Source: an uncultured archaeon | GTDB lineage: Archaea; Iainarchaeota; Iainarchaeia; Iainarchaeales; JAAZKV01 | Assembly: GCA_964583285.1 (NCBI GenBank) | Contig: CAZOVD010000002.1 | Span: 2,940-66,939 of the forward strand | DNA length: 64,000 bases | Direction: 5' to 3' | Shown: positions 1 to 64,000 of the stretch, piece by piece | Layout of the letters: every line of letters starts with the position of its first letter | How positions within the stretch are numbered: the stretch's first letter is position 1 | Notes under the pieces: model-generated | What the model was told of the DNA's origin: nothing | Databases searched by the model: none | Seen by the model: only the letters and a program-made list of their open reading frames with translations | Program-made: the position numbers and the translations under genes

Positions 1-1
1 A

Positions 2-313
2 ATAACAAGCAGGAGATATTTTACAAAAAATATATCTCCTGATACTCTCTTTAATCATATAACTGAAAAAGAAAAAACTAAGCTAATTAAAGATAATGAA
101 AAAGATTTAATTATTTTTGGTTTATACGGTGATTATTTTGAAAATAATAATATTGTTGAAATAGATAATGCAACAGAAAAAGCTCTGTTGCAATTGGATA
201 ATGAAATAGACCAATATAAAAAAATGATTAGGCAAATAAAAGTTACCAAAAGAAATTTAATATTAAATAATTCTAAGGATTTTAGAATATGTAAAAAAGA
301 GGAGTGGAAATAA
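2..313 (+). CDS. hypothetical protein, 5'-truncated by the window edge
   Basis: Frame 2 is open from base 2 to TAA 311-313 (...ICKKEEWK*). The stop overlaps the next ATG (TAATG). Absent from the ORF track because it has no start in the window. Confidence 0.5.
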   Translation: MTSRRYFTKNISPDTLFNHITEKEKTKLIKDNEKDLIIFGLYGDYFENNNIVEIDNATEKALLQLDNEIDQYKKMIRQIKVTKRNLILNNSKDFRICKKEEWK

Positions 314-537
314 TGACTGATAAAGAAATATATCAATTTATTAGAGATTTTGAAGATAATGGATTTAATTATAAATCTGATATCTTTAGAAAAACTCTTA
401 TGGAAGAATTTAATTTAACAGAAACTAAAGCAAAATATTATATTAAATTTTATAAAGACCATAAAAAAAATACAGTATCGCATGTAGTAGATATGCTTAT
501 TGAAAATAGAAATAAAAATAAAGGGCGATTAAATTGA
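313..537 (+). CDS. hypothetical protein
   Basis: ATG 313 is preceded by aaagaggagtgg (SD-like). The track start at 304 is a GTG three codons upstream. Stop overlaps the next gene. Confidence 0.6.
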   Translation: MTDKEIYQFIRDFEDNGFNYKSDIFRKTLMEEFNLTETKAKYYIKFYKDHKKNTVSHVVDMLIENRNKNKGRLN

Positions 538-2213
538 GTTTTTTAGTAGATTTTAATATTGATAAACAAAGAGTTGAAGTATTCTTTAAATATAATCCAG
601 AATATGTATCATTAATTAAAACCTTATCTAATAGAAGATGGGTTCCAGATGATAAAGTATGGGTAATTGGTTTATCTGATATTGAAATGCTTATTGAAAT
701 TGCTGATAAAAATGGTATTAGAGTTATACTTGGAGATAATTATTTAAATACATTTAAACAAAATGAAAACACTTTAATTAATACTTGGGAAACAAAATTA
801 GAATTACATAAATATCAAAAAGAAGGTGCAACTAAATTATATTATAATAAAAATTTTGCAATTTTTGATGATACTGGTTTAGGAAAAACAGCACAATGTA
901 TAGCTGTTATCTCAAAGCTTTATTTAGAATCTGATTCAAATAAAGATTTTAAAGTATTAATAATTTGCCCAAGTTCTTTAATGAAGCAATGGCAAGAAGA
1001 ATTTAAAAAGTTTTCTTATATTGATGAAAAAAATATTATATTAATAAAAGGTACTAAATTAAAAAGACAACAACTATGGTCTGAAAATAGTATGATAAAA
1101 ATAATGAATTATGATTTAATTAGATTTGATAATGAACCACTTGAACAAGAATGGGATTTAATTATATTAGATGAAGCAACTAGAATTAAAAATTTAACAG
1201 CAAAAACTACACAACAAATAAATAAATTAAAATCAAATAGAAAAATTGTTGCTACCGCAACTCCAATAGAAAATAATGTTAAAGAGTTATATTCTATTTT
1301 TAATTTTTTAAATCCTGACTTATTAGGAAAATTTTATAATTTTAGAAATGAATATTTTGTTGAAGAACTAATGGAAGCATATGGAAGAACATTTAATCAA
1401 TTAGTTGGATATAAAAATCTTGATAAATTAAAACGTATAATATCTCCATTTTATATTCGTAGAATTAAAGATGAAGTTATGTCTGAATTACCTAGTATTA
1501 TTAATGAAAATATATATATAGATTTAAGCACTAGTGAAAAAACAATATATAACCATATAGAAAAATTAATAGAAGACCAAAAGCAACCAGAAAATATGGT
1601 AGATGGTGGTGGAATAATAGGTCTTTATCAATTACAAAGAGTATTATGCAATGGAGAATATTGCTTTAAATATTCACAATCAACTAATCCTGATATTATG
1701 GCTCTACAAATGAAAGCAACTGAAAAAAGCACAAAAATTAATGAATGCTCTATACTTATAAATCAAATACTTTTAAACAATCCCAATGATAAGATATTAG
1801 TATTTTCAGATTTTACTATTCCATTTGAATTATTAAAACAGAAATTAGTTGATTTAAAAATAGGATATTCAGAATTATTTGGAGATGCAAAAAAAGAAGA
1901 ACAAATAAAACAATTTAAAGAAAATCCAAATATAAAAGTTTTCTTAATTCAAACAAAAACTGGAGGTGCAGGATTGAATTTACAAGAAGCAAATCATGTA
2001 ATATTTTTAAATAAACCTTTTAATCCTGCAACAGAATATCAAGCATTATCTAGAAGCCATAGACAAGGGCAAACAAAAACTGTATTTATCTATAATTTTA
2101 TTGTTGAAGATGGAATTGAAGAAAAAATTATAGATATACTAAAAAAGAAAAAAGATTTAAGTTTAAAGGTTATTGAAAAAGATATCTATAAAACAAGTGA
2201 GGTGATACAATGA
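534..2213 (+). CDS. SNF2/Rad54-family ATP-dependent helicase/translocase
   Basis: Helicase motifs 'DDTGLGKT', 'LDEATRIKN', 'ATATPIEN', 'TKTGGAGLNLQEANHVIF' and 'QALSRSHRQGQTK'. TTG start overlaps the upstream stop. Confidence 0.85.
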   Translation: MSFLVDFNIDKQRVEVFFKYNPEYVSLIKTLSNRRWVPDDKVWVIGLSDIEMLIEIADKNGIRVILGDNYLNTFKQNENTLINTWETKLELHKYQKEGATKLYYNKNFAIFDDTGLGKTAQCIAVISKLYLESDSNKDFKVLIICPSSLMKQWQEEFKKFSYIDEKNIILIKGTKLKRQQLWSENSMIKIMNYDLIRFDNEPLEQEWDLIILDEATRIKNLTAKTTQQINKLKSNRKIVATATPIENNVKELYSIFNFLNPDLLGKFYNFRNEYFVEELMEAYGRTFNQLVGYKNLDKLKRIISPFYIRRIKDEVMSELPSIINENIYIDLSTSEKTIYNHIEKLIEDQKQPENMVDGGGIIGLYQLQRVLCNGEYCFKYSQSTNPDIMALQMKATEKSTKINECSILINQILLNNPNDKILVFSDFTIPFELLKQKLVDLKIGYSELFGDAKKEEQIKQFKENPNIKVFLIQTKTGGAGLNLQEANHVIFLNKPFNPATEYQALSRSHRQGQTKTVFIYNFIVEDGIEEKIIDILKKKKDLSLKVIEKDIYKTSEVIQ

Positions 2214-2425
2214 TATCAGAAAAACCAAAAATAGTAGAAATAGTAATAGTTGAAAAAGGAACAGGTTATTTAAGAAAAAATGAAATAATAATTCCTGCAG
2301 AATTAATAGAAAGTAAAACAAGAAACGAAGTTCGTAAGCATTTAAGAAAAGAAATAGATAATGCAATAGATATGATTCTTAAAGACGAATTTGTTAATCA
2401 AATATTAGGATATAATATAAGGTAG
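2210..2425 (+). CDS. hypothetical protein
   Basis: ATGA overlap with the SNF2 stop; co-oriented operon. Confidence 0.55.
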   Translation: MISEKPKIVEIVIVEKGTGYLRKNEIIIPAELIESKTRNEVRKHLRKEIDNAIDMILKDEFVNQILGYNIR

Positions 2426-2434
2426 GTGATTAAA

Positions 2435-2608
2435 ATGAAAGTAAAGTTAATTGAAATAGATACAAGAGAAGGTTTTGTTAAAAAAGAAGAAGAACTTAAT
2501 AAAGAACTTAATAAGATAAATAATATTGAAAAAGTAGATACTATCATTGAAAATGGTAAACTTAAAACTATTATTTATTATAATGAAACAAAAAAATTTA
2601 AAGAATAA
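2435..2608 (+). CDS. hypothetical protein
   Basis: ATG 2435 follows 'aggtaggtgattaaa' (strong SD). The track start at 2426 is a GTG inside the SD. Confidence 0.55.
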   Translation: MKVKLIEIDTREGFVKKEEELNKELNKINNIEKVDTIIENGKLKTIIYYNETKKFKE

Positions 2609-2628
2609 AGGATTTTGTTTTCCTTTAT
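2605..2628. terminator. hairpin between convergent genes (bidirectional terminator candidate)
   Basis: ATAAAGGA (2605-2612) pairs with TCCTTTAT (2621-2628), with an 8-nt T-rich loop. It overlaps both convergent stop codons. Confidence 0.5.
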
Positions 2629-2882
2629 TCTAATTCAACCCTTGAAAAATAAAAATCAAGGAAACTTAACACTCTTGTTGTTACATAAGTTGCTCCACCA
2701 AGCATTGCAATTATGGCAGCACTTTCTGGATATAAAACAGCTATTGAAACAACTGCTCCTGCAACTATTTTAATAGCAGGTTTATGATTTTTTAGTAATT
2801 TTGCTAGGTCATCAAGAAGCCATTTTTTCAAACTAAATCCTTTAATACTTCCTGCTTCACTAACTTCAACTTTTTTAGCCAT
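2625..2882 (-). CDS. small membrane protein, holin-like
   Basis: 85 aa with two hydrophobic segments ('IKIVAGAVVSIAVLY', 'AAIIAMLGGATYV'). Last gene of the late block, next to the peptidase. Confidence 0.45.
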   Translation of the reverse strand: MAKKVEVSEAGSIKGFSLKKWLLDDLAKLLKNHKPAIKIVAGAVVSIAVLYPESAAIIAMLGGATYVTTRVLSFLDFYFSRVELE

Positions 2883-2948
2883 ATTTTATTCACCTCATCA
2901 TTAAAGCTATTGAAATAAATATTATTCCAATAACAATAAATATAATTT

Positions 2949-3356
2949 TTATAATAATTTTTGAATTAACCATAATAAAAAACTCATAACAATTGGTACA
3001 ACTACTGCAATACCAGCTACCTGAATTTTTAAATTCCAAAGCATTGTTTCAATATTTTTAGCTTCTTTGTCTTGCTCTTTATTTTCTTTAATAAAATCTT
3101 CTCTTAACTTATTAATTTCTGTTCTAAAACCATCTTGACAAGCTAACCTACCATTATTATAACTAACAAAATTATTATCAATACTATTAAACTTTTTTTC
3201 ATGCTCAACAACTTTACCATTAAGAGTTTTCAAATGTTCTTTAATACCAGCAGTTTCAACTTTGATTTCAGTAAGACCTTCTATAATCTTATCAAATCTA
3301 GTATTAATTGCATCAAACTCTTTCTTTGCCATATAACACACACCAATCGCCTTCAC
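2949..3356 (-). CDS. coiled-coil protein with C-terminal membrane anchor (lysis-associated candidate)
   Basis: C-terminal TM 'VAGIAVVVPIVMSFLLWLI'. GTGA overlap with the upstream stop; alternative ATG at 3332. Confidence 0.45.
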   Translation of the reverse strand: MKAIGVCYMAKKEFDAINTRFDKIIEGLTEIKVETAGIKEHLKTLNGKVVEHEKKFNSIDNNFVSYNNGRLACQDGFRTEINKLREDFIKENKEQDKEAKNIETMLWNLKIQVAGIAVVVPIVMSFLLWLIQKLL

Positions 3357-4222
3357 TTGTATTCAAACAAGTTATCCCTGTCCACTCCATCTGTTTCAAA
3401 AGTACTCCAAGCATACAAATCATTATTAGAATGCCACACTCTATAAATACCAATAACATCTTTATCTTGAGCATCTTTACTTGTATAAAAATCACTTAAA
3501 GTAGTTTTTCTTTGAAAATTACCACCATAAGTACTATTCAAATGATGCCATTTACCAGTTTTCTTAGAATAAACATAAACAGTAGAATGACCACCTATTT
3601 TAGTATCACCCACAACTACTCTTCCTAAATGAGCTGGTAATCCAGCTGCCCTATAAAAAGATAATTGAAAATGAGCCCAAGAATCACAATCAAAACCAGC
3701 ATCTTTATCAATTTCTTTTCTCTCAAGAATTTCAAAAGGAAACTCCCAAAATTCAGAAACTTGATAATTATTAGAATCATAAGTATATTTGTAATAATTA
3801 GTTTTAATCCAATTATAAATTTTAACAACATCTTCTTCATAAGTAGATTCTTTAATATGTAATTTATGTTTGTCAATTAAATTATGAATATGAAAATCTT
3901 GAGGAGTAATCAATAATCTAACATCAATAGGAATACGCTTATCATTATCAATAAAAGTCCTACCTCTATACTCAATATCTGACTTTGGGTACTTATTATT
4001 TAATTCTTTAGCAAGAGGGTCATCTTCTTTATTCAACAAAGCAAAGTATTGTTTAGATAACAAATCAAGTTCATTCCCAAGCAACTTAACTTTATCAGTT
4101 TTTGACTCAAGATTTTTTTCAGTATTAGATAACTTAACCTCACATGTATTAGCTCTATTAAGTAAATTGTTAATTGTTGTATCAAAACCGAAAAGGTTAG
4201 CAATAACATCTTTTAAACTCAT
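3353..4222 (-). CDS. transglutaminase-like cysteine peptidase (candidate cell-wall lysin)
   Basis: Transglutaminase-core pattern 'GFDCDSWAHFQLSFYRAAGLPA...GGHSTVYV' (Cys...His). N-terminal coiled coil. Sits just before the membrane proteins. Confidence 0.55.
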   Translation of the reverse strand: MSLKDVIANLFGFDTTINNLLNRANTCEVKLSNTEKNLESKTDKVKLLGNELDLLSKQYFALLNKEDDPLAKELNNKYPKSDIEYRGRTFIDNDKRIPIDVRLLITPQDFHIHNLIDKHKLHIKESTYEEDVVKIYNWIKTNYYKYTYDSNNYQVSEFWEFPFEILERKEIDKDAGFDCDSWAHFQLSFYRAAGLPAHLGRVVVGDTKIGGHSTVYVYSKKTGKWHHLNSTYGGNFQRKTTLSDFYTSKDAQDKDVIGIYRVWHSNNDLYAWSTFETDGVDRDNLFEYK

Positions 4223-4920
4223 TCAATCACCCTTCCTGCAAAAATACTTAAATAACCTGAATTGGTCCACGACGAATTTCCACCACTATCTGTTTCTTTT
4301 GCTCTGGCATACATATTAATATATAAATTTGTGGCATCTAAATTCAAACTACTAATATCTGTTGAATCAGCTAATTGTGTATATGAACTTCCAGCACTTC
4401 CTCCAGAACTAGGGCTAACAACTGCAGTGGTTTGATAATATTTTCCTCTTAAAAATTCTAAATTTTTTAAATCAATAACCATCACTGTAGAAAAACCAGT
4501 TACACTTGTACTATGTGATGCAGTATTTGAACCATCAGTACTCACACTTGCATTTCCATAATATAATTGATAATTTGTAGTTCCATCATCTAATTCTATT
4601 TCAATATTTCCATTAGCTTGTCCAGAATAACTTCCGGCAGTTCCACCTAAACTATATCCTAAAGATATGGTAATACTTCCATTTTTAGAAAATGTTCTCA
4701 AAACTGACCAAGGAATACTCCATACTGCAGTGTATGATGTATCATCAATATCAGCAGTACCATTATTAGCATTAACACTAAAAACTACTCTATTATTAGA
4801 AGTAAAACAACTAGAAATTCTTTTACTTTCATTTAAATCAAATAAAGTTAATGTACCATGCTTTTCAGGAACTATTAAATTTTCATTAGATATAGAACTA
4901 AATTCAATAGGCATTATCAA
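4219..4920 (-). CDS. distal tail/fibre-associated structural protein
   Basis: Ser/Thr/Gly/Asn-rich 233 aa; ATGA-coupled within the tail-fibre gene run. Confidence 0.35.
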   Translation of the reverse strand: MIMPIEFSSISNENLIVPEKHGTLTLFDLNESKRISSCFTSNNRVVFSVNANNGTADIDDTSYTAVWSIPWSVLRTFSKNGSITISLGYSLGGTAGSYSGQANGNIEIELDDGTTNYQLYYGNASVSTDGSNTASHSTSVTGFSTVMVIDLKNLEFLRGKYYQTTAVVSPSSGGSAGSSYTQLADSTDISSLNLDATNLYINMYARAKETDSGGNSSWTNSGYLSIFAGRVIE

Positions 4921-5528
4921 TCACCCACCGCAAACACTCTTATAGTTGTTGTGCCACTAGAAGTTATTCCATCTAATCTATTAGAATTATAATTAATTAT
5001 TAAATTATCTCCAGCTGGAATTTTATAATCAGTAGTAACAGCAGTTGCTGAAAATCTAATATAAACATCTACAGCACCATCATTACTGATTAACCAATTA
5101 TCATAAGTTTGAGTATCATTATAAATTTCTGTACTAGTTGAAGAAACTGAGACATTTGTTGATAAAAATTCAGGGTATCTACTAACTGCTCCAACACCTC
5201 CAATTACTGATAAAGTTGAACTCAATCCAGTATCACAAACAAAATTAAGTTGAGTTTCCCTTGCTTGAAATTTTAATTCTTCAGTTGGTTTTAAATTAAA
5301 GTTATTTGTTGTTGCTGTTGCTCCAAAATTGATAAATACATCATTAGCACCAGTATTTTTTATTAACCAAACTGTTGCTCCAGTAACTGTTTTTGATGCG
5401 TTTGTATCACTTACATTTTGCTCAGAAACATCAATACCACTAGAAATATTATTTGAATTAAAGATATTTACATCTGTAGAATATAATACATCTCCGTCTG
5501 CCTTTGGAAATTCTCCTTCTGCTGCCAT
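4917..5528 (-). CDS. distal tail/fibre-associated structural protein
   Basis: 203 aa with an internally repeated pattern ('VFINFGATATTNNF' / 'VYIRFSATAVTTDY'). Lies in the fibre gene run. Confidence 0.35.
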   Translation of the reverse strand: MAAEGEFPKADGDVLYSTDVNIFNSNNISSGIDVSEQNVSDTNASKTVTGATVWLIKNTGANDVFINFGATATTNNFNLKPTEELKFQARETQLNFVCDTGLSSTLSVIGGVGAVSRYPEFLSTNVSVSSTSTEIYNDTQTYDNWLISNDGAVDVYIRFSATAVTTDYKIPAGDNLIINYNSNRLDGITSSGTTTIRVFAVGD

Positions 5529-5987
5529 CTATTTCACCCTCATAATATAAACAATTTCATAATATGGAGATAGTGTTGATACTGTGTGTGAGTGTGCTGG
5601 TGTTGCTTGGGTAGGATTTCCATCACCAATATTAGCTGTTCCTGCAGTACTTGTTGTTGCTGTATCTACTCCTCCAGAACCACCACTTGTTGTATCTCCT
5701 CTTAAAAATCTTTGATATTTTTGACCATCTGATAAAGCTGCACCTGTTGCATCACCATTAAGATTAGGGATAACTTGACCATCTAATAAACTTTCAGCAT
5801 CAGATAAAGTTTGTCCATTGCACTCAACAAATCTATCATCAAGAGCAGGAACACCTGTTAAAGATTTAGCCCAAGGTAAAATAGTTCCAATAGGAACCAT
5901 TCCAGTCCAAGCAAAATTCTCATTCACTTCTGAACTTTTTGCTAATGTTCCTGATGTAAATACATTTGGTACTGCCATAATAATCAC
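5529..5987 (-). CDS. tail-collar-domain fibre protein (paralog B)
   Basis: Collar-like pattern 'IGTILPWAK...CNGQTLS...IPNLNG...RFLRG'. Paralog of 5984-6442, with the shared end 'YYE(I/V)VYIMR(V/I)K'. Confidence 0.6.
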   Translation of the reverse strand: MIIMAVPNVFTSGTLAKSSEVNENFAWTGMVPIGTILPWAKSLTGVPALDDRFVECNGQTLSDAESLLDGQVIPNLNGDATGAALSDGQKYQRFLRGDTTSGGSGGVDTATTSTAGTANIGDGNPTQATPAHSHTVSTLSPYYEIVYIMRVK

Positions 5988-6442
5988 TTAATCCTCATAA
6001 TATAAACTACTTCGTAATAAGTTGGTAAAATATCTTGCGTAGCACTACCAGCACTACCAGTAGTAGTACTTGTCAAAACATACTGCGCACCAGTACCAGT
6101 GAATCCAACAGTAGTTGATAAACTATGTGTGTGAGATAAATCAACAGTATCATTACCACCAGTACTTCCAGAAGTAGAACTACCTCTTAAGAATCTATTA
6201 TCCCCATTCAAATCAGGAATAGTAACTCCATCATAAGGACTATCAGCATCACTAATAGTAGACCCATCACACTCAACCCAACCATCAGGTAAACTAGGAG
6301 TCCCAGTCAAAGTCTTCAACCAAGGAATAACACTTCCTATTGGGGGAATAACACTTTTTACATAATTAGCATTTGTAGTAACACCATTTTTTATAACAGT
6401 ATTATAACCATTAGTTTCATCAGTATTTCCATTTAAAGACAT
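5984..6442 (-). CDS. tail-collar-domain fibre protein (paralog A)
   Basis: 'IGSVIPWLK...PDGWVECDGSTIS...IPDLNGDNRFLRG'. Same length (152 aa) as the neighbouring paralog. Confidence 0.6.
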   Translation of the reverse strand: MSLNGNTDETNGYNTVIKNGVTTNANYVKSVIPPIGSVIPWLKTLTGTPSLPDGWVECDGSTISDADSPYDGVTIPDLNGDNRFLRGSSTSGSTGGNDTVDLSHTHSLSTTVGFTGTGAQYVLTSTTTGSAGSATQDILPTYYEVVYIMRIK

Positions 6443-6469
6443 ATCTTATTCCTCTTTATTAAATTTATT

Positions 6470-6495
6470 TTTTTATCATTTATAAATATAATTTA
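6470..6495 (-). promoter_or_regulatory. late-type promoter motif copy 1
   Basis: Exact 18-mer tcatttataaatataatt (plus-strand text) at 6476-6493. On the - strand it reads AATTATATTTATAAATGA, about 40 nt upstream of ATG 6442. Confidence 0.6.
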
Positions 6496-6496
6496 A

Positions 6497-6982
6497 TTAA
6501 ATTTTTTGTGTATATTCAATCCTTAATTCTAATGTATTATCTTTAGTTATTTTATCAAATGTTGCTCTGCAATATGCAGTTCCAACTGTTGCTCCGGTTC
6601 CTGTACATAAAATTATTTCTGTTAAATCTGTTGATGTTGTTATTTGTGTAGAACTTAAATATCCTACAAAAGTGATTGTTTGAAAATCGTCTTCTGTAAA
6701 TTCTTCATATGTTTTATAAATATTTGAACCACCATCATAAATTACAGGTATTTCAAGTCCTGTATCTGTAACAGCTGGTGGTGTGGTTCCTATTCCTACA
6801 CCAAATGCTTGTAAATAATTTGTAGTGTCTTCTCCTGTTAATTTATCTCTTAATAGAGTTCTACCAATATTTAAAATCAAGTTATCTTTATCAACTAATA
6901 AATTCCAGTTATTTTCTCCAACTTTTCTTCCAAATATTTTTATATGTCCTTTTAACATTCCTAATTTTAAATCATCTTTCAT
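6497..6982 (-). CDS. tail/baseplate structural protein (unassigned)
   Basis: 161 aa; position in the tail module; SD 'aaaggaggaataa'. Confidence 0.35.
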   Translation of the reverse strand: MKDDLKLGMLKGHIKIFGRKVGENNWNLLVDKDNLILNIGRTLLRDKLTGEDTTNYLQAFGVGIGTTPPAVTDTGLEIPVIYDGGSNIYKTYEEFTEDDFQTITFVGYLSSTQITTSTDLTEIILCTGTGATVGTAYCRATFDKITKDNTLELRIEYTQKI

Positions 6983-6997
6983 ATTTATTCCTCCTTT

Positions 6998-9148
6998 TTA
7001 ATCACTAGGATTAGTTACTAAATTTCCTGAAAATTCACTTGGTATTGTTCCAAGTTTTGAAGTTCCAAGTATTCCTCCTAAACTATTTCCAAGTAAAAAT
7101 GATGTTGTAACATCTTCCCCCCATTCTGCTACACCCCAAACACCTAATAAATCATTGCCCCAAATTCCTGCTCCACCTGCCCAATTATATGTATCCCATA
7201 ATCCAAATGCATCATTATCCCATATTAATTGATTCCCTGTAATACTTCTAGTTCTTATTACAAGTTGTGCACTCGGATTATCAATTAATTCTAAATCATC
7301 TAAAAATTCAATTGCTTCAATTAAAACATCTGATTGTCCTTTTTCTTTTTCTTCAAGAGCATTAATTCTTTCATATAAATTATTTAAGTAATCTTCAACT
7401 GTATTTGGCAATGCTGATAACTTAAGAGTAGTATTTAATTTTCCTCCAATTAAAATACTTTTAGTACTTGTAACAACAAAAGTTTGTGGCGTTGAATAAT
7501 ATTTATCATTTATATATTGTACTGTTTCACCTACATCTATTAACGGATTTATTTTTATCTTACTTGTCCCCACTGGAATAGGGTCTTTATATCTTGATAC
7601 AGTTTGTCTTGCTATTGTTAGAGCATCATCTTTACTAAAAATATATTCATTTTCTATTTTACTTTCTCTTAATCCATAATTACTAATACTTTCAGTATCT
7701 TTATATGTTGCAGTAATTGGAACAGAATATGTATAATTTACAACAATATTATTTGTTCCAACTCCTGGTACAGAACCAGATTCAAAAATAATTTGTCTAT
7801 TTTTTTGGTCTGTTTTATAATCAAATGTTGTTCCAGTCATTCCTGTTTGATAACCTAATTGCTCTGTTCCACCAACAGTTATATAAGTATCTACAGGTTC
7901 ATATGTAAGTGTAAAAGTATCTGTAGAACCATTACCACTAAATTTTTCTTCCCAAGTAAATAATTGCCTTGCTCCATATACTGTTACTTTATTAATAAGA
8001 TTTGTATCATCATCATAAAACTCATCTGATAAAATATTATTTCCTCTAGTTAAGGTTACTCCAGAACTAATTGTTCCTTGAATACCAAAATTTAAATCTT
8101 TATTGATATCAACATAAAAATCATAATCTACTGGTCTTGCATTTGCTATTTTTTTAATTGCTTCATGGCAACTGACATTTTTGAATTGTACTGTTGTATA
8201 ATTATTAGTAAATTCTACTTTATCTGTAGTAAATCCATCTGTTTCATCATTATGCGGGTTTATTCTCATTTCATCTAAATAAAAATAACCAGAATCAGTT
8301 GATGCAACATCTATTGATAATCTTACATAATCATTATTAAACAATGAAACAGTTCCAATATCTGTTTTATTTGCCATATCAAATATTAAATAATTCCAAC
8401 CATTTACTAAAGTTGCTTCATTAGACATTTCATAATAATTAGAATTATCTTGTCCAATTCTAAGAGTTAATCCACTAACATCTGATGCATCTTCAATATA
8501 AAAGTATATTTGAATTCTATCTGTAGGTTGTAATTGATAACCATTGGTATAAGTTTTTTCTATATATCCTATTCCAGTACTAGCTGTTATTACTTTTAAA
8601 CAAGCTGTTCCAAATCTAGCATATAAATGATTATTCGCATCTGTTCCAGTTTCAGAACTAATAGTTGTTAGTATACTACTATCAGAAGTCCACCCAGTTG
8701 TTGCATCAAAACTATCTATAATAGTTCCTTTTAAGATATATTTATTAATAATATCTCTAACAATTATACTAAATTCTTTATCATTATATACTTGTGCTCT
8801 AACAAGAACCTGATTTAGATAAGTTGTATAATCACCACCAGTTATAGATAATTCAAATGCTTTTCCAAGAGTTCTTTCAACTGTTTCAATATATCCACCA
8901 AATATTTTTGCATTATCAGAAGTTCTAAATGCTTTTAATTCATCACCAGAACTAACAGTATTATAAAGAGTATTTGTTGGGTCACTTATTAATAAATTAA
9001 ATTTACCAGATAATTTAGTAAGATTTCTTTCCCAATCAAATTGTTTTACTCTTGTTAATGTAGACCCATTAATAGTTAAATAATATCTAGTACTAGAAAG
9101 TTCCCCGTATGTTGAACTATCATATAAGTCTATATCATATCCTGGCAT
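6998..9148 (-). CDS. large distal tail / baseplate hub-like structural protein
   Basis: 716 aa, one of the largest ORFs in the distal-tail gene run that follows the tape measure. C-terminal Trp/Gly-rich repeats 'WGNDLLGVWGVAEWG'. Confidence 0.5.
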   Translation of the reverse strand: MPGYDIDLYDSSTYGELSSTRYYLTINGSTLTRVKQFDWERNLTKLSGKFNLLISDPTNTLYNTVSSGDELKAFRTSDNAKIFGGYIETVERTLGKAFELSITGGDYTTYLNQVLVRAQVYNDKEFSIIVRDIINKYILKGTIIDSFDATTGWTSDSSILTTISSETGTDANNHLYARFGTACLKVITASTGIGYIEKTYTNGYQLQPTDRIQIYFYIEDASDVSGLTLRIGQDNSNYYEMSNEATLVNGWNYLIFDMANKTDIGTVSLFNNDYVRLSIDVASTDSGYFYLDEMRINPHNDETDGFTTDKVEFTNNYTTVQFKNVSCHEAIKKIANARPVDYDFYVDINKDLNFGIQGTISSGVTLTRGNNILSDEFYDDDTNLINKVTVYGARQLFTWEEKFSGNGSTDTFTLTYEPVDTYITVGGTEQLGYQTGMTGTTFDYKTDQKNRQIIFESGSVPGVGTNNIVVNYTYSVPITATYKDTESISNYGLRESKIENEYIFSKDDALTIARQTVSRYKDPIPVGTSKIKINPLIDVGETVQYINDKYYSTPQTFVVTSTKSILIGGKLNTTLKLSALPNTVEDYLNNLYERINALEEKEKGQSDVLIEAIEFLDDLELIDNPSAQLVIRTRSITGNQLIWDNDAFGLWDTYNWAGGAGIWGNDLLGVWGVAEWGEDVTTSFLLGNSLGGILGTSKLGTIPSEFSGNLVTNPSD

Positions 9149-9161
9149 TTATTAATCACTT

Positions 9162-9437
9162 CTATTCTTCATCTATTGTATAATCATTGTCCTCGTATGC
9201 TTGCCATTTAGTATTAAATTCTTCTCTTTTTGCTTGTACTAAATCAGAAATCACACCTTCGTTAATTTCTCTTGCTGAATCCCTTGCTTTATAAAATTCA
9301 TTTTTTCTTTTTTGTTCTGCATTATCTTGTGCAAATTCTGCAATAGCTCCAAGTAAAGCACTTGCTTTTTCTTGTTCTCCTAATGCTAAATAAGCATCAC
9401 TTGTTATTAATTCTGTTATTTTATCTTCTAAACTCAT
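9162..9437 (-). CDS. hypothetical acidic protein in the tail module
   Basis: 91 aa, helical and acidic, co-oriented. Confidence 0.4.
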   Translation of the reverse strand: MSLEDKITELITSDAYLALGEQEKASALLGAIAEFAQDNAEQKRKNEFYKARDSAREINEGVISDLVQAKREEFNTKWQAYEDNDYTIDEE

Positions 9438-9448
9438 ATTAAATCACC

Positions 9449-10105
9449 TCACTCTATATAAGTTTTTTTATAAAGAGCTTTAATTTCATTATCTGATAAA
9501 ACTCTTTCAAATAACATAAAATTCTTTATATCTCCATTAAATTCATAATATGTTCCACCAGCAATGGTAGAGCCAAAAACATTATTTCCATTGCTTAAAG
9601 TCTGACTAGTATCAGCACCCTCGTCTTCTAAAATACCATTGACATAAAGTTTTTGATATGTTCCGGTATTCATACTTGCACAAACAAAATACCAATCAGT
9701 AATATTAAATGTTGTTGTTGCTGTCACCTTTGCTGTTCCACAACCTATACCAAATGTTAATTCATCTGTTGTTGCATCAAAATATAAATCAGTAGAACTT
9801 GGATTACAACCACTTAAAACTCCATTATGAAATAATCCTCTTTGTGTTCCACCAGCGACAGCGTCTCTTTTAATCCACATACAAATAGTATAACCAGTAG
9901 AAATACTTAATGCAGTTCCTAAACTAATATAGTCACTAGTTCCATTCTGACTAATAGCATAACTACCATCTTTAATTTTAATCCAACTACTAGAACCACT
10001 AGTATAAGTAGAACTACCACCTTGTCCATAATTATTTAGAGTAGTTCCTGTTCCTTCAGTCATAGGCAACCATATTTTTAAATTTGCATCATTAAACAAA
10101 GTCAT
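9449..10105 (-). CDS. LamG/concanavalin-like jelly-roll domain protein (receptor-binding candidate)
   Basis: Pattern 'WYFVCASMNTGTYQKLYVNGIL...FNGDIKNFMLFERVLSDNEIKALY' is typical of Laminin-G-like domains. Confidence 0.6.
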   Translation of the reverse strand: MTLFNDANLKIWLPMTEGTGTTLNNYGQGGSSTYTSGSSSWIKIKDGSYAISQNGTSDYISLGTALSISTGYTICMWIKRDAVAGGTQRGLFHNGVLSGCNPSSTDLYFDATTDELTFGIGCGTAKVTATTTFNITDWYFVCASMNTGTYQKLYVNGILEDEGADTSQTLSNGNNVFGSTIAGGTYYEFNGDIKNFMLFERVLSDNEIKALYKKTYIE

Positions 10106-11811
10106 TTTTTAACACCTCTAATAATTGGAGTTATGTTATTATTTTTAGTAAGATTATATAATTCAAGAACTTCGTCTGCTGAAAGAGCTGAATTTAAAAA
10201 TCCAACATCTGTAACTTGTCCATATAAATATTGCTCAGCAGCATTACTTGCTTTTCCTACAACAAAATTATTATTAGTTGTTGGAAAAGTTCCACTCCAA
10301 GCAGTTTGTGTTACATATTCTCCATCTAAATATAATTGTACATTTGAACCATCAAAAACACCAGTTAAAAAATACCATTGTCCCTTAGTAATGGTTCCGC
10401 TACTTACTTCATGGGTTGTACCTGAAGTATTTCCAACTCCAAATCTAAAAGTATTATTATCTGCAAACACTAATCTATATCTTATATCGGCCCAACTTGA
10501 ACTACTCCCTTTTCCACATATTTGAGCAGAATTTGATGCACTTGGATTAATGTTTACCCAACAAAATAAAGTTAAATTATTTCCACTTGGAACTAAGTTA
10601 GTAGTAGACCCCATATCAATATAATCTCCACTTCCATCAAAACTATAAGCACTATTTACTTGCCCTAAATGATTTATTATTAAAACAGCATTTGTAACAG
10701 TCCCATCATTACTTCCAATTAAATCTTTAGCATCATTTCTAAAATCATAATAAGAAATACAATCATCAAAAATAGAATATTTTTTTGGAACAAAATTTTC
10801 ATAAACAAAAACATGATATGTTATTTTGCTTGTTAGAATAATAAATCTGCCATCATCTGAAATTGCAGAAGTATCAACATCATTAACATTATCAGGTTCA
10901 AGAGTTATTACACGACTATTGCCTTTATATACAAATACTTCTGTTCCATCTCTGATAAGGAAATAAGGACTATAAAAACCATTATCTATATATATACCAC
11001 TTGTAGAAAAACCACTTTCAGAATATGTTTCAGTTCCGCTCATATCATATTTTTTTAAAACACCATCATCCCATACAATCACAAATTCATTATTAATAGT
11101 ATCTAATCCACAATCTAATGGATTTACTCCTACTCGGCTAATGCTGGCATCAACAGTATGTGTGGCAGTTTCATAAATACTAACTGTTCCTGAAGCAAAA
11201 TGAACTAATAAATAATCACCAGTATTATCATAAACAACATTGTCAGTATCTCCGCTTGCAAAAGTTGTCCTGCTCCAAGTAGAAGTATCATATTCATATA
11301 ATGTTTGTGTTCCGGTGTATGCATAAGCTGTTACTACTTTGCTTAAATCTTTTTTGTAAATAGTTCCTGTATTATAATCTGAAATATTTTGGTTAATTGT
11401 ACTTAAATTATCAATTTCATATCTTCTAAATTCTCTGAAAGTTCCAGTAACAATCACTTCTGTACTATCTGGTGTAAAATCCATAGCATAAGGCGCATTA
11501 CTTGAACCTAAATTAAGACTATCAGACAAAGACCATGTTGATGTATTGTATGAATAAATACCATATGGACCTCCTGACCATGGACCACTTTCATAAGTAA
11601 CTAGTCTAGAGCTATCCCAATTAAATCTATTTTTAGATACTGAAGCTGATGCATTTGTTAAAGTTGTTTGTAAATTTAAATCAGCCAAGTTAAAAATATA
11701 TACATTATCATCTTTAGAACCTACAGCACACCATTTATTATCGGGCGATATATTTGCTTGATTTGCTTCGTCTGTTAAATTGGTAAATGTTTTAACTAAT
11801 TTAAAGCTCAT
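10102..11811 (-). CDS. beta-propeller (WD40-like) plus C-terminal LamG-like domain tail protein
   Basis: N-terminal 'AVGSKDDNVYIFNL'-type blades. C-terminal 'WYFLTGVFDGSNVQLYLDGEYV...GQVTDVGFLNSALSADEVLELY'. ATG 11811 follows 'gtggtgggataaa'; the track start 11829 is upstream. Confidence 0.6.
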   Translation of the reverse strand: MSFKLVKTFTNLTDEANQANISPDNKWCAVGSKDDNVYIFNLADLNLQTTLTNASASVSKNRFNWDSSRLVTYESGPWSGGPYGIYSYNTSTWSLSDSLNLGSSNAPYAMDFTPDSTEVIVTGTFREFRRYEIDNLSTINQNISDYNTGTIYKKDLSKVVTAYAYTGTQTLYEYDTSTWSRTTFASGDTDNVVYDNTGDYLLVHFASGTVSIYETATHTVDASISRVGVNPLDCGLDTINNEFVIVWDDGVLKKYDMSGTETYSESGFSTSGIYIDNGFYSPYFLIRDGTEVFVYKGNSRVITLEPDNVNDVDTSAISDDGRFIILTSKITYHVFVYENFVPKKYSIFDDCISYYDFRNDAKDLIGSNDGTVTNAVLIINHLGQVNSAYSFDGSGDYIDMGSTTNLVPSGNNLTLFCWVNINPSASNSAQICGKGSSSSWADIRYRLVFADNNTFRFGVGNTSGTTHEVSSGTITKGQWYFLTGVFDGSNVQLYLDGEYVTQTAWSGTFPTTNNNFVVGKASNAAEQYLYGQVTDVGFLNSALSADEVLELYNLTKNNNITPIIRGVKK

Positions 11812-11812
11812 T

Positions 11813-13006
11813 TTATCCCACCACAACATTTACTCCTAAATCAGTTCCAGCAAGTGTTGAACCAACTTGTGTTACAACAACCCATAAAACATCATCATTA
11901 GTCAAATCATCTCTTGCAGCATCAATTGTAGTTCCTGGAGTTCCAACGGTTGCTCCTGAAGTGTCACAACCAGTAATATACAAACCATTAGTAGCACTTT
12001 GTGCTGTTCCTATTTCTATTTCAGTATCACTAGTAAATATACTATCAGTTGAGGCAGTTCCATTTTTTCTAACATCAACTTTTAAAGCACTTCCAGTTGG
12101 AAGACTTGTTAAATTAATTCTAACTTCTTTAACAACTTTTCCTGCTAAATCATCTGGTATTACAATAGGCATGAATGTTGTTGTATAAGCATCTCCTTCA
12201 ATTTGCCTTTCATAAATCATTGAAGCTCCACCACTTCCACCAGTAGGGTCTTGCCAACTAATATCTGTTCCATCGCTTGTTAATACTTGCCCGTTAGTTC
12301 CAACTCCTAACCTATCAGTAGTATTACTAGAATTTCTAATAATAATATCTCCACGAGTTGTCATAGGGTCTGAAAAACCACTACTTGGTGTAGCCCATTT
12401 AACACCACTAGATTCAGCACTATCAGCAGTTAAAACTTGGTCATTAGTTCCAACACCAAGTTTTGTTAAAGTGCTTGAATCAGTAGCTATTAAAATATCT
12501 CCTTTAGTAAAACTAGTTTGACCAGTACCACCTTTGGTTTCATCAATTTCAGTAGCACTCCAAGTTCCTGTAGAGACAGTACCAAGTGTTGTTATATTTA
12601 CTGAACCTGCCCAAGTGCTTATTGCTGTATTTTCTACATTATCAAGTGATAAATCTGTTTTTACTTCAGAATATGTTCTTTCAACTATAACTCCTGTTCC
12701 ATTTCCTTTAATATAACTATTTGAAGTTATTGAAGAAGCTCCTGTTCCGCCATTTGTAACGGGTAAAGCTCCAGTTACTTGACTTGTCAAATCAACAGTT
12801 CCAAAACTAACATTTGTTATAGTATTATTATTTCCATCAATGGTTAAATTTGAAACATTCCTACTATTATCAATTACTTCTGTTCCAGCAATACTTAATG
12901 CGCTTGTATTAATATTATCTGTTCCATCTGTTAATTTATCTTTTATAATATTAGCTCTTGCTGATGTAATTGTATCTCCTGAACTAACTTCTGTTAAATC
13001 TACCAT
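11813..13006 (-). CDS. tail fibre-like protein
   Basis: 397 aa, Thr/Ser/Gly-rich with repeated 'LGVGTN(D/G)QVLT(A/S)D' segments. Confidence 0.5.
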   Translation of the reverse strand: MVDLTEVSSGDTITSARANIIKDKLTDGTDNINTSALSIAGTEVIDNSRNVSNLTIDGNNNTITNVSFGTVDLTSQVTGALPVTNGGTGASSITSNSYIKGNGTGVIVERTYSEVKTDLSLDNVENTAISTWAGSVNITTLGTVSTGTWSATEIDETKGGTGQTSFTKGDILIATDSSTLTKLGVGTNDQVLTADSAESSGVKWATPSSGFSDPMTTRGDIIIRNSSNTTDRLGVGTNGQVLTSDGTDISWQDPTGGSGGASMIYERQIEGDAYTTTFMPIVIPDDLAGKVVKEVRINLTSLPTGSALKVDVRKNGTASTDSIFTSDTEIEIGTAQSATNGLYITGCDTSGATVGTPGTTIDAARDDLTNDDVLWVVVTQVGSTLAGTDLGVNVVVG

Positions 13007-13019
13007 TTTTAATCACCTT

Positions 13020-13502
13020 TTAAATTATAAATACATCCCTTATTTCTCTAAATGAAATATTATATGTCATATTCGGTCCTTCTAAATCAAAATTAGAAGA
13101 TTCAATTATAACAAACATTAATTTTTCTGTAGTTGTACCATTATCTGGCATATCTATACCAAGAGCATAAATTCTTTCACCATCTGAATTGGAATAATCA
13201 AATTGCCCACCTGTTGGATAACTTGTTGCAATTGTATAATAAGCTTCAAGTTTTTCAAAATTTTCCATTTGTGTTTTAATACTTTCATCTGGATTTAGAT
13301 AACCACTAATAGTAATTTTTCTGGTTTGATAATAACTATCCCATGCCTCAGGCATAAATTCAAGTGGTATTTCATCCATTTCAATTGTTTTTGTATGAGA
13401 AAAACTAATTTTATCTGGAGCCTTATCAAATGTATATATTGCTGAACCTGTTTTATTTAAACTCGGATAAGTTCCAGTCGTATTATAAATTCTTACTGCC
13501 AT
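13020..13502 (-). CDS. distal tail protein candidate
   Basis: 160 aa, immediately downstream of the tape measure gene (positional inference only). Confidence 0.4.
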   Translation of the reverse strand: MAVRIYNTTGTYPSLNKTGSAIYTFDKAPDKISFSHTKTIEMDEIPLEFMPEAWDSYYQTRKITISGYLNPDESIKTQMENFEKLEAYYTIATSYPTGGQFDYSNSDGERIYALGIDMPDNGTTTEKLMFVIIESSNFDLEGPNMTYNISFREIRDVFII

Positions 13503-13512
13503 TTAATCACCT

Positions 13513-15279
13513 TTATGCATATTTCCTCATAGTATCTCTTACAAATTGGTCTAGATATTTCTTCATTTCATTACCATCATTTGCATTAACTGTAATATTA
13601 AAAGTCATATTACTTCCATTTCCACCTGCTCCTGGAAGATTATTTCCAAATCTTGTTGCTATAATAGTATCATTTGGATTAGTATAAATTGCTTCACCGT
13701 TAGGCCTTAAAATAACATCCTGTGCTGTTTTTGATTTACTACTTGAAGAATCATTTGAAGCTTTTTTTGCTGCACTTGCTGCTTTCCTTGCTTGTTCAGC
13801 AAAATTTTTGGCTTGACTAACAGCACTATCAATCGCTTTAATTGCTCTAACTGTACTTTTATTAAAATCATTCATAGATGATGTACTACGAATTACAATT
13901 TCATTATTTTTTCCAAACAGACCTATACTTTTTGATACTTCTGTTTGCAATTCAACAAAACCATGCCCACCTTCTCCATGTAAATTCATTGTTGCTGTTT
14001 GTAATTCTGTAAAACCTGTAATTACAAGATTTGCTATTTCAAATAATGAATGTATAGGATTAATTAAATTTATTAATTCTTCAAATACTTTACCTATATC
14101 TCCTGTTACTGCTCCTTGGAATATACCAAATAATTCATCTAATGGACCAATTTGTAATCCTGCTCCTAATAAATTTGCTGCACTATTTGTAGTTCCATCT
14201 TCATTTCCAAACATTTCTGGAAACATATTTTTTAAAGCTTCTGCAAATGATTTAGCTTTTTCTGAACTTTCATCTAAACCAGCATTTACAACATCTGTGA
14301 TGTTTTGTATAAAATCAAGTCCTAATGATTCTGAAAATACTTTAAATGCATTATTAGTTGTATTAGTTTGCAATATTAAATCTTCTAATGCAATATTTAA
14401 TTTTTCTTGCGCTGAACTAACATTTTCTGTACTTGTATTTAATGGGTCTAATCTATCTTTTAATTTTCCTATATCTTCAACTAATTGGTCTTTAAACCCA
14501 TCTAATCCTTTACTTGCCTGCTCAACACCTACATCAACCATTGCTTTTAATACATTAGTTCCTGCATCAATTTGATTCTTAAATTCACCCATATAAGAAT
14601 TCCAATTATCTATTGATTGTGAAGATGCACCAAGTGCACTTAAAATAATAGTTCCTAGTCCAGCAAAAACATCAACAATAAGTTTTTGTTGATTAGCAAA
14701 TATATCTACTAAAAATTTTGTAACTTCACCACCGACAACAACAAGCATTTTCATTAAACCTGTACCTAAAATTAATGCACCTTTACCAAGAGCTTCATTT
14801 GCTCCTTCTACATCGCCAGCTTTTCTTAATTGTGCACTTACTCTCATAGCATTTCTTGCTTCTTGTATATAAGGTTTCATCAAAGCATTAATAAACATCG
14901 CCATTGGTTTCAAAAACATAAGTAATGGCATTAATAATATTGATAACATATCTGCTATCGGTCTTAAAAACATTAATAATATTTTTCCTATTCTATCTAG
15001 CATCATTTGTAATGATTTAGAAGACATTACAAGTCCTGCAATACCTGTAGCAATTCCAAGTAAAGTAAACAAAGGCTTTGCTAACACCATTATACTTCTA
15101 ATAACTCCTGTAATTCCTGAACCAACTTTATTTAAACCTGATTGAATAATTTTTGCACTTCCTATTCCTGCATTTGCTGCACCAGAAGATGCAGACTGAG
15201 TGGCAGCTTTAACTGCTCCAGAAACTGAATTAGTATTTTTTGCTTTTACATTTAAAATAATATCTTGCTGTATTGTCAT
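13513..15279 (-). CDS. tail tape measure protein
   Basis: 588 aa with central hydrophobic helices ('LLMFLRPIADMLSILLMPLLMFLKPM'). Lies directly after the chaperone frameshift pair. Confidence 0.75.
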   Translation of the reverse strand: MTIQQDIILNVKAKNTNSVSGAVKAATQSASSGAANAGIGSAKIIQSGLNKVGSGITGVIRSIMVLAKPLFTLLGIATGIAGLVMSSKSLQMMLDRIGKILLMFLRPIADMLSILLMPLLMFLKPMAMFINALMKPYIQEARNAMRVSAQLRKAGDVEGANEALGKGALILGTGLMKMLVVVGGEVTKFLVDIFANQQKLIVDVFAGLGTIILSALGASSQSIDNWNSYMGEFKNQIDAGTNVLKAMVDVGVEQASKGLDGFKDQLVEDIGKLKDRLDPLNTSTENVSSAQEKLNIALEDLILQTNTTNNAFKVFSESLGLDFIQNITDVVNAGLDESSEKAKSFAEALKNMFPEMFGNEDGTTNSAANLLGAGLQIGPLDELFGIFQGAVTGDIGKVFEELINLINPIHSLFEIANLVITGFTELQTATMNLHGEGGHGFVELQTEVSKSIGLFGKNNEIVIRSTSSMNDFNKSTVRAIKAIDSAVSQAKNFAEQARKAASAAKKASNDSSSSKSKTAQDVILRPNGEAIYTNPNDTIIATRFGNNLPGAGGNGSNMTFNITVNANDGNEMKKYLDQFVRDTMRKYA

Positions 15280-15512
15280 TTTCTACCACTCATCATTTTA
15301 CTTTTTTCTGCCTCTAATTGCATTTTCTTTTCTCTATTTTCTTGGTTTATTATCTTTCCAAAATAATACATTAATACTGCATCTTGGTCAGCTAATCCAC
15401 CATCTGCGGGCAGACAACGAAAGGTTTTACAGATATTATATTGTTCAAATATTGGAACAATATCTTCATCTGTAATTTCCCGTCCTCTCCTTACTGCCCA
15501 TTCTATTTTTCC
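15276..15512 (-). other. -1 frameshift extension of the tail chaperone (GT-like product)
   Basis: The -1 frame is open from the A5 run (15506-15510) to TGA 15276-15278, which overlaps the tape-measure ATG. It has no start codon or SD of its own. Confidence 0.6.
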
Positions 15513-15841
15513 ACAATCTCCTGCTTTGGATAATTAAATTCATCAATGAATTTATCTAATTCTTCTCCATCTTCTGCTTTTATATTATCCAAGTCTTCTT
15601 CTGTACATTTTTTTCCTTTTTGAAGCCAAGGAGCCTCTACAATACATCTCCAAGCACTTTCCATACTTGCAACAGCAGAATCAAATGTAGCAATTCTTTC
15701 TGCTACATTCTTATCATCAGCAATCGCCTGTGTTTTTAGAGCTTTGCTCTGTATTATTTTCTTTTCTCTATATGTTAATCTTCTTATAAGATATTTATCG
15801 CCACTTGGTGCAATAAATTCTTTAGTCTCTGTTTGAACCAT
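15503..15841 (-). CDS. tail assembly chaperone (G-like, frame 0 product)
   Basis: 112 aa acidic protein between the major tail and tape measure genes. Ends GAA AAA TAG. Confidence 0.6.
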   Translation of the reverse strand: MVQTETKEFIAPSGDKYLIRRLTYREKKIIQSKALKTQAIADDKNVAERIATFDSAVASMESAWRCIVEAPWLQKGKKCTEEDLDNIKAEDGEELDKFIDEFNYPKQEIVEK

Positions 15842-15856
15842 TTATATCTCCTCCAT

Positions 15857-16849
15857 TTAGAACGGGTCACTAGCATTTTCATCAAAATCTGAAAATCTTA
15901 CCCCTTCTGCATTAATATTATATGTTTCTTCAACTGCTGAACCATCTAAAGGTAATCTTTTATCTCTTGTTCCAAGTTTTGTTCTTAGAATTTGCCCATA
16001 AACTCCTCTATATGCTGCTGCAGTTGTTGTTTCACTATTATCTAACAAGAAATTTGTTTCAAATTCTGTTCCTGCATCAAACAATGAACCAAATTGTTGA
16101 TAATCACTATAATTAATTGTTATTGAACCATCAACTGTTCTAGTTCCTTGTAATATAGCATCAACTGTTCTAACACCATCTCCGCCACCTGCTGAAAATG
16201 TTCTTTTCATATTATTATTTACAGTAACAGATAAATTTGTTAGATTTGCAACTGATTCACTATTCACATTTATTGTCCCCTTATTATGGTACATATAAGG
16301 ACCTGTACATAATTGAGAATAACTTTCAAGAGAATCTTCTTGTATTGCTGTTTGCGCATATATATCTGCACTTGCTCTTAATGGTTCATTAAGTGATAAT
16401 GTCAAAGTTAATGAATTAACTTTACACCCTGTTAACTTAATTACATCATCTGTTCCACCGTTTTCTAATCCAAACATTAATGAAAAACTCTTAGATTTAT
16501 ATTCAACTGGCGCTGCACAAGTTGATGTACTATCTTCAGTTCCTCCCATATGTTTATAATTAGACCCATTTGTTACAGGAGATGTTGTATCATAATCTCC
16601 AAGTGCTGCAATTATAAATGCTGCATCTTGAACAAACCAATCTACTTTAGCTCCTACAACTTTACTTCCTAATAAAATTGCTCTTGTATTGATATTACCT
16701 GCGCTTGAAACAGGAACTAAAGCATTATCAGCAGTAAAAGTTGGGTCAGCTTGAACCTCACCAATACTTCTATAACCTGTTCCTGGGTCAGTACCGTAGG
16801 TAGATTCAATAGCATAAGCAATTCTTTGATTTACTCCACCTATTGCCAT
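15857..16849 (-). CDS. major tail protein candidate
   Basis: 330 aa, directly upstream of the chaperone pair (canonical order for long-tailed viruses). Confidence 0.5.
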   Translation of the reverse strand: MAIGGVNQRIAYAIESTYGTDPGTGYRSIGEVQADPTFTADNALVPVSSAGNINTRAILLGSKVVGAKVDWFVQDAAFIIAALGDYDTTSPVTNGSNYKHMGGTEDSTSTCAAPVEYKSKSFSLMFGLENGGTDDVIKLTGCKVNSLTLTLSLNEPLRASADIYAQTAIQEDSLESYSQLCTGPYMYHNKGTINVNSESVANLTNLSVTVNNNMKRTFSAGGGDGVRTVDAILQGTRTVDGSITINYSDYQQFGSLFDAGTEFETNFLLDNSETTTAAAYRGVYGQILRTKLGTRDKRLPLDGSAVEETYNINAEGVRFSDFDENASDPF

Positions 16850-16980
16850 TTTTTACCACCTTTTTTCTTTTTATAAGTTTGAGCCTTTGCTTCATCTTCA
16901 TATTCCTGTATAGGAACCTTTTCAGTTTTAGCAAGAGCTTTTTTCTTAATATAATTATTCCATTGGGAATCATCAACCAT
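16840..16980 (-). CDS. small lysine-rich ORF (46 aa)
   Basis: ATG 16980, 2 nt after the upstream stop (TAA 16983-16985). MVDDSQWNNYIKKK...GGKKWQ*. Below the track threshold. Confidence 0.3.
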   Translation of the reverse strand: MVDDSQWNNYIKKKALAKTEKVPIQEYEDEAKAQTYKKKKGGKKWQ

Positions 16981-16982
16981 TT

Positions 16983-17708
16983 TTAACACACTCCATTATA
17001 CCATTGTTGAAATTGGAAAGTTAAAGATATTTCTCTTCTATTTAATCCAAAATCACTATCAAAAGGTATATCTGATACATTCGTTACTCTAGCTTTAATT
17101 AAACCATGTATTGTATTATTGTATCTAATATATCTTATTTTTTGATAAATATCATTTTCTATAAAATCTAATAACTTATCACCTGTATATTTAAACGAAT
17201 TAATAGTATATGAATCTGTATTTCTTGCCCATATACTTACTCTTGTATCAAAATCAATAAATTCACCTTGGTCTCCAACACCAGAAGGAACACTCCCTCC
17301 ACCTGTTCTTAAAAAACCAATTCTTGGAAGTTTTTTATTGTCTTCCACATTTGGTGTTCCTGGGTATATCCAATTTTCCCCATAATAATAAGTTACAGAA
17401 ATATTATCTGTTCCCGAAGTAGGAGCAGTAACAAAAGTAATACTTGGTTTTTCATTACCTCGTCCAAAATCTAAAGAATATTCTCTATTTAATTTTTGTT
17501 CTGTACTTGAAATAGATACAGAATCAATATACATTAATGCTTGCATATAATTATCTGTTATATCATTAGGTGGTGTTAATTCAAATTTAGTAATTATACC
17601 ATTTCCAGAAAAAGTTTCAGTTCTTGAAGTTCCTCTATTTGCAGGGTCCTCTAAGTATTTTCTTAATTCATTAATAAGTGCTGTTTTAAATTTATTTGAA
17701 TCTACCAT
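16983..17708 (-). CDS. tail terminator / neck protein candidate
   Basis: ATG 17708 follows 'caaggtggcgaaagaca'. The track start 17738 is a TTG. Call is by position, between the gp10-like and major tail genes. Confidence 0.4.
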   Translation of the reverse strand: MVDSNKFKTALINELRKYLEDPANRGTSRTETFSGNGIITKFELTPPNDITDNYMQALMYIDSVSISSTEQKLNREYSLDFGRGNEKPSITFVTAPTSGTDNISVTYYYGENWIYPGTPNVEDNKKLPRIGFLRTGGGSVPSGVGDQGEFIDFDTRVSIWARNTDSYTINSFKYTGDKLLDFIENDIYQKIRYIRYNNTIHGLIKARVTNVSDIPFDSDFGLNRREISLTFQFQQWYNGVC

Positions 17709-17774
17709 TGTCTTTCGCCACCTTGCGAATAAATGCAATCACCACCTCGCAATTACATTCTTTAAAAATATTTA

Positions 17775-17800
17775 TTTTTTATCATTTATAAATATAATTT
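17775..17800 (-). promoter_or_regulatory. late-type promoter motif copy 2
   Basis: Exact 18-mer tcatttataaatataatt at 17782-17799, overlapping the stop of the upstream gene. Confidence 0.55.
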
Positions 17801-18200
17801 AAAGTTCTTTATTCTTTGCTTTATTTAGTGTTAAATTAATAGCTGGTTCAACAAATGGAGACGCTTTAATACCTTTAACTTTATGCCCTTTAGAAAACCG
17901 TCTTTGGCCTTCTTGTATCCAAGAAAGTGCTTTTTTATATTTAGGAAAAATAGAATGGTCTTTTGTTCCAAATTCAATATATGCCGCATATTCAGCTTCT
18001 ATATGTATTTGGTAATCATGTTTACCTATTTTTTTATAAGAAATAGAATTAATTAAATTACCAGTTTTAATATGGCCTTGCACTCTAAGATTATTTTTCA
18101 TTTCAGTAACCATTCGTTTAGTTAGTTCTTCCATAAATAAATCTAGCCAATCATCAAATACTTTTTGTATTTCATCAATATTGTTTATATCTTTTTCCAT
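17799..18200 (-). CDS. HK97 gp10-like head-tail joining protein
   Basis: 'IKTGNLINSISYKK...EAEYAAYIEFGT' matches the gp10-family signature (TGxLxxSI ... YAxYxEFGT). Confidence 0.65.
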   Translation of the reverse strand: MEKDINNIDEIQKVFDDWLDLFMEELTKRMVTEMKNNLRVQGHIKTGNLINSISYKKIGKHDYQIHIEAEYAAYIEFGTKDHSIFPKYKKALSWIQEGQRRFSKGHKVKGIKASPFVEPAINLTLNKAKNKEL

Positions 18201-18204
18201 ATTA

Positions 18205-18594
18205 TCATGCTGTATCTTGTTTTCTTATAATCATGTAACTCTTTACTGCAGTTGAAAAATTATAAGATTCAAGAGCATCTGAAAAAATAGGCTTTTCCAT
18301 TAATTCTTTAACAATATATTCTTGTCCACCTATTATTAAATGGTCATTAATATTAATATCTGCTTCGCCTTTAACTGTTAAATTAAAAGTATTTTCATCA
18401 AGAGTTGTCGGATTCATTATTCTTTCTCTTTTTGTGAAACTATAAATAAATCCTCTTATACTAGATGTTGTGTATGTTTCAATTGGGTCACCAGTTTGAT
18501 TATCAAAATATCTAGTGGTATTTTTTAAAGTGATTAAAGTTCCAAATTCATCAATAAACGCATCAACATCATCTTGTGGGTCAAAACCTGACAT
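18205..18594 (-). CDS. head-tail adaptor/closure protein candidate
   Basis: 129 aa; position between the connector-like and gp10-like genes. Confidence 0.4.
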   Translation of the reverse strand: MSGFDPQDDVDAFIDEFGTLITLKNTTRYFDNQTGDPIETYTTSSIRGFIYSFTKRERIMNPTTLDENTFNLTVKGEADININDHLIIGGQEYIVKELMEKPIFSDALESYNFSTAVKSYMIIRKQDTA

Positions 18595-18598
18595 TTAA

Positions 18599-19351
18599 TC
18601 ACCTAATTCTTTGATTGTAATAATTAAACCTATTAACATCATCTGGATTATCTAAATTATCTCTTTTCGCAGGTTGTCTAATACTATTTGGAAATTGTGT
18701 TGCGCCACTATTGCCTTTCCATAATACAACCCTTCTTGGTTTGTATTTTCCTAATAATTCCATTTTTCTTTCAATTTGGTCTTTCATTAGGTCTTTAAAT
18801 GTATTATAATCTCTATTAATAGAAAAACCACTTGTTGATTGACTTGATACACCTCTTTTAAATGCTCTAGTCATTTGATATCTTATTGCATACTCCATTG
18901 CATAGCAATAATTTAATTCTTCTAATTCACTTGTTACTTGAGAATCCGTTATTGGGTATCTTGTCCATCTATAAGTAACATATATATTTGCTCCTGAAGT
19001 TGGGTATCCTGAGTTTAAAGTAAAATAGCCATCAATTAAATCTATTGATGCTACCTGAGCTGTAATATCGTTTTCAATTGTTCCGTCAGAATTAATTTCT
19101 TCAACTTTAATATCATCTTTATTAACAGTACCATCTAAATTATCATCTGCTAAATACTGATGAGAAAAATAATATCTGTCTTCCCCATCTACAGTTGTTT
19201 TACCTATATATTCACGTCTCCTTAAAATATAACATTCATCTCTTAAAGTTCGTGCACCTCTATTAATAAAATCTGTAATAATTGTATCACTTATTTCTGC
19301 TGTTGAAAAAGTACTATCTTGTCTAAATTTACTAATTGTTATATAAGCCAT
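18599..19351 (-). CDS. head-tail connector candidate
   Basis: 250 aa, first gene after late promoter copy 3. Positional inference. Confidence 0.35.
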   Translation of the reverse strand: MAYITISKFRQDSTFSTAEISDTIITDFINRGARTLRDECYILRRREYIGKTTVDGEDRYYFSHQYLADDNLDGTVNKDDIKVEEINSDGTIENDITAQVASIDLIDGYFTLNSGYPTSGANIYVTYRWTRYPITDSQVTSELEELNYCYAMEYAIRYQMTRAFKRGVSSQSTSGFSINRDYNTFKDLMKDQIERKMELLGKYKPRRVVLWKGNSGATQFPNSIRQPAKRDNLDNPDDVNRFNYYNQRIR

Positions 19352-19375
19352 TATTTCACCTTATTATAAAATTTT

Positions 19376-19402
19376 TATTTTTATCATTTATAAATATAAT
19401 TA
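19376..19402 (-). promoter_or_regulatory. late-type promoter motif copy 3
   Basis: Exact 18-mer at 19383-19400, about 40 nt upstream of ATG 19351. Leader carries 'aaggtgaaataATG'. Confidence 0.6.
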
Positions 19403-19403
19403 A

Positions 19404-19550
19404 CTATTTTTTATCAAAATTCTTAGTAATATCATAACTCAATAAAGCCAAACAACAACCAGCAAAAACGGCAGGCAAACCATGTATAAAATATAAATAA
19501 CTAATAAAAAATAAAAAAAGAATTAACCTAAAAATTAAATTAACATTCAT
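19404..19550 (-). CDS. small hydrophobic membrane peptide (48 aa)
   Basis: ATGA overlap with the upstream stop. MNVNLIFRLILFLFFISYLYFIHGLPAVFAGCCLALL... Below the track threshold. Confidence 0.4.
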   Translation of the reverse strand: MNVNLIFRLILFLFFISYLYFIHGLPAVFAGCCLALLSYDITKNFDKK

Positions 19551-19834
19551 TCAACTTCACTATCCATATCTTCAGGAACAATAGACTCATCCCAACCCTG
19601 TTGCTTACAAACTTCAACATAAACTTCCCTATGATTATTCCATCTTTCATAAAAGTCAGTTCTTTCATCACCAGAAAGAATAACCATATAATTAGGATTA
19701 ACTCTTTCTCCATTAATAAAAGTACCAAAATAAAGATTAATAGTTTTAACAGGAACATCTAATTCAAATTGCTCAACTTTAGTACAAACAACATTATTTT
19801 CAACTCCATTAATTTCAACAAAAATCCCAGCCAT
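19547..19834 (-). CDS. hypothetical protein
   Basis: 95 aa with SD 'agggagtgatttaattATG'. Confidence 0.5.
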   Translation of the reverse strand: MAGIFVEINGVENNVVCTKVEQFELDVPVKTINLYFGTFINGERVNPNYMVILSGDERTDFYERWNNHREVYVEVCKQQGWDESIVPEDMDSEVE

Positions 19835-19848
19835 AATTAAATCACTCC

Positions 19849-20007
19849 CTATAAACTTAAACTTGAACTCTCCTCAATAACCAAAGTTGGACTACTAAAA
19901 TTAGCTTTTTTAGGAAAACTATAACCATTTCCAAATTGAGCATCTCCAACATTTTGAAACTTTGTAACAAAGTGTAAATCAAAACCAATAGTAACAATTC
20001 CTTTCAT
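19849..20007 (-). CDS. small ORF (52 aa)
   Basis: TAATG junction with the 843-aa gene. MKGIVTIGFDLHFVTKF... Below the track threshold. Confidence 0.35.
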   Translation of the reverse strand: MKGIVTIGFDLHFVTKFQNVGDAQFGNGYSFPKKANFSSPTLVIEESSSLSL

Positions 20008-22538
20008 TATGTATCATCTGTATAAAAATTAAGTTGTGTATTATTACTCTCAAATTCAAACTCAAGAGTCAATAAACCATCTTCACTAATACTTCCAGCA
20101 CTAGCAGTAATATTATGAGTATCCCAACTACCATTACTAATACTAGTAATAGCACTTAAAGTAGTAACAGTAACTCCATTAAGTTTTAATTTAGGAATAA
20201 TACTTCCTGTCCAACTACCATTTGCTCTAACATAAAAATTAAAGTCTTGTGCTTGTCCTGCAGAAACATATCTAGAATCAACAATCCAATCAATATCCAA
20301 AGCACTAACTGTTGTTGTAAATGTAACAGCAACAGTATCATAACCACTAGGAGTAGTAATAGTACTATCTTTCATAATAGTACCTCTACCATAAATTTTT
20401 CCTGTTTTTCCAAAACTATTTTGTAAAACATATTGAGGAACAACATATTGGTCAATTGCAGTTAAAGCATAAGCTTTTGATAAACTTGGAGCATCAATAC
20501 TACAATTAATTAAAGTAACATTTCCAGCCCTATAATTTGATTCATAAGCCCAAGTACTTGGAGTTGTATGAGAACAATTAATTACTTTACAAGAACCACT
20601 ATATTGGTCTAAATAAACATCTTCTCCATTGGATTCAAAAGTACAACTATTTACTTCAATATTAGATGTTGATGTAAAATAAATAGCATGTCCTGTATTT
20701 GAAGTAAAAGAACAATTTTTAATAATAATATCATTAACTAAAGTTCCTATATACATAGCTCTAAAATTTCCTTCAAAATCACAATTATCAACAACAAGAT
20801 TATATTTTGAAGTATTAGAATTAATACCATAATAACAATTTTTAATAGTTGCATTTCTAACAGTTATTGATGTAGCTTCAAATTCTATACCAGCACCATA
20901 ACAAGAATCAATAGTAACACCCGAAAAATCATAATCACCACTAGATAATTGAAAAGCTGATGCAGCAGTACTTGTACCAAGACTATTAACTTTAACATCA
21001 TTAAAAGAAACTCCAGTACCAAAACTTAATCTAATTGAACTATAACTTGCATTACTATTTGAATTAATAAATACATTATCTAAAGTTAAATGTGTGCTAG
21101 TGCATTGTATTGTATAAACTCCTCCACCAGCAAAAGTACAATTTGTTATGTCAGCATTTGGATTTAAAACATAAGCACAAATATATGATTCAACAACATT
21201 AATTTTATTAAGACTACCACCTTCAGTATTAAAATAAATACCATACCAAGAAGTTGAAGTTCTTGTTCCTCTACCAAGTAAAGTTGTACCATCTTGAGTA
21301 CAATCTTCAACATCCCACCCGCCATCAATATTTTGACCCCTAGTATAAAATATAACTGTTCCAGTAGTTCTATTCATATTTGTAGCATAAGGGTATTTGT
21401 AAATACTTGAAGTATCAGTACCAGTTGTTCCAACATAATTAGATTCAAGAGTAATTGTTGTAGAACTAATTGCAGTAACTCTATAAATAGTTTCATCATC
21501 ACCATCTAAAGCAGTACTACTTCTACTAATATAATTTCCAACAGCAATACTTCCAACCAAACTTGCACTTGTTGAAACAGTTCTTGAGCCTTTAGTCCAA
21601 GTACAATTAGCAGCAGTGTATTGAGTTGGTCCTGAAGTTTTTTCAACTCTAATAAAATCATAAGGAATTTTTACATTACTATATGAACCATTTGTAGCAG
21701 CATCAATAGTAGCATAAACTTCTCTAACAAAAGTATTTTCATTATCAACAAAAGTTCCAAAAACACTTGAATCAATTCCACCACTAGAATTAGCTAACTC
21801 AAAAGTATTACCACTAACATTTTGGACTTTATAACTTTTACCATTAACTTCTTCCATATCTCCAACATCTTGTCCATTAATAAAAATATAATCTCCATTA
21901 CTAAAATTATGTCCATTAGCAGTAACAACAGCAGGATTAGCATTAGTAATATTTGTAATCAAAAACCCATCATAAATATAAAGACTTCCACCAGTACCAT
22001 TATAAGCTGAATAAACAGATGTATTAACATCAGTTCCATTATCAACATCTTTTATTGAAATACTATTTTCTCTAACTGCTTTAACTCTATAAAAAGTACT
22101 ATTATGTTGTGACATTCCACCAATACCAACACAATAAAATATTTGTCCAACACTAAAAATATCTTCAGCACCAGCAACAGTAAAACTACCTTCAGTATAT
22201 CTAGTAGCTCCAGGCTGCCGCATTACTCCACCACTTGTATAAGCAGTATACCCAGTAGTATTATCACTAATAGTAAAATTAGTAGAATCAACAACACTAA
22301 CAACAACAGTTTTTGTAGCCCTTGTTTCATACTCTGGTTGTGTAGAATTTAATTGTGTCATACCACCAAGATTATTAAAAATAATATGGTCACCAGGACT
22401 TAAACCATGTGCAGTAGAAGTTGTAACTTGTCCATTACTGGCTTGAGTAACATTAGTTACACTAACTTCCCTAGTTGCAATAGTATAATAAACATCAGTA
22501 TCATTACCATTTGTTGAAACATACGCATTTACAGTCAT
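20007..22538 (-). CDS. right-handed parallel beta-helix spike (depolymerase-like)
   Basis: Repeated Cys/Asn-ladder units 'VRNATIKNCYYGI', 'VVDNCDFEGN', 'IIIKNCSFTSNTGHAIYF', 'VNSCTFESNGEDVYL', 'VINCSH' and 'LINCSI'. Confidence 0.65.
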   Translation of the reverse strand: MTVNAYVSTNGNDTDVYYTIATREVSVTNVTQASNGQVTTSTAHGLSPGDHIIFNNLGGMTQLNSTQPEYETRATKTVVVSVVDSTNFTISDNTTGYTAYTSGGVMRQPGATRYTEGSFTVAGAEDIFSVGQIFYCVGIGGMSQHNSTFYRVKAVRENSISIKDVDNGTDVNTSVYSAYNGTGGSLYIYDGFLITNITNANPAVVTANGHNFSNGDYIFINGQDVGDMEEVNGKSYKVQNVSGNTFELANSSGGIDSSVFGTFVDNENTFVREVYATIDAATNGSYSNVKIPYDFIRVEKTSGPTQYTAANCTWTKGSRTVSTSASLVGSIAVGNYISRSSTALDGDDETIYRVTAISSTTITLESNYVGTTGTDTSSIYKYPYATNMNRTTGTVIFYTRGQNIDGGWDVEDCTQDGTTLLGRGTRTSTSWYGIYFNTEGGSLNKINVVESYICAYVLNPNADITNCTFAGGGVYTIQCTSTHLTLDNVFINSNSNASYSSIRLSFGTGVSFNDVKVNSLGTSTAASAFQLSSGDYDFSGVTIDSCYGAGIEFEATSITVRNATIKNCYYGINSNTSKYNLVVDNCDFEGNFRAMYIGTLVNDIIIKNCSFTSNTGHAIYFTSTSNIEVNSCTFESNGEDVYLDQYSGSCKVINCSHTTPSTWAYESNYRAGNVTLINCSIDAPSLSKAYALTAIDQYVVPQYVLQNSFGKTGKIYGRGTIMKDSTITTPSGYDTVAVTFTTTVSALDIDWIVDSRYVSAGQAQDFNFYVRANGSWTGSIIPKLKLNGVTVTTLSAITSISNGSWDTHNITASAGSISEDGLLTLEFEFESNNTQLNFYTDDT

Positions 22539-22576
22539 TTATATATCATACTCCTTTCTTATTAATAAATATATTT

Positions 22577-25471
22577 TTACTTTTCAATATCAATTGTTAA
22601 AGTAAATTGATTCACCCCACTAATAGAATCTATATTAAAACATAAAACATCTCCTGCACTAACTGAAGTAGTCCAAGTTCCAAGACTTGTATCGCTATTC
22701 AAATCATTAGCACTAAGAGTTGGTTTTTCTGAACCAGTGATACTTTGTGCTGAACTAGTTGGTTTTGCCCCACTAGCTTTCCAAATATCAACAACAACAT
22801 CTCCAGCAGTTTTACTCACAATTCTCCAACCTTTAATAGTACAATCATAACCTATTACACCATATTGTTTAATTCCAGTTCCATTACCAGTATAATTAAA
22901 AGTCCAAGTATCTTTGCTAACAGCATTTAATTCATTTTGTAAATCTGTTTGGTCAGCAAGAGTTCCACTTATTGAACCCCAAGTAGCACTCCCAGTACTT
23001 CCAGCGGCATTAAGAGTATTTCCACTTAAACTTAAATTAGAACCAATAACTATTTCTTGAAAAACACCACTACCAGCACTATACCTTCCTAATAATACTT
23101 CATTAGTTGTAGCATCAACTAATTTACTAAGAGTAACATTAGAATTAGCTATCTTACTTGTAGTCACAGCATCATTAGCAATAGTTGTAGAAAAACTTCC
23201 TGTTCCAGTTCCAGTAACATCTCCAGTTAAAGTAATTGTTTGGTCGCCAGTGTTTGTGCCTGATAAGTTTGTAGCACTAATTGCTCCAGTAAATGTTGCA
23301 CCACTTAATTGAGCATAAGCAGTTAAGTCACTATCAACAACAACATCAGCAATAGCAACACCACTATCTTGAATGGTCTTTCCATTAACACCATCAAAAG
23401 TAACTATGTTATTATCAACACTACTCGCAGGTCCATTAACATCTCCACCACCAGCCGCATTAATTGCTTCTCTTACTGCTTGTTCAGTTGGAATATTCGT
23501 ATCAGTTCCTGGACTTCCAATTGTAGTAACCTTTGTTCCTTCAACATATCCACTAAGGTCTTGGTCACCTGTATTAGTTCCAGATAAATTATTTCCTGAA
23601 ATATCTCCAGTAACTTGTAATTCTCCTTGTTCATTAAAAAATGCTTGTTGAGTCCAACTGCTAATAGGATTACTTCCACTTGTTGCAGTTAAAAAAGTCA
23701 TTATTGCATTTCCACTAGTATCAGTTTGAAACTTTAATCTAGTAGCAGGTTTGCTTGTATCAATTCTATTCCATTGACTTCCAGTCCAAACAGCATTGCT
23801 TGTAATCTCAGAATTATCATTATCACTCTTATTAATACCTAATAAATCTTTAACACTAATTTCTCCTGTAAAATCAGCACCATCAAGTCTAGCATAAATA
23901 CCATCTAAATAAGTTCCTAAAGCACTAGTATCAATATCAACTTCAAGAGTTTCATCACTAGCATCATCTACTTCTGTTAAAGTAATATAATCACCAACAA
24001 CTAACTTTCCATTCAAATAACCAGCAGTAGTATCATTAGCACTAACCTTTACTAATTCATCAGTAATAGATAAAGTTTGATTAGTCCAATAACTACCATT
24101 ATATCTAAGAACTTGATTACTTGTAACACCACTAATAGTAACATCACTTAAATCACCAATACTTTCAGAATTAATATTAGCAATACTATTATCAGTAATA
24201 GTAAAATCAGGATAAGTTCCACTAATTGTTACATTAGTTCCACCAGTAAATGAAACTGTTTTATCAAAAAGATTTGTAGCACCTTCGCTAATATCATCAG
24301 TATCATCAACAGCTTTTTCAAAATATTCACTAAGTGTTTTTGTAGAATCTTTTAAAATTTTTCCAGTAGTCCCATCATATAAAGGTATAGCATTATCAGT
24401 TGCACTTGCAGGTCCAGTAACATCACCACCGCCACTAGCACTTATTGCTTCACGAACAGCTTGTTCACTAGGTACATTAGAATCACTACCTGGAGTTCCT
24501 ACTGTAGTAACTAAAGTACCTTGTATATAACTAGATAAATCTTGGTCGCCAGTATTAGTTCCACTAGTATTTCCAATAACAGTTTTTTCAGCATCTGTAA
24601 CATATCTTCTGTTAGTAGAATCATTAATATCAGCAGTAGTTGCATTAGCACCAGCAGTAACTAAACCATCAGCATCATAAGTAATCTTTGTTTTTGTACT
24701 CGCAGTAATAGGAGTATTTTTATCTAATTTATCATCTAACACATTTTGTAAATCTGTTTGGTCAGCAATATCTCCAGCAATTCCACCCCATGTAGCAGTT
24801 CCTGCAGCACTACTTGCATTTAAAACTCCAGCTGAAAAAGAAAGTCCAGTTCCAATTTGTATTTCTTGAGCATCACCACTAGAAACATCATACCTTCCTA
24901 ATAATCTTTCACCAGCAACATTTTGAAGTTTAGCATAAGTAATTGCATCATTTAAAACTTTGGCAGTTGTAACAGCATTGTTAGCAAGAGTAGTTGAAAT
25001 ACTTGTTGTTCCACTCCCAGTTATTGCTCCACTAAGAGTTATTGTTTCATTATTTGTTAAATAAGTATTTGAATCAAGTGAACCATCGCCCTTAACAAAA
25101 TCACTACTAGTTCCACCATCAGTCACAAAACTATTAGCCTCAATATTATTAGTAGTAACACTACCATTATCAGTCACATCTTGCAAATCTTGAGTTTCAG
25201 GAGTAACATTACCAAGAACAGTCCAATTAGTACCATTCCAAACAACTTCATCACCATCAACAAAACTCTGCCCAGTATTAGTATAAGTAACCCCAGCATC
25301 ATCAGTTACTGAAGCAAGAACACGATAAAACCAACCATTCTCAACACTTGCAATTAAAGGAAAATCAGTAGAAACACTAATAGTGCCCTTGAAAATAATA
25401 GGGTTAACAATACTTGTTCCACTTGTATCAATATCAAATTGGCCTGTGAAAGGATTAAATTTCAATGACAT
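22577..25471 (-). CDS. long fibre protein with large internal duplications
   Basis: 964 aa with N-terminus 'MSLKFNPFTGQFD'. Two repeat pairs: aa 143-247 with 745-848, and aa 302-376 with 629-703. Confidence 0.65.
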   Translation of the reverse strand: MSLKFNPFTGQFDIDTSGTSIVNPIIFKGTISVSTDFPLIASVENGWFYRVLASVTDDAGVTYTNTGQSFVDGDEVVWNGTNWTVLGNVTPETQDLQDVTDNGSVTTNNIEANSFVTDGGTSSDFVKGDGSLDSNTYLTNNETITLSGAITGSGTTSISTTLANNAVTTAKVLNDAITYAKLQNVAGERLLGRYDVSSGDAQEIQIGTGLSFSAGVLNASSAAGTATWGGIAGDIADQTDLQNVLDDKLDKNTPITASTKTKITYDADGLVTAGANATTADINDSTNRRYVTDAEKTVIGNTSGTNTGDQDLSSYIQGTLVTTVGTPGSDSNVPSEQAVREAISASGGGDVTGPASATDNAIPLYDGTTGKILKDSTKTLSEYFEKAVDDTDDISEGATNLFDKTVSFTGGTNVTISGTYPDFTITDNSIANINSESIGDLSDVTISGVTSNQVLRYNGSYWTNQTLSITDELVKVSANDTTAGYLNGKLVVGDYITLTEVDDASDETLEVDIDTSALGTYLDGIYARLDGADFTGEISVKDLLGINKSDNDNSEITSNAVWTGSQWNRIDTSKPATRLKFQTDTSGNAIMTFLTATSGSNPISSWTQQAFFNEQGELQVTGDISGNNLSGTNTGDQDLSGYVEGTKVTTIGSPGTDTNIPTEQAVREAINAAGGGDVNGPASSVDNNIVTFDGVNGKTIQDSGVAIADVVVDSDLTAYAQLSGATFTGAISATNLSGTNTGDQTITLTGDVTGTGTGSFSTTIANDAVTTSKIANSNVTLSKLVDATTNEVLLGRYSAGSGVFQEIVIGSNLSLSGNTLNAAGSTGSATWGSISGTLADQTDLQNELNAVSKDTWTFNYTGNGTGIKQYGVIGYDCTIKGWRIVSKTAGDVVVDIWKASGAKPTSSAQSITGSEKPTLSANDLNSDTSLGTWTTSVSAGDVLCFNIDSISGVNQFTLTIDIEK

Positions 25472-25764
25472 TATACCTTCTCCGCACTACTTAAATTATT
25501 TTTTGTTGAATCTGTATATGCTAAATTAATTGTAGCTACTGTTGTTCCAGAAGACCCACCTTGTTTAAAAACATATGATTCAGTTGTTGAACTTGGATAT
25601 GTTACAGAAACATAATCATAAATAATTCCATTTAATAATCCACCAACACCAACAGATAATGGATTATCTGAATTAATGGAATTACCATTTGAATCAACAT
25701 TTAAAACTTTTTGTGCATAATTAGTAAATCCATTTTCAGGTACTGGTATTTCTGCTTTAACCAT
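25471..25764 (-). CDS. hypothetical structural protein, leaderless candidate
   Basis: 97 aa. ATG lies 24 nt after the late TATA-like box with no SD. Confidence 0.45.
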   Translation of the reverse strand: MVKAEIPVPENGFTNYAQKVLNVDSNGNSINSDNPLSVGVGGLLNGIIYDYVSVTYPSSTTESYVFKQGGSSGTTVATINLAYTDSTKNNLSSAEKV

Positions 25765-25778
25765 AATAATAAAATTTA

Positions 25779-25805
25779 TTTTTTATCATTTATAAATATA
25801 ATTAA
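25779..25805 (-). promoter_or_regulatory. late-type promoter motif copy 4
   Basis: Exact 18-mer at 25786-25803. The TTTATAAA box ends 24 nt before ATG 25764. Confidence 0.6.
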
Positions 25806-25814
25806 TAAAAAAGT

Positions 25815-25856
25815 AGTATTAAAGAAGAGGAAAATAATAACCTCTTCTTTAATACT
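25815..25856 (-). terminator. strong hairpin plus U-tract after the major capsid gene
   Basis: Perfect 16-bp stem (25815-25830 with 25841-25856) and a 10-nt loop. On the - strand it is followed by ACUUUUUUAUU. Confidence 0.65.
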
Positions 25857-25871
25857 TTCAGTTTAATTTAT

Positions 25872-26840
25872 CTAGCTTGCTGCCATTACTACACCAGCAA
25901 CAGCTAATACAGATTGTATTCCAATTCCGTATGATTGTACTGCAAGTATTTCAGTATCTAAACTTCCTGAAACTCTTCCATCTACAACTTCAACATCTGT
26001 TTCTTTTACAAATGTTCCAAGTTCATTTGAATCAACTATTAAAGTTGTTCCACTTGTTACTTGTGATGTTACAACAATCTTCATACCTCTAAAGTATTCA
26101 GCTGTTGGGAACACTCTTGCTACTGCACCAGCATCTGCTACAGCATTTGAAATAACACCTCTTGATAGTGCTTCTTTGAAATCTGTATCTTTACTTAGTG
26201 CTGCATAGTCAGCAGGATTAACTACCAAATGTGTTGGTTTATAATCATTACCTTCTATAATAGCAATAGCATCAATTAGTTTATCATAACTAATTCTTGT
26301 ACTTGCTCCACCTGTTGCAACTCTATTTGCATTTCCTGCAGTTACTACAGCTTCAATTCCTGATATGATATCAGAGTCAATTTTTCTTGCAAGTGCTTTA
26401 CCAGCTCTTTTAGCTTCTAAAGCAATCATTGAAGTCATTCCTCTTTTCATCATTTCCCAAGTAATTTTACTTGCAGCAACTTTCTTTGTTGGAGTTACAG
26501 TTATTGAACTATATCCTACAGATGTATAAGAAATACTTCCACCTTCTGAAACTTCAGCAGCAGTTATTCTTGCATCTTTTGGTAGTTTAATTGCACCTTT
26601 TCCTCCACCATTCATTAAGTCATCATTAACTTGTAATAGTTCTAGTCCTGTTAAATTTGGTTCAACAGCTTCTCTAATTATTGTAGCCAAAGCAGTTGTA
26701 TACAGAGCACTAGCATTACTTGTTGATATATCTTCTTTAAATCTAATTGATTCTGCGTAACCTTTAGAAATTGAGTCTTTTAATAGAGCTTTTCCTACAG
26801 CTTCACATAATCTTGTTCCACTTTCTTCAAAGTATGCCAT
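25872..26840 (-). CDS. major capsid protein (HK97 fold)
   Basis: 322 aa directly after the protease and scaffold genes. Composition and pattern fit the Phage_capsid family ('YKPTHLVVNPADYAAL'). Confidence 0.8.
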   Translation of the reverse strand: MAYFEESGTRLCEAVGKALLKDSISKGYAESIRFKEDISTSNASALYTTALATIIREAVEPNLTGLELLQVNDDLMNGGGKGAIKLPKDARITAAEVSEGGSISYTSVGYSSITVTPTKKVAASKITWEMMKRGMTSMIALEAKRAGKALARKIDSDIISGIEAVVTAGNANRVATGGASTRISYDKLIDAIAIIEGNDYKPTHLVVNPADYAALSKDTDFKEALSRGVISNAVADAGAVARVFPTAEYFRGMKIVVTSQVTSGTTLIVDSNELGTFVKETDVEVVDGRVSGSLDTEILAVQSYGIGIQSVLAVAGVVMAAS

Positions 26841-26841
26841 G

Positions 26842-27486
26842 TTAATACCTCCCTACATTTTTAGCATATTCTTTCATCATTTGTTCAATAGTTGCACCAT
26901 CTTCTTTCAAAGTTGACACACTACCAATAACAACTCTTCTTCCTAATAAACTTTCATTTAATTTTTGAACATTATTTAAAGGTTCTTTAGGAATTGCTTC
27001 TTCTGATTCTTCTTCTGTTTTATTTGTTGAATCTTGTGATATATCTTTATTTAATAGACCACCATCAACATCAGATTTAGCACCATAACTTGGGCCAGAT
27101 GGATTATCGCCTTCAAAACCAACAGCATCTTCTTCCATTACTTTAGGTTTTGTTGGGTCAATTTCTGGTTCATCATTAGCTTCTTCCATTTCTGTTGATT
27201 CTTCAGCTTCTAATTTAGAAAGTCTTGCTTCAATTCCTTCTAATTTAGCCATAACTTGATTCAAAACATCAGAATTATCATTTACTTCTTCTGTTAAAGC
27301 TTTTGCTTTGTCCAAAGGTTCAGTTGGTTCAGCATCACTAGCTGGTGCATCTACTTTTGATACTACAGCAGGTTCAGCCATATCTTTTTTAAGAATTCCA
27401 CCTTCATTTGTATCGGCTTGTTCTTTCTTAACTTCTTCTTCGTCTTCAACTACTTGCTCAACAAAATATTTTTTTGTCTTAGCCAT
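26842..27486 (-). CDS. scaffolding protein
   Basis: 214 aa, highly acidic with a coiled coil ('LSKLEAEESTEMEEANDE'). Lies between the protease and capsid genes. Confidence 0.65.
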   Translation of the reverse strand: MAKTKKYFVEQVVEDEEEVKKEQADTNEGGILKKDMAEPAVVSKVDAPASDAEPTEPLDKAKALTEEVNDNSDVLNQVMAKLEGIEARLSKLEAEESTEMEEANDEPEIDPTKPKVMEEDAVGFEGDNPSGPSYGAKSDVDGGLLNKDISQDSTNKTEEESEEAIPKEPLNNVQKLNESLLGRRVVIGSVSTLKEDGATIEQMMKEYAKNVGRY

Positions 27487-27501
27487 AAAATGCCCTCCTT
27501 T

Positions 27502-27520
27502 TCATTTTATAAATATAATT
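27502..27520 (-). promoter_or_regulatory. late-type motif variant (one extra T)
   Basis: tcattttataaatataatt overlaps the protease stop. It is only about 20 nt from ATG 27486, which has a strong SD, so function is uncertain. Confidence 0.3.
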
Positions 27521-28400
27521 ATACTTGACATGCTTTAATCACTTCAAGTATTTCCTCTAATTCTTTTTTTGTTGGTTCAACATCTTTTCTAATTGTTTTT
27601 GTTAATGCTGGGCCACCAACTAATGTTCCTGCATTTATTGTTGATATATCTTCTTTTTTTTGTTCATCTTCTGTTTTAATTTCTTCTTTTATTATTTCAT
27701 CTTTTACTGGTTCATCTTCAACTTTTATTTCTTCTTCAACACCATCATCTAAAACATAATTAATATTTCCACCTTCTCTTGTTTTAGTATGAACTTTTAA
27801 TTTATTCTTTTTAATAATATTTTCAAAAAAATCTTCATCTTTCTTTTCAATAGACGCTGTAACTAATTTTTCTTTCCCTATATGAGATAGTTTTAAAGCT
27901 TCTGCCATATTAATTGTTGAATCAGCATAACCAGGAATAGTAACAATACTAATTTCTGCCCAATCATTTGGAAACGCTCTTGTATATTGTTTTCCATCAA
28001 TTGATTCTTCGTGTGAAACTTCATCAACTAATGCTTGAATTGAAACATTATTAATATCTCCTCTTTTAATTTTTCTAACTAAATCTGTTTCTTCAGGGTC
28101 AATATTTCCTCTATATTTTAAAATTGGTCCTTCCATCCATACTTTTTCAATATGCCCCACTGGCAATTTTGCTTCATCATGGTTTAAAAGCATTGGTCTT
28201 CCTTCAAGTTTTTTATGTGAATTCATTACAGAATTATAATCATACAAAATCTTATTTCTTGTAGGTTTAGTTGTATCAAGTGCATCTCCTTCAATTATAA
28301 CACCATCAACTTTATTAGTTTCTGGATTAATACTTTCTTTTAAAACATAACCATTAACTGGCTGAAAAACAGTTTCTTTAAAAACAATTCTATTGGACAT
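27519..28400 (-). CDS. prohead maturation protease (HK97 gp4-like)
   Basis: 'RPMLLNHDEAKLPVGHIEKVW' resembles the prohead-protease signature. Position is portal-protease-scaffold-capsid. Confidence 0.7.
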   Translation of the reverse strand: MSNRIVFKETVFQPVNGYVLKESINPETNKVDGVIIEGDALDTTKPTRNKILYDYNSVMNSHKKLEGRPMLLNHDEAKLPVGHIEKVWMEGPILKYRGNIDPEETDLVRKIKRGDINNVSIQALVDEVSHEESIDGKQYTRAFPNDWAEISIVTIPGYADSTINMAEALKLSHIGKEKLVTASIEKKDEDFFENIIKKNKLKVHTKTREGGNINYVLDDGVEEEIKVEDEPVKDEIIKEEIKTEDEQKKEDISTINAGTLVGGPALTKTIRKDVEPTKKELEEILEVIKACQV

Positions 28401-28621
28401 TATTTACTCACCTCAACCCGCATGTATTCAATAGGAGTGATTCCTCTCTGAGAATTTGCTCTTTCTTTATACCTATAATAAACATCCCCATTTTTCTTCA
28501 TTTGGAGAATTTTTTTATTTACTCTAGCTATATTCTCATTTAATTCATCTGCGAGTTGAGGCACAGTTTTCCATTCATCTGAAATACTATTTAAAATTTC
28601 ATCATAAATGTTTGTAATCAT
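28400..28621 (-). CDS. small winged-helix DNA-binding protein
   Basis: 'EWKTVPQLADELNENIARVNKKILQMKKNGDV' is HTH-like. One-base overlap with the protease start (the two genes share base 28400). Confidence 0.45.
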   Translation of the reverse strand: MITNIYDEILNSISDEWKTVPQLADELNENIARVNKKILQMKKNGDVYYRYKERANSQRGITPIEYMRVEVSK

Positions 28622-28698
28622 TAATTAAATTATTATATTAAGTAGTATATAAATGTATAATATAAATAAAGCAAAAAACAATATATAATAGGGTATTT

Positions 28699-28959
28699 TT
28701 ATAATGATTTCTTTAAATCATTTAAATTATTATATATCTTAACCTTGTTATTTATGATGACGCCGTAGGTATTTGATTTATCATCAAAATATATATCCTT
28801 ATTTCCTATTTTATCAATTATTTTATAATTCATTGAAAATTCTTCCTTGTTCCTATTTAAAATTTTAAGAATTAACCAAGAAACAAATAATATCTTAGCA
28901 ATACTCCATGAAGGATTATTGCTCCTTATAAATGCTTTAATTGTTTCAATATTAACCAT
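28699..28959 (-). CDS. small membrane-anchored protein
   Basis: TM segment 'WSIAKILFVSWLILKIL'. One-base overlap with the portal stop (TAATG junction; shared base 28959). Confidence 0.45.
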   Translation of the reverse strand: MVNIETIKAFIRSNNPSWSIAKILFVSWLILKILNRNKEEFSMNYKIIDKIGNKDIYFDDKSNTYGVIINNKVKIYNNLNDLKKSL

Positions 28960-30398
28960 TATTCATCACTTTCCATATTTTTTAGTAATTCAAGAGCTCT
29001 TCTAGCAATTTGCTCATTTGGAGTAAATTGTTGAGTTTGAGGATTTTGCACTATTTGTGGTTGTTCTTCTTTTTGTCCTAATTGACTAAAATCTTTATAG
29101 AAAATATTTCCTTCTGGTAATGTAGATTCTCCAATAGCTTTTCTCATTTCATTATAAGTAATTTGGTTATTTAACCATTTTTCTCTAATTTCATTATTTC
29201 TCTCTTGTGGTGTTCTAAAGTCAATATCTCCAAATCTTATCTCGCATTTTTGTAAATACTGTAATTTTTTCTGATATGGTTTAATTATAGCATCTGTTAA
29301 TAATTTACTCCATAATCTTCTCTTTGTTTCAAGTCTAAGCATGAATGCAATTAAGATTTGTTCAGCAGTGGCTCTGTTTACATCCATTCCATATCCAATT
29401 AAAAACTCTGGTGCTAAACCAGAAATAATCTTTCTTCTAACATGGTCAGTAAATCCATCCATTGAAACATCTTTACCACTATAAGATAAATCTTCTAATT
29501 TTACTTCTCTATCAAGAACAGCATTTTCGTCATCTTCAAGCCCTTCAAAATAAGTGGCTAAATCAACTATATCATCCTGCGAAAACTTTTCACCTTCTTT
29601 TGGCATAATAAGTTTTTTTGGAACAGCTTTATATTTAGCAATAATTCCAGAAGCTTTTTCAATCCTCTTTAAAATTTCATGGTCATCAAGAACTGATGCA
29701 ATAAAAGAACGACCATATAAACCATCATCTCCTTTTCCCCATCTAAAATGAATTAATTTATCTTTATGAATAGGGATACCAAATATCTTTAATTCTTTAT
29801 ATCCTGAAAATGTATATGATAAAGTATAAAATCTTGGTTGTGGGTATCCAGGAGCACTTCTAAAACCTTGGGGTACTTCTTGAATATAATATTCATCTAA
29901 ATTTGGAACTGTTATTAAATTACCATTAATATCCGTTTTAGTAGTAGTTAGAGGATTTCCAAATGGGTCAGTATTTAAATAAATTCTACTTGAATCTGAA
30001 ATGGCATATAAGGCAATAGGAAGACCATCATTGCTATATTCTATTTCTAAATAACCATTACCGGTTTTAATAGCTTGTTCAACTGCTTCATGAACTTCTG
30101 AAAATAAATCTGGTTTAATTGTATCAATTATTTTTTGAAAAAACTGTTCTGTTTTATTATCTTGTGAATAAACAACTAATTCACGACCCATTGTAAAATC
30201 CGTAAAATTATCTACTGCTGAAGAAATAAGACCATTATTATTAAAAGCATTTCTGCATCTTACTTGTAATTCAATAGGATTATCCCAATATTCGCCAAAT
30301 AAATCTGTATTATTCTTTTTTAATTTACCTTTTACAGTTCTAGATTTTTCTTTGAATACCATTGGGCTATTTCCAAAAATTTCTTTTAATGATTTCAT
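28959..30398 (-). CDS. portal protein
   Basis: 479 aa. Called from size and its position upstream of the protease-scaffold-capsid genes. N-terminus MKSLKE. Confidence 0.7.
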   Translation of the reverse strand: MKSLKEIFGNSPMVFKEKSRTVKGKLKKNNTDLFGEYWDNPIELQVRCRNAFNNNGLISSAVDNFTDFTMGRELVVYSQDNKTEQFFQKIIDTIKPDLFSEVHEAVEQAIKTGNGYLEIEYSNDGLPIALYAISDSSRIYLNTDPFGNPLTTTKTDINGNLITVPNLDEYYIQEVPQGFRSAPGYPQPRFYTLSYTFSGYKELKIFGIPIHKDKLIHFRWGKGDDGLYGRSFIASVLDDHEILKRIEKASGIIAKYKAVPKKLIMPKEGEKFSQDDIVDLATYFEGLEDDENAVLDREVKLEDLSYSGKDVSMDGFTDHVRRKIISGLAPEFLIGYGMDVNRATAEQILIAFMLRLETKRRLWSKLLTDAIIKPYQKKLQYLQKCEIRFGDIDFRTPQERNNEIREKWLNNQITYNEMRKAIGESTLPEGNIFYKDFSQLGQKEEQPQIVQNPQTQQFTPNEQIARRALELLKNMESDE

Positions 30399-30400
30399 AT

Positions 30401-30664
30401 CTATACACTCTCCAAACTACATTTACAATTTTTATGAAGTGGAGGTCTATCAACAGGGCTAAATGCTCCTGTTGGGTCAGTAAACTTTTCTCCAACTGCT
30501 CTCACTTGGCCACCCATCGCTTTACAAGATTTACAACTATTTTCACTTGGATGAAAAACCCATCTTCTTTTAGCTTTGCTACCAGACTTTCCTCTACCAT
30601 ATTTCTCTTTAAAATTATTAGCAACATATTCTTTAAGTAATTCTTTTAAAGATTTTTTATTCAT
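30401..30664 (-). CDS. minor head protein, Mu F / SPP1 gp7-like C-terminal motif
   Basis: 'VDRPPLHKNCKCSL' matches the conserved (P)PxHxNCRC motif. N-terminus MNKKSLKE. Confidence 0.5.
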   Translation of the reverse strand: MNKKSLKELLKEYVANNFKEKYGRGKSGSKAKRRWVFHPSENSCKSCKAMGGQVRAVGEKFTDPTGAFSPVDRPPLHKNCKCSLESV

Positions 30665-31125
30665 AATGATGAGACACCTTCTGTTTGTTCGCCAAGTTCT
30701 TTATCTATAATTAATTTCTGGTCACCGTTTAATTGATGATAAGATTTTCCATATTTCTTAAATGATATAACATCTTGTGGTTCTAAAATATTTTCTTTTT
30801 CTTCAAGTTCTGCAAGTTTCTTTTTAATTCCATCAGGATTAATAATTACTAATTCATCATCTTCAAGAGTTATAAATTTACCATCACCAAAAACTACTTT
30901 ATTTAATTTCTTTACTTGAACTTCGTGAACAATTCCGATGTCTCCTTTTTTATTCTTAACAATATCTCCAGCAACATATTCTTTAAGAGATTCCTTTCCT
31001 TTCATTTTTTGAAAAATTCCCATAATATAGTCCCATTCCTCTTCATGACCTTGGTCCGCTGCAACTTGTTTAGCTTTATTCCAAAGTTTTTCATCTTCTG
31101 CTGTTTTAACTACATTTGCTGGCAT
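30661..31125 (-). CDS. SLKE-motif head-associated protein
   Basis: 154 aa with an internal 'GKESLKEY'. Shares repeat modules with the 487-aa neighbour. Confidence 0.45.
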   Translation of the reverse strand: MPANVVKTAEDEKLWNKAKQVAADQGHEEEWDYIMGIFQKMKGKESLKEYVAGDIVKNKKGDIGIVHEVQVKKLNKVVFGDGKFITLEDDELVIINPDGIKKKLAELEEKENILEPQDVISFKKYGKSYHQLNGDQKLIIDKELGEQTEGVSSL

Positions 31126-32589
31126 TTATAAACCCATCCATAAATCTAACATTACTTCATCGTCAACTTGTTTCTTTTGTTGGTCATTTAATTCATCATA
31201 TGATTTATTAAACATTTTTTTAGCAGTTAATTCAAGACTTCTTCCTTCTTCTTTTAAAGATTCTTTTAATTCTAATTCATTTGCCTTAAACCATCCAATT
31301 AATCCTGTTTGTGGTTGTGCTGTCACTCTAATTTCATCGTTTTGAATTTGATAAACATATCCAACTTTTCCGCTAGGTGTAATTACTTTGTCTCCACCAC
31401 CAATCCATTTACCATTTTTATCAACAATCTTTTTAGCATAAGAGCCTTCTTTTAAAGATTCTTTTTTACTAATATTTCTTGAACCACATTTAGAACATTT
31501 ATCATTATCATTGCCTTGAAATTGGTTTCCACAATCTAAACATTTTTGAATTGGATTTCTTTCAAAATCATCTTCATTATATTCTTTTTTATATCCTTCG
31601 CCCAATTCCTTTTGTAAGTCATTCAATTCAACTTGAACCTCTTTCTTTTCATCAGGAGTACATTGAGCATAATTTTTCTTAAATAAGAATTGTGCCATTT
31701 CATCTGGTGTTCTTGCATACTTTTCTGTTTTTTGCGGGTCAGCAACTAATATTTTCCATTCTTCATCTGGGCCGTCACCTTCAGCTTCTTTAGGATATAA
31801 TGTTTCTCCTTCTTCCTTATCATAATAATTTGGGTTTTCTTCTAAATGGTCCATTACTAAATTTTTAATAGCTTCATCATCTAAAGTTGGGTGTTCTGAT
31901 TTTTCTATATCAAAACCTTTAGAAAAATTATCATCAAGTGCTTCCACTTTAAAAGTATTTTCATCATCTTGTGAAATAACAGCTTCAATTCCTTTTAATT
32001 TTAATTCAGCATCTATTTTTGCTTTATTCTCTGGAGTACAATCAGCATATCTTTTTTTATCAAACATTGAATCTGCTAATTGGTCGCGTGCTTGAGTTAA
32101 AGAAATAGTTGCTTCACTTCTTAATTGTTTTTGCATTAAAGAATCAAACTTATATTGGTCATCAGAATTTAAATCATCATATTTTTTCCCACCAAAATAT
32201 TTTTTTGATATTATATCTTCTGCAGAACTTTCTTTATAACTTTCAGCATTTCTAGCCATATCTATTGCATCGCCAGAGTCTAAATTATATAAAGATACTA
32301 ATTGTTTAACAATTTCTTGTTCAGATTTTCCTTGCTTTTTTAATACTGTTGCTGTTTGCATAGCAGCATTAAATTGAGCTTGATTTACTTCTTTTAAACT
32401 TTCTTTTGTTGTTCTTTTTTTTGCTTCATCATACTTCTTTTGAAGTATATCTCTTTTATTCTTCCAAGCGTCATAATCTTCTGACTTTGGATTTAAAATT
32501 GATAATAATTCATCAATTTTATCTATTTCTGCTTTTATCTGAAGAGCCTCATCATAATCCCCAGATACTAATTCTTTTAAACTAACCAT
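31126..32589 (-). CDS. modular SLKE-motif protein with zinc ribbon (polyprotein-like)
   Basis: SLKE at aa 3-6, 64-67, 378-381 and 443-446. Four 'KxYxxxxxxxKxxxDxE' modules. Zinc ribbon 'CLDCGN...CSKCGS'. Confidence 0.5.
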   Translation of the reverse strand: MVSLKELVSGDYDEALQIKAEIDKIDELLSILNPKSEDYDAWKNKRDILQKKYDEAKKRTTKESLKEVNQAQFNAAMQTATVLKKQGKSEQEIVKQLVSLYNLDSGDAIDMARNAESYKESSAEDIISKKYFGGKKYDDLNSDDQYKFDSLMQKQLRSEATISLTQARDQLADSMFDKKRYADCTPENKAKIDAELKLKGIEAVISQDDENTFKVEALDDNFSKGFDIEKSEHPTLDDEAIKNLVMDHLEENPNYYDKEEGETLYPKEAEGDGPDEEWKILVADPQKTEKYARTPDEMAQFLFKKNYAQCTPDEKKEVQVELNDLQKELGEGYKKEYNEDDFERNPIQKCLDCGNQFQGNDNDKCSKCGSRNISKKESLKEGSYAKKIVDKNGKWIGGGDKVITPSGKVGYVYQIQNDEIRVTAQPQTGLIGWFKANELELKESLKEEGRSLELTAKKMFNKSYDELNDQQKKQVDDEVMLDLWMGL

Positions 32590-32595
32590 CTATAA

Positions 32596-32802
32596 TCACC
32601 TTACATTTCTATTTATTTCTCCTAAAAGTTGTTTAATTTTAAAGTAAGTATTTGGGTCTTTCGTCCTATCTATTTCAATAGCTAATTGTTTTAATTCATC
32701 AGCTTGCTGTGCTAATTGATTAGGATTAGCAACCCCAGCTTCTTTAAATGTAAAATTATTTTTAAGATATTCTCTCATATATTCTTTTAATCGTTTATTC
32801 AT
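32596..32802 (-). CDS. hypothetical protein (N-terminus MNKRLKEY)
   Basis: 68 aa. Its N-terminus is similar to that of 30401-30664. Confidence 0.45.
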   Translation of the reverse strand: MNKRLKEYMREYLKNNFTFKEAGVANPNQLAQQADELKQLAIEIDRTKDPNTYFKIKQLLGEINRNVR

Positions 32803-33122
32803 CTCTTATCGCCTTTTTTCCAATCATAAAATAATACAAAGTTATTTTCTCTAAGAACATTAATAAAATCAACTAAAACAAAATATGCACCACCAAACCC
32901 GAGAATTCCAATTATTGAAAATTCAATGCCATTATGGAGGATAGATATTATTAAATTAATAAATATACCATAGACTACAATTTCAATACAATTAATCAAT
33001 AAAGAGTTAATTATATCTTTTTTCTGTACTAAGTATATCTTTAAGCTTTTTGTCCAAGCAGAGACTTTTTTCTTATAAACTTCCAATAATTGGAATCTTT
33101 CCCAGATTTGTTTCATTTGCAC
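32799..33122 (-). CDS. membrane protein, first gene of the late block
   Basis: Two TM segments ('VVYGIFINLIISIL', 'IIGILGFGGAYFVLV'). Alternative ATG at 33116. Confidence 0.45.
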   Translation of the reverse strand: MQMKQIWERFQLLEVYKKKVSAWTKSLKIYLVQKKDIINSLLINCIEIVVYGIFINLIISILHNGIEFSIIGILGFGGAYFVLVDFINVLRENNFVLFYDWKKGDKR

Positions 33123-33159
33123 TCAACTCTTACAAACTATAATTATTATTAAATTTTAA

Positions 33160-33178
33160 TCATTTATAAATATAATTT
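33160..33178 (-). promoter_or_regulatory. late-type promoter motif copy 5
   Basis: Exact 18-mer tcatttataaatataatt at 33160-33177, overlapping the stop of 33177-33365. Confidence 0.6.
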
Positions 33179-33365
33179 ATTTCAAGTGACTTGCTAGTTT
33201 TTCAATTGCTGCTTTTTCACTAATAATATATGTATTAATCTTATTCGGCAAATCTTTTATTGTCTGTACTGGGCATAATCCATATATAGATATTAATTCT
33301 CGCCTACGTGAATGAAATTCTGTCTCAGTAACCATTTTATCTTCAATATAATATCTTACTTTCAT
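33177..33365 (-). CDS. hypothetical protein
   Basis: 62 aa, ATGA-coupled. Confidence 0.45.
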   Translation of the reverse strand: MKVRYYIEDKMVTETEFHSRRRELISIYGLCPVQTIKDLPNKINTYIISEKAAIEKLASHLK

Positions 33366-33643
33366 TTTATCACATTATTAATATCAAATATCGGTAATCG
33401 TTTTTCTATTGTTGGTTCATGTTCTTCAACACAAATATTAAGGGTTGTTGCGCATGAATTATAAGCATCCGTGCATGCTACTAGTGTCGTTTCTAATTTT
33501 TCTGTTCTATCTTTATAATATTCTTTACCAAATTCAGAAACTACTCCCCAAAAAGTAAAATATAAAAATAAAAAAATTAATACTATTGCAATTATTTTCA
33601 TATCATTATACTTCTTTTTATAATCAATTGTTTCTTTTTTCAT
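33362..33643 (-). CDS. N-terminally anchored membrane protein
   Basis: TM segment 'IIAIVLIFLFLYFTFWGVV'. Confidence 0.45.
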   Translation of the reverse strand: MKKETIDYKKKYNDMKIIAIVLIFLFLYFTFWGVVSEFGKEYYKDRTEKLETTLVACTDAYNSCATTLNICVEEHEPTIEKRLPIFDINNVIK

Positions 33644-33846
33644 TATTTCTCCTCCTTTTTCTTACAAGCATCAATAATATCTTGTAAACATTTATCATAT
33701 CCTTTTATGTATTCAGATGGTTCTGGGTCTTGTACCGTGTTAAAATAAACGGATACTTCTTTCATAGCGGTGGCCCATTTGCCAATAGCTTCAATTTGTT
33801 TTTCTGTAAATTTATACTTTTTAAAAACTTCACTTAAATTACTCAT
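33643..33846 (-). CDS. hypothetical protein
   Basis: 67 aa, overlapping junctions on both sides. Confidence 0.45.
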   Translation of the reverse strand: MSNLSEVFKKYKFTEKQIEAIGKWATAMKEVSVYFNTVQDPEPSEYIKGYDKCLQDIIDACKKKEEK

Positions 33847-33979
33847 TTTTATTCACCTCTCCATAAACACCTGAAAGGCATTTACCATCTTCATCAAGAA
33901 TAACTCCGCACCCTTGACAAACAAAAATATGTTCCCGCTCAACATAAACAAAACTATGTCCACAATCTACACATTTCAT
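33839..33979 (-). CDS. stand-alone TFIIB/TFB-type zinc-ribbon mini-protein (46 aa)
   Basis: MKCVDCGHSFVYVEREHIFVCQGCGVILDED... follows the pattern CxxCG..(n)..VCxxCGxV(I/L)xE. ATGA overlap upstream. Below the track threshold. Confidence 0.5.
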   Translation of the reverse strand: MKCVDCGHSFVYVEREHIFVCQGCGVILDEDGKCLSGVYGEVNKNE

Positions 33980-34206
33980 AAGTACCCCTTCTCCTCTATT
34001 TCTTTCATTATTTCTTCTCCATTTTGTTCTGGTATTTCTTCTATTCTATATTGAACCTTATCTTTATCAAATTGAACATCTTGTTCAATAAACTTTCCTG
34101 CTGATAATCTTGTTTCAAATAAAGCAAGCTCAGCATTTCTATCATAACAAGGCAACCAATTTTTTACCCATCTTTCTTTTCTCTTAACCATTACTAAATA
34201 TTTCAT
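33976..34206 (-). CDS. hypothetical protein
   Basis: 76 aa, ATGA-coupled at both ends. Confidence 0.5.
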   Translation of the reverse strand: MKYLVMVKRKERWVKNWLPCYDRNAELALFETRLSAGKFIEQDVQFDKDKVQYRIEEIPEQNGEEIMKEIEEKGYL

Positions 34207-34334
34207 TTTTTCCTCTCCAATAATTGTACCATTTCTTCTGCATCTTCATAGCTTGTGCTGATTAAAGCCATTTGATGTCCGCCTCTCATTATTTTCCAAC
34301 CTTTTTTGGTTTCAATGATTTTTAATTCCATCAT
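34203..34334 (-). CDS. small ORF (43 aa)
   Basis: MMELKIIETKKGWKIMRGGHQ... ATGA overlaps at both ends. Below the track threshold. Confidence 0.4.
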   Translation of the reverse strand: MMELKIIETKKGWKIMRGGHQMALISTSYEDAEEMVQLLERKK

Positions 34335-34426
34335 TTTCTCACCTCAGGTATTTCCCATACTTCATCTGCTGGGCCATTATATTTTTCTACTTTATATACT
34401 TCTCCATTTTTAACAATATATTTCAT
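34331..34426 (-). CDS. small ORF (31 aa), first gene after an early-type promoter
   Basis: ATG 34426 preceded by 'ggaaggtgattagca'. MKYIVKNGEVYKVEKYNGPADEVWEIPEVRK. Confidence 0.4.
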   Translation of the reverse strand: MKYIVKNGEVYKVEKYNGPADEVWEIPEVRK

Positions 34427-34462
34427 TGCTAATCACCTTCCTTTCATAATAATATATTAGAT

Positions 34463-34483
34463 AAAAAGGTTTTTAAATATATG
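34463..34483 (-). promoter_or_regulatory. early-type promoter motif
   Basis: The - strand reads CATATATTTAAAAACCTTTTT, with the box 43 nt upstream of ATG 34426. Confidence 0.55.
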
Positions 34484-34934
34484 TTTTGGAGTTAGTTCCA
34501 TTATTTATTTCATCATTAAATATCTCAATAGCTTCATAAATAGAATATTCTTTATTTTTCTTTTTAGACATATTATCAATATAATTTTTTATACCTTGAA
34601 TATCAAAAAAGTCTGAAACAATACCGGATTTAATTAGTTTCTTTACAAACGCACTATAAGTAATAAAGGAATTAAAATCTTCACTAAAATGTGTTTTCCA
34701 AATAGTATATCCTATTTTTCGCCCATATGATTTAGGTAAAGTACTTTTTGACCTAAAAACTTTACGCCTAACAAAATCAGTTTTTCTATTTAAAGAAAAA
34801 TCTAAATCATCTATCCTTTGTTGTCTTAATTCATCATTTCTACATTTTCTACAAATCTTTTTTGCTATTAAAACAGAATTAACTTTGGCACCGCATCTTC
34901 TACAAATCTTCTTCTCCACGTTGTTTCGCCTCAT
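34473..34934 (-). CDS. zinc-ribbon protein
   Basis: N-terminal 'CRRCGAKV...CRKCRN'; 153 aa. Confidence 0.45.
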   Translation of the reverse strand: MRRNNVEKKICRRCGAKVNSVLIAKKICRKCRNDELRQQRIDDLDFSLNRKTDFVRRKVFRSKSTLPKSYGRKIGYTIWKTHFSEDFNSFITYSAFVKKLIKSGIVSDFFDIQGIKNYIDNMSKKKNKEYSIYEAIEIFNDEINNGTNSKTYI

Positions 34935-35799
34935 AAACTTTTTTCATAAAATCAGCATACTCCATAATGCAATCTTCTATCTTAAATTCATTTAAAATAA
35001 TCTGTCTATTTTGTTCTCTTAACCACTTATTATTCCTACTATCATCAATAACAGAAAACATTGTTTGTTCACAAAAAAGTGATTGTGGTGGCAATATTTC
35101 TTTAGCACCTCCACCAGCAATAGAAGCTACAGGCATACCACATGCCATAATTTCAAGTAATAAATTAGGCATACAATTTTGATAATCTAGATGCACAACA
35201 ATATTGCATTTATTTAAAAGCGCAAATAATTCATCTGCGGTAGAAAATTTTTCTATAAATACAATATTGTCTGCGCCATAATGCTCTGTTAAAGATTTAA
35301 TAGCTTCATATTCAAATGGGAGAAGACTTTTTTTAATAATACCAATTTTATCTCCAGAATGATTAATCTTTCTTGGATTATAAAAATTAGTATCAACACC
35401 ATTAAAAATAATTTTTGAAGCAAAATGCTCTTGTTTACTAACATACTTCTTGTATCCTTTCTTACTATAATATGATTGATATATTATACCATCAGCTTCA
35501 TCATAATGCCACTTTAAAGATTCATTCATACTAGCATAGTTATTTTCATAACCTTTCACATATGGTTTAAAAACACCATTTACTCTATTAATAAAAACAC
35601 CATTATTCATTCTACAAGCGAGTACTTCATCATTTGTAAGCCAGTTATTTAAACCAAAAACAATATCTGCAATTCTTGGATTATCAACAACTTCAAAATA
35701 TTTTCTAATTTCTCTATTAAAATATTGCATAAAGGTTTTTGGGCCACCTGCAAGTTTTTCTATTCTATCAACTGGGTAGTATAATTTGTATTTTTTCAT
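34900..35799 (-). CDS. glycosyltransferase (GT-B, family 1/4-like)
   Basis: C-terminal 'NLLLEIMACGMPVASIAGGGAKEIL' fits the GT1 nucleotide-sugar-binding motif. Confidence 0.6.
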   Translation of the reverse strand: MKKYKLYYPVDRIEKLAGGPKTFMQYFNREIRKYFEVVDNPRIADIVFGLNNWLTNDEVLACRMNNGVFINRVNGVFKPYVKGYENNYASMNESLKWHYDEADGIIYQSYYSKKGYKKYVSKQEHFASKIIFNGVDTNFYNPRKINHSGDKIGIIKKSLLPFEYEAIKSLTEHYGADNIVFIEKFSTADELFALLNKCNIVVHLDYQNCMPNLLLEIMACGMPVASIAGGGAKEILPPQSLFCEQTMFSVIDDSRNNKWLREQNRQIILNEFKIEDCIMEYADFMKKVYEAKQRGEEDL

Positions 35800-36140
35800 A
35801 ATATTCTCCTCATTCTTTTTCTTGTCATACTTAAATATTTATTCTTATCTTTTAAAGTAGCAAAAAATTTCTTTTCGCATAAAGAACATTTTAAATACTC
35901 TACTTTTTGCTTACGAGCTCTTAACGTTATTTCTAACGAACATTGATGTGTATTATGCCAACCTTTTGCGCAATATTTTTTTATTTTTTGTAAATAAAAA
36001 AAATATTCTGTCTTCTGTTCAATAATAAATAAGCCTGATTTATATTTAAAACATTCAAAAGCGAAGATTAAATCCCATTTAAAATTTCGGAATAGGCTAA
36101 TTAATCTTCGCTTCTTACTATCCGATTTCGTAAGTTTCAT
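35796..36140 (-). CDS. Cys-rich hypothetical protein
   Basis: 114 aa, basic, with 'CSLCEKK'; ATGA-coupled. Confidence 0.4.
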   Translation of the reverse strand: MKLTKSDSKKRRLISLFRNFKWDLIFAFECFKYKSGLFIIEQKTEYFFYLQKIKKYCAKGWHNTHQCSLEITLRARKQKVEYLKCSLCEKKFFATLKDKNKYLSMTRKRMRRIL

Positions 36141-36466
36141 ATTTTATCAACAACCTTTTTTGCTTTATCTATTTTTTTATTATTTTGTTTTTGAACCCAG
36201 TTTTGATATTGTTTTAATAATTTGTCTCTTTTAAATTTATAATCTTTTTTAGCAATGCAATTATTTTGTTTTAATAGAATAAGAGCAATAGCTTTATTTT
36301 TTAAATATTGCGGGTGCTCACACAAAAAAGAATATGCAGAATATTCTGCCAAATCATATAAGTCATTACATTTATCGCATCTGCCTTTATATTTAGATTG
36401 TGTTCCGCAATAACAATACACCCATCTTTCAACGGCTTGTGTCTTAAAAATATCCCAAATACTCAT
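36137..36466 (-). CDS. Cys-rich hypothetical protein
   Basis: 'YCYCGTQSKYKGRCDKCND' is zinc-binding-like. Confidence 0.4.
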   Translation of the reverse strand: MSIWDIFKTQAVERWVYCYCGTQSKYKGRCDKCNDLYDLAEYSAYSFLCEHPQYLKNKAIALILLKQNNCIAKKDYKFKRDKLLKQYQNWVQKQNNKKIDKAKKVVDKI

Positions 36467-36651
36467 TTCTTCACCTTCAATTTTTTCATAGTTGATTTTT
36501 TTATTCCTCTATCAATTAATCCTTTATATCCAAACAATTTATGTTTTATAATGTCTAATATATCTTTCCACTCATATTTAAAATAAGTAGGAACCATTAA
36601 TGTTCTTCTTTTTGTATAATATGATTTAGATTCCTTATCAATTATTTTCAT
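36463..36651 (-). CDS. hypothetical protein
   Basis: 62 aa, basic, ATGA-coupled. Confidence 0.4.
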   Translation of the reverse strand: MKIIDKESKSYYTKRRTLMVPTYFKYEWKDILDIIKHKLFGYKGLIDRGIKKSTMKKLKVKK

Positions 36652-36656
36652 TTTTC

Positions 36657-36863
36657 TTACCCCTCATAATCTAACATTTCTTCATTAATTTCAAAACCAT
36701 TTTTAGCATGATAAATTAATGTCTTAACTTCTTCCTGAGTTAATCTACAAATTACATCACCTAATTCCAAAAAATATTCACCATTAAAACAATGTTTCCA
36801 AACATGGAAATATGTTGGCTCACCTGACTTTTTTCCACTTAATATTGTACATTTTACACTCAT
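36657..36863 (-). CDS. hypothetical protein
   Basis: 68 aa, ATGA overlap upstream. Confidence 0.4.
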   Translation of the reverse strand: MSVKCTILSGKKSGEPTYFHVWKHCFNGEYFLELGDVICRLTQEEVKTLIYHAKNGFEINEEMLDYEG

Positions 36864-37360
36864 TTCTTAATCACTTCCTTTTTATAAATACAAATATTTG
36901 TGTCTGGGTTCTTTGGGTTTCCTTCTTTATAATGTTCTACCCTTTTTAATTCCTTAAATAAATAATCAATAGCAAACTCTGTCATCCGCCAATAATCTTT
37001 TGGATAATCATGATAAATATGATGAAAAGGTACACTAAAAAATAATATTCCATTATCTTCTAATAAATTAACTACGTTTTTTGCAGCAGTAAAAATATCA
37101 TCCACATGTTCAAAAGTTTCAGTACAAATAATACAATCAAATTTTTCTTGTGGTAATGTTTCAACTTTAGTAATATCTCCTTTTTGGTCCACATATGGTC
37201 CATTAACCAAATCAATTGCCAAATATTTTTGTGTTTTAATAAACGTTCTTGGGTCAGCAAATCTTCCTTGATGACAGTCATATGCACCAATATTAAGTGT
37301 TGATTTAAAAGAATGCTTGCTAGCAAATCTATATAAATGATACATTATAAATTCTTTCAC
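36860..37360 (-). CDS. class I SAM-dependent methyltransferase
   Basis: 'YLAIDL' (motif I-like) and 'FDCIICTETFEHVDD...ILFFSVP', typical of the Methyltransf_11 type. Confidence 0.55.
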   Translation of the reverse strand: MKEFIMYHLYRFASKHSFKSTLNIGAYDCHQGRFADPRTFIKTQKYLAIDLVNGPYVDQKGDITKVETLPQEKFDCIICTETFEHVDDIFTAAKNVVNLLEDNGILFFSVPFHHIYHDYPKDYWRMTEFAIDYLFKELKRVEHYKEGNPKNPDTNICIYKKEVIKK

Positions 37361-37707
37361 TCGCTCACCTTTTTAAATGCTAATTTAATTTCTTCTTGCG
37401 CTATCAATCTAATATAATTTCTTAAATTTTCTAATGTAAGAGCACCTTCATTATAAGGTAAATTATTTTCTTTAAAAATCTTCTCCAATTTATCAATATT
37501 TTTATTTAATCGTTTGATGTCTTTAAAAATAGAATTAGTCACTTGTAATTGTTTTTTGTTTAATTGTTTTTTATGTTCTTTATAATCAAAACAACCAAAA
37601 TATTCTTGTGATTTATATTTATTACAAACCTTTTCTAATAAATCCCATTTTTCATGAACTTGTTTTTTCAATTTATTATGCTCATCAATTAATTCTAACA
37701 TTCCCAT
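37357..37707 (-). CDS. hypothetical coiled-coil protein
   Basis: 116 aa with SD 'tggaagtgattaaATG'. Confidence 0.45.
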   Translation of the reverse strand: MGMLELIDEHNKLKKQVHEKWDLLEKVCNKYKSQEYFGCFDYKEHKKQLNKKQLQVTNSIFKDIKRLNKNIDKLEKIFKENNLPYNEGALTLENLRNYIRLIAQEEIKLAFKKVSE

Positions 37708-37736
37708 TTAATCACTTCCATAATAAAATATTTAAT

Positions 37737-37758
37737 AAAAATATTTTTAAATATATTG
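37737..37758 (-). promoter_or_regulatory. early-type promoter motif
   Basis: The - strand reads CAATATATTTAAAAATATTTTT, about 42 nt upstream of ATG 37707. Confidence 0.55.
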
Positions 37759-37759
37759 T

Positions 37760-37921
37760 CTATTCTTCTAAATTATTTTTACAATTTGAACATACTGCTA
37801 CAACTAATCCTTCTGCATCAATTGAAAGAGTTACATCAGAACCATCTTCAATATCTTCTGCACAAAGATAGCATTTTGGTACTTCTTCTTTTAATAATTT
37901 AATTCCTTTAATTGCTATCAT
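37760..37921 (-). CDS. zinc-ribbon mini-protein (53 aa)
   Basis: MIAIKG...CYLCAED...CSNCKNNLEE. ATGA overlap upstream. Below the track threshold. Confidence 0.4.
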   Translation of the reverse strand: MIAIKGIKLLKEEVPKCYLCAEDIEDGSDVTLSIDAEGLVVAVCSNCKNNLEE

Positions 37922-38082
37922 TCCTTATCACCATCCAATGTACAATTTTTATGCACTAAAAATAAAGCTCCTTTATTATTTGGAACAGCTCTAACTTCTG
38001 TACCAATACTTATATATTTCTTGCAAATAAAACATTTACATTTTGTTTGATTCTTTTGTAATGTTACAAGTAAATTACCCAT
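37918..38082 (-). CDS. Cys-rich mini-protein (54 aa)
   Basis: MGNLLVTLQKNQTKCKCFICKKY...HKNCTLDG. Start overlaps the upstream stop (TGATG). Confidence 0.4.
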   Translation of the reverse strand: MGNLLVTLQKNQTKCKCFICKKYISIGTEVRAVPNNKGALFLVHKNCTLDGDKE

Positions 38083-38948
38083 CACTTCACCTCAATTAAT
38101 AATCCTGTATCTAAAGCATTCTTTGTTATCTCATCTATATAATCAGGCAATCTTTTTACTTGACCTTTCATAATAAAGAACTTTGGTTCTTGCCCGTTAC
38201 CCCAGTAATCATTTCTGCACTTTACAAATGTTGTCTTTTCAAGTTTTATAAAACCTTTTTTATAAGGAGTCTGGTCTTCAGTCCTAAGATGCTTTGTCCA
38301 TAATCTTGGAAGAACATAAACATTTATACCTGCTTTTTTCAAATCAATATACCAATATGTATCTGGAGCAGCATTTAGAGCTTCGTGAATATTTTCTTCT
38401 TTCTTTAATCTAAAAGGTATTTTATCAAGTACAGTTCTATTAATTAATACACAACCATGACCAACTCCCCAAACTTGCTGAGGATTATCTGGCATTAATT
38501 CAATGTCTTTTGCATTTAGTACTTGCTCTGTTTTATAATCATGCACACAAACTACACCAAGATTAGCATCAAGTAAATATGGAGCACCAACTACATCTAA
38601 TTTAGTCTCAACTAATTTTTCCAAAGTTTCTGGCTGTGGTATTTGGTCAGCTTCAAGAAACCAAGCACAATCATATTGAATATTGCTAGCAATATATTTT
38701 CGGGCCACGTTATATGCTTCTAATAATACTTCATTAATATTTGGGCCAGATTTAATATTTACTACTCCACCATACTTTAAAAGTTTTCCTCTAAAATCTC
38801 CATGCTCTTCTGGAGAACTATCTATAAATAATATATCAAATTCTTTATAAGTCTGTTTTTTTAGAGCAGCAATATATTCCAATAAGTATTTCTCCATCTT
38901 ATAGTATGTTGCACATACTACTAATACTTTTGGAATACTACTTGCCAA
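38082..38948 (-). CDS. glycosyltransferase-like protein (GT-A/family 2-like)
   Basis: N-terminal 'KVLVVCATYYKMEKYLLEYIAALKKQTYKEFDILFIDSS' resembles a GT2 Rossmann start; 'FLEADQ' is DxD-like. Confidence 0.45.
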   Translation of the reverse strand: MASSIPKVLVVCATYYKMEKYLLEYIAALKKQTYKEFDILFIDSSPEEHGDFRGKLLKYGGVVNIKSGPNINEVLLEAYNVARKYIASNIQYDCAWFLEADQIPQPETLEKLVETKLDVVGAPYLLDANLGVVCVHDYKTEQVLNAKDIELMPDNPQQVWGVGHGCVLINRTVLDKIPFRLKKEENIHEALNAAPDTYWYIDLKKAGINVYVLPRLWTKHLRTEDQTPYKKGFIKLEKTTFVKCRNDYWGNGQEPKFFIMKGQVKRLPDYIDEITKNALDTGLLIEVK

Positions 38949-39297
38949 GATACCACTCTACTAATTTTCTATAAAGATTTGCTTTTTCTCCAATTAGAGT
39001 GGCTTTATCTGGATTTTTCTTTTGCATCTTAATTAATTTTTCTTCAAGAGCAATAAATACTTTATTATCTAAATGAAATCCTTCAAGCCTTGTTTTAACA
39101 TCTTCTTTATAAGATTGTTCTTTAAGCAAATCAATATCTAGTTTACCATCAATGTACTCTTTTACAAGTTGAGCCAATTTCTTATTCTTACTCATTCTAC
39201 GTTCGCCTTCTTGTACTTTTTCCGCAACGGCTTTTTGTTCAAACTTTATAATATCGTCTTCTGATACTACAAAACTTGTCATTCTTTTTTCACTCAT
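38938..39297 (-). CDS. hypothetical protein behind a long structured leader
   Basis: 119 aa with SD 'aaaaaggagaaattagtATG'. Confidence 0.5.
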   Translation of the reverse strand: MSEKRMTSFVVSEDDIIKFEQKAVAEKVQEGERRMSKNKKLAQLVKEYIDGKLDIDLLKEQSYKEDVKTRLEGFHLDNKVFIALEEKLIKMQKKNPDKATLIGEKANLYRKLVEWYLGK

Positions 39298-39322
39298 ACT
39301 AATTTCTCCTTTTTTATTGGGG

Positions 39323-39413
39323 GTGATTAGGAAGGAACAAACTTAATTGCTCCTTCCAATGAATCACATTGTTTGTTTATTTGGTTCGTATTACCGGCAC
39401 CCAACTAGTGCCG
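39323..39413 (-). promoter_or_regulatory. structured GC-rich 5' leader (two hairpins)
   Basis: Hairpin 39395-39413: CGGCAC/GTGCCG with a 7-nt loop. Long hairpin 39323-39367: GUGAUU/AAUCAC plus a 9-bp GGAAGGAGC/GUUCCUUCC stem. Confidence 0.4.
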
Positions 39414-39448
39414 ATTCTTACTTACTCTTTAACATATATATTAAATAT

Positions 39449-39469
39449 AAAAATATTTTTAAATATATG
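39449..39469 (-). promoter_or_regulatory. early-type promoter motif
   Basis: The - strand reads CATATATTTAAAAATATTTTT. The next ATG (39297) is about 160 nt downstream. Confidence 0.5.
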
Positions 39470-39471
39470 TT

Positions 39472-39810
39472 TTATTGGTAAATAAATCTTAATACTGCAT
39501 CATTATCATTTTTACTTAATTCCTCTTTCATTAATTTCATTACTTCTTTTATTTGTGCAATACTTAATTGTTTTTTCTTTCCTTCTTTTTTAGCAATAGC
39601 TTTTGCTAAATCATTGAAATCAATTTTCAATTTAGTTTTTTGATATATACCAATATCATTTTGATTTATTACTATTTCTCCATTTCCAAGATACAGCATT
39701 GGTGTTTTCAATTCCTTGTGCCCATATCTAACGGGATTTGTTGATACCACAACATCAACATAGTTATGTCTTCCTTCAATTTTTTTTATTAATAGATTTC
39801 CTACTATCAT
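39472..39810 (-). CDS. hypothetical protein
   Basis: 112 aa with SD 'aaaggagatgaaataaaATG'. Confidence 0.5.
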   Translation of the reverse strand: MIVGNLLIKKIEGRHNYVDVVVSTNPVRYGHKELKTPMLYLGNGEIVINQNDIGIYQKTKLKIDFNDLAKAIAKKEGKKKQLSIAQIKEVMKLMKEELSKNDNDAVLRFIYQ

Positions 39811-39825
39811 TTTATTTCATCTCCT

Positions 39826-40095
39826 TTACTTTTTATAATATGCTTCTCTTAATTTTCTATTAATTTCAACTACTCGTTTATTATAGTCCTTTAGTTCTTT
39901 TATTTGTTTCTGTATTTTCTTTTTTTCTTCAACTGTTTGAAGCAATGTTTTCCATATAGTTCTTTTTTCTGCTCCTTCAATTTGAAAATTAAAAAAGTCA
40001 GCTTCAGTAGATTTTTGGTCTTCAGTAGGTTCTAATTTTTTTGCCTCCATCTCACCAAAAATTTCATCTGCTATTTCTCCATTATCTTTTTCCAT
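39826..40095 (-). CDS. hypothetical acidic protein
   Basis: ATG 40095 follows 'aggaagtgataaaa'. The track start 40104 is a GTG inside the SD. Confidence 0.5.
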   Translation of the reverse strand: MEKDNGEIADEIFGEMEAKKLEPTEDQKSTEADFFNFQIEGAEKRTIWKTLLQTVEEKKKIQKQIKELKDYNKRVVEINRKLREAYYKK

Positions 40096-40124
40096 TTTTA
40101 TCACTTCCTAATATAATTATTAAC

Positions 40125-40145
40125 AAAAACCTTTTTAAATATATT
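40125..40145 (-). promoter_or_regulatory. early-type promoter motif
   Basis: The - strand reads AATATATTTAAAAAGGTTTTT, overlapping the stop of 40145-40414. Confidence 0.55.
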
Positions 40146-40414
40146 TATTCGGCTTCTTCAGTATCAAACGTCGCTGACCTTAACGCTTTTAAATAGCACT
40201 TTCTAGAGCAATATTTATTATTATGAATTAATTGCTTCTTTGTAAACGAGCCACCACATACTTGACATTTATCATATTTTGGTATAGGAGCAAGTTTAGC
40301 ACAATCTTCGCAAACAGGCTTCTTTCTAATACAAATTTTATATTGTATTGGCTTTTGACGACCACAAATAGGGCATGTTTTTCTAGTTATTTTATCACCT
40401 TTATTTTTCTCCAA
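40145..40414 (-). CDS. double zinc-ribbon protein
   Basis: 'CPICGRQ...CEDC' and 'CQVCGG...CSRKC'. Confidence 0.45.
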   Translation of the reverse strand: MEKNKGDKITRKTCPICGRQKPIQYKICIRKKPVCEDCAKLAPIPKYDKCQVCGGSFTKKQLIHNNKYCSRKCYLKALRSATFDTEEAE

Positions 40415-40602
40415 TCTTCAAGCCATTCATCTTTAATCATACCCATTGTTTTTTTAAGTTCATCATAATCAATTATTTTTACACGACACCTACAGAAAAA
40501 TTGTATTAATTGTTTTTTATTATCAAGTATCATTGGTTTTTTATCTACAAGTGAATTACATTTAGGACAAACATAATACTTTCCATTTTTAATCAAATTC
40601 AT
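40387..40602 (-). CDS. zinc-ribbon protein
   Basis: ATG 40602 in ATGA overlap with the upstream stop. 'MNLIKNGKYYVCPKCNS...FFCRC'. Confidence 0.45.
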   Translation of the reverse strand: MNLIKNGKYYVCPKCNSLVDKKPMILDNKKQLIQFFCRCRVKIIDYDELKKTMGMIKDEWLEDWRKIKVIK

Positions 40603-40934
40603 TTTTTTATCACTTTTCTTTGTTCCCAAATATCATCTAAGATATCTTGATATTCAAAAACTTTTTTTGGCTTTTGGTTTAATTCCTTTAATCTTTTTCT
40701 ACAATCTTTCATATGACCTTTTAAACTATTGATATCTGTAAAGTAATCTGTGTATGGAAAAAGATTACAATTCTGTAACATTGCTCCAGTATCATTATCT
40801 ATATAAATTACTCCATAAATTGTAGCATTATAGACTAAAGCTTTTTCTATTTTAACAAGACCAAGCTTTTTTAGTATTCTTTCAAATAATTTATTTGATT
40901 CTATTTTCATAATATTAATATATCCACTTCTCAT
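40599..40934 (-). CDS. hypothetical protein
   Basis: 111 aa, co-oriented. Confidence 0.45.
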   Translation of the reverse strand: MRSGYINIMKIESNKLFERILKKLGLVKIEKALVYNATIYGVIYIDNDTGAMLQNCNLFPYTDYFTDINSLKGHMKDCRKRLKELNQKPKKVFEYQDILDDIWEQRKVIKK

Positions 40935-40942
40935 TTATTTTT

Positions 40943-41374
40943 TCACACTCCTTTATATATTTCTCTCCACTCATCTATAGTTAATCTTTTTCCATAATAC
41001 GTATACCAATCCGGCTTCATTTCTAGCCTACTAACAATACGCGAAATAATAATTTTATAATCTTTTTTGGTTGGAGACCAATTACCAAATTGCTCTTCTA
41101 ATAACTTGTCAGCTCTTACATAATCTTTAATATATTTATTTGCTTTAAACCCTCGGGCTTTAAATTCCTCTTTTAACGCAATAAATCGCCTAGATAAATA
41201 CTCTAATTTATTTTTAAAAAAGTTTATATGCCCTTTTCCTAAACAATACTCTGCCGGAATTCTATCACTATTATATTTATGAGCAGTAGAAAACAGCATT
41301 AATATTTCTACATACTCGGCCCGTAAATGTTGGTCACTCAACAATTTCGGTTCTATAATATTTATACGAACCAT
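40943..41374 (-). CDS. denV: pyrimidine-dimer DNA glycosylase (T4 endonuclease V family)
   Basis: N-terminal 'MVRINIIEPKLLSDQHLRAEYVEI' compares with T4 '[24 protein letters not shown]' (Arg3 and Glu23 conserved). Also 'GHINFF' and 'PDWYTYYGK'. Confidence 0.8.
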   Translation of the reverse strand: MVRINIIEPKLLSDQHLRAEYVEILMLFSTAHKYNSDRIPAEYCLGKGHINFFKNKLEYLSRRFIALKEEFKARGFKANKYIKDYVRADKLLEEQFGNWSPTKKDYKIIISRIVSRLEMKPDWYTYYGKRLTIDEWREIYKGV

Positions 41375-41598
41375 TAGAAATATCCCTCCTCATCAATTAT
41401 TTCAAAATCGGTTCGTGGAATTTCAATATATTCAAATTCCACATCCTTTCCTTGAAATGCTTTTTTCCATTCTTCTTTGGTTCCTACTGGGCCAACGCCA
41501 TCTAATTGCCATTCTTTATTTTCTTCTGAGGTATCAGCTGCTCCCCAACTTACTCTTTCTAATCTTACTTTTACTACCATTATATCACAGCCTTTCAT
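41374..41598 (-). CDS. hypothetical protein, leaderless candidate
   Basis: ATG 41598 lies exactly 22 nt after the early TATA-like box with no SD. The track start 41652 would include the promoter. Confidence 0.45.
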   Translation of the reverse strand: MKGCDIMVVKVRLERVSWGAADTSEENKEWQLDGVGPVGTKEEWKKAFQGKDVEFEYIEIPRTDFEIIDEEGYF

Positions 41599-41613
41599 AA
41601 TAATTATATACAT

Positions 41614-41634
41614 AAAAACCTTTTTAAATATATT
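41614..41634 (-). promoter_or_regulatory. early-type promoter motif
   Basis: The - strand reads AATATATTTAAAAAGGTTTTT, with 22 nt between the box and ATG 41598. Confidence 0.6.
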
Positions 41635-42100
41635 GTTTAGGTTTTTTACCATTATTTACTCGCCTATCAGGATATTTTTTTATATCTTCCTGGGCCATTA
41701 AATCTAATTTTTTATACATTGCTAAATTATTGGCATAAAGTAATTTAATAACATTCTGTCTAATATAATTATGCTGATATTGTGCAGTATGATAATTCCA
41801 TGTTTCTTGTTCAGTTAATTCTTTATATACTCTATCAAATATTGCTTGAAAATAATTAGGATATTTCTCTTTTAATAAACTATATATTCTATTTCTAATT
41901 GCTTGCCGTCTTTTTATTATATCATATTTATGAACTTTTTGGGCCAATGGTAATAAATCAGCAAAGACCATTCTTGGGCCACGGCGCTTTTTTATTTCTT
42001 CAACAGCTTTTCTTCGGTCCTGAGGTGTTTTAAAATAAGCCTGGGAAGAAACTGTTTCATTCCATTGCTTATATTTATCATCCCATCGTTTCTTAATCAT
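41624..42100 (-). CDS. hypothetical basic protein, leaderless candidate
   Basis: 158 aa. ATG 42100 lies 22 nt after the box with no SD. Confidence 0.5.
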   Translation of the reverse strand: MIKKRWDDKYKQWNETVSSQAYFKTPQDRRKAVEEIKKRRGPRMVFADLLPLAQKVHKYDIIKRRQAIRNRIYSLLKEKYPNYFQAIFDRVYKELTEQETWNYHTAQYQHNYIRQNVIKLLYANNLAMYKKLDLMAQEDIKKYPDRRVNNGKKPKQYI

Positions 42101-42115
42101 AAAATATTCTTGTAT

Positions 42116-42136
42116 AAAAACCTTTTTAAATATATT
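42116..42136. promoter_or_regulatory. bidirectional early-type promoter
   Basis: aaaaacctttttaaatatatt sits between divergent genes. It is 22 nt from ATG 42100 on the - strand. On the + strand, TTTAAATATA lies about 40 nt from ATG 42171, which has an SD. Confidence 0.55.
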
Positions 42137-42170
42137 GTAACATTATTTTATTATAAAGGAGTGATTTATC

Positions 42171-43007
42171 ATGCATGAAAAATTTGAAAATCTACAGGAG
42201 TTATCTGTTCTACTAGAAAAAACAGACCAAGCAGAAATCAGACCTATCAATGATAAAAATAATATTGATATTCCTGAATTCGTACAAATATATAATATAC
42301 AAAAAGACCATACAGAAAATATTGTTCCAAAAACAAAGGGCGGAGTAATAAACCATAAAGATGCGTTTGAACCTTTTGTTAATGCCTTGGAGCAACAACA
42401 AACAACTGATTACTTTGGTTTCTTTCACAATCATGGTGGAAGAGTTTCAGCTGAAGTTTTCTTTAAAAATGTTGTAATAAAAGACGATTCTGATAATGGA
42501 GTATATCTTGGTTTCAAATTTACCAATGATTATTCACGCCAATCATTTTTTGGAGAAATGTTTGGTTACAGAAGCTTTTGTTCAAATGGTATGGCCCTTG
42601 GAAAATCTACTTTAGGTAATTTTTCAAAAAACCATAAATCTATTAGTGGGCTTGAAAAAGAACTTTTAAGCTATATTGACCACGGCCTTTCTAAAACACA
42701 GTTTTTGGAAGAATCTATTCAAAAAGCTATTGAGGATAAATTAATTTCCGAAGAAGATGCACTTAAGGTTCTTATTGGTGCAGGAATTAGAGAAAAGACT
42801 GGAAAGAAGATTTTAGAGCTTTTAGAAGTTCCTGATGTATTTTCGCGTTATGCTCTTTATAACGGAATTACAGCACATGCTACTCATAATATTAGCGGTG
42901 AATATATCAAATCTTATTATCAAGGTATAGCACAAAAGATTCTTGTAACAGATTCTAATAGATTAGTTCGTGGACAAACTAAAGCAGAATTAAATAACGA
43001 CTTTTAA
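42171..43007 (+). CDS. DUF932-like phage/plasmid protein
   Basis: 'FGYRSFCSNGMALG' resembles the conserved core of DUF932; 278 aa with SD 'aaaggagtgatttatc'. Confidence 0.4.
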   Translation: MHEKFENLQELSVLLEKTDQAEIRPINDKNNIDIPEFVQIYNIQKDHTENIVPKTKGGVINHKDAFEPFVNALEQQQTTDYFGFFHNHGGRVSAEVFFKNVVIKDDSDNGVYLGFKFTNDYSRQSFFGEMFGYRSFCSNGMALGKSTLGNFSKNHKSISGLEKELLSYIDHGLSKTQFLEESIQKAIEDKLISEEDALKVLIGAGIREKTGKKILELLEVPDVFSRYALYNGITAHATHNISGEYIKSYYQGIAQKILVTDSNRLVRGQTKAELNNDF

Positions 43008-43046
43008 AACAAATTGGGCCAGTAGTGGCCCATTCTGTTTTTTGTA

Positions 43047-43733
43047 TTATTGTATATTTACTTTACATAGATATTCTGTTTTGTTATCTTCTTTTTTTAT
43101 AAATACTATTTTCCCCATTTTAGTTAATTCTGCAACTGTATTAATAATTGAATTATGGCCGTAGCCAGTTTTTAATTTTAAAATTTCATATATTTCAGTT
43201 TTTGTTTTATCAATAAGTTCTGGTGTGCTTTGAAAAATTGCTCCTATTTGTCCGAATAATTTTTTATTTTTAATATTTTTCATATCATATTCTGGAACAG
43301 AGTAAATTTGTATATTATTTCCTAAATTATAGACATCTAGAACTTCTCTTAATATACTCATTGATTTTAACATATACTGTATTAAAGATTTGCAAAAAAT
43401 ATTATTATCTAATAAGTCTATATAAGTGATTTTTTCTACAGGTATTATATTTGATTTTTCGCCTAATGTTGCTATTATGCCTTCAACAGTAAATGAGTCA
43501 TACTTTTGCTGTACTAAATCCATATATTCATACAATTGCTCAATTGCTGGCATTTTATTATTTATTTTTAGTTCAATTACTTTTATTTTTTTATTAAGTT
43601 TATCTATATATAATAAATCTATTCTTTTATTATTGATTTTATATTCTGAAAGTAATTGAGTATATTCATTGCTTTTTTTATCAAAAATTTCATTTGACAT
43701 TATTATTTGTTTTATTATTTGTTCACTTATCAT
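43047..43733 (-). CDS. PD-(D/E)xK nuclease-like N-domain plus winged-helix C-domain protein
   Basis: 'RIDLLYID...IKVIELK' (D...ExK). C-terminal 'EIYEILKLKTGYGHNSIINTVAELTKMGKIV' is HTH-like. Confidence 0.35.
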   Translation of the reverse strand: MISEQIIKQIIMSNEIFDKKSNEYTQLLSEYKINNKRIDLLYIDKLNKKIKVIELKINNKMPAIEQLYEYMDLVQQKYDSFTVEGIIATLGEKSNIIPVEKITYIDLLDNNIFCKSLIQYMLKSMSILREVLDVYNLGNNIQIYSVPEYDMKNIKNKKLFGQIGAIFQSTPELIDKTKTEIYEILKLKTGYGHNSIINTVAELTKMGKIVFIKKEDNKTEYLCKVNIQ

Positions 43734-43837
43734 TATATCACCTTATTAATTTATTTTTAAAATATGTTTATAAAAATATGTTTAAAATAATGATTTAAAA
43801 TTATTATTTTAGATAGTACATAAAATAATGATTCTAA

Positions 43838-43857
43838 GAGAAAACCAAGGTTTTCTC
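43838..43857. repeat. perfect 9-bp palindrome (operator candidate)
   Basis: GAGAAAACC aa GGTTTTCTC. Extends to 12 bp per arm with one mismatch (43835-43860). Confidence 0.6.
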
Positions 43858-44006
43858 CTATTTTATTATATATTAATTCATATATTTATTAATTTATATA
43901 TATTATTATATATTATAGATATAGATAGAGAGATATATATATAGGTAAGGATAGTTAAATATATATATAGTAATAGTTTTAGTAAAATAATAAAAATGTA
44001 AGTAAT

Positions 44007-44090
44007 CATATGATTTACACCATTTAAATGCAGAATCCGCGATTAAACAAATAAAAATATTAGCTACATATGGTTTTACACTATTTAAAT
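44007..44090. repeat. two 23/24-nt direct repeats, 60 bp apart
   Basis: CATATGATTTACACCATTTAAAT (44007-44029) and CATATGGTTTTACACTATTTAAAT (44067-44090). Confidence 0.6.
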
Positions 44091-44171
44091 AGGTTTTAGC
44101 GTTTTTTCCCCCAAAAAAATTTTTCAGTTTTGCTTAAAATCATTGTTTTACTACTAAAAAAACAAATAAAC

Positions 44172-44246
44172 AAGTATAAAAAAATGAGCAAATTTTTATA
44201 CTTAATTATAAATTTCTGAACAAATTTTTATACCTAAGTATAAAAA
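44172..44246. repeat. four copies of the 9-mer GTATAAAAA in alternating orientation
   Basis: Copies at 44174-82 (forward), 44193-201 (reverse), 44225-33 (reverse) and 44238-46 (forward). The 13-mer CAAATTTTTATAC repeats at 44189 and 44221. Confidence 0.6.
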
Positions 44247-44251
44247 AATAC

Positions 44252-44264
44252 ATATATTTTTAAA
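44252..44264 (+). promoter_or_regulatory. early-type promoter variant
   Basis: ATATATTTTTAAA. The box ends 22 nt before ATG 44287, which has no SD. Confidence 0.5.
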
Positions 44265-44286
44265 CACAACCTATAATAAAATTAAT

Positions 44287-44958
44287 ATGGAAAAACAAAA
44301 ATTAATACCTGTATCAAATGCGTTACACACCAAGTTAAAAGAATCAAAAGGTAAACTGACATTTGAAGAATACATACAAACAAATTTATCTCCAAAAAAG
44401 GTTCAATTATTTGAACAAATGTCAAAAAAATTCAATGAATTATTCTATTTATATGATATTGACAGAACAGATGATTTTGAACAAGATTATTTGGCTCTTT
44501 TAAAATGCTTAAAATTTAGCGACCAAAAACAAGTAAAAGTACAAACAATAAAACAAATTGAAAAAACCAAAAAAGAAGAACCTGAACCATTAGAAATAAA
44601 ATACTATTTAGAACTACCTGTCTCAAAACCAAAGTATCTGGCATGGCTTGAAACACTTACATTTGAAGAAATAAAGAAAACATTGACATTGCCTCCGGCC
44701 TCAGAAGTTCCAGATGCAAAAGACTTAAGAATAATAAATGATGAAGAAAACATTATTGCACGCGACAAATATATTCTGGATTGGCCGAGTGAGGATAAAA
44801 TATTATTATTAAATATTTATAATAAAATAAATGATGCAGCAGAAGATTCTTTGCATTTAGTTAAAACAACTAATGAAGAAAAAGAACTGTTACTAAAATT
44901 ACCAAGTGAATGTTTAACATTTAAACTAGATTATTGGAAAGATATTAACAAAAAATAA
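44287..44958 (+). CDS. hypothetical protein, first gene of the rightward block (leaderless candidate)
   Basis: 223 aa with no SD upstream ('cctataataaaattaatATG'). Confidence 0.55.
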   Translation: MEKQKLIPVSNALHTKLKESKGKLTFEEYIQTNLSPKKVQLFEQMSKKFNELFYLYDIDRTDDFEQDYLALLKCLKFSDQKQVKVQTIKQIEKTKKEEPEPLEIKYYLELPVSKPKYLAWLETLTFEEIKKTLTLPPASEVPDAKDLRIINDEENIIARDKYILDWPSEDKILLLNIYNKINDAAEDSLHLVKTTNEEKELLLKLPSECLTFKLDYWKDINKK

Positions 44959-44975
44959 ATATATTTAAAAAGGTT
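44957..44975 (+). promoter_or_regulatory. early-type promoter motif
   Basis: AAATATATTTAAAAAGGTT. The box ends 24 nt before ATG 44996. Confidence 0.55.
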
Positions 44976-44995
44976 ATTGGTAATTAATTTTATTT

Positions 44996-45175
44996 ATGCA
45001 TGAAAGAAGTGAAAAAATAAGAATAAAAAATTTTTTGCAAGAGCTGGTGCAACAGACTACACCTGTTTTTAAATCACTTCCTTTCATGCAAAAGTTGATT
45101 AAAAAGCAACAAGTAGTCTATGCGGGTTCAATTCCCGCATCTTGCGTTAAAGGTGATTTAAATGGGACTGTTTGA
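44996..45175 (+). CDS. 59-aa ORF (leaderless candidate), or a non-coding transcript
   Basis: MHERSEKIRIKNFLQELVQQ... is one codon below the track threshold. It overlaps the next gene by 14 nt and contains the tRNA-like element, so coding status is uncertain. Confidence 0.3.
   Translation: MHERSEKIRIKNFLQELVQQTTPVFKSLPFMQKLIKKQQVVYAGSIPASCVKGDLNGTV
45113..45146 (+). other. tRNA 3'-half-like element (anticodon-stem 3' strand, T-arm, acceptor 3' strand)
   Basis: GTAGTC-TAT-GCGGG-TTCAATT-CCCGC-ATCTTGC-G. A perfect T-arm with a TTCAATT loop. Complementary GCAAGA (45037-42) and GACTAC (45055-60) lie upstream, but there is no D-arm or valid anticodon loop. Confidence 0.4.
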
Positions 45176-46832
45176 AGAAGCTGAAAAAATTCCTTCAATA
45201 GACGAATTAGCTTCATTTACAGATACCGAATTGTTAAATCAAGAAATAGATGGTTTATGTTGGGAATTATATAATTATGATTCTGCAACAGTTTATGGTG
45301 AATCAATCTATACTTATTCAAAAGAAAGATTAGAAGAAATATTAAATGATTTAAAAGAAAAAATAAATCTAGATAAAAAAATAGAACATACAACAAAAGG
45401 CCAATACAAACTAAAAGAACTTTGGAGAAGAGCCTGGAATAGTGTGATATATGAACAACCAGAAATGTGTGACTTCTATTTCTATGTTTTAATGGGGCAA
45501 TTATTTTTTCCTTACTATAAAATATTTAGAAAAGGAGATGAAGATGATTTACGAATACATTCTGTAGTAATAGGTGGTTCTGGAACTGGAAAGACCCAAG
45601 CAAATAATTTCCTTGCAGGAATAATACAACAGGTGAAGAAAACTGAATATACTGACCCAGAAACTGGAGATTTAAAAATAAAATACTATGAAGTTGCATC
45701 TCCAATAAAGTATACAGATGCATCATTAATTGGTAATCTTGATTCAGAATTATTTAAAGAACAAAAACGAAGAAGAATAAACGAAGAAGATGATAGATAT
45801 ATTGCGCCAATACAAAAAGGATTATTACAATCTGGAGACCTAGTAGTATTTGATGAAGCAGAATCTGTTTTAGAGCCTGGAAGATTTGGACAAGAATCAC
45901 AACGAATACTTAGAAATGCTATGAACAAATATGGTAGTAAATATAATTTATTATCAAATGATTCTTTAGGTTCAAAAGGACTAGTTAAATTTCATTGTGC
46001 TGCATCAATTATTTTAACAAGTTATCCATTAAAAAAATTTGATGAAACATTTAAAACTGGTGGACTATTACAAAGGTGTGTAATATTAATACTACCTCCA
46101 GACCCAGAAAAGAAACAAGAAATAACGACTAGAATGTTTAATGATGTTCCTACTACTGATGAAGAAGCTGAACAATATGAAATAGAGCATTCAAAAGATG
46201 TACAAAATCTTGTTAATGCTTTAAATTTAATATTAGATAAAATAAAAGACGATACTAAAATAAAATATTGGATAGAAGATTTATATATAAAAGCAAACGA
46301 TATGAGAAAAAAACTAATACATAGTAAAAAAGCTAGAAAATTATATGATAAATATTCTAATGAAATAGAAAATATATTACCAATGCCAAATTTAGAAGAC
46401 CAAGAAAATTTTAACAGTATAATGTCAAGAATAAACTTAATACAAATGAAAGCTTCTGGAATAAATTTTTTATGCGCTAAATATTTTGATAATAGAAAAG
46501 AATCAAAAATACTATCTGTAGATGTAGATGAAGCATTCAAGACTTTAATAAAACCTGCAGCATTATCTAGTGCAGAACATATAAAGATGGGCTCAAAAGA
46601 AACAAGATTAGACCAACAAAAATTAATACAAACTTTAAGAAAAATATTAATAAAACCAATGAAGAAAGGTGAATTAGTAGACCAGATGATGGATGAAATA
46701 GGTTATGGAAAGAATAGGGTTATCAGTATATTAAAACAAATGAAAGCAGCAGGATATTATGAAGAAAAGAAAGATGCAATAGATAATAAAACAATAATAT
46801 GCGAGATAACAAAAAAATATAAAATGTTTTAA
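45162..46832 (+). CDS. AAA+ ATPase, MCM-like replicative helicase candidate with C-terminal winged helix
   Basis: Walker A 'GGSGTGKTQ', Walker B 'LVVFDEAES', 'CAASIILTSYP' (sensor-1-like) and 'LLQRCVILIL' (compare MCM 'LLSRFDLIF'). C-terminal 'ELVDQMMDEIGYGKNRVISILKQMKAAGY'. Confidence 0.45.
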   Translation: MGLFEEAEKIPSIDELASFTDTELLNQEIDGLCWELYNYDSATVYGESIYTYSKERLEEILNDLKEKINLDKKIEHTTKGQYKLKELWRRAWNSVIYEQPEMCDFYFYVLMGQLFFPYYKIFRKGDEDDLRIHSVVIGGSGTGKTQANNFLAGIIQQVKKTEYTDPETGDLKIKYYEVASPIKYTDASLIGNLDSELFKEQKRRRINEEDDRYIAPIQKGLLQSGDLVVFDEAESVLEPGRFGQESQRILRNAMNKYGSKYNLLSNDSLGSKGLVKFHCAASIILTSYPLKKFDETFKTGGLLQRCVILILPPDPEKKQEITTRMFNDVPTTDEEAEQYEIEHSKDVQNLVNALNLILDKIKDDTKIKYWIEDLYIKANDMRKKLIHSKKARKLYDKYSNEIENILPMPNLEDQENFNSIMSRINLIQMKASGINFLCAKYFDNRKESKILSVDVDEAFKTLIKPAALSSAEHIKMGSKETRLDQQKLIQTLRKILIKPMKKGELVDQMMDEIGYGKNRVISILKQMKAAGYYEEKKDAIDNKTIICEITKKYKMF

Positions 46833-46860
46833 ATTTAATTTATAAAGGAGTGATTTAATT

Positions 46861-47964
46861 ATGGAAGAACAAATAAATAAAATAAAAGAAACATTTGCAG
46901 TTTGGGAAACTAAACTAGGAATTCCAAAAGAACAATTGTTTCAAGAATTTGAACATAATATGAAATCTCTTGAAAAAAACTATAGTGGACCTACATTATT
47001 AGCAAGAGCAATTCAAATTATGAGAGGAGCATATAGTAAACAATTCAATAATAAAGCAAAAGCATTTGAATGTGTTGTTATTGGATTAGGGCAAGTTTAC
47101 GATAGATATAAGAAAGTAAGACAAGATGCTGTAGATAAAGGTTTCTTAAATGAAAATGGACAACCTATTTTTACAGATTATAAATGGAGAGAAGGAAAAA
47201 TTATTCCGCCAGCAAATAGTACAGAAAGTATGCAATCAAGAGTATATGGATTATTCAAAGAAAATACTCAAGGACAATGGAAACCTGGAGTAATGTTTTA
47301 TGATGGAAATCCACTTGATTCAAAACTATTATTTGCAAAAACACAAGTTCGTGGTGGAATAAAGGACGAAGCATTAGCAGACCCAGTATTAACAATAAAT
47401 AGTACAAATGTAACTAGATTTATTAAAACTGAAGATGCTAAAGATGTGGAAGAAATGTTTAAACAATTAATGCCACAGAATTGTATAGCATTAGAAAATA
47501 CAGGACAAGCTAATCCTGATTCATTACCATTAAATTTGGTTGTGACGAAAGGAACAGTAGTTAATGTAAATATTACTGAAGGAGATAAATCAAATATTGT
47601 TGAATTAGCTAAACCAATAAATGATTTAAATGATATTGATTTATCAGCAGTTGGTCCAGAAGAAACACCAAACTATACTATTTGGATGCCTAAACAAATT
47701 GACTTAACAAAAGTTGGAATAGGTTCTGAAGTATTAATTGTGACACAAATATCTAAAATAACAGATAAAGATAATAACTTAAAAACAAATTACAATGGAA
47801 TTGGATTATATGTATTAAATGGAGTTGTACCAGAAATACAAGATATTCCAGCACCAGTAGAAGAACAAACAAAAATAGATATAGTAACACCAAAAGTAGA
47901 GGAGCCAAAGACAGAAGCTCCTTCTGCACCAGTTGAAGAGCAAGGAAGTGATGTACCATGGTAG
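46861..47964 (+). CDS. ssDNA-binding protein candidate
   Basis: Lies between the helicase-like and RecA-like genes. Pro/Glu-rich linker and acidic C-terminal tail '...VEEQGSDVPW' resemble SSB tails. Confidence 0.3.
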   Translation: MEEQINKIKETFAVWETKLGIPKEQLFQEFEHNMKSLEKNYSGPTLLARAIQIMRGAYSKQFNNKAKAFECVVIGLGQVYDRYKKVRQDAVDKGFLNENGQPIFTDYKWREGKIIPPANSTESMQSRVYGLFKENTQGQWKPGVMFYDGNPLDSKLLFAKTQVRGGIKDEALADPVLTINSTNVTRFIKTEDAKDVEEMFKQLMPQNCIALENTGQANPDSLPLNLVVTKGTVVNVNITEGDKSNIVELAKPINDLNDIDLSAVGPEETPNYTIWMPKQIDLTKVGIGSEVLIVTQISKITDKDNNLKTNYNGIGLYVLNGVVPEIQDIPAPVEEQTKIDIVTPKVEEPKTEAPSAPVEEQGSDVPW

Positions 47965-48851
47965 AGCAAGTAAATATGAGTGGAACATCAACGTGGGGAG
48001 CAAAATCTCCCAACGCTATGCCAGAAGAAGAACTATTTCAAGATAAACCATTTGTGGAAAAAGGAAAAGATATTCTTTTATTTGGTGATAGTAATACAGG
48101 AAAAACATATATTGCATCAACTTGTCCTGCACCAATATTCTTTATAGATACTGAGGGGCGTGCTGACCTAACAAAAAAATATTACTTTAATAATAAAGAT
48201 ATAAAGATATTCTGTCCATTAGAAGTAAGACTTGATTTTAATGAACAAAATGCAGTAGAGAAAGCAATTAATCCAACGGAAAGTATCATGAAAATAAAAA
48301 AAGCTATTGCACAACTTGGAAAAAAAGCACAACTTGGGCAAATAAAAGGTGGAACTATTGTTGTAGATAGTATGTCTGATATTTGGTCTTGGTGCCAAGA
48401 AGATGGAAAAGAAAGACTCGCAAAAGCTGGAAAAATTGATTCATTAACCTTTCGTATGAAGAATCAATTTGATTGGGGTCCGATAACGCAAGAATATTTA
48501 AATATTCTAATAAGTTTGAAAAAATTTACAGAATATGGAATAAATGTTGTGATAACAAGCAGAGAAAAAAGTACTCCACCAGAATATGTGAAAGCATCAG
48601 AACCAACAACATTTGATGAAAAAATTAAAACACAAAAAGATACAGCATATTATATGAGTACAATTATTCATTTGACTGCAAGACAAATGAAAACAGAAAC
48701 TGGAGCAATAAAGAAAAGAAGATTTGCAAAAATTGAAAAATTAGAATCTGTATCAAGTATAGAAAATTTAGTTGAAGATATTACATATGATAAATTAATG
48801 GAAATACTTGACGCTAAAAGAAAAGAATTATTAGGAGGTGCACAAAAATGA
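47958..48851 (+). CDS. RecA-like/AAA_24-type ATPase (recombination or replication accessory)
   Basis: Walker A 'FGDSNTGKT' and Walker B 'TIVVDSMSDIW'. Confidence 0.5.
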   Translation: MVEQVNMSGTSTWGAKSPNAMPEEELFQDKPFVEKGKDILLFGDSNTGKTYIASTCPAPIFFIDTEGRADLTKKYYFNNKDIKIFCPLEVRLDFNEQNAVEKAINPTESIMKIKKAIAQLGKKAQLGQIKGGTIVVDSMSDIWSWCQEDGKERLAKAGKIDSLTFRMKNQFDWGPITQEYLNILISLKKFTEYGINVVITSREKSTPPEYVKASEPTTFDEKIKTQKDTAYYMSTIIHLTARQMKTETGAIKKRRFAKIEKLESVSSIENLVEDITYDKLMEILDAKRKELLGGAQK

Positions 48852-49072
48852 TTGATTTAGATTTAGACGCAGGTGTTTATTGTTCAATAACAGGAAAAAG
48901 AATTACAGGTAGTCAATTTGTTGATTTTTATACAGATAAAAATGGTAATTTAAAAATCAAATTAAAAACCGCAGTAGTTCCAAAAATGACAGAAGAAGGG
49001 TTCGCTGAGGAACCTGTTAATCTAAAAGATGAAATTATAAAGCATATTGACGAATATGAAGAGGAACAATAA
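48848..49072 (+). CDS. hypothetical protein
   Basis: 74 aa, ATGA-coupled. Confidence 0.45.
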   Translation: MIDLDLDAGVYCSITGKRITGSQFVDFYTDKNGNLKIKLKTAVVPKMTEEGFAEEPVNLKDEIIKHIDEYEEEQ

Positions 49073-49090
49073 ATATATTTAAAAATGTTT
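49071..49090 (+). promoter_or_regulatory. early-type promoter motif
   Basis: AAATATATTTAAAAATGTTT, with the box 45 nt upstream of ATG 49131 (SD 'gaaagggagatgat'). Confidence 0.55.
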
Positions 49091-49130
49091 TGGACTAAAA
49101 AATAATATATTGAAAGGGAGATGATTAAAT

Positions 49131-49838
49131 ATGAAAATAAAATCCGAAATACTAACTAAATTTTTAACGCAAGTATGTAATAATGGAGAAACAAAAATTA
49201 TATCGTTAAAAATGAAATTTGAAGAAAATGGTTTAAATATTAATGCATTAAATACTGAAAAAACGGTATTAGCAAAAGCATTTATGCCAGCAACACAGTT
49301 TACCGATTATAAACCAATTGGTAATATAGCATCAGAAAATATACAAGAATTAATAAAAATTTTTAATACATTCAATGAAATGGAAATTGAAAAACAAGAT
49401 GCTTTATTAGTGATTAAAGAGGGCAAAAATAAATTTGAAACTTTATTAACAAGTGAAGAATTTGTTGAAGAAGGACCAGATAAAGCATTTGAATTTGACC
49501 AAATAGTAACAATAAATGCAGATGAAATAAAAGCATTAATTGATAGTGCATCTGTAAATAAAGAATTTATATTAAAAATAAAAACTCAAAAAGGAGCAAT
49601 TGAAATAGCAAATACAGGAAAATATAAATTTACAAAATTAATAGATTCTTTAGAAGCAGATGTAGGCATTGAATTAGCAGTTTCAAAACCATTTATTGAT
49701 GCAATAAAATCATTTACAGGAAATATTAAATTAGGACTAAAAAATAACTATCCTGTTCAAATATTAAATAAAACAGAAGTTAGTATGATAAGTATCATTG
49801 CTGCACCTTATACTGAAAAGAAAGAAGGTGCACAATAA
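49131..49838 (+). CDS. sliding clamp (PCNA-like) candidate
   Basis: 235 aa, acidic, the right size for a two-domain clamp subunit. Immediately precedes the RFC-like loader (TAAATG junction). Confidence 0.5.
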   Translation: MKIKSEILTKFLTQVCNNGETKIISLKMKFEENGLNINALNTEKTVLAKAFMPATQFTDYKPIGNIASENIQELIKIFNTFNEMEIEKQDALLVIKEGKNKFETLLTSEEFVEEGPDKAFEFDQIVTINADEIKALIDSASVNKEFILKIKTQKGAIEIANTGKYKFTKLIDSLEADVGIELAVSKPFIDAIKSFTGNIKLGLKNNYPVQILNKTEVSMISIIAAPYTEKKEGAQ

Positions 49839-50747
49839 ATGAATATAGCATCAATTGCATGGCAAGAAAAATATAGGCCTATAATAGTAGATAATATTAT
49901 CGGAGACCATACTAATAAAATAAAGAATTATATTTCTAATTTTGATAGTATGCCAAATATATTACTTGTTTCAAGACAACCTGGAACAGGTAAAACAACT
50001 ACTGCTAAGGCTATAATTAATGAAGTAAAAACCGATGCATTGATGCTTAATGCCTCCGATGAACGCGGTATTGATACTATAAGAGAAAAAGTAAAAAACT
50101 TTTCTATTACTATGGGATTGCAAGGAAAAAGAAAAATAATATTTCTAGATGAAATGGACAATCTTACTAAAGATGCTCAAATGAGTTTAAGAGCTATGAT
50201 GGAAGATTATACTAAAAATGTTGTTTTTATTTTATCTTGCAATTACATTAACAAAGTAATAGAACCATTAGTATCTAGATGTGTAACGATTAACTTATCA
50301 TTACCAAAAAAGGAAGGCATATATCAATATCTTGAAGATATTTGTAAAAAAGAAAATTTACAATATGAGAATACAGGTTTAAATGTTCTTATACAGCAAT
50401 ACTATCCTTCTATAAGAAATATGGTAAATGTTTTACAGGATTTACATAATGAAAATAAATCTGTAACTATTGATAATGTTTCTAAAAGTAATAATAATGA
50501 ATTTATTGATTATCTAAAACAAGGTAATTATGATGCTATAAGAATAAAATTATTTAAACAAGAGTATGATGCAGTTGAATTAAATCGTACATTGTGGCAT
50601 TATATTAATACTAGTAACTTTGATAGTAGTAAAAAAATATCACTAATAAAACTACTAGCAAATAATGAAAGGGATTTTTCTACAAGTGCAGATAAAAACA
50701 TAGTATTTTGTTCAATAATACCAAATTTAATAGAGGTTTTTAAATGA
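49839..50747 (+). CDS. clamp loader, RFC small-subunit-like AAA+ ATPase
   Basis: 'WQEKYRP', 'RQPGTGKTTTA', 'LNASDERGIDTIREKV', 'IIFLDEMDNLTKDAQ' and 'LVSRC' are the canonical RFC boxes. Confidence 0.85.
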   Translation: MNIASIAWQEKYRPIIVDNIIGDHTNKIKNYISNFDSMPNILLVSRQPGTGKTTTAKAIINEVKTDALMLNASDERGIDTIREKVKNFSITMGLQGKRKIIFLDEMDNLTKDAQMSLRAMMEDYTKNVVFILSCNYINKVIEPLVSRCVTINLSLPKKEGIYQYLEDICKKENLQYENTGLNVLIQQYYPSIRNMVNVLQDLHNENKSVTIDNVSKSNNNEFIDYLKQGNYDAIRIKLFKQEYDAVELNRTLWHYINTSNFDSSKKISLIKLLANNERDFSTSADKNIVFCSIIPNLIEVFK

Positions 50748-51238
50748 ATCTTTTTCAAGTAATTAGTCATATTTATACAGATAAAAATACTTTATGGATT
50801 GATTCTATAGAGGAAGATGAATTTGCACAATTACACCCTTTTATTATTACAAAATTTTTATCAATGAATAAATCATTATCTAATATAATAAAAATTTTAG
50901 ATAAATATTCATTTATTTTAGAACCAAAAAAATTTTTATTTGTAGCTTGGGCTGTTGTCCCTAAACAACCAACAGCACCATTTGTTAAATATATAAAGAA
51001 AGAAGAAGAAGTTCAAGAACTAGCATTCTTATATGAAAAAATAAAACATAATACAAAAGTGTATGGTAATGATTTTAAAACAATAAAAAAATATTTAGAC
51101 AAAGATATACAATCTGATATGAAAAAATATTTTATAAGGTTTGCTATTGATAAAAAATACTGGAAAAAATACGGATTAGAATATCCTAAATTTGAAAAAA
51201 AAGAAGAAAAACCGGTTGGTTTGGATGCGTGGTTTTAA
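50744..51238 (+). CDS. hypothetical protein (clamp-loader accessory candidate) ending in a PIP-like peptide
   Basis: 164 aa, ATGA-coupled to the RFC-like gene. C-terminus 'PVGLDAWF*'. Confidence 0.35.
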   Translation: MNLFQVISHIYTDKNTLWIDSIEEDEFAQLHPFIITKFLSMNKSLSNIIKILDKYSFILEPKKFLFVAWAVVPKQPTAPFVKYIKKEEEVQELAFLYEKIKHNTKVYGNDFKTIKKYLDKDIQSDMKKYFIRFAIDKKYWKKYGLEYPKFEKKEEKPVGLDAWF

Positions 51239-51369
51239 TGCAAGAATTATGTAAAAGATGTAATAGAAAATTAACAAGCGAGGAGAGTAGAATTAGAGGA
51301 TATGGCCCAAGTTGTTGGAAAAAAATTAAAAAAGAAGAACAACCAAACCTTGAAAAGTGGCTGGATTAA
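51238..51369 (+). CDS. zinc-ribbon mini-protein (43 aa) ending in a canonical PIP box
   Basis: MQELCKRCNRKLTSEESRIRGYGPSCWKK...EEQPNLEKWLD* (QxxLxxWL). TAATG junction. Below the track threshold. Confidence 0.5.
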   Translation: MQELCKRCNRKLTSEESRIRGYGPSCWKKIKKEEQPNLEKWLD

Positions 51370-51390
51370 CATTATATTTAAAAAGGTTTT
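51370..51390 (+). promoter_or_regulatory. early-type promoter motif in front of the deazaguanine operon
   Basis: CATTATATTTAAAAAGGTTTT, with the box 39 nt upstream of ATG 51424 (SD 'aaaggagtgattat'). Confidence 0.6.
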
Positions 51391-51423
51391 GTTAAAATAA
51401 TATATTATGAAAGGAGTGATTAT

Positions 51424-51870
51424 ATGAAAAAATTTTCAGTTACAAAACATATAAGATTTGATTATGGACATAGAGTACCATTTCATAAATCTAAATGCTA
51501 CAATACACACGGTCACAATGGAGAAGTTCATGCTACAATTGAAGGACCATTAGTAGATATTAATAACGATAATGATTTTGGTATGGTAATGGATTTTAGT
51601 AAAATAAAAGAATTACTAATGAAAGTGAGTCATGATAGATTTGACCACAAATTTTTACTTTGGAAAGATGACCCATTATATTTACAATATAAAGATTTAC
51701 CAGGTATGGTTACTGTTGATTTTGTTCCAACAGCAGAAAATTTAGCTAAACATATTTACGAAGAATTACAAAAAGAACTAGATAATATTAATTTTAAAGG
51801 AAAAGTAACTAATGTTAGGTTTTTTGAAACACCAACAAGTTATGCTGATTATAGTGGAGATGATGAATAA
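51424..51870 (+). CDS. queD: 6-carboxy-5,6,7,8-tetrahydropterin synthase (QueD, PTPS family)
   Basis: 'FDYGHRVPFHKSKCYNTHGHNGEV' carries the His/Cys zinc and catalytic pattern of PTPS/QueD; 148 aa. Confidence 0.85.
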   Translation: MKKFSVTKHIRFDYGHRVPFHKSKCYNTHGHNGEVHATIEGPLVDINNDNDFGMVMDFSKIKELLMKVSHDRFDHKFLLWKDDPLYLQYKDLPGMVTVDFVPTAENLAKHIYEELQKELDNINFKGKVTNVRFFETPTSYADYSGDDE

Positions 51871-52628
51871 TGCCAATAACTTTAATTGATTCATTTCCTA
51901 AAGAAAAAAGAGAAGCAAGAAAAGATGGTTCTGCTATTTTACATATAGCAGAAAATTTTATGGATACTATTCAAGGTGAAAATATGGTTGGTGTTCCTAG
52001 TACTTTTTTAAGATTGCAAGGTTGTACTCTTAATTGTGTCTGGTGTGATACTGCTGAAGTATGGAGACAAGGAAACCCATATTCTGTAGATGAAATACTT
52101 GATATATGGGACCAAACTGGTTTACTTTTTAAATTTGAAGAAGGCCAACATTTAATTTTAACAGGTGGAAGTCCATTAAAGCAACAAGATGCTTTAATTG
52201 AATTAATTACTAAAGTAAAAGAAATTAGTCCAAAAACAATTGTTGAAATAGAAAATGAATGCGTATTAATGCCAAAACAAGAAATGATTGATTTAGTAGA
52301 TATTTGGAATAATAGTCCAAAATTAAAAAATAGTGGCATGAATGAATTAGTTAGATATAAACCTGAAGTATTAACAAAAGTTTCTGGTTTAGAAAATAGT
52401 TATTTTAAATTTGTAATAACTTCAGAAGAAGATTGGCAAGAAATTAAAAATGATTTTTTAGACCCTGGTTGTATTAAAAAAGAACAAATAGTATTAATGC
52501 CAGAAGGACAAACAAGAGAAGAATTACAAAAACATTATGATATTGCGGTAAACATTGCTGTAAGAGAAAATGTAAGATTTACAGATAGATTGCATGTAAC
52601 AATTTGGAATAAGAAGACGGGCGTATAA
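51870..52628 (+). CDS. queE: 7-carboxy-7-deazaguanine synthase (QueE, radical SAM)
   Basis: 'FLRLQGCTLNCVWCDT' (CxxxCxxC) and 'LTGGSPL'. TAATG junction with queD. Confidence 0.85.
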   Translation: MPITLIDSFPKEKREARKDGSAILHIAENFMDTIQGENMVGVPSTFLRLQGCTLNCVWCDTAEVWRQGNPYSVDEILDIWDQTGLLFKFEEGQHLILTGGSPLKQQDALIELITKVKEISPKTIVEIENECVLMPKQEMIDLVDIWNNSPKLKNSGMNELVRYKPEVLTKVSGLENSYFKFVITSEEDWQEIKNDFLDPGCIKKEQIVLMPEGQTREELQKHYDIAVNIAVRENVRFTDRLHVTIWNKKTGV

Positions 52629-52630
52629 TT

Positions 52631-53044
52631 ATGGTAAAAAAAGTATATGTTAGTTATGAAGACGTAAAATCAGCAATAGAATTATTATGGGAATTATATA
52701 ATTCTGAAGCAGAAGTTGAACAAATGAAATATGTTTATGGTGTTCCAAGAGGTGGAATTATTCCAGCAATAATGTTTTCAAATATATCTGGTTTAAAATA
52801 TATTGATATATTAGATAAAAAAATTCATACACCACAAAATACTATTGTTATTGATGATATAGTTGATAGTGGCAAAACAAGAAAAAAATATATTGATTAT
52901 TTTTTTTCAGCAATTATTGATAAAATAGAAGCTCAAGATTATAAAGGTAAATGGATTGAATTTTTTTGGGAAAAAACAGAAGCAGATGATAAAGATTTAG
53001 TATTAAGAATAGCACAAAGATTAGGAGTTGATATAAAATGCTAG
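52631..53044 (+). CDS. type I purine phosphoribosyltransferase, XGPRT-like
   Basis: 'YGVPRGGIIPAIMF' and the PRPP loop 'IVIDDIVDSGKT'. Colinear with E. coli Gpt blocks ('AVSRGGLVPGALL', 'FIVIDDLVDTGGT', 'WIEQPWD' versus 'WIEFFWE'). Confidence 0.7.
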   Translation: MVKKVYVSYEDVKSAIELLWELYNSEAEVEQMKYVYGVPRGGIIPAIMFSNISGLKYIDILDKKIHTPQNTIVIDDIVDSGKTRKKYIDYFFSAIIDKIEAQDYKGKWIEFFWEKTEADDKDLVLRIAQRLGVDIKC

Positions 53045-53706
53045 ATAAAAGTAAAACTAATCCAGAACTTGGAAAAAAAGTAAATGATTATTTAAAAGAA
53101 AAAGGAGTTCATACGCCAACAGAAATGCATAATAATATGGACAATAAAGAAAAGAAAGAGTATATTGAATCATTATATAATAATATAATGGAAGCTCTTA
53201 ATCAAGATTTAAATGATGATAGTTTAAAAGATACTCCTAGAAGAGTTGCTAAAATGTATGTTGATGAATTATTTTGGGGTATGGATTCAAATAATTTTCC
53301 TAAATGTACAGCAGTTGAAAATAAAATGAAATATGATGAAATGGTTGTTGAAAAAAATATTAAAGTAGCTTCAGTATGTGAGCATCATATACAACCTATT
53401 TGGGGTAAATGCCATATAGCATATATACCAGATAAAAAAGTAATTGGTTTAAGTAAAATGAATAGAATAGTAGAATATTTTTGTAGAAGACCACAAATAC
53501 AAGAGCGTTTAACAGAACAAATTTATTATGCATTATCTTATATTTTAGAAACACCAAATGTAGCAGTAGTAATTGATGCTGAACATTTTTGTGTAAAACT
53601 AAGAGGAGTAGAAGATATTAATTCTAGTACTGTAACAAGTAAACTTGGAAAAAAATTTATTGAAGAACCAGAATTAAGAGCTGAATTTATGGGGTTGATA
53701 AAATGA
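53038..53706 (+). CDS. folE: GTP cyclohydrolase I (FolE type 1)
   Basis: 'TPRRVAKMY', 'SVCEHHIQPIWGKCHIAYIP' and 'RPQIQERLT'. Confidence 0.9.
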   Translation: MLDKSKTNPELGKKVNDYLKEKGVHTPTEMHNNMDNKEKKEYIESLYNNIMEALNQDLNDDSLKDTPRRVAKMYVDELFWGMDSNNFPKCTAVENKMKYDEMVVEKNIKVASVCEHHIQPIWGKCHIAYIPDKKVIGLSKMNRIVEYFCRRPQIQERLTEQIYYALSYILETPNVAVVIDAEHFCVKLRGVEDINSSTVTSKLGKKFIEEPELRAEFMGLIK

Positions 53707-54476
53707 GTGAAAAAGCTGTAATAATATTGTCTGGAGGAATGGATTCTGTAGTGTTACTACATTATCTAATAAAAAAATTAAATAAAAAAGTGCATGCCTT
53801 AAGTTTTGATTATGGACAAAAACATAATATTGAACTTGAAATGGCTAAAAAAAATATTGAGGAATTGAAAGAAAATATTGTTGATTGGAAAATTCTTGAT
53901 ATTACATTTATGAAAGAATTATTAAAAGGAAGCAATGCCTTAACAGATGATAATATTGAAGTTCCAACTCTTGAAGAAGTAATTGGAGAGCCACAACCTA
54001 TTACATATGTTCCAATGAGAAATTTAATGTTTTTAACTCTTGCATCAGCTTATGCTGAAGCTGTTGGAGCATCTGATGTGTATTATGGAGCACAAAAACA
54101 TGATGAATATTCAGGTTATTGGGATACTACTTCAATGTTTAGAGATAAATTAAATGATGTTTTAACACTTGATAGAAAAAATACTATTAAGATTAAAGCA
54201 CCATTTGTTAACTTGCATAAATCAGAAGAAGTTATTCTTGGTAATGATTTAGGAGTTGATTTTTCTAAAACATGGACTTCATATAAGGTAATTGATATAG
54301 AAAATTTAATTGCTGATATTGATAATCCCACAAGTAGGGATAGAATTAAAGCGTTTGCAGAAGCAGGTATTCCTGACCCACAAAAATATAATAAAGAAAT
54401 TAATTGGGAAGAATTATTTGAAAAATATAAAAAAGATTTTACAGTTGAAGAAGTATCTAAAAAATTGGTGTTATAG
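53703..54476 (+). CDS. queC: QueC-like PP-loop ATPase lacking the four zinc-ligand cysteines
   Basis: 'AVIILSGGMDSVV' and 'YVPMRNLMFL' are QueC-like. Where B. subtilis QueC has 'LTCYNG...GCGECPACHLR', this protein has 'TWTSYKV...IDNPTSRDRIK'. Confidence 0.7.
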   Translation: MSEKAVIILSGGMDSVVLLHYLIKKLNKKVHALSFDYGQKHNIELEMAKKNIEELKENIVDWKILDITFMKELLKGSNALTDDNIEVPTLEEVIGEPQPITYVPMRNLMFLTLASAYAEAVGASDVYYGAQKHDEYSGYWDTTSMFRDKLNDVLTLDRKNTIKIKAPFVNLHKSEEVILGNDLGVDFSKTWTSYKVIDIENLIADIDNPTSRDRIKAFAEAGIPDPQKYNKEINWEELFEKYKKDFTVEEVSKKLVL

Positions 54477-55055
54477 ATGTGTGGTATTGTTGGTTGGAAA
54501 GAATGGAATTCAAGTATTAAAAATTTACAATATTTAAACAGCAAACGCGGTGGATATTCTACAGGTGTATTTAATTTTGAAAATAATTATTCGTTTTCAA
54601 ATGAAGGAACATTTTTTCCAACTGATACAAATAATTCTATTGTTCAATACCGTGCTCCAACTGCAGGTATTAATAATTTTATAAAACAAGAAAATTATCC
54701 ATTGAAATATAAAAATTGGAATTTATTTGGAAATGGTGTAATTAATGCTGATTTTTTTAAGCAAATTAAAGATGAAGATAACAATAATGATTTATACTAT
54801 ATATTAAAAGGAATTGTGAATAATGGTTTTAAATGGCTTGAAAAAGTTGAAGGAACATTTGCATTGGTTATTATTGATGACAATCATAATATTTATCTAA
54901 TACGAAAAGATTTTCCATTATTTTTTAATAAAAATCAATTTAGTAGTATTCAATTTGATAATAGTGAAAAACTTAAAAGTGGAATTTTATATGATTGGAC
55001 GTATAATAAACATGTTAAAGAATTAAATTTTAAAGAAGAATATTTACATTTATAG
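54477..55055 (+). CDS. stand-alone class II (Ntn) glutamine amidotransferase domain
   Basis: N-terminal 'MCGIVG' (Cys2 nucleophile). AsnB-like blocks 'KRGGYSTGV', 'GNGVINA' and 'VEGTFALVIIDDNHNIYLIRKDFPLFF'. Confidence 0.7.
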   Translation: MCGIVGWKEWNSSIKNLQYLNSKRGGYSTGVFNFENNYSFSNEGTFFPTDTNNSIVQYRAPTAGINNFIKQENYPLKYKNWNLFGNGVINADFFKQIKDEDNNNDLYYILKGIVNNGFKWLEKVEGTFALVIIDDNHNIYLIRKDFPLFFNKNQFSSIQFDNSEKLKSGILYDWTYNKHVKELNFKEEYLHL

Positions 55056-55067
55056 GAGTGATTTAAA

Positions 55068-55547
55068 ATGAGTAGAAATGATGAAGAATTAAAAGATGTT
55101 ACCTTATTAGGTAATCAAAATACAAAATATGAAATGGATGAGGTTAAACCAGAATTACTTGAAACGTTTGATAATAAACACCCAGAAAATGATTATCTTG
55201 TTTCTTGGAAGTGCCCAGAATTTACAAGTACTTGCCCAAAAACAGGACAGCCAGATTTTGCAACAATAATAATTCAATATGTTCCAAGAATTAAAATGGT
55301 TGAATCAAAATCATTAAAACTATATTTATTTAGTTTTAGAAATCATGGAGATTTTCATGAAGATTGCGTAAATATTATTATGAAGGATTTAATTAAATTA
55401 ATGGACCCTAAATGGATTAGAGTAATAGGAGATTTTACACCAAGAGGTGGAATAAGTATAAATCCAATTGCAGAATATACAGCAAAAGATTATACACCAC
55501 CGGCACATTATCTAGCATTACCACAAATACATCAAAGACATCTATAG
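55068..55547 (+). CDS. queF: NADPH-dependent preQ0 reductase (QueF, unimodular type)
   Basis: Catalytic '[13 protein letters not shown]' and the QueF motif '[21 protein letters not shown]'; 159 aa. Confidence 0.85.
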
Positions 55548-55556
55548 AGTGATATT

Positions 55557-56021
55557 ATGAATCAGTTACTAATAGATGTTGATGTAGATTTATTACAAGT
55601 TAGGGGACCAGTTGAAGATGATATTCGTCAATGTCAAAAATTACTTGAACAATGCAGTACATTTGTTTATGCTACAACTTTGAAGGAAATGATAAAAAAA
55701 CATAGAGTATTTATTCTTGGTGAAATTGGATGCCCTATTGGAATAATTGTATTTAATGCATCATTTAATACAATATCATATTTAGCAGTTCATACGCAAT
55801 TCAGACAAAAAGGTATTGCTCAAAAGTTATTTAATTATGGTATAGATTATCATAATATAAATAGTTTAATAATAAAAGCAATGATTGATGAACCAAGTTC
55901 TGAACCATTTTGGTCTAAACTTGGTTTCATTTCTACTCAAAAAATCTATACCACTAAACGAAAAAAGTTACTTGAAATGATTTGGTATAGAAAAAAATCA
56001 TGTGAGGTTAGTTTAATATGA
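55557..56021 (+). CDS. GNAT-family N-acetyltransferase
   Basis: Acetyl-CoA motif A 'LAVHTQFRQKGIAQKLF' and C-terminal 'FWSKLGF'; 154 aa. Confidence 0.65.
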   Translation: MNQLLIDVDVDLLQVRGPVEDDIRQCQKLLEQCSTFVYATTLKEMIKKHRVFILGEIGCPIGIIVFNASFNTISYLAVHTQFRQKGIAQKLFNYGIDYHNINSLIIKAMIDEPSSEPFWSKLGFISTQKIYTTKRKKLLEMIWYRKKSCEVSLI

Positions 56022-57202
56022 ATAGAAATTTTTTTGAAGCAAATAAATTAGTATATTTACCTGCAATTTTGCCAGCAAAAGGTCTTTATTGTAATAATCA
56101 TGGGTTGGATTTTGAACCTCAATTTTGGAACAATAAAGGTATATGGCAATATGATAATTTACTAGTATCAACATATCATGCAAAAGAAATAAAAAATTTT
56201 AGAGAAGAACTTGAAATAGATAATAAAGTAAAAATACTTGGCGATAGCGGAGGTTTTCAAGCTGTAACACTTGGCGGTGATTTAAACGCTAAAGAAGTAA
56301 TTAAATGGCAATTAAGTAATTGCGATGCAGGATTAATTCTTGATAGACCGCCATATGAATTTAATAATACTGCTCAATTTAGTGGAACTCCAACTGAAGA
56401 ATTTTTTAATAAATGCTTACAAATAACATATGATAATGCAAAAATTGCTTTATTATATAATAATGAATCATATGAAAATCACTCTGATAAACCTATAAGA
56501 TTATATGGAGTTATTCAAGGTGAAACTTGGCAACAGATGATTAATTGGTATAAAAGAATGCATGAATTAGAAATTGAAACAAAATATGAATTTAATGCTT
56601 GGGCTATGTCTCCAAAACCATCTTATGACCCAATTAAAATTGCTATGTTTGGAATTATTGCTCTTGAATATAAATTAAATAAACCAATTCATATTTTACA
56701 AGTTAGTGGAAAAGGTGGTATCTTTATTGGAGCATTAATTAGAAAATTGACAGGCCAACCTGTAACAATTGATTCATCTACTTGGGGTGTTTCAGCAAGA
56801 TATGGAACAGCAATTGACCCATTAAATATTCCAGATTTAACGCCTGTTGGGCAAAAACTTAATACAGATAATATGTCTGGATGGTTTTGTGATTGTCCAA
56901 TATGTTCTAAATTAAAAATAAATGTAGAAAAAATTGGAGAAAAATATACTCATTATTTAAATGTTCATAATTTATATCAACTTGCTAAAATTACAAAATA
57001 TTTTGATTTTATGATTCAAAATAAAAACGAAGATATTATTTTAATTGCAAGAAGAATTTCTAAAGATTGCGAAACTGCAGCGCAAATGCTATTAGATTAT
57101 AAACAATTTGGATTTAAATATACTGCAAATAAATATAGAGAGGTTTTTAATGATGAAAATAAAATAAATTTAAAAAATCAAACAAATATATTTAATTTTT
57201 AA
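56018..57202 (+). CDS. dpdA: DpdA-type DNA-guanine transglycosylase (TGT superfamily)
   Basis: 'KILGDSGGFQ' and the zinc motif 'FCDCPICSKL...YLNVHNLY'; 394 aa, ATGA-coupled. C-terminus 'QTNIFNF*'. Confidence 0.8.
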   Translation: MNRNFFEANKLVYLPAILPAKGLYCNNHGLDFEPQFWNNKGIWQYDNLLVSTYHAKEIKNFREELEIDNKVKILGDSGGFQAVTLGGDLNAKEVIKWQLSNCDAGLILDRPPYEFNNTAQFSGTPTEEFFNKCLQITYDNAKIALLYNNESYENHSDKPIRLYGVIQGETWQQMINWYKRMHELEIETKYEFNAWAMSPKPSYDPIKIAMFGIIALEYKLNKPIHILQVSGKGGIFIGALIRKLTGQPVTIDSSTWGVSARYGTAIDPLNIPDLTPVGQKLNTDNMSGWFCDCPICSKLKINVEKIGEKYTHYLNVHNLYQLAKITKYFDFMIQNKNEDIILIARRISKDCETAAQMLLDYKQFGFKYTANKYREVFNDENKINLKNQTNIFNF

Positions 57203-57216
57203 GGAGGGGATTTGAG

Positions 57217-59127
57217 ATAGAAAAAATTTTAATATATGATTTAGAGACAAAAACTCCAGAAAAAGCACCTAATCCTGAACTTGATGAAGTCAGAGTTATT
57301 GGTTTTTGGTCTAGTATTACTAATGAATATCATATTGAATTTTATGATAATTATAAAACAAAACAAGACTTTCTGAATAAAATTAAAAATATTTTTGCTG
57401 TTCATGATTTTTTAGTTGGTTTTAATAATTTACAATACGATAATTCAGTTTTATATCATAATAAATTACATGGCATAAATACTAATAAATGGGGTGATTA
57501 TACAATTATTGGCAAAGTGAATATTGATTTAATGCAAATATTTAAAATGCGCGCTGGTGCAATGAAAATAGATAAAGGGATGCTTGGAGATTTATTAATG
57601 AGTTATAGTCTTGATTTTATTTCTCAAACAATTGGTATTGTTAAAAATAATGGAAAAATTAAAGATTTTGATTATATGTTATTAAATAAAGATTCTTGGA
57701 GTAAAGAAGAAAAAGAAAACATAAAAGAATATACATTAAAAGATATTGAAGTAACTAAAAAAATGTATGATTGGCTTGAAAATTATTTTGAAGGATTTAA
57801 GCCTTTTTTAAAAGAAGAAGATAATAAAAAGAAAGATTATTTAACAATACCAATAAGTGTTTTTGCTTATAAATCAATATGTAAAGCAATGAATTGGCAA
57901 GAAGAATATGCAAAGAAAAATCATCATACAAGTTATGGTGGAGGATATGTTGCTTATCCTGCTGGAGAACATTTTTCAGGAAATATTTATTGTCTTGATT
58001 TTAATTCTTTATATCCTTCTATAATGCATCAATGTAATATTTATTCACCTGTAGCTTATAGTAATGATGGTGATGAAGCAATTAAAACTTGTTGGACAGG
58101 AAATAATAAGTTTAAGGTAGAAGGATGTTATGATACTAGACAACAAGGCAAAGTAGAAAAATTATTAAAAGAATGGTATGAACAAAGATTAATTTGGAAA
58201 AAACAAAGAGACCCAAGAGAATATTCTATTAAAATAATTATTAATACAATTTATGGATTATTAGGAAATGAAGCGTTTAAACATATTGCTAATCCTATTT
58301 CTGCCGGTGATGTAACTAGAATTGGACGTCAATGGGTAAAACTCTCAAGAACAAGATTTAAAGAAGCTGGATATGAAGTAATTTATACTGATACTGATTC
58401 TGTATATATTATTGATAAAGTTAATGATAAAGAAAAAATGTTAAAAGTAAAAGATAAAATAATACAAGAAATAAAAGAAAATATTCCATTCCCATATGAA
58501 AATTTTGATATGGGAGTTGATGATGAAATATCTGATATGTGGTTCTTTAAAGGTGGAATAAAAGATAAAGATACTGATGATGAAATGGACGAAATGGATT
58601 TTGAAAATAAATCAAAAGGTTTTATGAAAAAAAATTATATCTATAGAACAATAGATGGTAAAGTAAAAGTTAAAAACCTTGGTGTTAGAAAAAAATCTAC
58701 TAGTGCTTTAACAAGAAAAATATTTTGGGATTATTTAATACCAAAAATCAGTCAAGAACGAAAAGTTAAATTTCCAAAAGAATATTTTGTTGAAGTAATA
58801 GATGAAATATTAAAAAAAGATATCAAAACTGCAGCAAAAAGATTTCAGGTTGCACCATTAGAAACTTATAAATTAGATGGACAATTACAAGCACAAATAG
58901 CCAAAGAATATGGCCCAGGAATACATTTTTTAATTAGAAATAAAAGAATAGGAATAGGAAAAGGTGTAAAATATTGTACTATAGATGAATTTATTTCTAG
59001 TAAATTAACAACAAAAGATTTAGTTCTTACAGGTATTTGGAAAGAATTAGCTTATTTTATTGATGGAGATATAGAATTAGAATCTGAAAAATATTCCCAA
59101 AGTACTGCATTAACGGAGTGGTTTTAA
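57217..59127 (+). CDS. polB: family B DNA polymerase with 3'-5' exonuclease; apparent non-ATG (ATA) start
   Basis: ExoI 'ILIYDLET', ExoII 'GFNNLQYDNSVL' and ExoIII 'YTLKDIEV'. Pol motifs A 'DFNSLYPSIM', B 'KIIINTIYGLLG' and C 'YTDTDS'. The track ORF (57517) omits ExoI and ExoII. Confidence 0.85.
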   Translation: MEKILIYDLETKTPEKAPNPELDEVRVIGFWSSITNEYHIEFYDNYKTKQDFLNKIKNIFAVHDFLVGFNNLQYDNSVLYHNKLHGINTNKWGDYTIIGKVNIDLMQIFKMRAGAMKIDKGMLGDLLMSYSLDFISQTIGIVKNNGKIKDFDYMLLNKDSWSKEEKENIKEYTLKDIEVTKKMYDWLENYFEGFKPFLKEEDNKKKDYLTIPISVFAYKSICKAMNWQEEYAKKNHHTSYGGGYVAYPAGEHFSGNIYCLDFNSLYPSIMHQCNIYSPVAYSNDGDEAIKTCWTGNNKFKVEGCYDTRQQGKVEKLLKEWYEQRLIWKKQRDPREYSIKIIINTIYGLLGNEAFKHIANPISAGDVTRIGRQWVKLSRTRFKEAGYEVIYTDTDSVYIIDKVNDKEKMLKVKDKIIQEIKENIPFPYENFDMGVDDEISDMWFFKGGIKDKDTDDEMDEMDFENKSKGFMKKNYIYRTIDGKVKVKNLGVRKKSTSALTRKIFWDYLIPKISQERKVKFPKEYFVEVIDEILKKDIKTAAKRFQVAPLETYKLDGQLQAQIAKEYGPGIHFLIRNKRIGIGKGVKYCTIDEFISSKLTTKDLVLTGIWKELAYFIDGDIELESEKYSQSTALTEWF

Positions 59128-59942
59128 TGCCAAAATTATGGAATTCAATTAGAATAGAAATGTACAATAAACTTCTTGATAAAAATATTGAAGAAAAAGT
59201 ATTATATGATATTATGAACCATGCAAGTTATCTTGGTTTGCAAAACATTGTTTTAGATAATATTAATATAAATTGTTTTTCAAAATTTAATTTTAATACA
59301 ATTATTTCATATGTAAAGAAAAAAGAATTAAGTATAAAATTAATATTTACTGATTTTATTAGTGAAGGATTAATGAAACAATATATTCAAGAATATAATG
59401 ATATATGTTTTATTCGCACACAAAGTAATGAAGGTTTAGATTTATTTAAAAATATTATTTTTGAAATTTCAACTAATAATTTAAATTTAAATTATGAGAA
59501 AGTATTTATTGATTTTAAAAATAATAAGAAAAAAATATGGTTAGAAATTGTTAATTATTATGATAAGAATCAAGAAACATTTTGGTGCGGGGGAGAAAGA
59601 ATTGCTGGAAATGGATTTAGTATAAATGATAGAAGTAGAATTAAATCTATTATTCGTTCTGCAAAGAAACATAATATCCAAAACTTTGACTATTTATTGA
59701 AAGCTGATACTTATGGTATTACGCAAAATTTTAACTGTAAGTATTTATTATTACCTACTGTTAAAATTGATGGAAGTATTTGGAATTGTAAACAAAGACC
59801 ATTTATAAAACCTATATCATTCTTAGATATAAAACCGAGAGAAGAAAATGTATTATCAGGACTATTAATTAATACTAGCAAAAATTGTACTGGATGTTGG
59901 CAACCAGAATTATTTGGAGGTATTACCAATGAAATTAGATAG
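59118..59942 (+). CDS. radical-SAM/SPASM-like protein lacking the CxxxCxxC cluster
   Basis: C-terminal 'LLLPTVKIDGSIWNCKQ...NCTGCW' is SPASM/twitch-like. No N-terminal Cys triad. Confidence 0.3.
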   Translation: MVLMPKLWNSIRIEMYNKLLDKNIEEKVLYDIMNHASYLGLQNIVLDNININCFSKFNFNTIISYVKKKELSIKLIFTDFISEGLMKQYIQEYNDICFIRTQSNEGLDLFKNIIFEISTNNLNLNYEKVFIDFKNNKKKIWLEIVNYYDKNQETFWCGGERIAGNGFSINDRSRIKSIIRSAKKHNIQNFDYLLKADTYGITQNFNCKYLLLPTVKIDGSIWNCKQRPFIKPISFLDIKPREENVLSGLLINTSKNCTGCWQPELFGGITNEIR

Positions 59943-60675
59943 AGTTCATTCTTATTCAAGTTTATCTTCTTATGAATGGTGTAAACAAAAATATAAATAT
60001 TCATATATTGATAAGTTAGATTCAGGAGTCAAATCTCCACACCTTATTAAAGGTGGAGATATACATGAATTATTTCAAAATTATTACAAAGGGTTTGAAG
60101 GAAAGATAACAAAAGAAAATATTGATAAACAGAGATTATTAATTCCTACTCATATGTATTTAAAATATAAATCTCATATAGATAATTTTTTTGCATTTAA
60201 CAAAAGAATTTTTGAATCAATTCATCAAGATGAGTTAGGAACAAAATTTCTTCCAATATGCGTTGAAGAAGAATTTGTTGATGAAATGTATAATATAAAA
60301 GGATTTATTGATGCTGTATATGAAGATAATAATGGAAATATTGTTATTCTTGATTTTAAAACTGGCAAATATCCTAAAGATAATAAAATAAGCGCGTCAT
60401 ATCAAAAACAGTTATACATTTATGTTCATTTATGGAATTTGCATCATCCTGATAAACCTGCTAAATTTATTGCACATTTTTACACTATTAAAGAACCAGA
60501 TAAAAATAATCCAATAATACTAAAAGTTGATAGTAATAAATTAAATGAAACCCGAAAATGGATTATAGATACACAAAAGAAAATTAATAATGGTGAATTT
60601 ACAAAATGCTCAGACTTATATAAATGTAAAAAATGCGAATTTTATATGAATTGTTATGGCGGTGTAATTTGGTAA
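59914..60675 (+). CDS. Cas4/RecB-like PD-(D/E)xK exonuclease with 4-Cys cluster
   Basis: 'IDAVYED...VILDFKTGK' and 'SYQKQLYIY' (QxxxY). Cys at 'YEWCKQ' plus 'CSDLYKCKKCEFYMNC'. Confidence 0.75.
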   Translation: MEVLPMKLDRVHSYSSLSSYEWCKQKYKYSYIDKLDSGVKSPHLIKGGDIHELFQNYYKGFEGKITKENIDKQRLLIPTHMYLKYKSHIDNFFAFNKRIFESIHQDELGTKFLPICVEEEFVDEMYNIKGFIDAVYEDNNGNIVILDFKTGKYPKDNKISASYQKQLYIYVHLWNLHHPDKPAKFIAHFYTIKEPDKNNPIILKVDSNKLNETRKWIIDTQKKINNGEFTKCSDLYKCKKCEFYMNCYGGVIW

Positions 60676-60690
60676 TATATATTTAAAAAT
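60675..60690 (+). promoter_or_regulatory. early-type promoter motif
   Basis: ATATATATTTAAAAAT, with the box 42 nt upstream of ATG 60732 (SD 'gaaaggaagtaat'). Confidence 0.5.
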
Positions 60691-60731
60691 ATTTATATAT
60701 TTTATTTATATTATGAAAGGAAGTAATTTAA

Positions 60732-61769
60732 ATGGTTGAAATTCTAAATAAATTATATAATAGATTTCCAAGACAGATAGGTATCCCGTATAGATATACT
60801 TTCAATAATTATGCTGAATTTTATAATTTTATTAATAGAAAAAAATTTCATCATAGAATATATGCGTCTTTATATAATTATACTGGCGATGATGTAATTG
60901 ACAAAAAGAATCTAATGGTAGATAAAATATTTTTTGATTTGGACAATGATAAATGTTTTGAAAATGTTAAATTACTACATGAAAAAGCAATGAAAAATAA
61001 TTATAAACATTGTATCTTTTTTAGTGGTGGAGGATTTCATTTTTATATTTTTACAAAAAATTATGAAAAATTAAAAAATAAAAAAGATGCTTTATTTAAT
61101 GCACAACAATTTATTGCAAAAAATACTAGTTTAAAAATTGGTGAAGCACATGAATATGATTTAGATGAAAAAATAATTGGAGATATTGCAAGAATAGCAA
61201 CTGTTCCATTTACATATAATCATAAACGAAAAAGGTTTTGTATAGGTGTTAGTGAAGAAATGCTTAATACTAGTTATAAAGATATTAAAGAACAAGCAAA
61301 ACAACAAATATTTAAATCATATGTATATGGAACAGATTTATTTGATATATCTAAATTTGATACAGAAAGACCAATACATATTAAAGAATTTGAAATAACA
61401 AAAGATTTACAGATAGAAATTGATTCAGATTCCATGTTAAAAGAATTACCACCTTGTGCTATTAATTGGTTAAAACAACCACATGTAGGATATAAAAAAC
61501 GCGGTTATATTATTATGTTACTAAGGGATAAAGGATATTTATTAGAAGAAACCGAAGAATTTTTAAAAAGACATTTACAACCAGCAGAATTTATACACTG
61601 TTGTACAAGACAATTTGCTCCAGGTTATAATGAACCAGGAGAAAATCAACATGTATATCTTTATAATAATAGAAAAACAGTATTTCCTAATTGTAGTACT
61701 TTAAAGTTTTTAGGAGAATGTGTTTGCCCTGATAAAGAAAAATGCAAAGAGGTTGATTTTTATAAATAA
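60732..61769 (+). CDS. archaeo-eukaryotic primase (PriS-like) fused to a PriL-CTD-like Cys-rich domain
   Basis: AEP motifs 'KIFFDLDND', 'FFSGGGFHFYIF' and 'DIARIATVPFTYNHK'. C-terminal 'LPPCAINWL' plus 'HCCTRQF' and 'CSTLKFLGECVCPDKEKC'. Confidence 0.75.
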   Translation: MVEILNKLYNRFPRQIGIPYRYTFNNYAEFYNFINRKKFHHRIYASLYNYTGDDVIDKKNLMVDKIFFDLDNDKCFENVKLLHEKAMKNNYKHCIFFSGGGFHFYIFTKNYEKLKNKKDALFNAQQFIAKNTSLKIGEAHEYDLDEKIIGDIARIATVPFTYNHKRKRFCIGVSEEMLNTSYKDIKEQAKQQIFKSYVYGTDLFDISKFDTERPIHIKEFEITKDLQIEIDSDSMLKELPPCAINWLKQPHVGYKKRGYIIMLLRDKGYLLEETEEFLKRHLQPAEFIHCCTRQFAPGYNEPGENQHVYLYNNRKTVFPNCSTLKFLGECVCPDKEKCKEVDFYK

Positions 61770-62412
61770 ATTACAAGTAGATAATAGAGAAGATAAGGTA
61801 TCAAAAAAAATATTTACATATCTAGACGATGCTAAAATTGAATATGAAGTAGCTCAATTAACTATAGGAGATTATAGACTGCCAAATGGAGAAATTGTAG
61901 AGAGAAAATCTTTAATGGATTTTGTTCAAAGTTATATTAATCATCATCTACAAAATCAGCTTGATTCTATGGATTTAAATTTAGAAAGATATTATGTATT
62001 TATTTCAGGAAAATATAATTATTTTGATTTTCAAAATAGAAATCTGCCATATATTACTGAAAATGTTATTTCAAAAATGTGTTTGCATCTGTTACAAAAC
62101 TATCCTAAATTAAGAATAGTTTATTTCCCTAATGATAAAGCATTAATAGAAATAGGAATAAAAGAATTATTAACATATGAAGGACAGAGATTTAAAGAAA
62201 CTTATATTAAAAAACAACAGCGCAAAGAGGATATTGTTGCAAGTATGCTTACTTGCATTCCTGGTGTAGGATTAAAAAGAGCAACAGAAATTGTTGCTGT
62301 ATGTCCAACATTAGATAATTTGCGGATTTCAATTGCAGAAAGAAACCCAGATTTATTTAATATTAAAGGAATTAGTGAAAAAAAATTATTGGAGATTTTA
62401 ACATATATTTAA
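61720..62412 (+). CDS. XPF/Mus81/Hef-family (ERCC4) structure-specific nuclease with HhH
   Basis: 'VDNRE', 'GDYRLPNGEIVERKSLMDFVQS' (GDxnERKx3D) and 'IPGVGLKRATEIV'. Start overlaps the primase by 50 nt. Confidence 0.75.
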   Translation: MFALIKKNAKRLIFINKLQVDNREDKVSKKIFTYLDDAKIEYEVAQLTIGDYRLPNGEIVERKSLMDFVQSYINHHLQNQLDSMDLNLERYYVFISGKYNYFDFQNRNLPYITENVISKMCLHLLQNYPKLRIVYFPNDKALIEIGIKELLTYEGQRFKETYIKKQQRKEDIVASMLTCIPGVGLKRATEIVAVCPTLDNLRISIAERNPDLFNIKGISEKKLLEILTYI

Positions 62413-62420
62413 AAATATTT
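62401..62420 (+). promoter_or_regulatory. early-type promoter motif
   Basis: ACATATATTTAAAAATATTT overlaps the XPF stop. The box is 36 nt upstream of TTG 62452 (SD 'ggaagtgatta'). Confidence 0.5.
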
Positions 62421-62451
62421 TTATTATAAAAATAAATATGGAAGTGATTAT

Positions 62452-63387
62452 TTGAAAATTGGTTATTTATTTGGAACACAAAATGATAAATCAGCATCTA
62501 CTAGATTTAGAATGCTCAACAATAGAGAAGAATTAAAAGATAAAAATATAGAAATAGAATTTTTTCAAAAAGGAAATGATTATGATATATTAGTTTTCAG
62601 CAAAATGTTTCGTCCAGAGCATTTTATATTAGCTAAAGAATATAAAAATAAAGGAACTAAAATTGTTTTTGATATTAATGATAATCATTATATTTCAAGT
62701 TCTTTTAATCCAGAATATATGAAACATGAATGTATAGAATTTACAAAATTGGCAGATGCAATTACAACATCAACAGAAACAATAGCTACAGAAGCAAAAA
62801 AATATAATGACAAAGTATTTGTAATTGAAGATAATGTTGATTATATACCTTATACAGCAATCTTTGTGTGGCAAGGACTTGCTAGTAACTTTAAAGAATT
62901 TTTAGAGTATATAGATGTCTTTAAAGATTTAAAAAATGAAGGAAAAGAATTTATTGTTGTATGCTTTGGCGACTGGAAAACAAATATAAATTTAACAAAT
63001 GAATATAAATTAAAATTAGATAATTTACTTGATACAGAGTTTCAATTAAAGGAATATAATATAAAAAAATTTCAGGATATTTGTACAAAATCTGAAGCTT
63101 TTTTATCACCGAGAAATAATAATGAGTGGTACAAATCAAAAAGTTTTAATAGATTAATACTGCCTTTAAGATTAAATACACCATGTATAATTAGCAATAT
63201 ACCAAGTTATTTAGAATTAAAACCTTATTTTAATGATTTATTGCATTTTGTAGAAAATAAAGAACAATTTAAAGATAAATTAAATTTTTTTCTAACAAAA
63301 CATACATTAAGATATTCATGCTTTACTCCAAAATTAATTTCAGAAAAATGGCAATATGTATTTGAAGAGGCGAAAAAAAATGTTTAA
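62452..63387 (+). CDS. glycosyltransferase-like protein (GT-B-like, weak)
   Basis: 311 aa with a TTG start. Called only from overall size and its context next to a GT2 gene; no clear motif recognised. Confidence 0.3.
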   Translation: MKIGYLFGTQNDKSASTRFRMLNNREELKDKNIEIEFFQKGNDYDILVFSKMFRPEHFILAKEYKNKGTKIVFDINDNHYISSSFNPEYMKHECIEFTKLADAITTSTETIATEAKKYNDKVFVIEDNVDYIPYTAIFVWQGLASNFKEFLEYIDVFKDLKNEGKEFIVVCFGDWKTNINLTNEYKLKLDNLLDTEFQLKEYNIKKFQDICTKSEAFLSPRNNNEWYKSKSFNRLILPLRLNTPCIISNIPSYLELKPYFNDLLHFVENKEQFKDKLNFFLTKHTLRYSCFTPKLISEKWQYVFEEAKKNV

Positions 63388-63814
63388 GATATTTAATTTT
63401 ATTAAAAGTTTCAATAAACCAACACGAAATAATATATTAAAAGATATGCATGAATTAGAAATAATTCAAGGTGATGATAAAATAGGATACAAAATAAATG
63501 ATGAAATATTAAAAAAGTCAGCAGAATTAGAAAAATTTTTTCAAGAAAATCCAAAAATAATGCAAGAATTTTTTAACGTAAAAGAAAACATACAAGTTAA
63601 TCAAAAAGAAATTAGTAAATTATTTATAAAAGTTCATACATTTATAATAAAAAGAGCTATTATGCACTATTTAAATTGCGAATCATTTGAGTTATTAGAC
63701 TTTAAGCAGAAACCAGAATTTATGACATTAGCGGAAGAAAAAAATATTATAAATTATTCAAAAATAATACTTGAAATGCTTGAGGGAATGAAACATGGAA
63801 GAGCCAAAAATTAG
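63380..63814 (+). CDS. hypothetical protein
   Basis: ATG 63380 follows 'gaagaggcga'. The track start 63356 is eight codons upstream. Confidence 0.4.
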   Translation: MFKIFNFIKSFNKPTRNNILKDMHELEIIQGDDKIGYKINDEILKKSAELEKFFQENPKIMQEFFNVKENIQVNQKEISKLFIKVHTFIIKRAIMHYLNCESFELLDFKQKPEFMTLAEEKNIINYSKIILEMLEGMKHGRAKN

Positions 63815-64000
63815 TGTGATTATTCCTGCATATAATTGTGAAAATTATATTGATGAAACTATCTCAAGTATTTTAATTCAATCTTATTCTAATTGGGAAA
63901 TTATTATCATTGATGATTGTTCTACAGATAACACAAAAAATATTATTCAGTATAGAGTAAATCAATATCCTAATAAAATTAAATTGCTAGAAAACACGGA
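63795..64000 (+). CDS. family 2 glycosyltransferase, 3'-truncated by the window edge
   Basis: 'ISVIIPAYNCENYIDETISSILIQSYSNWEIIIIDDCSTDNT' is the canonical GT2 N-terminus. Not in the track because there is no stop in the window. Confidence 0.8.
   Translation, partial: MEEPKISVIIPAYNCENYIDETISSILIQSYSNWEIIIIDDCSTDNTKNIIQYRVNQYPNKIKLLENT

Follow-up and report, generated by a model that had tools for sequence, protein, structure and literature searches.

Conserved clamp-ligand-type C-terminal peptides in a viral replication module, with the DNA transglycosylase DpdA as a putative clamp client

Three proteins of a tailed virus from activated sludge, described as novel, share a conserved C-terminal peptide of the clamp-ligand type, a reading supported by comparison with relatives: the family B DNA polymerase (PolB), the gp62-like clamp-loader subunit and a 43-aa zinc-ribbon protein. 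The DNA transglycosylase DpdA of the same virus ends in a peptide of another flavour, which probably docks the enzyme on a sliding clamp, most likely that of the virus itself, and would thereby couple base exchange to replication. That the tails bind a clamp, which clamp this is and how binding affects the level of modification are points that we infer. The window, that is, the whole 64,000-nucleotide stretch of DNA that was analysed, represents the replication and DNA-modification arm of the virus. The replisome is virus-encoded and comprises a family B polymerase, a PCNA-like ring clamp and a clamp loader in the style of T4, in which a gp44-like ATPase is joined by a small gp62-like subunit. 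The features discussed below are the following.

49131-49838, forward strand: PCNA-like sliding clamp (235 aa, two-domain protomer), the proposed docking platform
49839-50747, forward strand: clamp-loader AAA+ subunit, T4 gp44/RFC-like (302 aa)
50744-51238, forward strand: gp62-like small clamp-loader subunit (164 aa; N-terminus MNLF...)
51238-51369, forward strand: DUF6011 zinc-ribbon mini-protein (43 aa; PF19474, E = 1.4e-12)
51424-55547, forward strand: 7-deazaguanine base synthesis (QueD, QueE, a 137-aa ORF, FolE, QueC, a 192-aa ORF and QueF)
56018-57202, forward strand: DpdA-type DNA guanine transglycosylase (394 aa)
57217-59127, forward strand: family B DNA polymerase, PolB (about 636 aa; PF00136, E = 2e-21; phrog_262)

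The start of the gp62-like gene overlaps the stop of the gp44-like gene (ATGA) and the DUF6011 gene in turn starts within the stop of the 164-aa gene; the zinc-ribbon protein is translationally coupled to the gp62-like subunit. The base-synthesis genes gave Pfam matches to PTPS (7e-31), Fer4_12/Radical_SAM, GTP_cyclohydroI (6e-63), QueC (7e-51) and QueF (3e-35), and no family match was found within the window for the 137-aa ORF. A GNAT gene follows at 55557-56021. The start codon of PolB is a non-canonical ATA, preceded by the Shine-Dalgarno (SD) sequence AAGGAGGGG; its frame was extended to 57220 by tblastn with the polymerases of relatives and then includes the ExoI motif IYDLE.

Searched singly, the clamp had no Pfam or PHROG match. 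A profile of eight sequences (alignment A2: the window's protein, a twin 98% identical to it, P0021, plus six syntenic homologs) matched PCNA over the full length, with E = 1.5e-13 for the archaeal and 2e-11 for the human protein, and the beta clamp with E = 1.7e-9. Comparison with T4 gp45 by hhalign gave a probability of only 8%. The AF2 model was poor (pLDDT 52), and its top Foldseek matches were all PCNA (E about 1e-7). Judged by its profile, the viral clamp is PCNA-like and not gp45-like, and the original prediction that the virus carries its own clamp of this kind was borne out. The archaeal setting that the prediction implied was not established, the clamp loader being T4 gp44-like. The gp44-like protein matched the clamp-loader family phrog_168 (E = 8.6e-68) and Pfam AAA, DNA_pol3_delta2 and Gp44_lid. 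The 164-aa protein matched another family annotated as clamp loader, phrog_225 (E = 3.8e-4), and T4 gp62 in hhalign (probability 47%, E = 1.9e-4), and its gene corresponds to T4 gene 62 in position and size.

Five C-terminal peptides had been singled out as clamp-binding tails. All five were found in place, each directly before a stop codon, which is included in the first coordinates given here: IPNLIEVFK of the gp44/RFC-like protein (50718-50747), PVGLDAWF of the 164-aa protein (51212-51238; GLDAWF at 51218-51235), QPNLEKWLD of the 43-aa protein (51340-51369; peptide 51340-51366), QTNIFNF of DpdA (57179-57202; peptide 57179-57199) and STALTEWF of PolB (59101-59127; ALTEWF at 59107-59124). The common pattern assigned to them, a hydrophobic residue followed at a distance of two residues by a pair of aromatics, holds for L-D-A-W-F of the 164-aa protein and L-T-E-W-F of PolB. 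It fails for the 43-aa protein (W-L plus one residue), for DpdA (I-F-N-F, hydrophobic-aromatic-x-aromatic) and for the RFC-like protein (I-E-V-F-K). The description of the 43-aa tail as QxxLxxWL was correct, and this is the sole tail with the full Q-x-x-L-x-x-W-L spacing. The candidate tail IPNLIEVFK was rejected. The C-termini of gp44-like relatives differ (..PNLIKLMRKHESDQNNR, ..EIILTLTKED, ..MLFKIVGALI and ..IMRVLNVRPT), and in one relative (L003) PNLI lies inside the protein, so that the proposed tail aligns to an internal helix; the supposed PIP-like tail of the loader ATPase is no more than the terminus of its final helix. Chance occurrence was assessed on 101 ORFs with 20,340 residues. 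The loose motif [LIVM]xx[WFY][FLIWYMV] at most two residues from the C-terminus was barely enriched (7 seen, 2.6-3.3 expected). Across the proteome the stricter L-x-x-W-[FL] occurs seven times. Three of the seven form the extreme C-termini of precisely PolB, the 164-aa protein and the 43-aa protein, where 0.06 would be expected (Poisson P about 4e-5, for a motif defined post hoc). The [LIV]F.F tail of DpdA, seen once against 0.2 expected, is not significant in the window alone, and support for it comes from homologs.

The peptide common to PolB, the gp62-like subunit and the zinc-ribbon protein is [G/N/A]-L-x-x-W-[F/L] at the extreme C-terminus, behind a charged, variable linker (KFEKKEEKPV in the gp62-like protein). 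Among the orthologs of syntenic relatives the tails are kept while the preceding linkers have diverged, which agrees with the original prediction for four of the five proteins, the gp44/RFC-like one being the exception. PolB relatives end in GLDKWF, GLSHWI, NLMNWE, GLGDFLV or ILDFM, and gp62-like relatives in GLDKWF, GLEMFGL, DLFSYV, ISKWW, LQRWFN or GQVSLF. The DUF6011 proteins of relatives end in QPNLEKWLD, DIRKWLD, LKLFDYENDNSG, HRLDEYGV or LLVDFEVEDV, and their gene always lies directly behind that of the gp62-like protein or PolB. In one relative (L001) the identical hexapeptide GLDKWF ends both PolB and the gp62-like protein, and the latter keeps it though the next gene starts 100 nt further on. 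The E-W codons of the window's PolB tail (GAG TGG) overlap the SD sequence of the next gene, GGAGTGG, so part of the conservation of this tail could be at the nucleotide level. SD sequences also shape other C-termini in the window, such as ..LLGGAQK and ..KEGAQ.

DpdA gave no match to the Pfam TGT model. Its top Foldseek match was 7UI4, "DNA preQ0 insertase DpdA" (E = 1.8e-9), and the motifs DSGG[FY]Q and C291-x-C293-x2-C296...H317 are invariant in alignment A1. In the AF2 model (pLDDT 85.5, pTM 0.87) the folded part stops near residue 377, and a disordered stretch, with residues 383-394 below 50, then ends in Q-T-N-I-F-N-F. The consensus Q-x-x-[LIV]-F-x-F is present in most of the 19 homologs of alignment A1 (25-53% identity). 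We then used a family set of 158 sequences, comprising the window's DpdA, the homologs from the first search and, out of 2,101 matches, the best representatives. The motif lies within the last 10 residues in 94 of the 158, against a composition-matched expectation of 18.4 and a maximum of 31, a five-fold enrichment. Qxx[LIVM][FWY] was found in 43/158 tails and 0-2 times in control windows, and 120/158 sequences carry an aromatic residue within the last three positions. Many representatives end in a bare ..QxxLF (KQQSLF, QKSLF, TQKKLF); a clear motif is absent from some relatives (..YKHRWG in L014, ..EHRGLL in L015). AT-rich genomes favour the residues F, N, K and I, and the composition-matched controls argue against composition as the cause. 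In the window's DpdA gene the tail codons contain no SD sequence. A SAM methyltransferase of the modification cluster in L007 ends in NQNNIFKYI, the same flavour as KQKNIFSF of DpdA in that genome. The tail had been called PIP-like and written as QxxIxxF; a conserved, disordered end stands, its flavour differs from that of the LxxWF tails, and as QxxIFxF it fits a PIP box no better than it fits QxxLF, the beta-clamp motif of bacteria.

In two virus lineages besides that of the window, the tail of DpdA mirrors that of PolB from the same genome. In L029, PolB (..GQVKLF), the gp62-like protein (..GQVSLF) and DpdA (..KQISLFGRWS) have Q-x-[SK]-L-F in common, and the QV[SK]LF ends of the first two indicate that ligands of this viral clamp family use the flavour. 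In a large clade of marine viruses, the DpdA proteins end in ..FNQFFE, ..FNKFFKF or ..FSKFFDI and PolB in ..LGKFF[AS]F, ..MNKFFSF or ..LNQFFSF; the DpdA-PolB tail similarity is 15.9 within a genome versus 5.6 across lineages, and among the clade's C-termini with two adjacent aromatics (352 distinct ORFs) the [KQ]FF-type tail occurs only in these two proteins. The window lineage does not follow this pattern (6.9 in the same genome versus 8.7 across lineages), so a different site or partner is possible for its DpdA tail. The clamp gene directly adjoins the DpdA gene in the marine clade, and cultured phage 9g has the annotated order polymerase, "replicative clamp", DpdA, the last ending in ..LQDLFDE. 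The replisome of L114 is 95-98% identical to that of the window, while its modification module has been swapped and its DpdA is only 26% identical. This DpdA nonetheless ends in ..QSNIFNF, and DNA homology with the window resumes exactly at the tail codons, which could reflect a recombination junction placed there by chance and not selection on the tail.

The DpdA tail might instead bind the clamp of the host, a beta clamp in bacteria or PCNA if the host is archaeal, leaving the LxxWF tails to serve the viral clamp. We consider this unlikely. It would account for the window-lineage flavour, which differs from that of PolB, the gp62-like protein and DUF6011, for the match of Q-x-x-[LIV]-F and the bare ..QxxLF ends to the beta-clamp pentapeptide QL(S/D)LF (PMC9690074), and for the ..LQDLFDE end in phage 9g, whose host is E. 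coli. It sits poorly with the viral PolB and clamp-loader subunit of L029, which also end in QV[SK]LF, with the copying of the viral PolB tail in the marine clade, with the adjacency of the DpdA and viral clamp genes there and in 9g, and with L114, whose tail stays with the replisome block. Slightly less likely still is a superficial resemblance to clamp motifs, in which case the tail would dock another partner (a polymerase, an SSB-like protein, a base-synthesis enzyme or a helicase) or act as an intramolecular or oligomerisation element. Many systems use short hydrophobic or aromatic C-terminal peptides, such as the SSB tip DDDIPF; the 9g helicase ends in ..DFDDDIPF and a 367-aa protein of the window in ..GSDVPW. 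Bacterial DpdA reportedly acts together with partner proteins. Such a partner leaves the match of the DpdA tail to the PolB and clamp-loader tails of its own genome in two independent lineages unexplained, and the model predicts a disordered tail that does not pack against the fold. Finally, that the tails are functionless products of codon choice in AT-rich DNA (F, N, K, I, Y), SD sequences in 3' coding ends and post-hoc motif choice, as the barely enriched loose motif (7 versus about 3), the SD-shaped ends including the PolB E-W codons and the false-positive RFC-like tail might suggest, is very improbable and largely refuted by conservation at the protein level among relatives at 25-50% identity with differing downstream gene arrangements, by GLDKWF of L001, by the three C-terminal L-x-x-W-[FL], by the window's DpdA tail codons, which are free of SD sequences, and by a DpdA family whose tails are five-fold enriched and carry a Qxx[LIVM][FWY] type all but missing from control windows.

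Docking of DpdA on the viral clamp, the reading that we favour, has its closest parallel in T4 and RB69, where gp43, gp55 and gp33 bind gp45. There, too, unrelated proteins, a family B polymerase included, carry near-identical hydrophobic ends after divergent linkers (..SLDFLFG in T4 gp43 and ..SLDFLYEAND in gp55, NC_000866). The T4 C-termini are interchangeable, hydrophobic and acidic, and sit on divergent flexible linkers, and the best-established clamp ligands are the polymerase and the clamp loader (PMC2988020). The loader is likewise a gp44-like ATPase with a small subunit encoded immediately downstream, which starts with M-N-L-F in the window and M-S-L-F in T4. The window differs in its clamp, PCNA-like by sequence, in its motifs (L-x-x-W-F and Q-x-x-L-F-x-F versus S-L-D-F-L-[FY]), in a small loader subunit that also bears a C-terminal tail, and in its extra putative clients, where a 43-aa zinc ribbon and a transglycosylase acting on DNA take the place of transcription factors.

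The PIP box of archaea and eukaryotes is Q-x-x-[LIM]-x-x-[FY]-[FY]. The window resembles it in having a PCNA-type clamp and disordered peptides at protein ends in which aromatics stand three positions after an aliphatic residue; the Q, however, is not conserved in PolB or the gp62-like protein, and the DpdA aromatics stand at positions 5 and 7 with nothing at 8. The concept of a clamp through which replication is linked with a DNA-modifying or glycosylase-type enzyme is also shared, PCNA partners of this kind including DNMT1, MUTYH and UNG2 (PMC9690074), whereas the putative client here is a viral base-exchange enzyme. With the bacterial motif the DpdA family shares the core Q-x-x-[LIV]-F at or adjoining the C-terminus, exactly terminal in many representatives; most tails have a residue other than L at position 2, and the 235-aa, two-domain clamp contrasts with the three-domain beta clamp.

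Viral DpdA proteins form subfamilies DpdA1-4 (Hutinet 2019, PMC6884629; Cui 2023, PMC10516641). Like them, the window's enzyme has TGT-type catalytic and zinc motifs, its nearest structure is bacterial DpdA, and its gene neighbours those for FolE, QueD, QueE, QueC, QueF and the polymerase. DpdA3 of phage phiST (259 aa) is unrelated to it at the HMM level and has no such tail, and no clamp is annotated in the first 50 kb of the phiST genome. One paper on DpdA calls base insertion post-replicative and mentions neither a C-terminal docking peptide nor a link to the clamp. No report of DpdA as a clamp partner was found in the literature searched, and we read the peptides as clamp-ligand tails in the style of T4, DpdA being a previously unreported putative client.

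In the mechanism that we propose, the LxxW[F/L] tails of PolB, the gp62-like subunit and the 43-aa protein would be clamp-ligand tails of the T4/PIP-box kind that insert into a hydrophobic pocket at the ring's front face. Q-x-x-[L/I/V]-F-x-F on its disordered extension would dock DpdA to the clamp, either beside the polymerase on a ring with three sites or on clamps that remain behind the polymerase. Concentrated in this way on newly replicated DNA, the enzyme would swap guanine for the 7-deazaguanine base made by the adjacent FolE/QueD/QueE/QueC/QueF, and base exchange would be coupled to replication. The conserved peptides on the polymerase, a loader subunit, a zinc ribbon and DpdA suggest that DNA hypermodification in this virus may ride on the replication clamp.

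The window is AT-rich (GC ~27%) and falls into a minus-strand block (~2.6-42 kb) of virion genes, including portal, HK97-type capsid, tail tube and fibres, and a plus-strand block from ~42 kb with replication and DNA-modification genes. The part of the latter block relevant to the C-terminal peptides is as follows.

Genes of the replication and modification block
46861-47964, plus strand, 367-aa protein
47958-48851, plus strand, Sak4-like ATPase
48848-49072, plus strand, 74-aa ORF
49131-49838, plus strand, clamp
49839-50747, plus strand, gp44/RFC-like AAA+ clamp loader
50744-51238, plus strand, 164-aa protein
51238-51369, plus strand, 43-aa DUF6011 zinc ribbon
51424-55547, plus strand, QueD, QueE, a 137-aa ORF (no family hit), FolE, QueC, a 192-aa ORF and QueF
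55557-56021, plus strand, GNAT acetyltransferase
56018-57202, plus strand, DpdA-like protein
ending at 59127, plus strand, family B polymerase (PolB)
3' of the polymerase, plus strand, Cas4-like nuclease, 345-aa protein and ERCC4-like nuclease

The clamp, a two-domain protomer of 235 aa, by itself matched neither Pfam nor PHROG families. A profile made from the window's clamp, a 98%-identical twin and six syntenic homologs matched PCNA over its full length, with positions 21-233 aligned to PCNA residues ~22-249 and E values of 1.5e-13 (archaeal PCNA) and 2e-11 (human PCNA); bacterial beta clamps matched at 1.7e-9. T4 gp45 was absent from the best 60 of 104 PDB sequence matches, which were PCNAs and a few beta clamps; direct comparison of the profile with gp45 by hhalign gave a probability of 7.6%, which does not place the clamp in the gp45 family. 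An AF2 model from four sequences was poor (pLDDT 52), and its top Foldseek matches, all PCNA, add weak support. The virus-encoded PCNA-like clamp of the original prediction is thus confirmed at the level of sequence profiles. The loader ATPase is T4 gp44-like (phrog_168, E 8.6e-68; Gp44_lid). The gene for the 164-aa protein overlaps the stop codon of the gp44-like gene and agrees with T4 gene 62 in size and position; its product resembles gp62 weakly (E 3.8e-4 to phrog_225, and an hhalign probability of 47%) and begins MNLF, where T4 gp62 begins MSLF. We assign it with moderate confidence as the small, gp62-like clamp-loader subunit. The 43-aa ORF encodes a genuine zinc ribbon of the DUF6011 family (E 1.4e-12). 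Overlapping stops and starts (ATGA, TAATG) chain the gp44-like, 164-aa and DUF6011 genes (50744-51369), and in relatives the DUF6011 gene always lies directly 3' of the gp62-like gene or PolB; this constant position and the chained codons therefore suggest that DUF6011 is a stoichiometric replisome accessory.

A strong Shine-Dalgarno (SD) sequence of the AGGAGTGAT type precedes 65 of 95 genes, against a background of 9%. The PolB frame has no stop from 57196 onward, and its in-frame alignment with the polymerases of relatives starts at 57220 and takes in the ExoI motif IYDLE; ATG, GTG and TTG are all missing from the frame before 57517. The start is likely the ATA at 57217, which follows the SD AAGGAGGGG by seven bases; it is the only plausible one, and the identical ATA is kept in L114, the contig of a near-identical relative. 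ORF callers would shorten PolB by ~100 residues. The 3' codons of several genes double as the SD of a tightly coupled next gene (59107-59130, 51221-51241), as at the end of PolB (..ACG GAG TGG TTT TAA TG), the Sak4-like ATPase (..GGA GGT GCA CAA AAA TGA) and the clamp (..GAA GGT GCA CAA TAA). Because end codons double in this way, C-terminal residues are biased to G, E and W in an AT-rich genome.

The DpdA-like protein is predicted to be a DNA transglycosylase of the TGT superfamily on the basis of motif, fold and context. Among 19 homologs, D76, S77, G78 and G79 of the catalytic DSGG[FY]Q never vary and at least 90% retain Q81; in the zinc site C-x-C-x2-C...H, H317 is likewise invariant, and at least 90% of the homologs retain C291, C293 and C296. 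The model is confident (pLDDT 85.5, pTM 0.87). Its top Foldseek match is the bacterial DpdA 7UI4 (E 1.8e-9), at a TM of only 0.45 and with an E value five orders of magnitude better than those of other TIM barrels. Directly 5' lie QueD, QueE, FolE, QueC and QueF. Identity with DpdA3, the 'complete replacement' type, was rejected, as the phiST DpdA3 (259 aa) gave no HMM match and has no tail. The presence of QueF (55068-55547 region) besides the preQ0 genes predicts preQ1 as a product. The base-synthesis cluster also holds the GNAT gene and the 192-aa ORF (54477-55055), which begins MCGIVG in the manner of an Ntn amidotransferase and has no Pfam hit; the base put into the DNA may thus carry derivatisation beyond preQ1.

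Five proteins had been proposed to end in peptides resembling PCNA-interacting (PIP) motifs: the gp44-like loader, the gp62-like protein, the DUF6011 zinc ribbon, DpdA and PolB. All five C-termini read as proposed, with a stop codon directly after each. The shared pattern h-x-x-aromatic-aromatic fits GLDAWF (gp62-like) and ALTEWF (PolB) and fails for the other three. The zinc-ribbon end, QPNLEKWL, has both the Gln and the L..WL spacing of a PIP box. Gln at position 1 is likewise present in DpdA (QTNIFNF) and is absent from the gp62-like protein (P) and PolB (S, with a Q one residue upstream); it is kept in DpdA homologs and not in relatives' PolB, gp62-like or DUF6011 tails. An aliphatic residue at position 4 with aromatic or hydrophobic residues at 7-8 is found in the gp62-like protein (L..WF), PolB (L..WF) and the 43-aa protein (L..WL), and not in DpdA (I-F-N-F, with the stop at position 8) or the gp44-like protein (I..FK). 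Across the 101 ORFs of the window the loose pattern shows hardly any enrichment near C-termini (7 found where ~3 are expected), and its occurrences in structural-module ORFs (31126-32589, 38938-39297 and others) were taken as background. The narrower L-x-x-W-[FL], a motif defined post hoc, has seven matches in 20,340 residues, and three of these lie at extreme C-termini (the 164-aa protein, the 43-aa protein and PolB) where 0.06 are expected. The DpdA end by itself is not significant within the window.

Through DpdA homologs we reached nine syntenic contigs (L001-L009) that share the order helicase, clamp, gp44-like, 164-aa, que genes, DpdA, polymerase and DUF6011. The linkers that precede the motifs of PolB, gp62-like and DUF6011 proteins are unconserved; the ends themselves are listed below.

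C-terminal peptides in relatives
PolB: GLDKWF, GLSHWI, NLMNWE, GLGDFLV, ILDFM
gp62-like: GLDKWF, GLEMFGL, DLFSYV, ISKWW, LQRWFN
DUF6011: DIRKWLD, LKLFDYENDNSG, HRLDEYGV, LLVDFEVEDV

On contig L001 the same hexapeptide, GLDKWF, ends both PolB and the gp62-like protein. For PolB, the codons of the tail's E-W overlap the SD of the next gene, so that some of this tail's conservation could be nucleotide-level; however, relatives with other downstream arrangements retain the motif. The gp44-like tail was rejected, since in L003 ten more residues follow the PNLI segment; the C-terminus is unconserved and is merely where a helix ends. Judged from their sequences, four of the five tails, those of the 164-aa protein, the 43-aa protein, PolB and DpdA, are real, conserved peptides of the clamp-ligand type, and the loader's was a false positive. 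Two further ends were dismissed as fold elements: ..GLEKWYKNEI of the L001 GNAT, whose W-Y is internal in the window's GNAT, and ..EYYEFVKGY of a clade-2 FolE.

For DpdA the proposed tail is kept in most homologs and enriched in the family as a whole. Most of the 19 homologs (25-53% identity) end in Q-x-x-[LIV]-F-x-F, with NSLFDF, LNIFNF, KGLFEF, QTVFDF and KNIFSF among the endings; a few relatives (L014, L015) lack a clear motif. An exhaustive profile search gave 2,101 DpdA representatives, and the 158 sequences analysed comprised the window's DpdA, the homologs of the first search and the best 150 of these representatives. A hydrophobic/aromatic motif lies within the last ten residues of 94 of the 158, compared with a mean of 18.4 and a maximum of 31 for composition-matched random decamers. 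Q-x-x-[LIVM]-[FWY] is found in 43 of the 158 tails, compared with 0-2 in control windows 20-80 residues upstream, and in 120 sequences at least one of the last three residues is aromatic. Two flavours recur, namely Q-x-x-L-F(-x-F) and L-x-[DE]-[WFY]-[FLI] (NLDEFF, LSDWI, LENWF). In the model the fold ends at about residue 377 and residues 383-394 have pLDDT <50, which fits a short linear motif at a flexible end. In Vibrio phage GR11A and phage NCTB the TGT-domain proteins are 530 aa long, have basic or other ends and were uninformative.

Four independent observations point to a clamp as the likely partner of this tail. First, on contig L029 one peptide ends three unrelated proteins, PolB (..GQVKLF), the gp62-like protein (..GQVSLF) and DpdA (..KQISLFGRWS), the first two of which are classical clamp ligands. 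Second, in a large marine clade from IMG/VR, DpdA ends in ..VFNQFFE, ..FNKFFKF or ..FSKFFDI and PolB of the same genomes in ..LGKFF[AS]F, ..MNKFFSF or ..LNQFFSF. The similarity of the PolB and DpdA tails is 15.9 within genomes versus 5.6 across lineages, and among C-termini with two adjacent aromatics in 352 distinct marine ORFs the [KQ]FF-type tail is restricted to these two proteins. Third, gene neighbourhood links DpdA and clamp. On the marine contigs (L018-L090, e.g. L032 5752-15576) the order is PolB ... DpdA, clamp, gp44-like ... gp62-like, with DpdA overlapping or abutting the clamp gene; phage 9g (NC_024146, 36-3960) has consecutive genes annotated as polymerase, 'replicative clamp' (gp02, no Pfam hit) and DpdA (gp03, ending ..LQDLFDE). 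The marine gp62-like proteins have no C-terminal motif and begin ..ATIFDH, an N-terminal LF-type sequence as in T4 gp62 (MSLFKDD).

The fourth observation comes from L114, whose replisome proteins (clamp, loader, 164-aa and 367-aa) are 95-98% identical to those of the window and whose modification module (12740-20078) is exchanged relative to window positions 51870-57202. Besides DpdA, this module encodes an intein-containing QueE (588 aa, with Hint domains), a nucleoside 2-deoxyribosyltransferase, a fusion of GATase and QueC (Gat-QueC), a SAM methyltransferase and a 295-aa ORF. The L114 DpdA shares only 26% identity with the window's, yet the two end ..GQQSNIFNF and ..KNQTNIFNF, respectively. 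The DNAs are unalignable upstream and nearly identical from exactly the first codon of the DpdA tail, which looks like a cassette swap with one junction precisely at the tail codons. Because identity resumes at the first tail codon, the tail would appear to travel with the replisome block or to be selected to match it; the junction could also be an accident of recombination.

Taken together, we consider a sliding clamp the probable partner of the DpdA tail and favour the viral one; as a prediction, tethering of DpdA is well supported by these comparisons. Another partner, or no function at all, takes up the probability left by the two clamp readings and is unlikely. Rather improbable but still live is recruitment by the clamp of the host, since in the window's lineage the tails of DpdA and PolB differ (similarity 6.9 within genomes versus 8.7 across lineages) and Q-x-x-L-F is also a bacterial beta-clamp motif. 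The DpdA family consensus fits the Q-x-x-L-F pattern of QL[SD]LF; the viral clamp is PCNA-like.

A genome-collection scan gave weak hints of the host: a contig binned as 'Bacilli bacterium' carries a DpdA with 52% identity, and a marine clade-2 contig (L092) is binned in a Nitrosopelagicus MAG. The exact window sequence occurs in activated-sludge metagenome runs. No tRNA genes were found in the window. A tblastn search of cultured phages found no close relative, with matches limited to distant PolB and TGT-domain proteins; IMG/VR scans with PolB and clamp as single proteins gave no relatives, and a word-indexed protein search with the clamp returned solely the 98% twin (3 sequences in a later search). 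The window encodes a nuclease with a NucS C-terminal domain (E 2.8e-7, 43047-43733, minus strand) and a weak ERCC4 domain (E 9e-4, 61915-62412, plus strand); NucS and ERCC4 are usually regarded as archaeal-flavoured. The 345-aa protein (60732-61769, plus strand) is kept 3' of the polymerase in relatives and has no Pfam hit in the window; as the DNA_primase_S match of its L006 homolog is faint, a primase role is a guess. The tail is absent from the NucS-type, ERCC4-type and 345-aa proteins of the window. At the end of the structural block, a 289-aa transglutaminase-like protein of cysteine-protease fold (E 7e-6, 3353-4222, minus strand) adjoins a small hydrophobic ORF (2949-3332, minus strand), a possible lysis cassette. 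This fold class is known in bacterial endolysins and archaeal pseudomurein endoisopeptidases alike, and the 289-aa protein therefore does not settle the host.

In relative L007, a SAM methyltransferase of the que/DpdA cluster (7668-8450; Cons_hypoth95/RrnaAD-like) ends NQNNIFKYI, the same flavour as the KQKNIFSF of its DpdA, making it a possible second clamp-tethered DNA-modification enzyme. The 367-aa protein encoded 5' of the Sak4-like ATPase has no family hit and an acidic end closed by Trp (..EEQGSDVPW in the window; ..KPEEEW and ..EEDDDNVW in relatives L007 1141-2244 and L008 2631-3650), which recalls the bacterial SSB tip DDDIPF; it may be an SSB partner of Sak4. Comparison with the DUF669 SSB of phage 9g gave no detectable similarity. 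The helicase of phage 9g (9945-11948) closes with ..DFDDDIPF, which mimics exactly the tip at the C-terminus of E. coli SSB.

The closest paradigm for these tails is T4. The clamp-binding C-termini of its gp43, gp55 and gp33 are hydrophobic/acidic, closely alike and interchangeable, and sit on linkers that diverge and are probably unstructured; its clamp loader is a further clamp ligand (PMC2988020); gp43 ends ..SLDFLFG and gp55 ..SLDFLYEAND. As in T4, the same short hydrophobic peptide here ends the polymerase and other candidate clamp ligands after a divergent linker: GLDAWF, ALTEWF and NLEKWLD in the window, GLDKWF twice in L001, QV[SK]LF in L029 and [KQ]FF in the marine clade. Unlike in T4, the clamp is PCNA-like, the motif differs and a non-replicative candidate client is a DNA transglycosylase. 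PCNA-tethered DNMT1, UNG2 and MUTYH are the nearest conceptual analogues (PMC9690074). DpdA enzymes replace from <0.1% up to 100% of guanines in viral DNA, and insertion is regarded as post-replicative, with no clamp mentioned (PMC10516641); full-text literature searches yielded nothing relevant on DpdA with PCNA or 'sliding clamp'. What would be new is DpdA as a client, the kind of interaction being already known.

We tentatively propose that DpdA is a bona fide client of the viral PCNA-like clamp, that this is general in a large DpdA clade and that tethering sets guanine replacement, a combined scheme that we hold to be quite possible, though short of probable. DpdA would be brought to the clamp by a portable peptide at its C-terminus, one that evolves together with the tail of the polymerase, making 7-deazaguanine hypermodification physically co-replicative. 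In some relatives the clamp's clients would also include a methyltransferase from the cluster that encodes DpdA. The property would extend over hundreds of clusters at 50% identity and take in cultured Queuovirinae, among them phage 9g, and tethering would set the share of a genome's guanine that is replaced. By belonging to the tail-bearing set, the 43-aa DUF6011 protein is also flagged as a likely accessory of the replisome or the clamp. A conserved, transferable docking-type peptide offers a concrete, cheaply testable mechanism by which DpdA would find new DNA, analogous to DNMT1 and UNG2 on PCNA, and a directly testable explanation of how a base-exchange enzyme would be coupled to replication. 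If true, a DNA-hypermodification enzyme would join the sliding-clamp clients, it would be explained why the genes for DpdA, clamp and polymerase are repeatedly found side by side, and tail swaps or deletions would provide a handle for tuning modification in engineered phages and for anti-restriction studies.

Follow-up and report, generated by a model that had tools for sequence, protein, structure and literature searches.

Which modified base would a virus make when its DNA encodes the enzymes of 7-deazaguanine synthesis together with a glutamine amidotransferase (Gat), a phosphoribosyltransferase (PRTase) and a GNAT acyltransferase? The question arises from a 64,000-nt stretch of DNA (the window), in which an earlier note had described a nine-gene DNA-modification operon whose gene set matched no described end product. 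In the known pathway, FolE, QueD and QueE convert GTP to 7-carboxy-7-deazaguanine, which QueC converts to preQ0; QueF reduces preQ0 to preQ1, and DpdA exchanges guanine in DNA for a 7-deazaguanine base. We found that the plus-strand array at 51424-57202 is real, with ORF coordinates exactly as claimed and with co-directional, tightly packed genes, between which the junctions vary from a 7-nt overlap to a 12-nt gap; GGAG/GAGTGA ribosome-binding sites precede most of them. All nine family assignments were upheld (Table 1), and each of the motifs that had been named, including CDCPIC..H, was found in the ORF translations. Profile searches of each ORF were clear for QueD, QueE, FolE, QueC, QueF and GNAT, and weak for PRTase, Gat and DpdA; the top four NCBIfam matches of QueE were QueE models without exception (3e-20 to 2e-13). 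As a whole, the gene set indeed matched none of the described end products.

Table 1. Features of the 7-deazaguanine locus and its immediate flanks.
Feature	Coordinates	Strand	Evidence and remarks
DUF6011 ORF, 46 aa	51229-51369		immediately 5' of promoter-like motif
Promoter-like 20-nt motif CATTATATTTAAAAAGGTTT	51370..51389	+	upstream of QueD; 7 copies
QueD (6-carboxytetrahydropterin synthase)	51424..51870	+	PF01242 6.9e-31; TIGR03367 2.5e-23
QueE (radical-SAM 7-carboxy-7-deazaguanine synthase)	51870..52628	+	Fer4_12 and Radical_SAM domains; CTLNCVWC (CxxxCxxC)
XGPRT-type 6-oxopurine PRTase	52631..53044	+	PRPP loop VIDDIVDSGKT; single-sequence match weak (1.6e-7)
FolE (GTP cyclohydrolase I)	53038..53706	+	NF006824 2.3e-88, exceeds model cut-off
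QueC variant	53703..54476	+	PF06508 6.8e-51; TIGR00364 exceeds cut-off
Stand-alone class-II (Ntn) Gat	54477..55055	+	N-terminus MCGIVG; weak by sequence (0.0046)
Unimodular QueF (NADPH-dependent preQ0 to preQ1 reductase)	55068..55547	+	TIGR03139 2e-52, exceeds cut-off
GNAT acyltransferase, tailoring slot	55557..56021	+	Acetyltransf_10, _7 and _1 above cut-offs; motif A RQKGIA; pI 9.0
Divergent DpdA (DNA guanine transglycosylase)	56018..57202	+	predicted structure; weak by sequence
Family B DNA polymerase (PolB)	57217..59127	+	directly downstream; PF00136 3.9e-21

The single promoter claimed at 51370-51390 was borne out in part. The 20-nt element CATTATATTTAAAAAGGTTT is credible as a promoter-like motif: it occurs seven times in the window with up to three mismatches, against 0.17 copies expected, every copy points the same way as its downstream genes, and no additional copy lies within 51424-57202. 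A generic sigma-70 scan stayed at chance level (102 matches versus 91 ± 9 by chance). The layout given in the earlier note is corrected by the DUF6011 ORF, which abuts the motif.

The window is DNA of a tailed virus and encodes a complete nine-gene pathway that would replace DNA guanine by preQ1, together with a small acetyltransferase. In our preferred reading, to which we give a probability of roughly 0.55, the viral operon would exchange guanine post-replicatively for a preQ1-type base, with Gat (ammonia), the PRTase (salvage) and the GNAT (N-acylation of preQ1) as accessories. The prediction of a new derivative or precursor routing from these three genes was supported for the GNAT, which is the novel element of the operon, and was not supported for Gat and the PRTase, neither of which signals a novel end product.

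The zinc site is regarded in the literature as a hallmark of QueC. The window QueC has no canonical zinc motif, a correction to the earlier note, because it contains no cysteine and carries ENLIADIDNPTS in place of the zinc cluster; SGGMDS, YGQKHNIE and VPMRN are retained, a weak Asn_synthase similarity was detected, and a cysteine-free variant is also present in a related locus, L010. We infer that this protein is a preQ0 synthase. Since the hallmark site is missing, its activity is assumed, on the grounds of the downstream QueF and of the variant's conservation in L010. The window QueF contains both the catalytic Cys, within CPKTGQPDF, and the NADPH motif, ESKSLKLY, by which true QueF reductases are divided from QueF-L (Cui 2023, PMC10516641).

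The GNAT occupies a slot between QueF and DpdA that holds tailoring enzymes elsewhere. In Cellulophaga phage phiSM (dPreQ1/mdPreQ1; FolE, QueD, QueE, QueC, QueF, DpdM and DpdA1; Cui 2023, PMC10516641), which shares the core and a unimodular QueF with the window, the gene between QueF (CEPG_00055) and DpdA (CEPG_00053) is the preQ1 methyltransferase DpdM (CEPG_00054). However, this enzyme is a YkgJ-type methyltransferase rather than a GNAT, the DpdA subfamily differs, and neither Gat nor PRTase lies within the FolE-to-QueE region of phiSM. The order QueF-DpdM-like-DpdA recurs in a relative, L021, and a DpdN-like formyltransferase comes after QueF in L010; no DpdM or DpdN homologue was found in the window. 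The DpdN formylation system has the sub-order QueD..QueE..PRTase-FolE in common with the window (PRTases 33% identical) and an N-acyl-type tailoring enzyme one short ORF from DpdA, and the predicted acetylation would be the next homologue of formylation. It differs in the folate-dependent formyltransferase fold, in DpdA3 and in a family A polymerase, and no Gat was seen there.

An exhaustive HMMER search recovered 21 relatives of the window GNAT among 1.84 billion representative proteins. All four members with retrievable context (L111-L114; 37-43% identity in L111, L113 and L114) lie beside QueF and/or DpdA, in the orders FolE-GNAT-QueF-DpdA (L111/L112), YhhQ-GNAT-DpdA (L113) and PRTase-FolE-QueC-..-GNAT-QueF-DpdA1-ParB (L114). 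The linkage thus outlasts changes in gene order and in DpdA subfamily, and since it spans three orders and two subfamilies, inherited synteny alone is a hard explanation. A second GNAT group shows the order QueF-GNAT-QueC in 10/10 viral loci, and GNAT and DpdA are neighbours in L037. These ten loci may represent one phage lineage with inherited synteny, and the two groups are similar at the fold level only (hhalign probability 89.5%, BLASTP 0.002). The neighbourhood survey that the earlier note had proposed revealed a recurrent linkage of the GNAT with QueF/DpdA. The GC and GC3 of the window GNAT match those of the neighbouring genes. Every GNAT embedded in a cluster is basic (pI 9.0-9.9), in contrast to the acidic biosynthetic enzymes, which fits nucleic-acid binding.

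Since a GNAT stands beside deazaguanine genes in several viruses that are unrelated to one another, we predict an acetylated DNA base that is not yet described. The basic GNAT would use an acyl-CoA, most simply acetyl-CoA, to N-acylate preQ1 at its 7-aminomethyl group, with the base either still free or already inserted in DNA, giving 2'-deoxy-7-(acetylamino)methyl-7-deazaguanosine. This N-acetyl-dPreQ1 would be found at a predicted [M+H]+ of 338.146, the acceptor, acyl donor and timing all being our proposals. If true, it would be the acetyl counterpart of known preQ1 derivatives, the methylated (DpdM) and the formylated (DpdN) one. Mom of phage Mu, a GNAT-fold enzyme that acylates DNA adenine, provides a precedent for a GNAT-fold enzyme that decorates DNA bases against restriction, but its target base and chemistry differ from the predicted reaction, and Mom is not known to be related in sequence to the window GNAT. 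PMC7824862 cites Iyer-type predictions that jumbo phages encode GNAT enzymes which modify DNA. An acetyltransferase is mentioned in neither Hutinet 2019 (PMC6884629) nor Cui 2023 (PMC10516641), in line with the claim that the GNAT lies outside every published route, and a literature search for dPreQ1 paired with an acetyltransferase found no paper.

The most serious alternative, which we consider possible but clearly less probable, is that the DNA contains plain dPreQ1 and that the GNAT serves another process (for example the acetylation of a polyamine, of an antibiotic-like molecule or of a protein of host or phage), being linked through synteny only. GNATs are frequent passengers of phages and widespread among their genomes, and in PDB sequence searches the window GNAT matched protein N-terminal acetyltransferases, at non-significant values (0.02-0.05). 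Moreover, QueF is directly followed by DpdA, without a GNAT, in the nearest relatives (L003, L016, L020 and L022); its absence at this position from the closest three, L003, L016 and L020, implies that the GNAT is dispensable for the core pathway. Against this alternative stand the tiny size of the GNAT family, its linkage to QueF/DpdA in 4/4 loci, the equal linkage of the second group, and the use of the same slot by DpdM and DpdN.

The earlier note had counted Gat, with QueF, as one of two branch enzymes. On that model, QueC and Gat would form archaeosine (dG+) in parallel to the formation of preQ1 by QueF, yielding a mixture or a hybrid. A fused Gat-QueC with DpdA does yield dG+ in Enterobacteria phage 9g (Hutinet 2019, PMC6884629), and the catalytic set of the window Gat is intact, with C2, R24, G25, N86, G87 and D105 invariant across 15 homologues. 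Its AlphaFold model (pLDDT 91) matches the glutaminase domains of GlmS, AsnB and PurF (1xff 1.7e-8). However, in 9g and in Pseudomonas phage NP1, which also carries a PRTase, fused to FolE, the class-II Gat is the N-terminal part of the fusion with the QueC PP-loop domain, QueF is missing and the product is dG+, whereas in the window the two proteins are encoded separately, Gat after QueC, and QueF is present. The similarity of the window Gat to the Gat domain of NP1 Gat-QueC was not significant (E 0.16), and Gat-QueC and QueF are combined in no phage in the accessible part of the supplementary table of Hutinet 2019 (PMC6884629).

Gat homologues instead adjoin QueC in L010 and L020 and lie two genes downstream of it in L012, and weaker ones are encoded after QueC in three Vibrio phages, 2.275.O, VH7D and phi-ST2; in L010, L020 and the three Vibrio phages, they coincide with QueF. 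The Schizotequatroviruses VH7D and phi-ST2, which carry DpdA2, QueF and DpdM, encode a QueC (38% identical) directly followed by a protein of ~200 aa starting with MCG and related to the window Gat. They differ in that this QueC retains four zinc cysteines, that the Gat-like protein is unannotated and weakly similar (E 7e-5; hhalign probability 87%), and that GNAT and PRTase are missing from the cluster. The DNA of phi-ST2 contained dPreQ1 and mdPreQ1, with dG+ = 0 (Cui 2023 Table 1, PMC10516641). A stand-alone Gat is thus no marker of dG+, and the two-branch model appears improbable. Because its homologues directly follow QueC in QueF phages, one of them measured without dG+, Gat is best read as supplying QueC with ammonia from glutamine rather than as a second branch. 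It would hydrolyse glutamine and pass ammonia to the zinc-less QueC encoded directly before it, the two forming a split, asparagine-synthetase-like, glutamine-dependent preQ0 synthase.

The PRTase, taken in the earlier note as another sign of a new product, likewise occurs with known ones. A profile of phage PRTase homologues (A10) matched purine/XGPRT structures at 2.5e-18 (1vdm) to 5.7e-14 (E. coli XGPRT). Homologues adjoin FolE in Flavobacterium phage immuto_2-6A (fdPreQ1), L015 and L114, form a fusion with FolE in the Gat-QueC-encoding Pseudomonas NP1 phages (dG+ group), and accompany the dDG cluster of phiST. The PRTase would be a guanine salvage enzyme feeding FolE, converting DpdA-released guanine back into GMP and thereby into GTP, the FolE substrate; it could also act on a 7-deazaguanine base instead of guanine. 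ToyH of toyocamycin biosynthesis is a proposed precedent for ribosylation with PRPP by a PRTase. That the window PRTase ribosylates preQ0, preQ1 or acetyl-preQ1 for incorporation by PolB, making the modification partly pre-replicative, is nevertheless very unlikely: 7-deazaguanines are 6-oxopurine analogues, the operon leads straight into the polymerase gene, and guanine is completely replaced in the PRTase-bearing phages immuto_2-6A and phiST (Cui 2023, PMC10516641), but the PRTase is always beside or fused to FolE, the first guanine-nucleotide-consuming step, and never to late enzymes, all PRTase-bearing phages also encode DpdA, Cui 2023 concluded that modification is post-replicative, and no gene for a kinase or reductase of a 7-deazaguanine nucleotide appeared in the operon.

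The exchange itself would be performed by DpdA, whose AlphaFold model (pLDDT 85) gave as top PDB matches 7ui4, the bacterial DNA preQ0 insertase DpdA (3.7e-10), and the TGT 7a0b (8e-10). D109, D252 and H317 are invariant in the alignment, and D76 and C291/C293/C296 near-invariant. The window DpdA is only weakly similar to DpdA1, DpdA2 and DpdA3, and by sequence appears to be a divergent form outside subfamilies DpdA1-4. Relatives with DpdA at 35-52% identity have in common a QueD/E-FolE-QueF-DpdA-QueC core adjoining a polymerase gene. The claim that the operon runs into the polymerase gene was correct, the PolB reading frame starting ~15 nt past the DpdA stop; that frame is open from 57196, with AGGAGG at 57203-57208, and the first ATG/GTG/TTG comes not before 57517. 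PolB is probably co-transcribed with the operon. The replication genes of the window, which the earlier note took for an archaeal-type replisome, comprise PolB, an ERCC4 nuclease and a clamp loader of RFC-like type, and T4-like phages carry analogous parts; a 235-aa ORF occupies the position of a weakly PCNA-like protein in the relative L016. Contigs related to the window have been binned with a Bacilli MAG and also with a Woesearchaeota MAG.

Nine plus-strand open reading frames (ORFs), in the order QueD, QueE, phosphoribosyltransferase (PRTase), FolE, QueC, glutamine amidotransferase (Gat), QueF, GNAT and DpdA, were found at exactly the position where an earlier note had placed a nine-gene 7-deazaguanine DNA-modification operon, with neighbouring genes overlapping by up to 7 nt or separated by up to 12 nt. 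Profile searches upheld six of the proposed assignments: QueD (PF01242, 6.9e-31), QueE (a radical SAM protein with CxxxCxxC, whose best NCBIfam matches were all QueE), FolE (2.3e-88), QueC, QueF and GNAT. The PRTase, Gat and the 394-aa DpdA were weak by single-sequence search. FolE, QueD, QueE and QueC convert GTP to preQ0, QueF converts preQ0 to preQ1, and DpdA carries out the base exchange. The core of the operon is the known viral dPreQ1 route, and it very probably specifies a dPreQ1-type pathway.

Positions and gene orders of features in the window and in the compared viral loci
Contig or locus	Feature	Position	Strand	Gene order
Window	Nine-gene operon	51424-57202	+	
Window	QueC	53703-54476	+	
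Window	20-nt motif, copies	37739, 40127, 41616, 42118	-	
Window	20-nt motif, copies	44957, 49071	+	
Window	20-nt motif, copy before the operon	51370-51389	+	
Window	DUF6011 ORF	51229-51369		
Window	Inverted repeat and T-rich tail	51929-51953		
Window	PolB frame upstream of first ATG/GTG/TTG	57196-57517	+	
Window	AGGAGG	57203-57208		
Window	PolB candidate start, ATA	57217		
Window	PolB candidate start, ATT	57226		
Window	PolB first ATG/GTG/TTG (GTG)	57517		
L002	YhhQ/Vut_1 transporter, two tandem DpdA paralogues	8172-11146		
L002	155-157-aa protein after DpdA	11156-11629		
L003	Ferredoxin-reductase-like protein	518-1183		
L005	155-157-aa protein after DpdA	1013-1486		
L009 (Pseudomonas phage NP1)	PRTase domain then FolE ("GTP cyclohydrolase")	5926-6819		
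L010	Cysteine-free QueC	9182-9997		
L012	DUF6884 protein	9360-9788		
L015	QueE with Hint/intein insertion	441-2213		
L015	155-157-aa protein after DpdA	5393-5860		
L111/L112	GNAT family member			FolE-GNAT-QueF-DpdA
L113	GNAT family member, stop/start overlap			YhhQ-GNAT-DpdA
L114 (64-kb phage contig)	GNAT family member			PRTase-FolE-QueC-..-GNAT-QueF-DpdA1-ParB
L114	FolE with HNH insertion	5530-6576		

The unimodular QueF matched TIGR03139 at 2e-52, with a score of 175.9 against a cut-off of 86.9, and carries CPKTGQPDF with the catalytic Cys as well as the NADPH motif ESKSLKLY. The pattern E(S/L)K(S/A)hK(l/Y)(Y/F/W) marks the QueF reductase, not QueF-L (Cui 2023, PMC10516641). We predict that the window protein is a unimodular NADPH-dependent nitrile reductase rather than QueF-L. 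An AlphaFold model of the window DpdA (pLDDT 85, pTM 0.88) showed a TGT-type barrel fold, for which the two best Foldseek matches in the PDB were 7ui4 (3.7e-10), the bacterial DNA preQ0 insertase DpdA, and the TGT 7a0b (8.3e-10); further matches were generic barrels. Across 21 DpdA homologues, D109, D252 and H317 were invariant, D76-S-G-G and C291/C293/C296 were kept in at least 90%, and the CxCxxC..H zinc site was conserved. The superfamily is marked by the Asp of DSGGFQ, a substrate Asp, a nucleophile Asp and a CxCxxC...H zinc site, and we take the conserved Asp residues to be probable equivalents of Asp102/156/280 of TGT. With this modelled fold, the protein belongs to the DpdA/TGT superfamily and is a predicted DNA guanine transglycosylase. 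BLASTP gave 1e-3 to DpdA1 of phage NP1, 2.5e-4 to DpdA2 of VH7D and 0.16 to DpdA3 of immuto, and PF20314/DUF6610 (DpdA4) gave no match at E <= 0.01. Judged by sequence, the window DpdA lies outside the four named viral subfamilies DpdA1-DpdA4 and forms a group of its own with about 20 relatives. Scans with the DpdA alignment returned two loci in metagenomes and two in genomes, and exact-sequence searches for contigs encoding the window DpdA or GNAT gave no match.

The protein encoded between QueF and DpdA is a predicted member of the GNAT acyltransferase superfamily, with scores above the Pfam cut-offs for Acetyltransf_10 (38.6; cut-off 23.6), Acetyltransf_7 (30.2; 27) and Acetyltransf_1 (26.4; 20.7), and with RQKGIA at residues 82-87 as acyl-CoA motif A (pattern R/Q-x-x-G-x-G/A). 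The same slot holds the preQ1 methyltransferase DpdM in phage phiSM (QueF-DpdM-DpdA), where mdPreQ1 has been demonstrated (Cui 2023, PMC10516641), and a DpdM-like CxxCxxCC protein in the relative L021; in the phage contig L010, a DpdN-like formyltransferase follows QueF. The DpdM family is marked by the YkgJ/CxxCxxCC signature and the DpdN family by Formyl_trans_N. No significant match to either was found in the window by tblastn with DpdM of phiSM and L021 or with DpdN of immuto and L010, and the GNAT is an occupant of the DpdM/DpdN slot that is homologous to neither enzyme.

A word-indexed protein search with the GNAT recovered only the query itself, and tblastn against phages recovered nothing. 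The idea that the gene is an orphan was overturned by an exhaustive HMMER search, which found 21 representatives of the family among 1.84 billion proteins. The members whose context was retrieved all lie in deazaguanine clusters (3/3; L111/L112, L113 and L114), so that the association spans three gene orders, de novo and salvage supply, and two DpdA subfamilies. The neighbourhood survey that the earlier note had suggested, run on 80 viral loci with a unimodular QueF, revealed a second GNAT group in the order QueF-GNAT-QueC. A scan with this group returned 10 loci, every one arranged as ParB-DpdA-QueF-GNAT-QueC; sister contigs lack this GNAT. L037, another viral locus, encodes one more GNAT immediately ahead of DpdA. 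All these cluster GNATs (the window family, the second group and that of L037) are basic, with pI 9.0-9.9, and the biosynthetic enzymes are acidic; the composition of the window GNAT is that of the neighbouring genes. We are fairly confident of a functional link between the GNAT and the dPreQ1-type pathway. A literature search found nothing linking an acetyltransferase to dPreQ1.

QueC matched PF06508 (6.8e-51) and TIGR00364 (score 157.2; cut-off 150.3). The hallmark motifs of QueC are SGGxDS, YxQxHxxE and VPxRN, together with the zinc motif C(x)8CxxCxxC (PMC13082051). The window protein carries SGGMDS, YGQKHNIE and VPMRN; at the YPDC position it has YWDT, which keeps the essential aromatic Tyr and is shared with Vibrio phage 2.275.O, and VH7D has YWDC. 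It contains no cysteine at all, the zinc motif giving way to TSYKVIDIENLIADIDNPTS / ENLIADIDNPTS; by contrast, the motif is intact in 11 other viral QueCs. The same cysteine-free variant was found in L010, an unrelated 133-kb phage contig, where Gat then follows and QueF is present, so this is a conserved and presumably active form. The alternative that the zinc-less protein is a non-QueC paralogue (QatC/Cap9/LarE-like) was rejected, since the canonical QueC motifs SGGxDS, YxQxHxxE and VPxRN are present, a QueF gene comes later in the operon, and L010 has this variant in its QueF-plus-formyltransferase cluster. We class the window protein as a variant of QueC, probably with the same function.

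The AlphaFold model of Gat (pLDDT 91) showed an Ntn glutaminase domain, with GlmS, AsnB and PurF (1xff, 1ct9 and 1ecb) as best matches. The protein, which starts with MCGIVG and has C2, R24, G25, N86, G87 and D105 invariant in 15 homologues, is a predicted class-II (Ntn) glutamine amidotransferase. Homologues at 42-51% identity are positioned after QueC in the loci examined, namely L010, where QueF is bimodular, L020, a QueF-containing relative of the window virus, and L012, where Gat is the second gene after QueC and the region viewed contains no QueF. In L012, the gene between QueC and Gat encodes a DUF6884 protein (7.4e-20). Weaker homologues with an MCG start follow QueC in 2.275.O (1e-11) and in VH7D and phi-ST2 (7e-5; hhalign 87%). 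The earlier note had taken Gat for a second-branch enzyme; this was not supported, as the homologues follow QueC in QueF clusters and as dPreQ1 and mdPreQ1 were measured in phi-ST2 DNA with dG+ at zero (Cui 2023, PMC10516641). The arrangement is also not that of a Gat-QueC archaeosine (dG+) synthase, a single polypeptide in which an N-terminal Gat is fused to QueC and which occurs without QueF: there are two ORFs here, QueC and then Gat, QueF is present, and the window Gat has no significant similarity to Gat-QueC of NP1. In asparagine synthetase B, a class-II Gat partners a PP-loop amide synthetase, and by this design the QueC and Gat pair can be read as a putative glutamine-dependent preQ0 synthase.

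The PRTase has the PRPP loop VIDDIVDSGKT of a Type I PRTase. A profile of the window PRTase and six phage homologues (A10) matched purine/XGPRT structures (1vdm, 2.5e-18; 5xtk, 3.9e-16; 1a95, 5.7e-14), the C-terminal WIxFxWE included, and the enzyme is a putative XGPRT-type 6-oxopurine phosphoribosyltransferase. By tblastn, homologues were found in 47 phage records, including immuto_2-6A, phiST, Vibrio phage 1.117.O and the Pseudomonas NP1/JG012/PaMx25 group; the PRTase is further present in the viral loci L015, L097, L098, L108, L110 and L114. In Flavobacterium phage immuto_2-6A, in which fdPreQ1 fully replaces guanine in the DNA (Cui 2023, PMC10516641), it stands just before FolE, in the order QueD..QueE..PRTase-FolE as in the window. 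A homologue occurs in Cellulophaga phage phiST (dDG), and in the NP1/JG012/PaMx25 group (Gat-QueC) the PRTase makes up the N-terminal domain of a protein annotated as FolE. In NP1-like Queuovirinae, this domain measures about 115 aa and is followed by FolE. The main papers on viral 7-deazaguanine DNA mention neither a phosphoribosyltransferase nor the PRTase-FolE fusion of NP1-like Queuovirinae. The homologues accompany different, known end products (fdPreQ1 and dDG), which argues against the PRTase as a sign of a new product; with such varied end products and its tie or fusion to FolE, the simplest reading would be guanine salvage. The reasoning of the earlier note was thus half wrong, because Gat and the PRTase are ordinary accessories, and its claim of an undescribed derivative has gained in likelihood through the comparative linkage of the GNAT.

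We propose that Gat would feed ammonia to QueC, that the PRTase would recycle guanine freed by DpdA into the guanine-nucleotide pool used by FolE, and that the GNAT would N-acylate preQ1 on its aminomethyl nitrogen, either prior to insertion or following it, the donor and acceptor being suggested by gene context only. With acetyl-CoA as the donor, the product would be N-acetyl-dPreQ1 (C14H19N5O5), with a calculated [M+H]+ of 338.146 as against 296.135 for dPreQ1. Its fragments would be expected at 222.10 (deoxyribose lost) and 279.11 (acetamide lost), in parallel with the losses 296->279 and 310->279 reported for dPreQ1 and mdPreQ1. We lean slightly towards this full proposal, N-acylation by the GNAT included. 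Taken together, our joint reading, to which we give a probability of roughly 0.5, is that small basic GNATs may constitute a previously unrecognised tailoring family, encoded next to QueF/DpdA in five or more viral lineages and with two or more DpdA subfamilies, whose product would be a ninth naturally occurring derivative, either 7-(acetylamino)methyl-7-deazaguanine (N-acetyl-dPreQ1) or some other N-acyl compound, and that the operon would add a glutamine-dependent, zinc-independent two-subunit preQ0 synthase (QueC and a stand-alone Gat) and a FolE-coupled guanine-recycling PRTase. Neither the two-subunit synthase nor the FolE-coupled PRTase is described in the main papers on these pathways. 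Compared with known viral dPreQ1 systems, the window differs in its GNAT, its zinc-less QueC and its DpdA outside DpdA1-DpdA4. Phage phiSM is closest in slot and chemistry, with DpdM in place of the non-homologous GNAT; immuto_2-6A is closest in PRTase-FolE and N-acylation, with a DpdN to which the GNAT is not homologous; and VH7D/phi-ST2 are closest in having QueC followed by a Gat-like protein.

Among the main ways in which phages conceal guanine from restriction enzymes, and from further defences that target nucleic acids, are 7-deazaguanine bases. Eight such derivatives have been described, and the range of defences evaded changes with every new side chain. Acetylated dPreQ1, if true, would be an addition to the methyl and formyl series in which the positive charge on the aminomethyl group is neutralised, and a GNAT would be added to the few enzymes that are known to modify DNA bases. 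E. coli makes preQ1 already. The survey also assigns working roles to the PRTase adjoining or fused to FolE and to the Gat after QueC, in clusters that the main papers characterised without mentioning either gene, and a natural QueC without the hallmark zinc site bears on the QueC mechanism.

A promoter before the operon and a run-on into the polymerase gene had also been claimed; the first is supported by a repeated promoter-like element, and the second was confirmed. The 20-nt element, (C/A)A(T/A)TATATTTAAAAAGGTTT, is not a chance AT-rich string, with 7 copies in the window against 0.17 expected, all oriented toward downstream genes. It is likely a viral promoter, and its core, which resembles a TATA box, would suit either an archaeon or an AT-rich bacterium as host. 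A sigma-70 consensus scan was not above shuffled controls, and the repeated-motif test was used in its place. At the other end, the PolB frame is open from the end of the operon and contains AGGAGG, so that the operon runs into the polymerase gene. The frame extends about 320 nt upstream of the first conventional start codon, and this stretch codes the ExoI region (ILIYDLET) and aligns with the N-terminus of the homologue in the related contig L003. Because of the position of AGGAGG, the start is probably a non-canonical ATA or ATT. The promoter-like motif directly abuts the end of a 46-aa DUF6011 ORF (Pfam, 1.3e-12); in the relatives L015, L016 and L020, a DUF6011 ORF instead comes directly after PolB. 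Within the coding sequence of QueE there is a perfect 9-bp inverted repeat, TTCTGCTAT...ATAGCAGAA, with a T-rich tail; it scores terminator-like on both strands.

The window belongs to a 69-kb contig of a tailed virus, with genes for a portal protein and for tail-related proteins on the minus strand and a replication module on the plus strand (helicase, AAA_24 ATPase, RFC-like clamp loader, PolB, Cas4-like nuclease and ERCC4). A 235-aa ORF in this module has the position of a weakly PCNA-like protein in L016. No tRNA genes were found in the window, and megablast of the operon against GenBank phages matched only 219 nt of QueF, indicating that there is no close cultured relative. Related contigs encode DpdA proteins 35-52% identical to that of the window, within a common frame of clamp/RFC/164-aa protein, deazaguanine cluster and polymerase. 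The core QueD/E-FolE-QueF-DpdA-QueC recurs in L003, L015, L016 and L020-L022, with the PRTase, Gat and GNAT as variable extras. L018 and L019, of this viral lineage, are binned in MAGs named "Bacilli bacterium" and "Candidatus Woesearchaeota archaeon", respectively.

The tandem DpdA paralogues that follow a transporter gene in the relative L002 share 44% and 48% identity with the window DpdA, and there are no biosynthetic genes within 10 kb. The conserved, basic 155-157-aa protein encoded immediately after DpdA in L002, L005 and L015 is weakly GNAT-like (Acetyltransf_10, 2e-4; PDB 3d8p, 0.039). No relation between it and the window GNAT could be detected (hhalign probability 1.4%, and 30% for the second GNAT group), and it may be another DpdA-associated factor. 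The domains inserted in QueE of L015 and FolE of L114 are mobile insertions. In L003, the ferredoxin-reductase-like protein (NAD_binding_1, 4.4e-6) is encoded between QueC and QueF, and may be a source of reducing equivalents for either QueF or QueE.

Follow-up and report, generated by a model that had tools for sequence, protein, structure and literature searches.

By placing 7-deazaguanine bases in their DNA, phages defeat restriction enzymes, and how these bases are synthesised is being actively mapped. Canonical QueC, which is zinc-dependent, uses free ammonia as its nitrogen source and needs no partner. PP-loop synthetases often draw ammonia from a glutaminase, as in AsnB, NAD synthetase and GMP synthase, the last of which consists of two subunits in archaea. 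The two kinds of module have been described together in gp6 of phage 9g, a Gat-QueC fusion that also occurs in Crenarchaeota and has been proposed to be an archaeosine synthase. Like the genes considered here, this fusion is composed of a class-II Ntn glutaminase module and a QueC PP-loop module, and it likewise lies in a phage FolE/QueD/QueE/DpdA cluster. In E. coli, Gat-QueC together with DpdA gives rise to dG+, also when queC has been deleted (PMC6884629). In the Flavobacterium phage immuto, guanine in the DNA is fully replaced by formyl-preQ1, a preQ0 derivative (PMC10516641).

How does the present locus compare with these systems? Within the window, by which we mean the whole 64,000-nucleotide stretch analysed, nine tightly packed genes form what is predicted to be a phage operon for swapping DNA guanine for a 7-deazaguanine base. 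The genes and the main sites within them are as follows.

51424..51870, forward strand: QueD (6-carboxytetrahydropterin synthase), the first gene of the operon (Pfam PTPS 6.9e-31; NCBIfam QueD 2.5e-23, under the cut-off).
51870..52628, forward strand: QueE (radical-SAM CDG synthase; Pfam Fer4_12/Radical_SAM; the top NCBIfam matches are four QueE models, all under their cut-offs).
52631..53044, forward strand: small phosphoribosyltransferase-like protein (phrog_8995 'phosphoribosyl transferase', 4.2e-9; weak NCBIfam xanthine PRTase match).
53038..53706, forward strand: FolE (GTP cyclohydrolase I; Pfam 5.8e-63; NCBIfam FolE 295 bits, over the cut-off).
53703..54476, forward strand: zinc-less QueC (PP-loop ATPase), the predicted preQ0 synthase subunit (Pfam QueC, TIGR00364, AF2 fold).
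53730..53747, forward strand: PP-loop SGGMDS, QueC residues 10-15, read in the sequence (S10, G11, G12 and D14 invariant in alignment A5).
54270..54350, forward strand: replacement of the zinc knuckle, QueC residues 190-216, TWTSYKVIDIENLIADIDNPTSRDRIK, located by alignments (pLDDT 93-96 there).
54474..54479, forward strand: TAG/ATG junction of QueC and Gat (zero intergenic distance, same frame, translational coupling).
54477..55055, forward strand: free-standing class-II (Ntn) glutamine amidotransferase subunit, Gat (nucleophile Cys2 at 54480-54482).
55068..55547, forward strand: unimodular QueF (NADPH-dependent reductase of preQ0 to preQ1; Pfam QueF 2.9e-35; TIGR03139 at 175.9 bits, cut-off 86.9).
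55557..56021, forward strand: GNAT acetyltransferase, a candidate preQ1 modifier (Pfam Acetyltransf_10 1.3e-9).
56018..57202, forward strand: DpdA-like DNA transglycosylase, a distant TGT homologue (weak NCBIfam TgtA/tgt matches; phmmer).

The phosphoribosyltransferase-like protein is 33% identical to immuto gp211 (E 1.5e-18), and immuto has the same QueD-QueE-PRT-FolE order; this gene is a conserved member of such clusters. The GNAT gene occupies the position held by a formyltransferase in immuto, L005 and L012, and a homologue search with the GNAT protein returned no match except the protein itself. With phmmer, the DpdA-like protein matched the TGT-like genes of phage lineages L017 (1e-31) and L010 (1.7e-18) and DpdA2 of phage nt-1 (1.9e-4). 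The translation of QueF shows the catalytic-Cys stretch and the ESKSLKLY motif; its coexistence with the QueC-like and Gat genes was recorded in the first-pass annotation.

We consider that the QueC-like protein and Gat form a two-subunit, glutamine-dependent preQ0 synthase that feeds QueF and then the DpdA-like transglycosylase, a reading to which we assign a probability of roughly 0.6. The QueC-like protein (257 aa) is clearly a member of its family: it matches Pfam QueC at 6.8e-51 (173.2 bits against a threshold of 22), over profile positions 1-186 of 210 only, and narrowly passes the QueC equivalog TIGR00364 (157.2 against 150.3). Its AF2 model (pLDDT 93.2) finds the QueC structures 2pg3 and 3bl5 as best fold matches, and in alignment to both the motifs SGGxDS, YxQxHxxE and VPxRN are all intact, as SGGMDS (10-15), YGQKHNIE (37-44) and VPMRN (103-107). 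The YPDC position reads YWDT (139-142), with Tyr and Asp kept, Trp in place of Pro and Thr in place of Cys; YWDC and YWDT variants also occur in the QueCs of KVP40-type phages, and YWDT in the nearest cellular homologue, P0060. Mutagenesis of E. coli QueC has identified Y35, R99, Y131 and Y189 as essential (PMC13329287). These residues correspond to Y37, R106, Y139 and Y194 here, and they are invariant or nearly so in 58 relatives; Y194, the essential Tyr of the zinc region, is invariant in alignments A1, A2, A5 and A6. The shared operon with QueD, QueE and FolE is the canonical queC linkage. From these alignments and the model, the protein is predicted to be a catalytically competent PP-loop enzyme of the QueC family.

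The zinc site, on the other hand, is gone. The first-pass annotation had noted by eye that the PP-loop is kept and the four zinc cysteines are missing, and several proper alignments bear this out: the columns of C(x)8CxxCxxC are filled by S193, D205, N208 and S211. In 3bl5, the B. subtilis QueC, 'TLTCY' pairs with 'TWTSY', where the local alignment stops. All four cysteines are present in 100 of the 124 nearest homologues, and 21 of the 124 make up a metagenomic clade of zinc-less QueC. The protein contains no Cys at all among its 257 residues; at a genomic Cys frequency of 1.05%, a Cys-free protein of this length has a P of about 0.07 and is not rare here. The evidential weight therefore lies not in the mere absence of Cys but in the loss of all four invariant ligands together with a conserved replacement motif, KTWTSYKV[IV]DxxN[LE]IADxxNPTSxDRIxAFA, which is strongly kept in the 21 sequences at an overall identity of only about 53-67%.

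Is a QueC of this kind still a preQ0 synthase? The QueC of immuto also lacks all four ligands, and from the DNA of that phage a zinc-less QueC can, by inference, be taken as functional in vivo; the host QueC could in principle be an alternative source of preQ0. The immuto protein is 31% identical to that of the window and has a different replacement loop, so the two zinc losses were probably independent events. It might be thought that zinc loss has produced an AsnB-like amide synthase stopping at 7-amido-7-deazaguanine (ADG), as proposed for the QueC* of Campylobacter phages; AsnB performs just this chemistry, using glutamine to turn a carboxylate into an amide, and the zinc region adjoins the active site and holds an essential Tyr. 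That Tyr is still present, however, QueF would be left without a substrate, and immuto with its zinc-less QueC yields a preQ1 derivative, so that we regard such a truncated reaction as very improbable. Nor does zinc loss mark an ADG-only QueC*, for the QueC of the Campylobacter Firehammervirus retains all four cysteines.

The gene that follows was described in the first-pass annotation as a 192-aa class-II amidotransferase starting MCGIVG, its ATG abutting the TAG stop of QueC. The junction and the start can be read directly in the sequence, and the fold is supported by structure prediction: the AF2 model (pLDDT 91.3) has the Ntn alpha-beta-beta-alpha fold, and Foldseek against the PDB returned GlmS (1xff, 4e-8), AsnB (1ct9), PurF (1ecb, 1ao0) and EgtC at probability 1.00. 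EgtC is a free-standing Ntn hydrolase but no ammonia donor. The Gat profile matches PurF (1e-4) and GlmS (2e-4) in the PDB; the Pfam match of Gat itself is weak (GATase_7, 17.4 bits, under the 25-bit cut-off), and the family member from phage pf16 clears GATase_6 (39.9 against 27). N86-G87 aligns with the NG of PurF and GlmS, and R59-x-x-T62 with 'R.pT/R.aT'. The invariants of the family are C2, R24-G25, T62, N86-G87 and D105; among the best 150 representatives, 138 start with MC, and the aligned residues are conserved as C2 in 143 of 145, R24-G25 in 143, T62 in 145, N86 in 145 and D105 in 124. In 96 of 145 members, KVP40 among them, the position of Arg59 holds Gln. On sequence and model together, we assign Gat to the class-II (Ntn) glutaminase type, and the pair does resemble the two halves of an AsnB-like enzyme, a class-II Ntn glutaminase and a PP-loop synthetase, as had been suggested.

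A search of GenBank phages by tblastn gave one weak match with the Gat of the window and none with P0009, and the subclade of the window Gat has no cultured representative. A scan of IMG/VR viral contigs with a single peptide pattern from the Gat alignment found nothing, which is weak evidence of absence. The same kind of scan in 185,579 species genomes found one locus only, on a phage-like contig that shares synteny with L010 and had been assigned to a Bacilli MAG; absences elsewhere in that scan are again weak evidence.

We then considered whether the neighbourhood of the two genes is more than chance. First, in each of the 13 independent phage lineages examined, a QueC lies within 6 kb of the member of the free-standing Gat family (about 200 aa), and QueC homologues occur in only 337 of 50,697 phage records (<1%). 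Second, QueC lies directly upstream of Gat and is translationally coupled to it in nine of the 13 lineages, with gaps of -13 to +32 nt. On the basis of this proximity and coupling, the comparison across phages indicates that the pairing is non-accidental. At least 51 GenBank phage records contain the Gat gene, among them phages with measured DNA modifications. The partnership recurs, unannotated, in many phages. In the literature searched, whose coverage is incomplete, we found no description of a free-standing Gat or a zinc-less QueC, and nothing that brings together QueC, a glutaminase and preQ0, or KVP40, an amidotransferase and QueC.

The pairing is not without exceptions, and these bear on a simpler explanation, namely that the QueC-like protein makes preQ0 from ammonia by itself, as an ordinary QueC does, and Gat serves elsewhere in the deazaguanine pathway. 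Gat might then simply raise ammonia as an uncoupled glutaminase, assist the DpdA-like protein as its partner, or act on a different substrate as an EgtC-like amidohydrolase. In four of the 13 lineages Gat does not adjoin QueC: in L017 it abuts a DpdA-like gene 5 kb from QueC, and in L010 it abuts FolE/TGT. A whole-genome HMM scan of immuto (--max) detected no Gat, and L015, with a zinc-less QueC of similar type, shows none in 16.8 kb of its 26-kb contig. Because these two have similar QueCs and show no Gat (for L015 in the 16.8 kb only), Gat is not obligatory for this QueC type. The presence of EgtC among the top fold matches of Gat also speaks for this explanation, as does the rarity, to our knowledge, of class-II glutaminases that exist as free-standing subunits and donate ammonia in trans. 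It is opposed by the coupled QueC-then-Gat arrangement in nine of the 13 lineages, which persists despite Gat identities down to about 23%, and by the conservation of the glutamine-binding and oxyanion residues of Gat. Moreover, as far as we know, QueC is the sole ammonia-consuming step of the preQ1 route, and the other enzymes of the operon need no nitrogen donor. We therefore hold an independent role for Gat to be unlikely, if the most serious of the alternatives.

The same survey separates the two unusual features of the locus. Contrary to the idea that loss of the cysteines is linked to Gat, Gat occurs with a Cys-containing QueC in KVP40 and its relatives nt-1 and phi-Grn1, in pf16, and in L010 and L017, and immuto has neither Gat nor the cysteines; zinc loss is therefore a separate evolutionary event, independent of Gat.

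What, then, would the pair make? The first-pass annotation had offered two outcomes, the use of glutamine nitrogen for the steps from CDG through ADG to preQ0, or formation of the G+ amidine. We favour preQ0 as the product, because QueF lies downstream here and in five other lineages, and because pair-bearing phages hold dPreQ1 and mdPreQ1 or mainly dPreQ0. [quoted passage not shown] These observations argue against the pair being a functional equivalent of the Gat-QueC fusion that converts preQ0 into the archaeosine (G+) amidine and leads to phage DNA with dG+, and so does QueF, which requires the nitrile preQ0 as substrate and begins 12 nt downstream of the end of Gat. The module content equals that of Gat-QueC, and QueF was not seen in seven of the 13 lineages within the stretches fetched, so that G+ would be possible there; for the present locus we judge this second outcome improbable.

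The relationship to Gat-QueC itself is remote, and the description of the locus as a split, reordered Gat-QueC is not supported. The window Gat family (about 190-210 aa) matches the Gat domain of 9g with an hhalign probability of only 46%, over the N-terminal 94 columns, which is about as weak as the match of the Gat profile to PurF and GlmS, the scores being on different scales. In the NJ tree of QueC, the 9g domain falls as the outgroup, at a long distance from the window QueC, and none of the best 150 Gat family representatives has the length of the fusion (roughly 470 aa). We found no sign of a recent split of Gat-QueC and set that reading aside. An Ntn nucleophile requires a free N-terminus; since a fusion must place Gat first and separate genes are unconstrained, the order QueC-then-Gat is unremarkable. 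We also rejected a fusion by read-through of the TAG, to which the single frame of the two ORFs might point: TAG serves as an ordinary stop in the window, where it closes 13 of 76 ORFs, the standard code gives a coding density of 89%, and the pairs of other lineages are in different frames or overlap.

We propose the following mechanism. Met1 of Gat would be cleaved off, leaving Cys2 free as the Ntn nucleophile, and glutamine, bound by Arg59, Thr62 and Asp105, would be hydrolysed with Asn86-Gly87 as the oxyanion hole. The ammonia would be handed to the PP-loop site of QueC, where 7-carboxy-7-deazaguanine (CDG) would be adenylated and the adenylate would react with ammonia to give the amide ADG, which a second ATP would serve to dehydrate to the nitrile preQ0. 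A conserved polar hairpin may stand in place of the zinc knuckle, which would not be required for catalysis. QueF would reduce preQ0 to preQ1, and the DpdA-like enzyme would exchange preQ1 for guanine in the phage DNA, with further modification by the GNAT protein possible. In its most specific form the proposal describes the first glutamine-dependent preQ0 synthase, in which a free-standing class-II (Ntn) glutaminase, docked in trans to a QueC that does without zinc, would channel ammonia to the CDG-adenylate; we give this form about even chances.

If the proposal is true, a conserved unannotated gene joins the 7-deazaguanine pathway, one that has been an overlooked component in the well-studied phages KVP40, nt-1, VH7D and phi-Grn1. 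The zinc motif now used as a 'hallmark' to define canonical QueC would be dispensable, and the locus would be a rare instance of a class-II glutaminase as a separate subunit. In all Gat/QueC systems, the uncharacterised Gat-QueC fusion among them, the Gat module would primarily serve to supply nitrogen for nitrile synthesis, with amidine (G+) formation a derived extra; this would give a testable answer to the purpose of the glutaminase module of Gat-QueC. It would also suggest that phages, which need a large nitrogen flux to exchange a substantial share of their guanines, draw it from the glutamine pool and not from free ammonia.

Compared with canonical QueC (B. subtilis 3BL5, Pectobacterium 2PG3, E. 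coli), the window QueC has the same fold, the motifs SGGxDS, YxQxHxxE and VPxRN, the Y and D of YPDC, the essential Tyr of the zinc region and the linkage to queD and queE; it differs in its absent zinc ligands, in YWDT for YPDC and in the glutaminase gene downstream, and its C-terminal extension of roughly 30 aa, common to other phage QueCs, goes beyond the canonical protein. The immuto cluster shares the zinc-less QueC, the QueD-QueE-PRTase-FolE order, QueF and DpdA, but it carries no Gat, and a formyltransferase (DpdN) takes the place of the GNAT. AsnB likewise unites an Ntn glutaminase and a PP-loop synthetase and converts a carboxylate into an amide via an acyl-adenylate with tunnelled ammonia; unlike the window pair, it is a single chain and ends at the amide. 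Archaeal GMP synthase is split as well, its glutaminase and its PP-loop ATP pyrophosphatase being distinct subunits from adjacent genes, as here, but that glutaminase is of class I (triad) and Gat is of class II. The 9g Gat-QueC is one chain with Gat N-terminal, in contrast to the two polypeptides of the window, QueC then Gat; its QueC domain keeps the zinc cysteines (CYRNGNLHCGTCGPC), and a fusion of this type is proposed to lead to G+, in a cluster lacking QueF, whereas the pair with its QueF is predicted to lead to preQ0/preQ1. The closest arrangement is that of KVP40.0124/KVP40.0125 and relatives (nt-1, phi-Grn1, phi-ST2, VH7D, pf16 and Vibrio phage 2.275.O), in which QueC is directly followed by a free-standing Ntn glutaminase of about 200 aa starting MCG, within a QueF/DpdA2 cluster; in KVP40 the two genes overlap by one base at the stop/start junction. 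These glutaminases, annotated as 'hypothetical' or 'nucleophile aminohydrolase' (PHROG 12378, function unassigned) and missing from published gene tables, are members of the family of the window Gat (HMM E 1e-50 to 1e-56). The QueCs of these phages share about 39-41% identity with that of the window and their Gats about 21-27%, and the KVP40-type QueC retains the full C(x)8CxxCxxC that the window QueC has lost.

A tightly packed operon of nine genes, most of them overlapping or abutting, occupies positions 51424-57202 (+) of the window; gene families were assigned from Pfam, NCBIfam and PHROGs.

Genes of the operon
51424-51870, +, QueD
51870-52628, +, QueE
52631-53044, +, small phosphoribosyltransferase-like protein
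53038-53706, +, FolE
53703-54476, +, QueC-like protein (257 aa)
54477-55055, +, free-standing Ntn glutaminase, here Gat (192 aa, starting MCGIVG)
55068-55547, +, unimodular QueF (TIGR03139 175.9 bits, cut-off 86.9; catalytic Cys and ESKSLKLY motifs)
55557-56021, +, GNAT acetyltransferase, between QueF and the DpdA-like gene
56018-57202, +, distant TGT/DpdA-like protein

The next gene encodes a family-B DNA polymerase. The window (28% G+C; coding density 89% with the standard code) is clearly of phage type, and identical proteins are already present, without names, on a 69-kb NCBI contig.

The first-pass annotation had described a QueC-like protein that keeps the PP-loop and central blocks and lacks the four zinc-ligand cysteines, and both points hold. 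Its Pfam QueC hit (6.8e-51) covers the profile as far as position 186 of 210 and stops just short of the zinc knuckle; the protein narrowly clears the NCBIfam QueC equivalog cut-off (157.2 versus 150.3). It retains SGGxDS, YxQxHxxE, VPxRN and the Tyr and Asp of YPDC. When it was properly aligned with phage and cellular QueCs (MAFFT), no cysteine appeared at the ligand columns of C(x)8CxxCxxC, which are occupied by S193, D205, N208 and S211, and the protein contains no cysteine at all; in the alignment to the solved B. subtilis QueC, 'TWTSY' falls opposite 'TLTCY' and the alignment stops there. Across the replaced segment, the AlphaFold2 model has high confidence (pLDDT 93-96). The residues of E. 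coli QueC found essential by mutagenesis, Y35, R99, Y131 and Y189 (PMC13329287), are kept in our alignments as Y37, R106, Y139 and Y194.

All four cysteines are present in 100 of the 124 nearest QueC homologues, the first alone in 3, and none in 21. These 21 carry S-D-N-S in the ligand columns, and the replacement motif KTWTSYKV[IV]DxxN[LE]IADxxNPTSxDRIxAFA is strongly conserved among them. Proteins of 257 aa without cysteine are not in themselves rare in this genome (P about 0.07); chance does not explain the disappearance of exactly these four ligands, which are otherwise invariant, or the conservation of their replacement. Zinc-less QueC is a clade; most members form one group in the neighbour-joining tree, the closest sisters of which retain the cysteines, and three members, including that of the window, have no cysteine anywhere in the protein. 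The QueC of Flavobacterium phage immuto also lacks all four ligands, and because its replacement loop is unlike that of the window, its zinc loss was probably independent. In immuto DNA, all guanine is replaced by formyl-preQ1, and the authors who studied this phage (PMC10516641) treat its QueC as an ordinary member of the pathway; this is circumstantial in-vivo support for preQ0 synthesis by a zinc-less QueC. We also observed a C-terminal extension of about 20-35 aa, starting (I/V)xWxxL(I/F)xKYKK (e.g., 54395-54473), common to the phage QueCs nearest that of the window, whether Cys-containing or Cys-less. The extension is missing from the cellular QueCs of that alignment and shortened in a few intermediate sequences. 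Immuto has it too although it lacks Gat, so the extension is no simple marker of Gat docking.

The class II glutaminase reported directly after the QueC-like stop was likewise confirmed: the TAG abuts the ATG of Gat, and the best PDB fold matches of its confident AlphaFold2 model (15-sequence alignment; pLDDT 91.3) are the glutaminase domains of GlmS, AsnB and PurF, plus EgtC. The sequence match is weak (Pfam GATase_7, 17.4 bits, under the cut-off of 25). When the family profile is aligned to PurF and GlmS, Cys1, the RG motif, the R-x-x-T stretch and the Asn-Gly oxyanion hole coincide. At 54474-54479 the two genes share a reading frame with the TAG alone between them; since TAG serves as a regular stop in this genome, ending 13 of 76 ORFs, and the pair is out of frame in other lineages, this arrangement looks accidental.

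A search of 1.84 billion cluster representatives with the Gat profile returned 11 matches at E<=1e-30, 114 at <=1e-10 and 718 at <=1e-3. The best 150 are almost all 180-235 aa long, with the match beginning at residue 1, and none has the ~470-aa length of the Gat-QueC fusion. An MC start is found in 138 of these 150; C2, R24-G25, T62 and N86-G87 are essentially invariant among them, and D105 is present in 124/145. In every genomic context read, QueC lies within 6 kb of Gat (13/13 lineages: the window; metagenomic contigs L005, L007/8, L010 (identical with L028, the 'Bacilli MAG' contig), L012, L014, L016, L017/18 and L019; KVP40-like and nt-1-like Vibrio phages, Vibrio phage 2.275.O and Pseudomonas phage pf16). 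QueC precedes Gat in nine of the 13, with gaps of -13 to +32 nt, a signature of translational coupling. GenBank holds 51 phage records with a KVP40-type Gat, annotated as 'hypothetical protein' or 'nucleophile aminohydrolase', and its PHROG, 12378, is listed with unknown function.

Free-standing Ntn glutaminases beside QueC in phages
L002:6714-7322, KVP40 (KVP40.0125)
L003:6714-7322, nt-1 (ORF392)
L023:7001-7639, pf16 (gp77)

Might the glutaminase compensate for the lost cysteines? Gat occurs with a full zinc motif in KVP40, nt-1, 2.275.O, pf16, L010 and L017. An unfiltered six-frame scan with the Gat HMM found no Gat in the 160-kb immuto genome (positive control, pf16, 1e-34), and none was seen in the 16.8 kb of contig L015, which also encodes a zinc-less QueC. 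Because each feature occurs without the other, Gat neither compensates for nor explains the cysteine loss; the KVP40-type phages, pf16, L010 and L017 on one side and immuto on the other rule out such a link.

What, then, does the pair make? In the preQ1 route, the QueC reaction is the sole step that consumes a nitrogen donor: the adenylate of 7-carboxy-7-deazaguanine (CDG) and NH3 yield 7-amido-7-deazaguanine (ADG), which is dehydrated to the nitrile preQ0. PP-loop synthetases such as AsnB, GMP synthase (two subunits in archaea) and NAD synthetase typically draw ammonia from a dedicated glutaminase, and we therefore read the pair as most likely a two-subunit, glutamine-dependent preQ0 synthase, in agreement with the AsnB-like enzyme proposed in the first-pass annotation. 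Gat would provide glutamine-derived ammonia to the QueC-like protein, which would convert CDG-adenylate to ADG and then dehydrate ADG to preQ0; the association of the two proteins, the transfer of ammonia and the identity of the product are all inferred. Synthesis of archaeosine (dG+ in DNA) by the pair is disfavoured for this window on several grounds. First, as had been noted, the pair coexists with a bona fide QueF, which requires the nitrile, 12 nt downstream (TIGR03139 175.9 versus 86.9), and QueF accompanies the pair in six lineages. [quoted passage not shown] Third, a published reconstitution in E. coli gave dG+ only when nt-1 ArcS was co-expressed alongside DpdA2. A zinc-less QueC that stops at ADG is also disfavoured: the zinc cysteines are retained in the QueC of Campylobacter Firehammervirus, which is of the type proposed to act as an ADG synthase.

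Other genes of these clusters were also observed. The phosphoribosyltransferase-like protein (52631-53044, +) and immuto gp211 (L024:5932-6327; 33% identity, E 1.5e-18) share the same slot, QueD-QueE-PRT-FolE; the former could recycle transglycosylase-released guanine to GMP or activate a deazaguanine base. A DpdN-type formyltransferase, which makes formyl-preQ1, adjoins QueF in immuto, L005 and L012 at roughly the position of the window GNAT. A homologue search with this GNAT returned only itself; it may N-acetylate preQ1 or dPreQ1, which would give a DNA base so far undescribed. Two of the phage clusters with Gat encode, immediately before QueC (L012:6529-7236; L001:6476-7105), a membrane protein of the Vut_1/YhhQ family, the family of the preQ0/preQ1 salvage transporter, a hint that these phages import precursors besides synthesising them. 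A DUF6884 protein recurs in Gat clusters, between QueC and Gat in L010:7360-7788 and L028:5360-5788, and, in L017:10317-10754, shortly after the polymerase gene, which itself comes after the DpdA-like gene. In the window, a 274-aa ORF (59118-59942, +) with cysteine in its C-terminal part sits right behind the polymerase gene, overlapping its end, and has no match in Pfam or PHROG.

Both features already exist in sequenced phages, some with measured DNA chemistry, and the system is not categorically new. In the literature searched, neither the free-standing Gat partner nor the zinc-less QueC has been described: published 7-deazaguanine gene tables of KVP40-type phages list QueC without the Gat gene, and no discussion of a free-standing Gat gene was found in that literature. 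The Gat-QueC fusion of phage 9g has the same module content as the window pair, which had been taken for a split, reordered Gat-QueC. This derivation is not supported. The N-terminal domain of the fusion matches the window-type Gat profile weakly (hhalign probability 46%, 94 columns), about as weakly as PurF and GlmS do, the two scores being on different scales; its QueC domain branches as outgroup to the other QueCs in the tree and retains the zinc motif that the window protein lacks. Thus, neither the profile match, the tree nor the zinc motif gives any sign that the 9g fusion was a recent parent. The reversed gene order has a chemical cause: because an Ntn nucleophile must be a free N-terminal residue, a fusion can only take the order Gat-QueC, whereas separate genes can stand in either order. 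Since Gat-QueC was described in a 2016 review as biochemically uncharacterised, and the split QueC/Gat systems coexist with QueF, the latter may be a cleaner route to the contribution of the glutaminase module.
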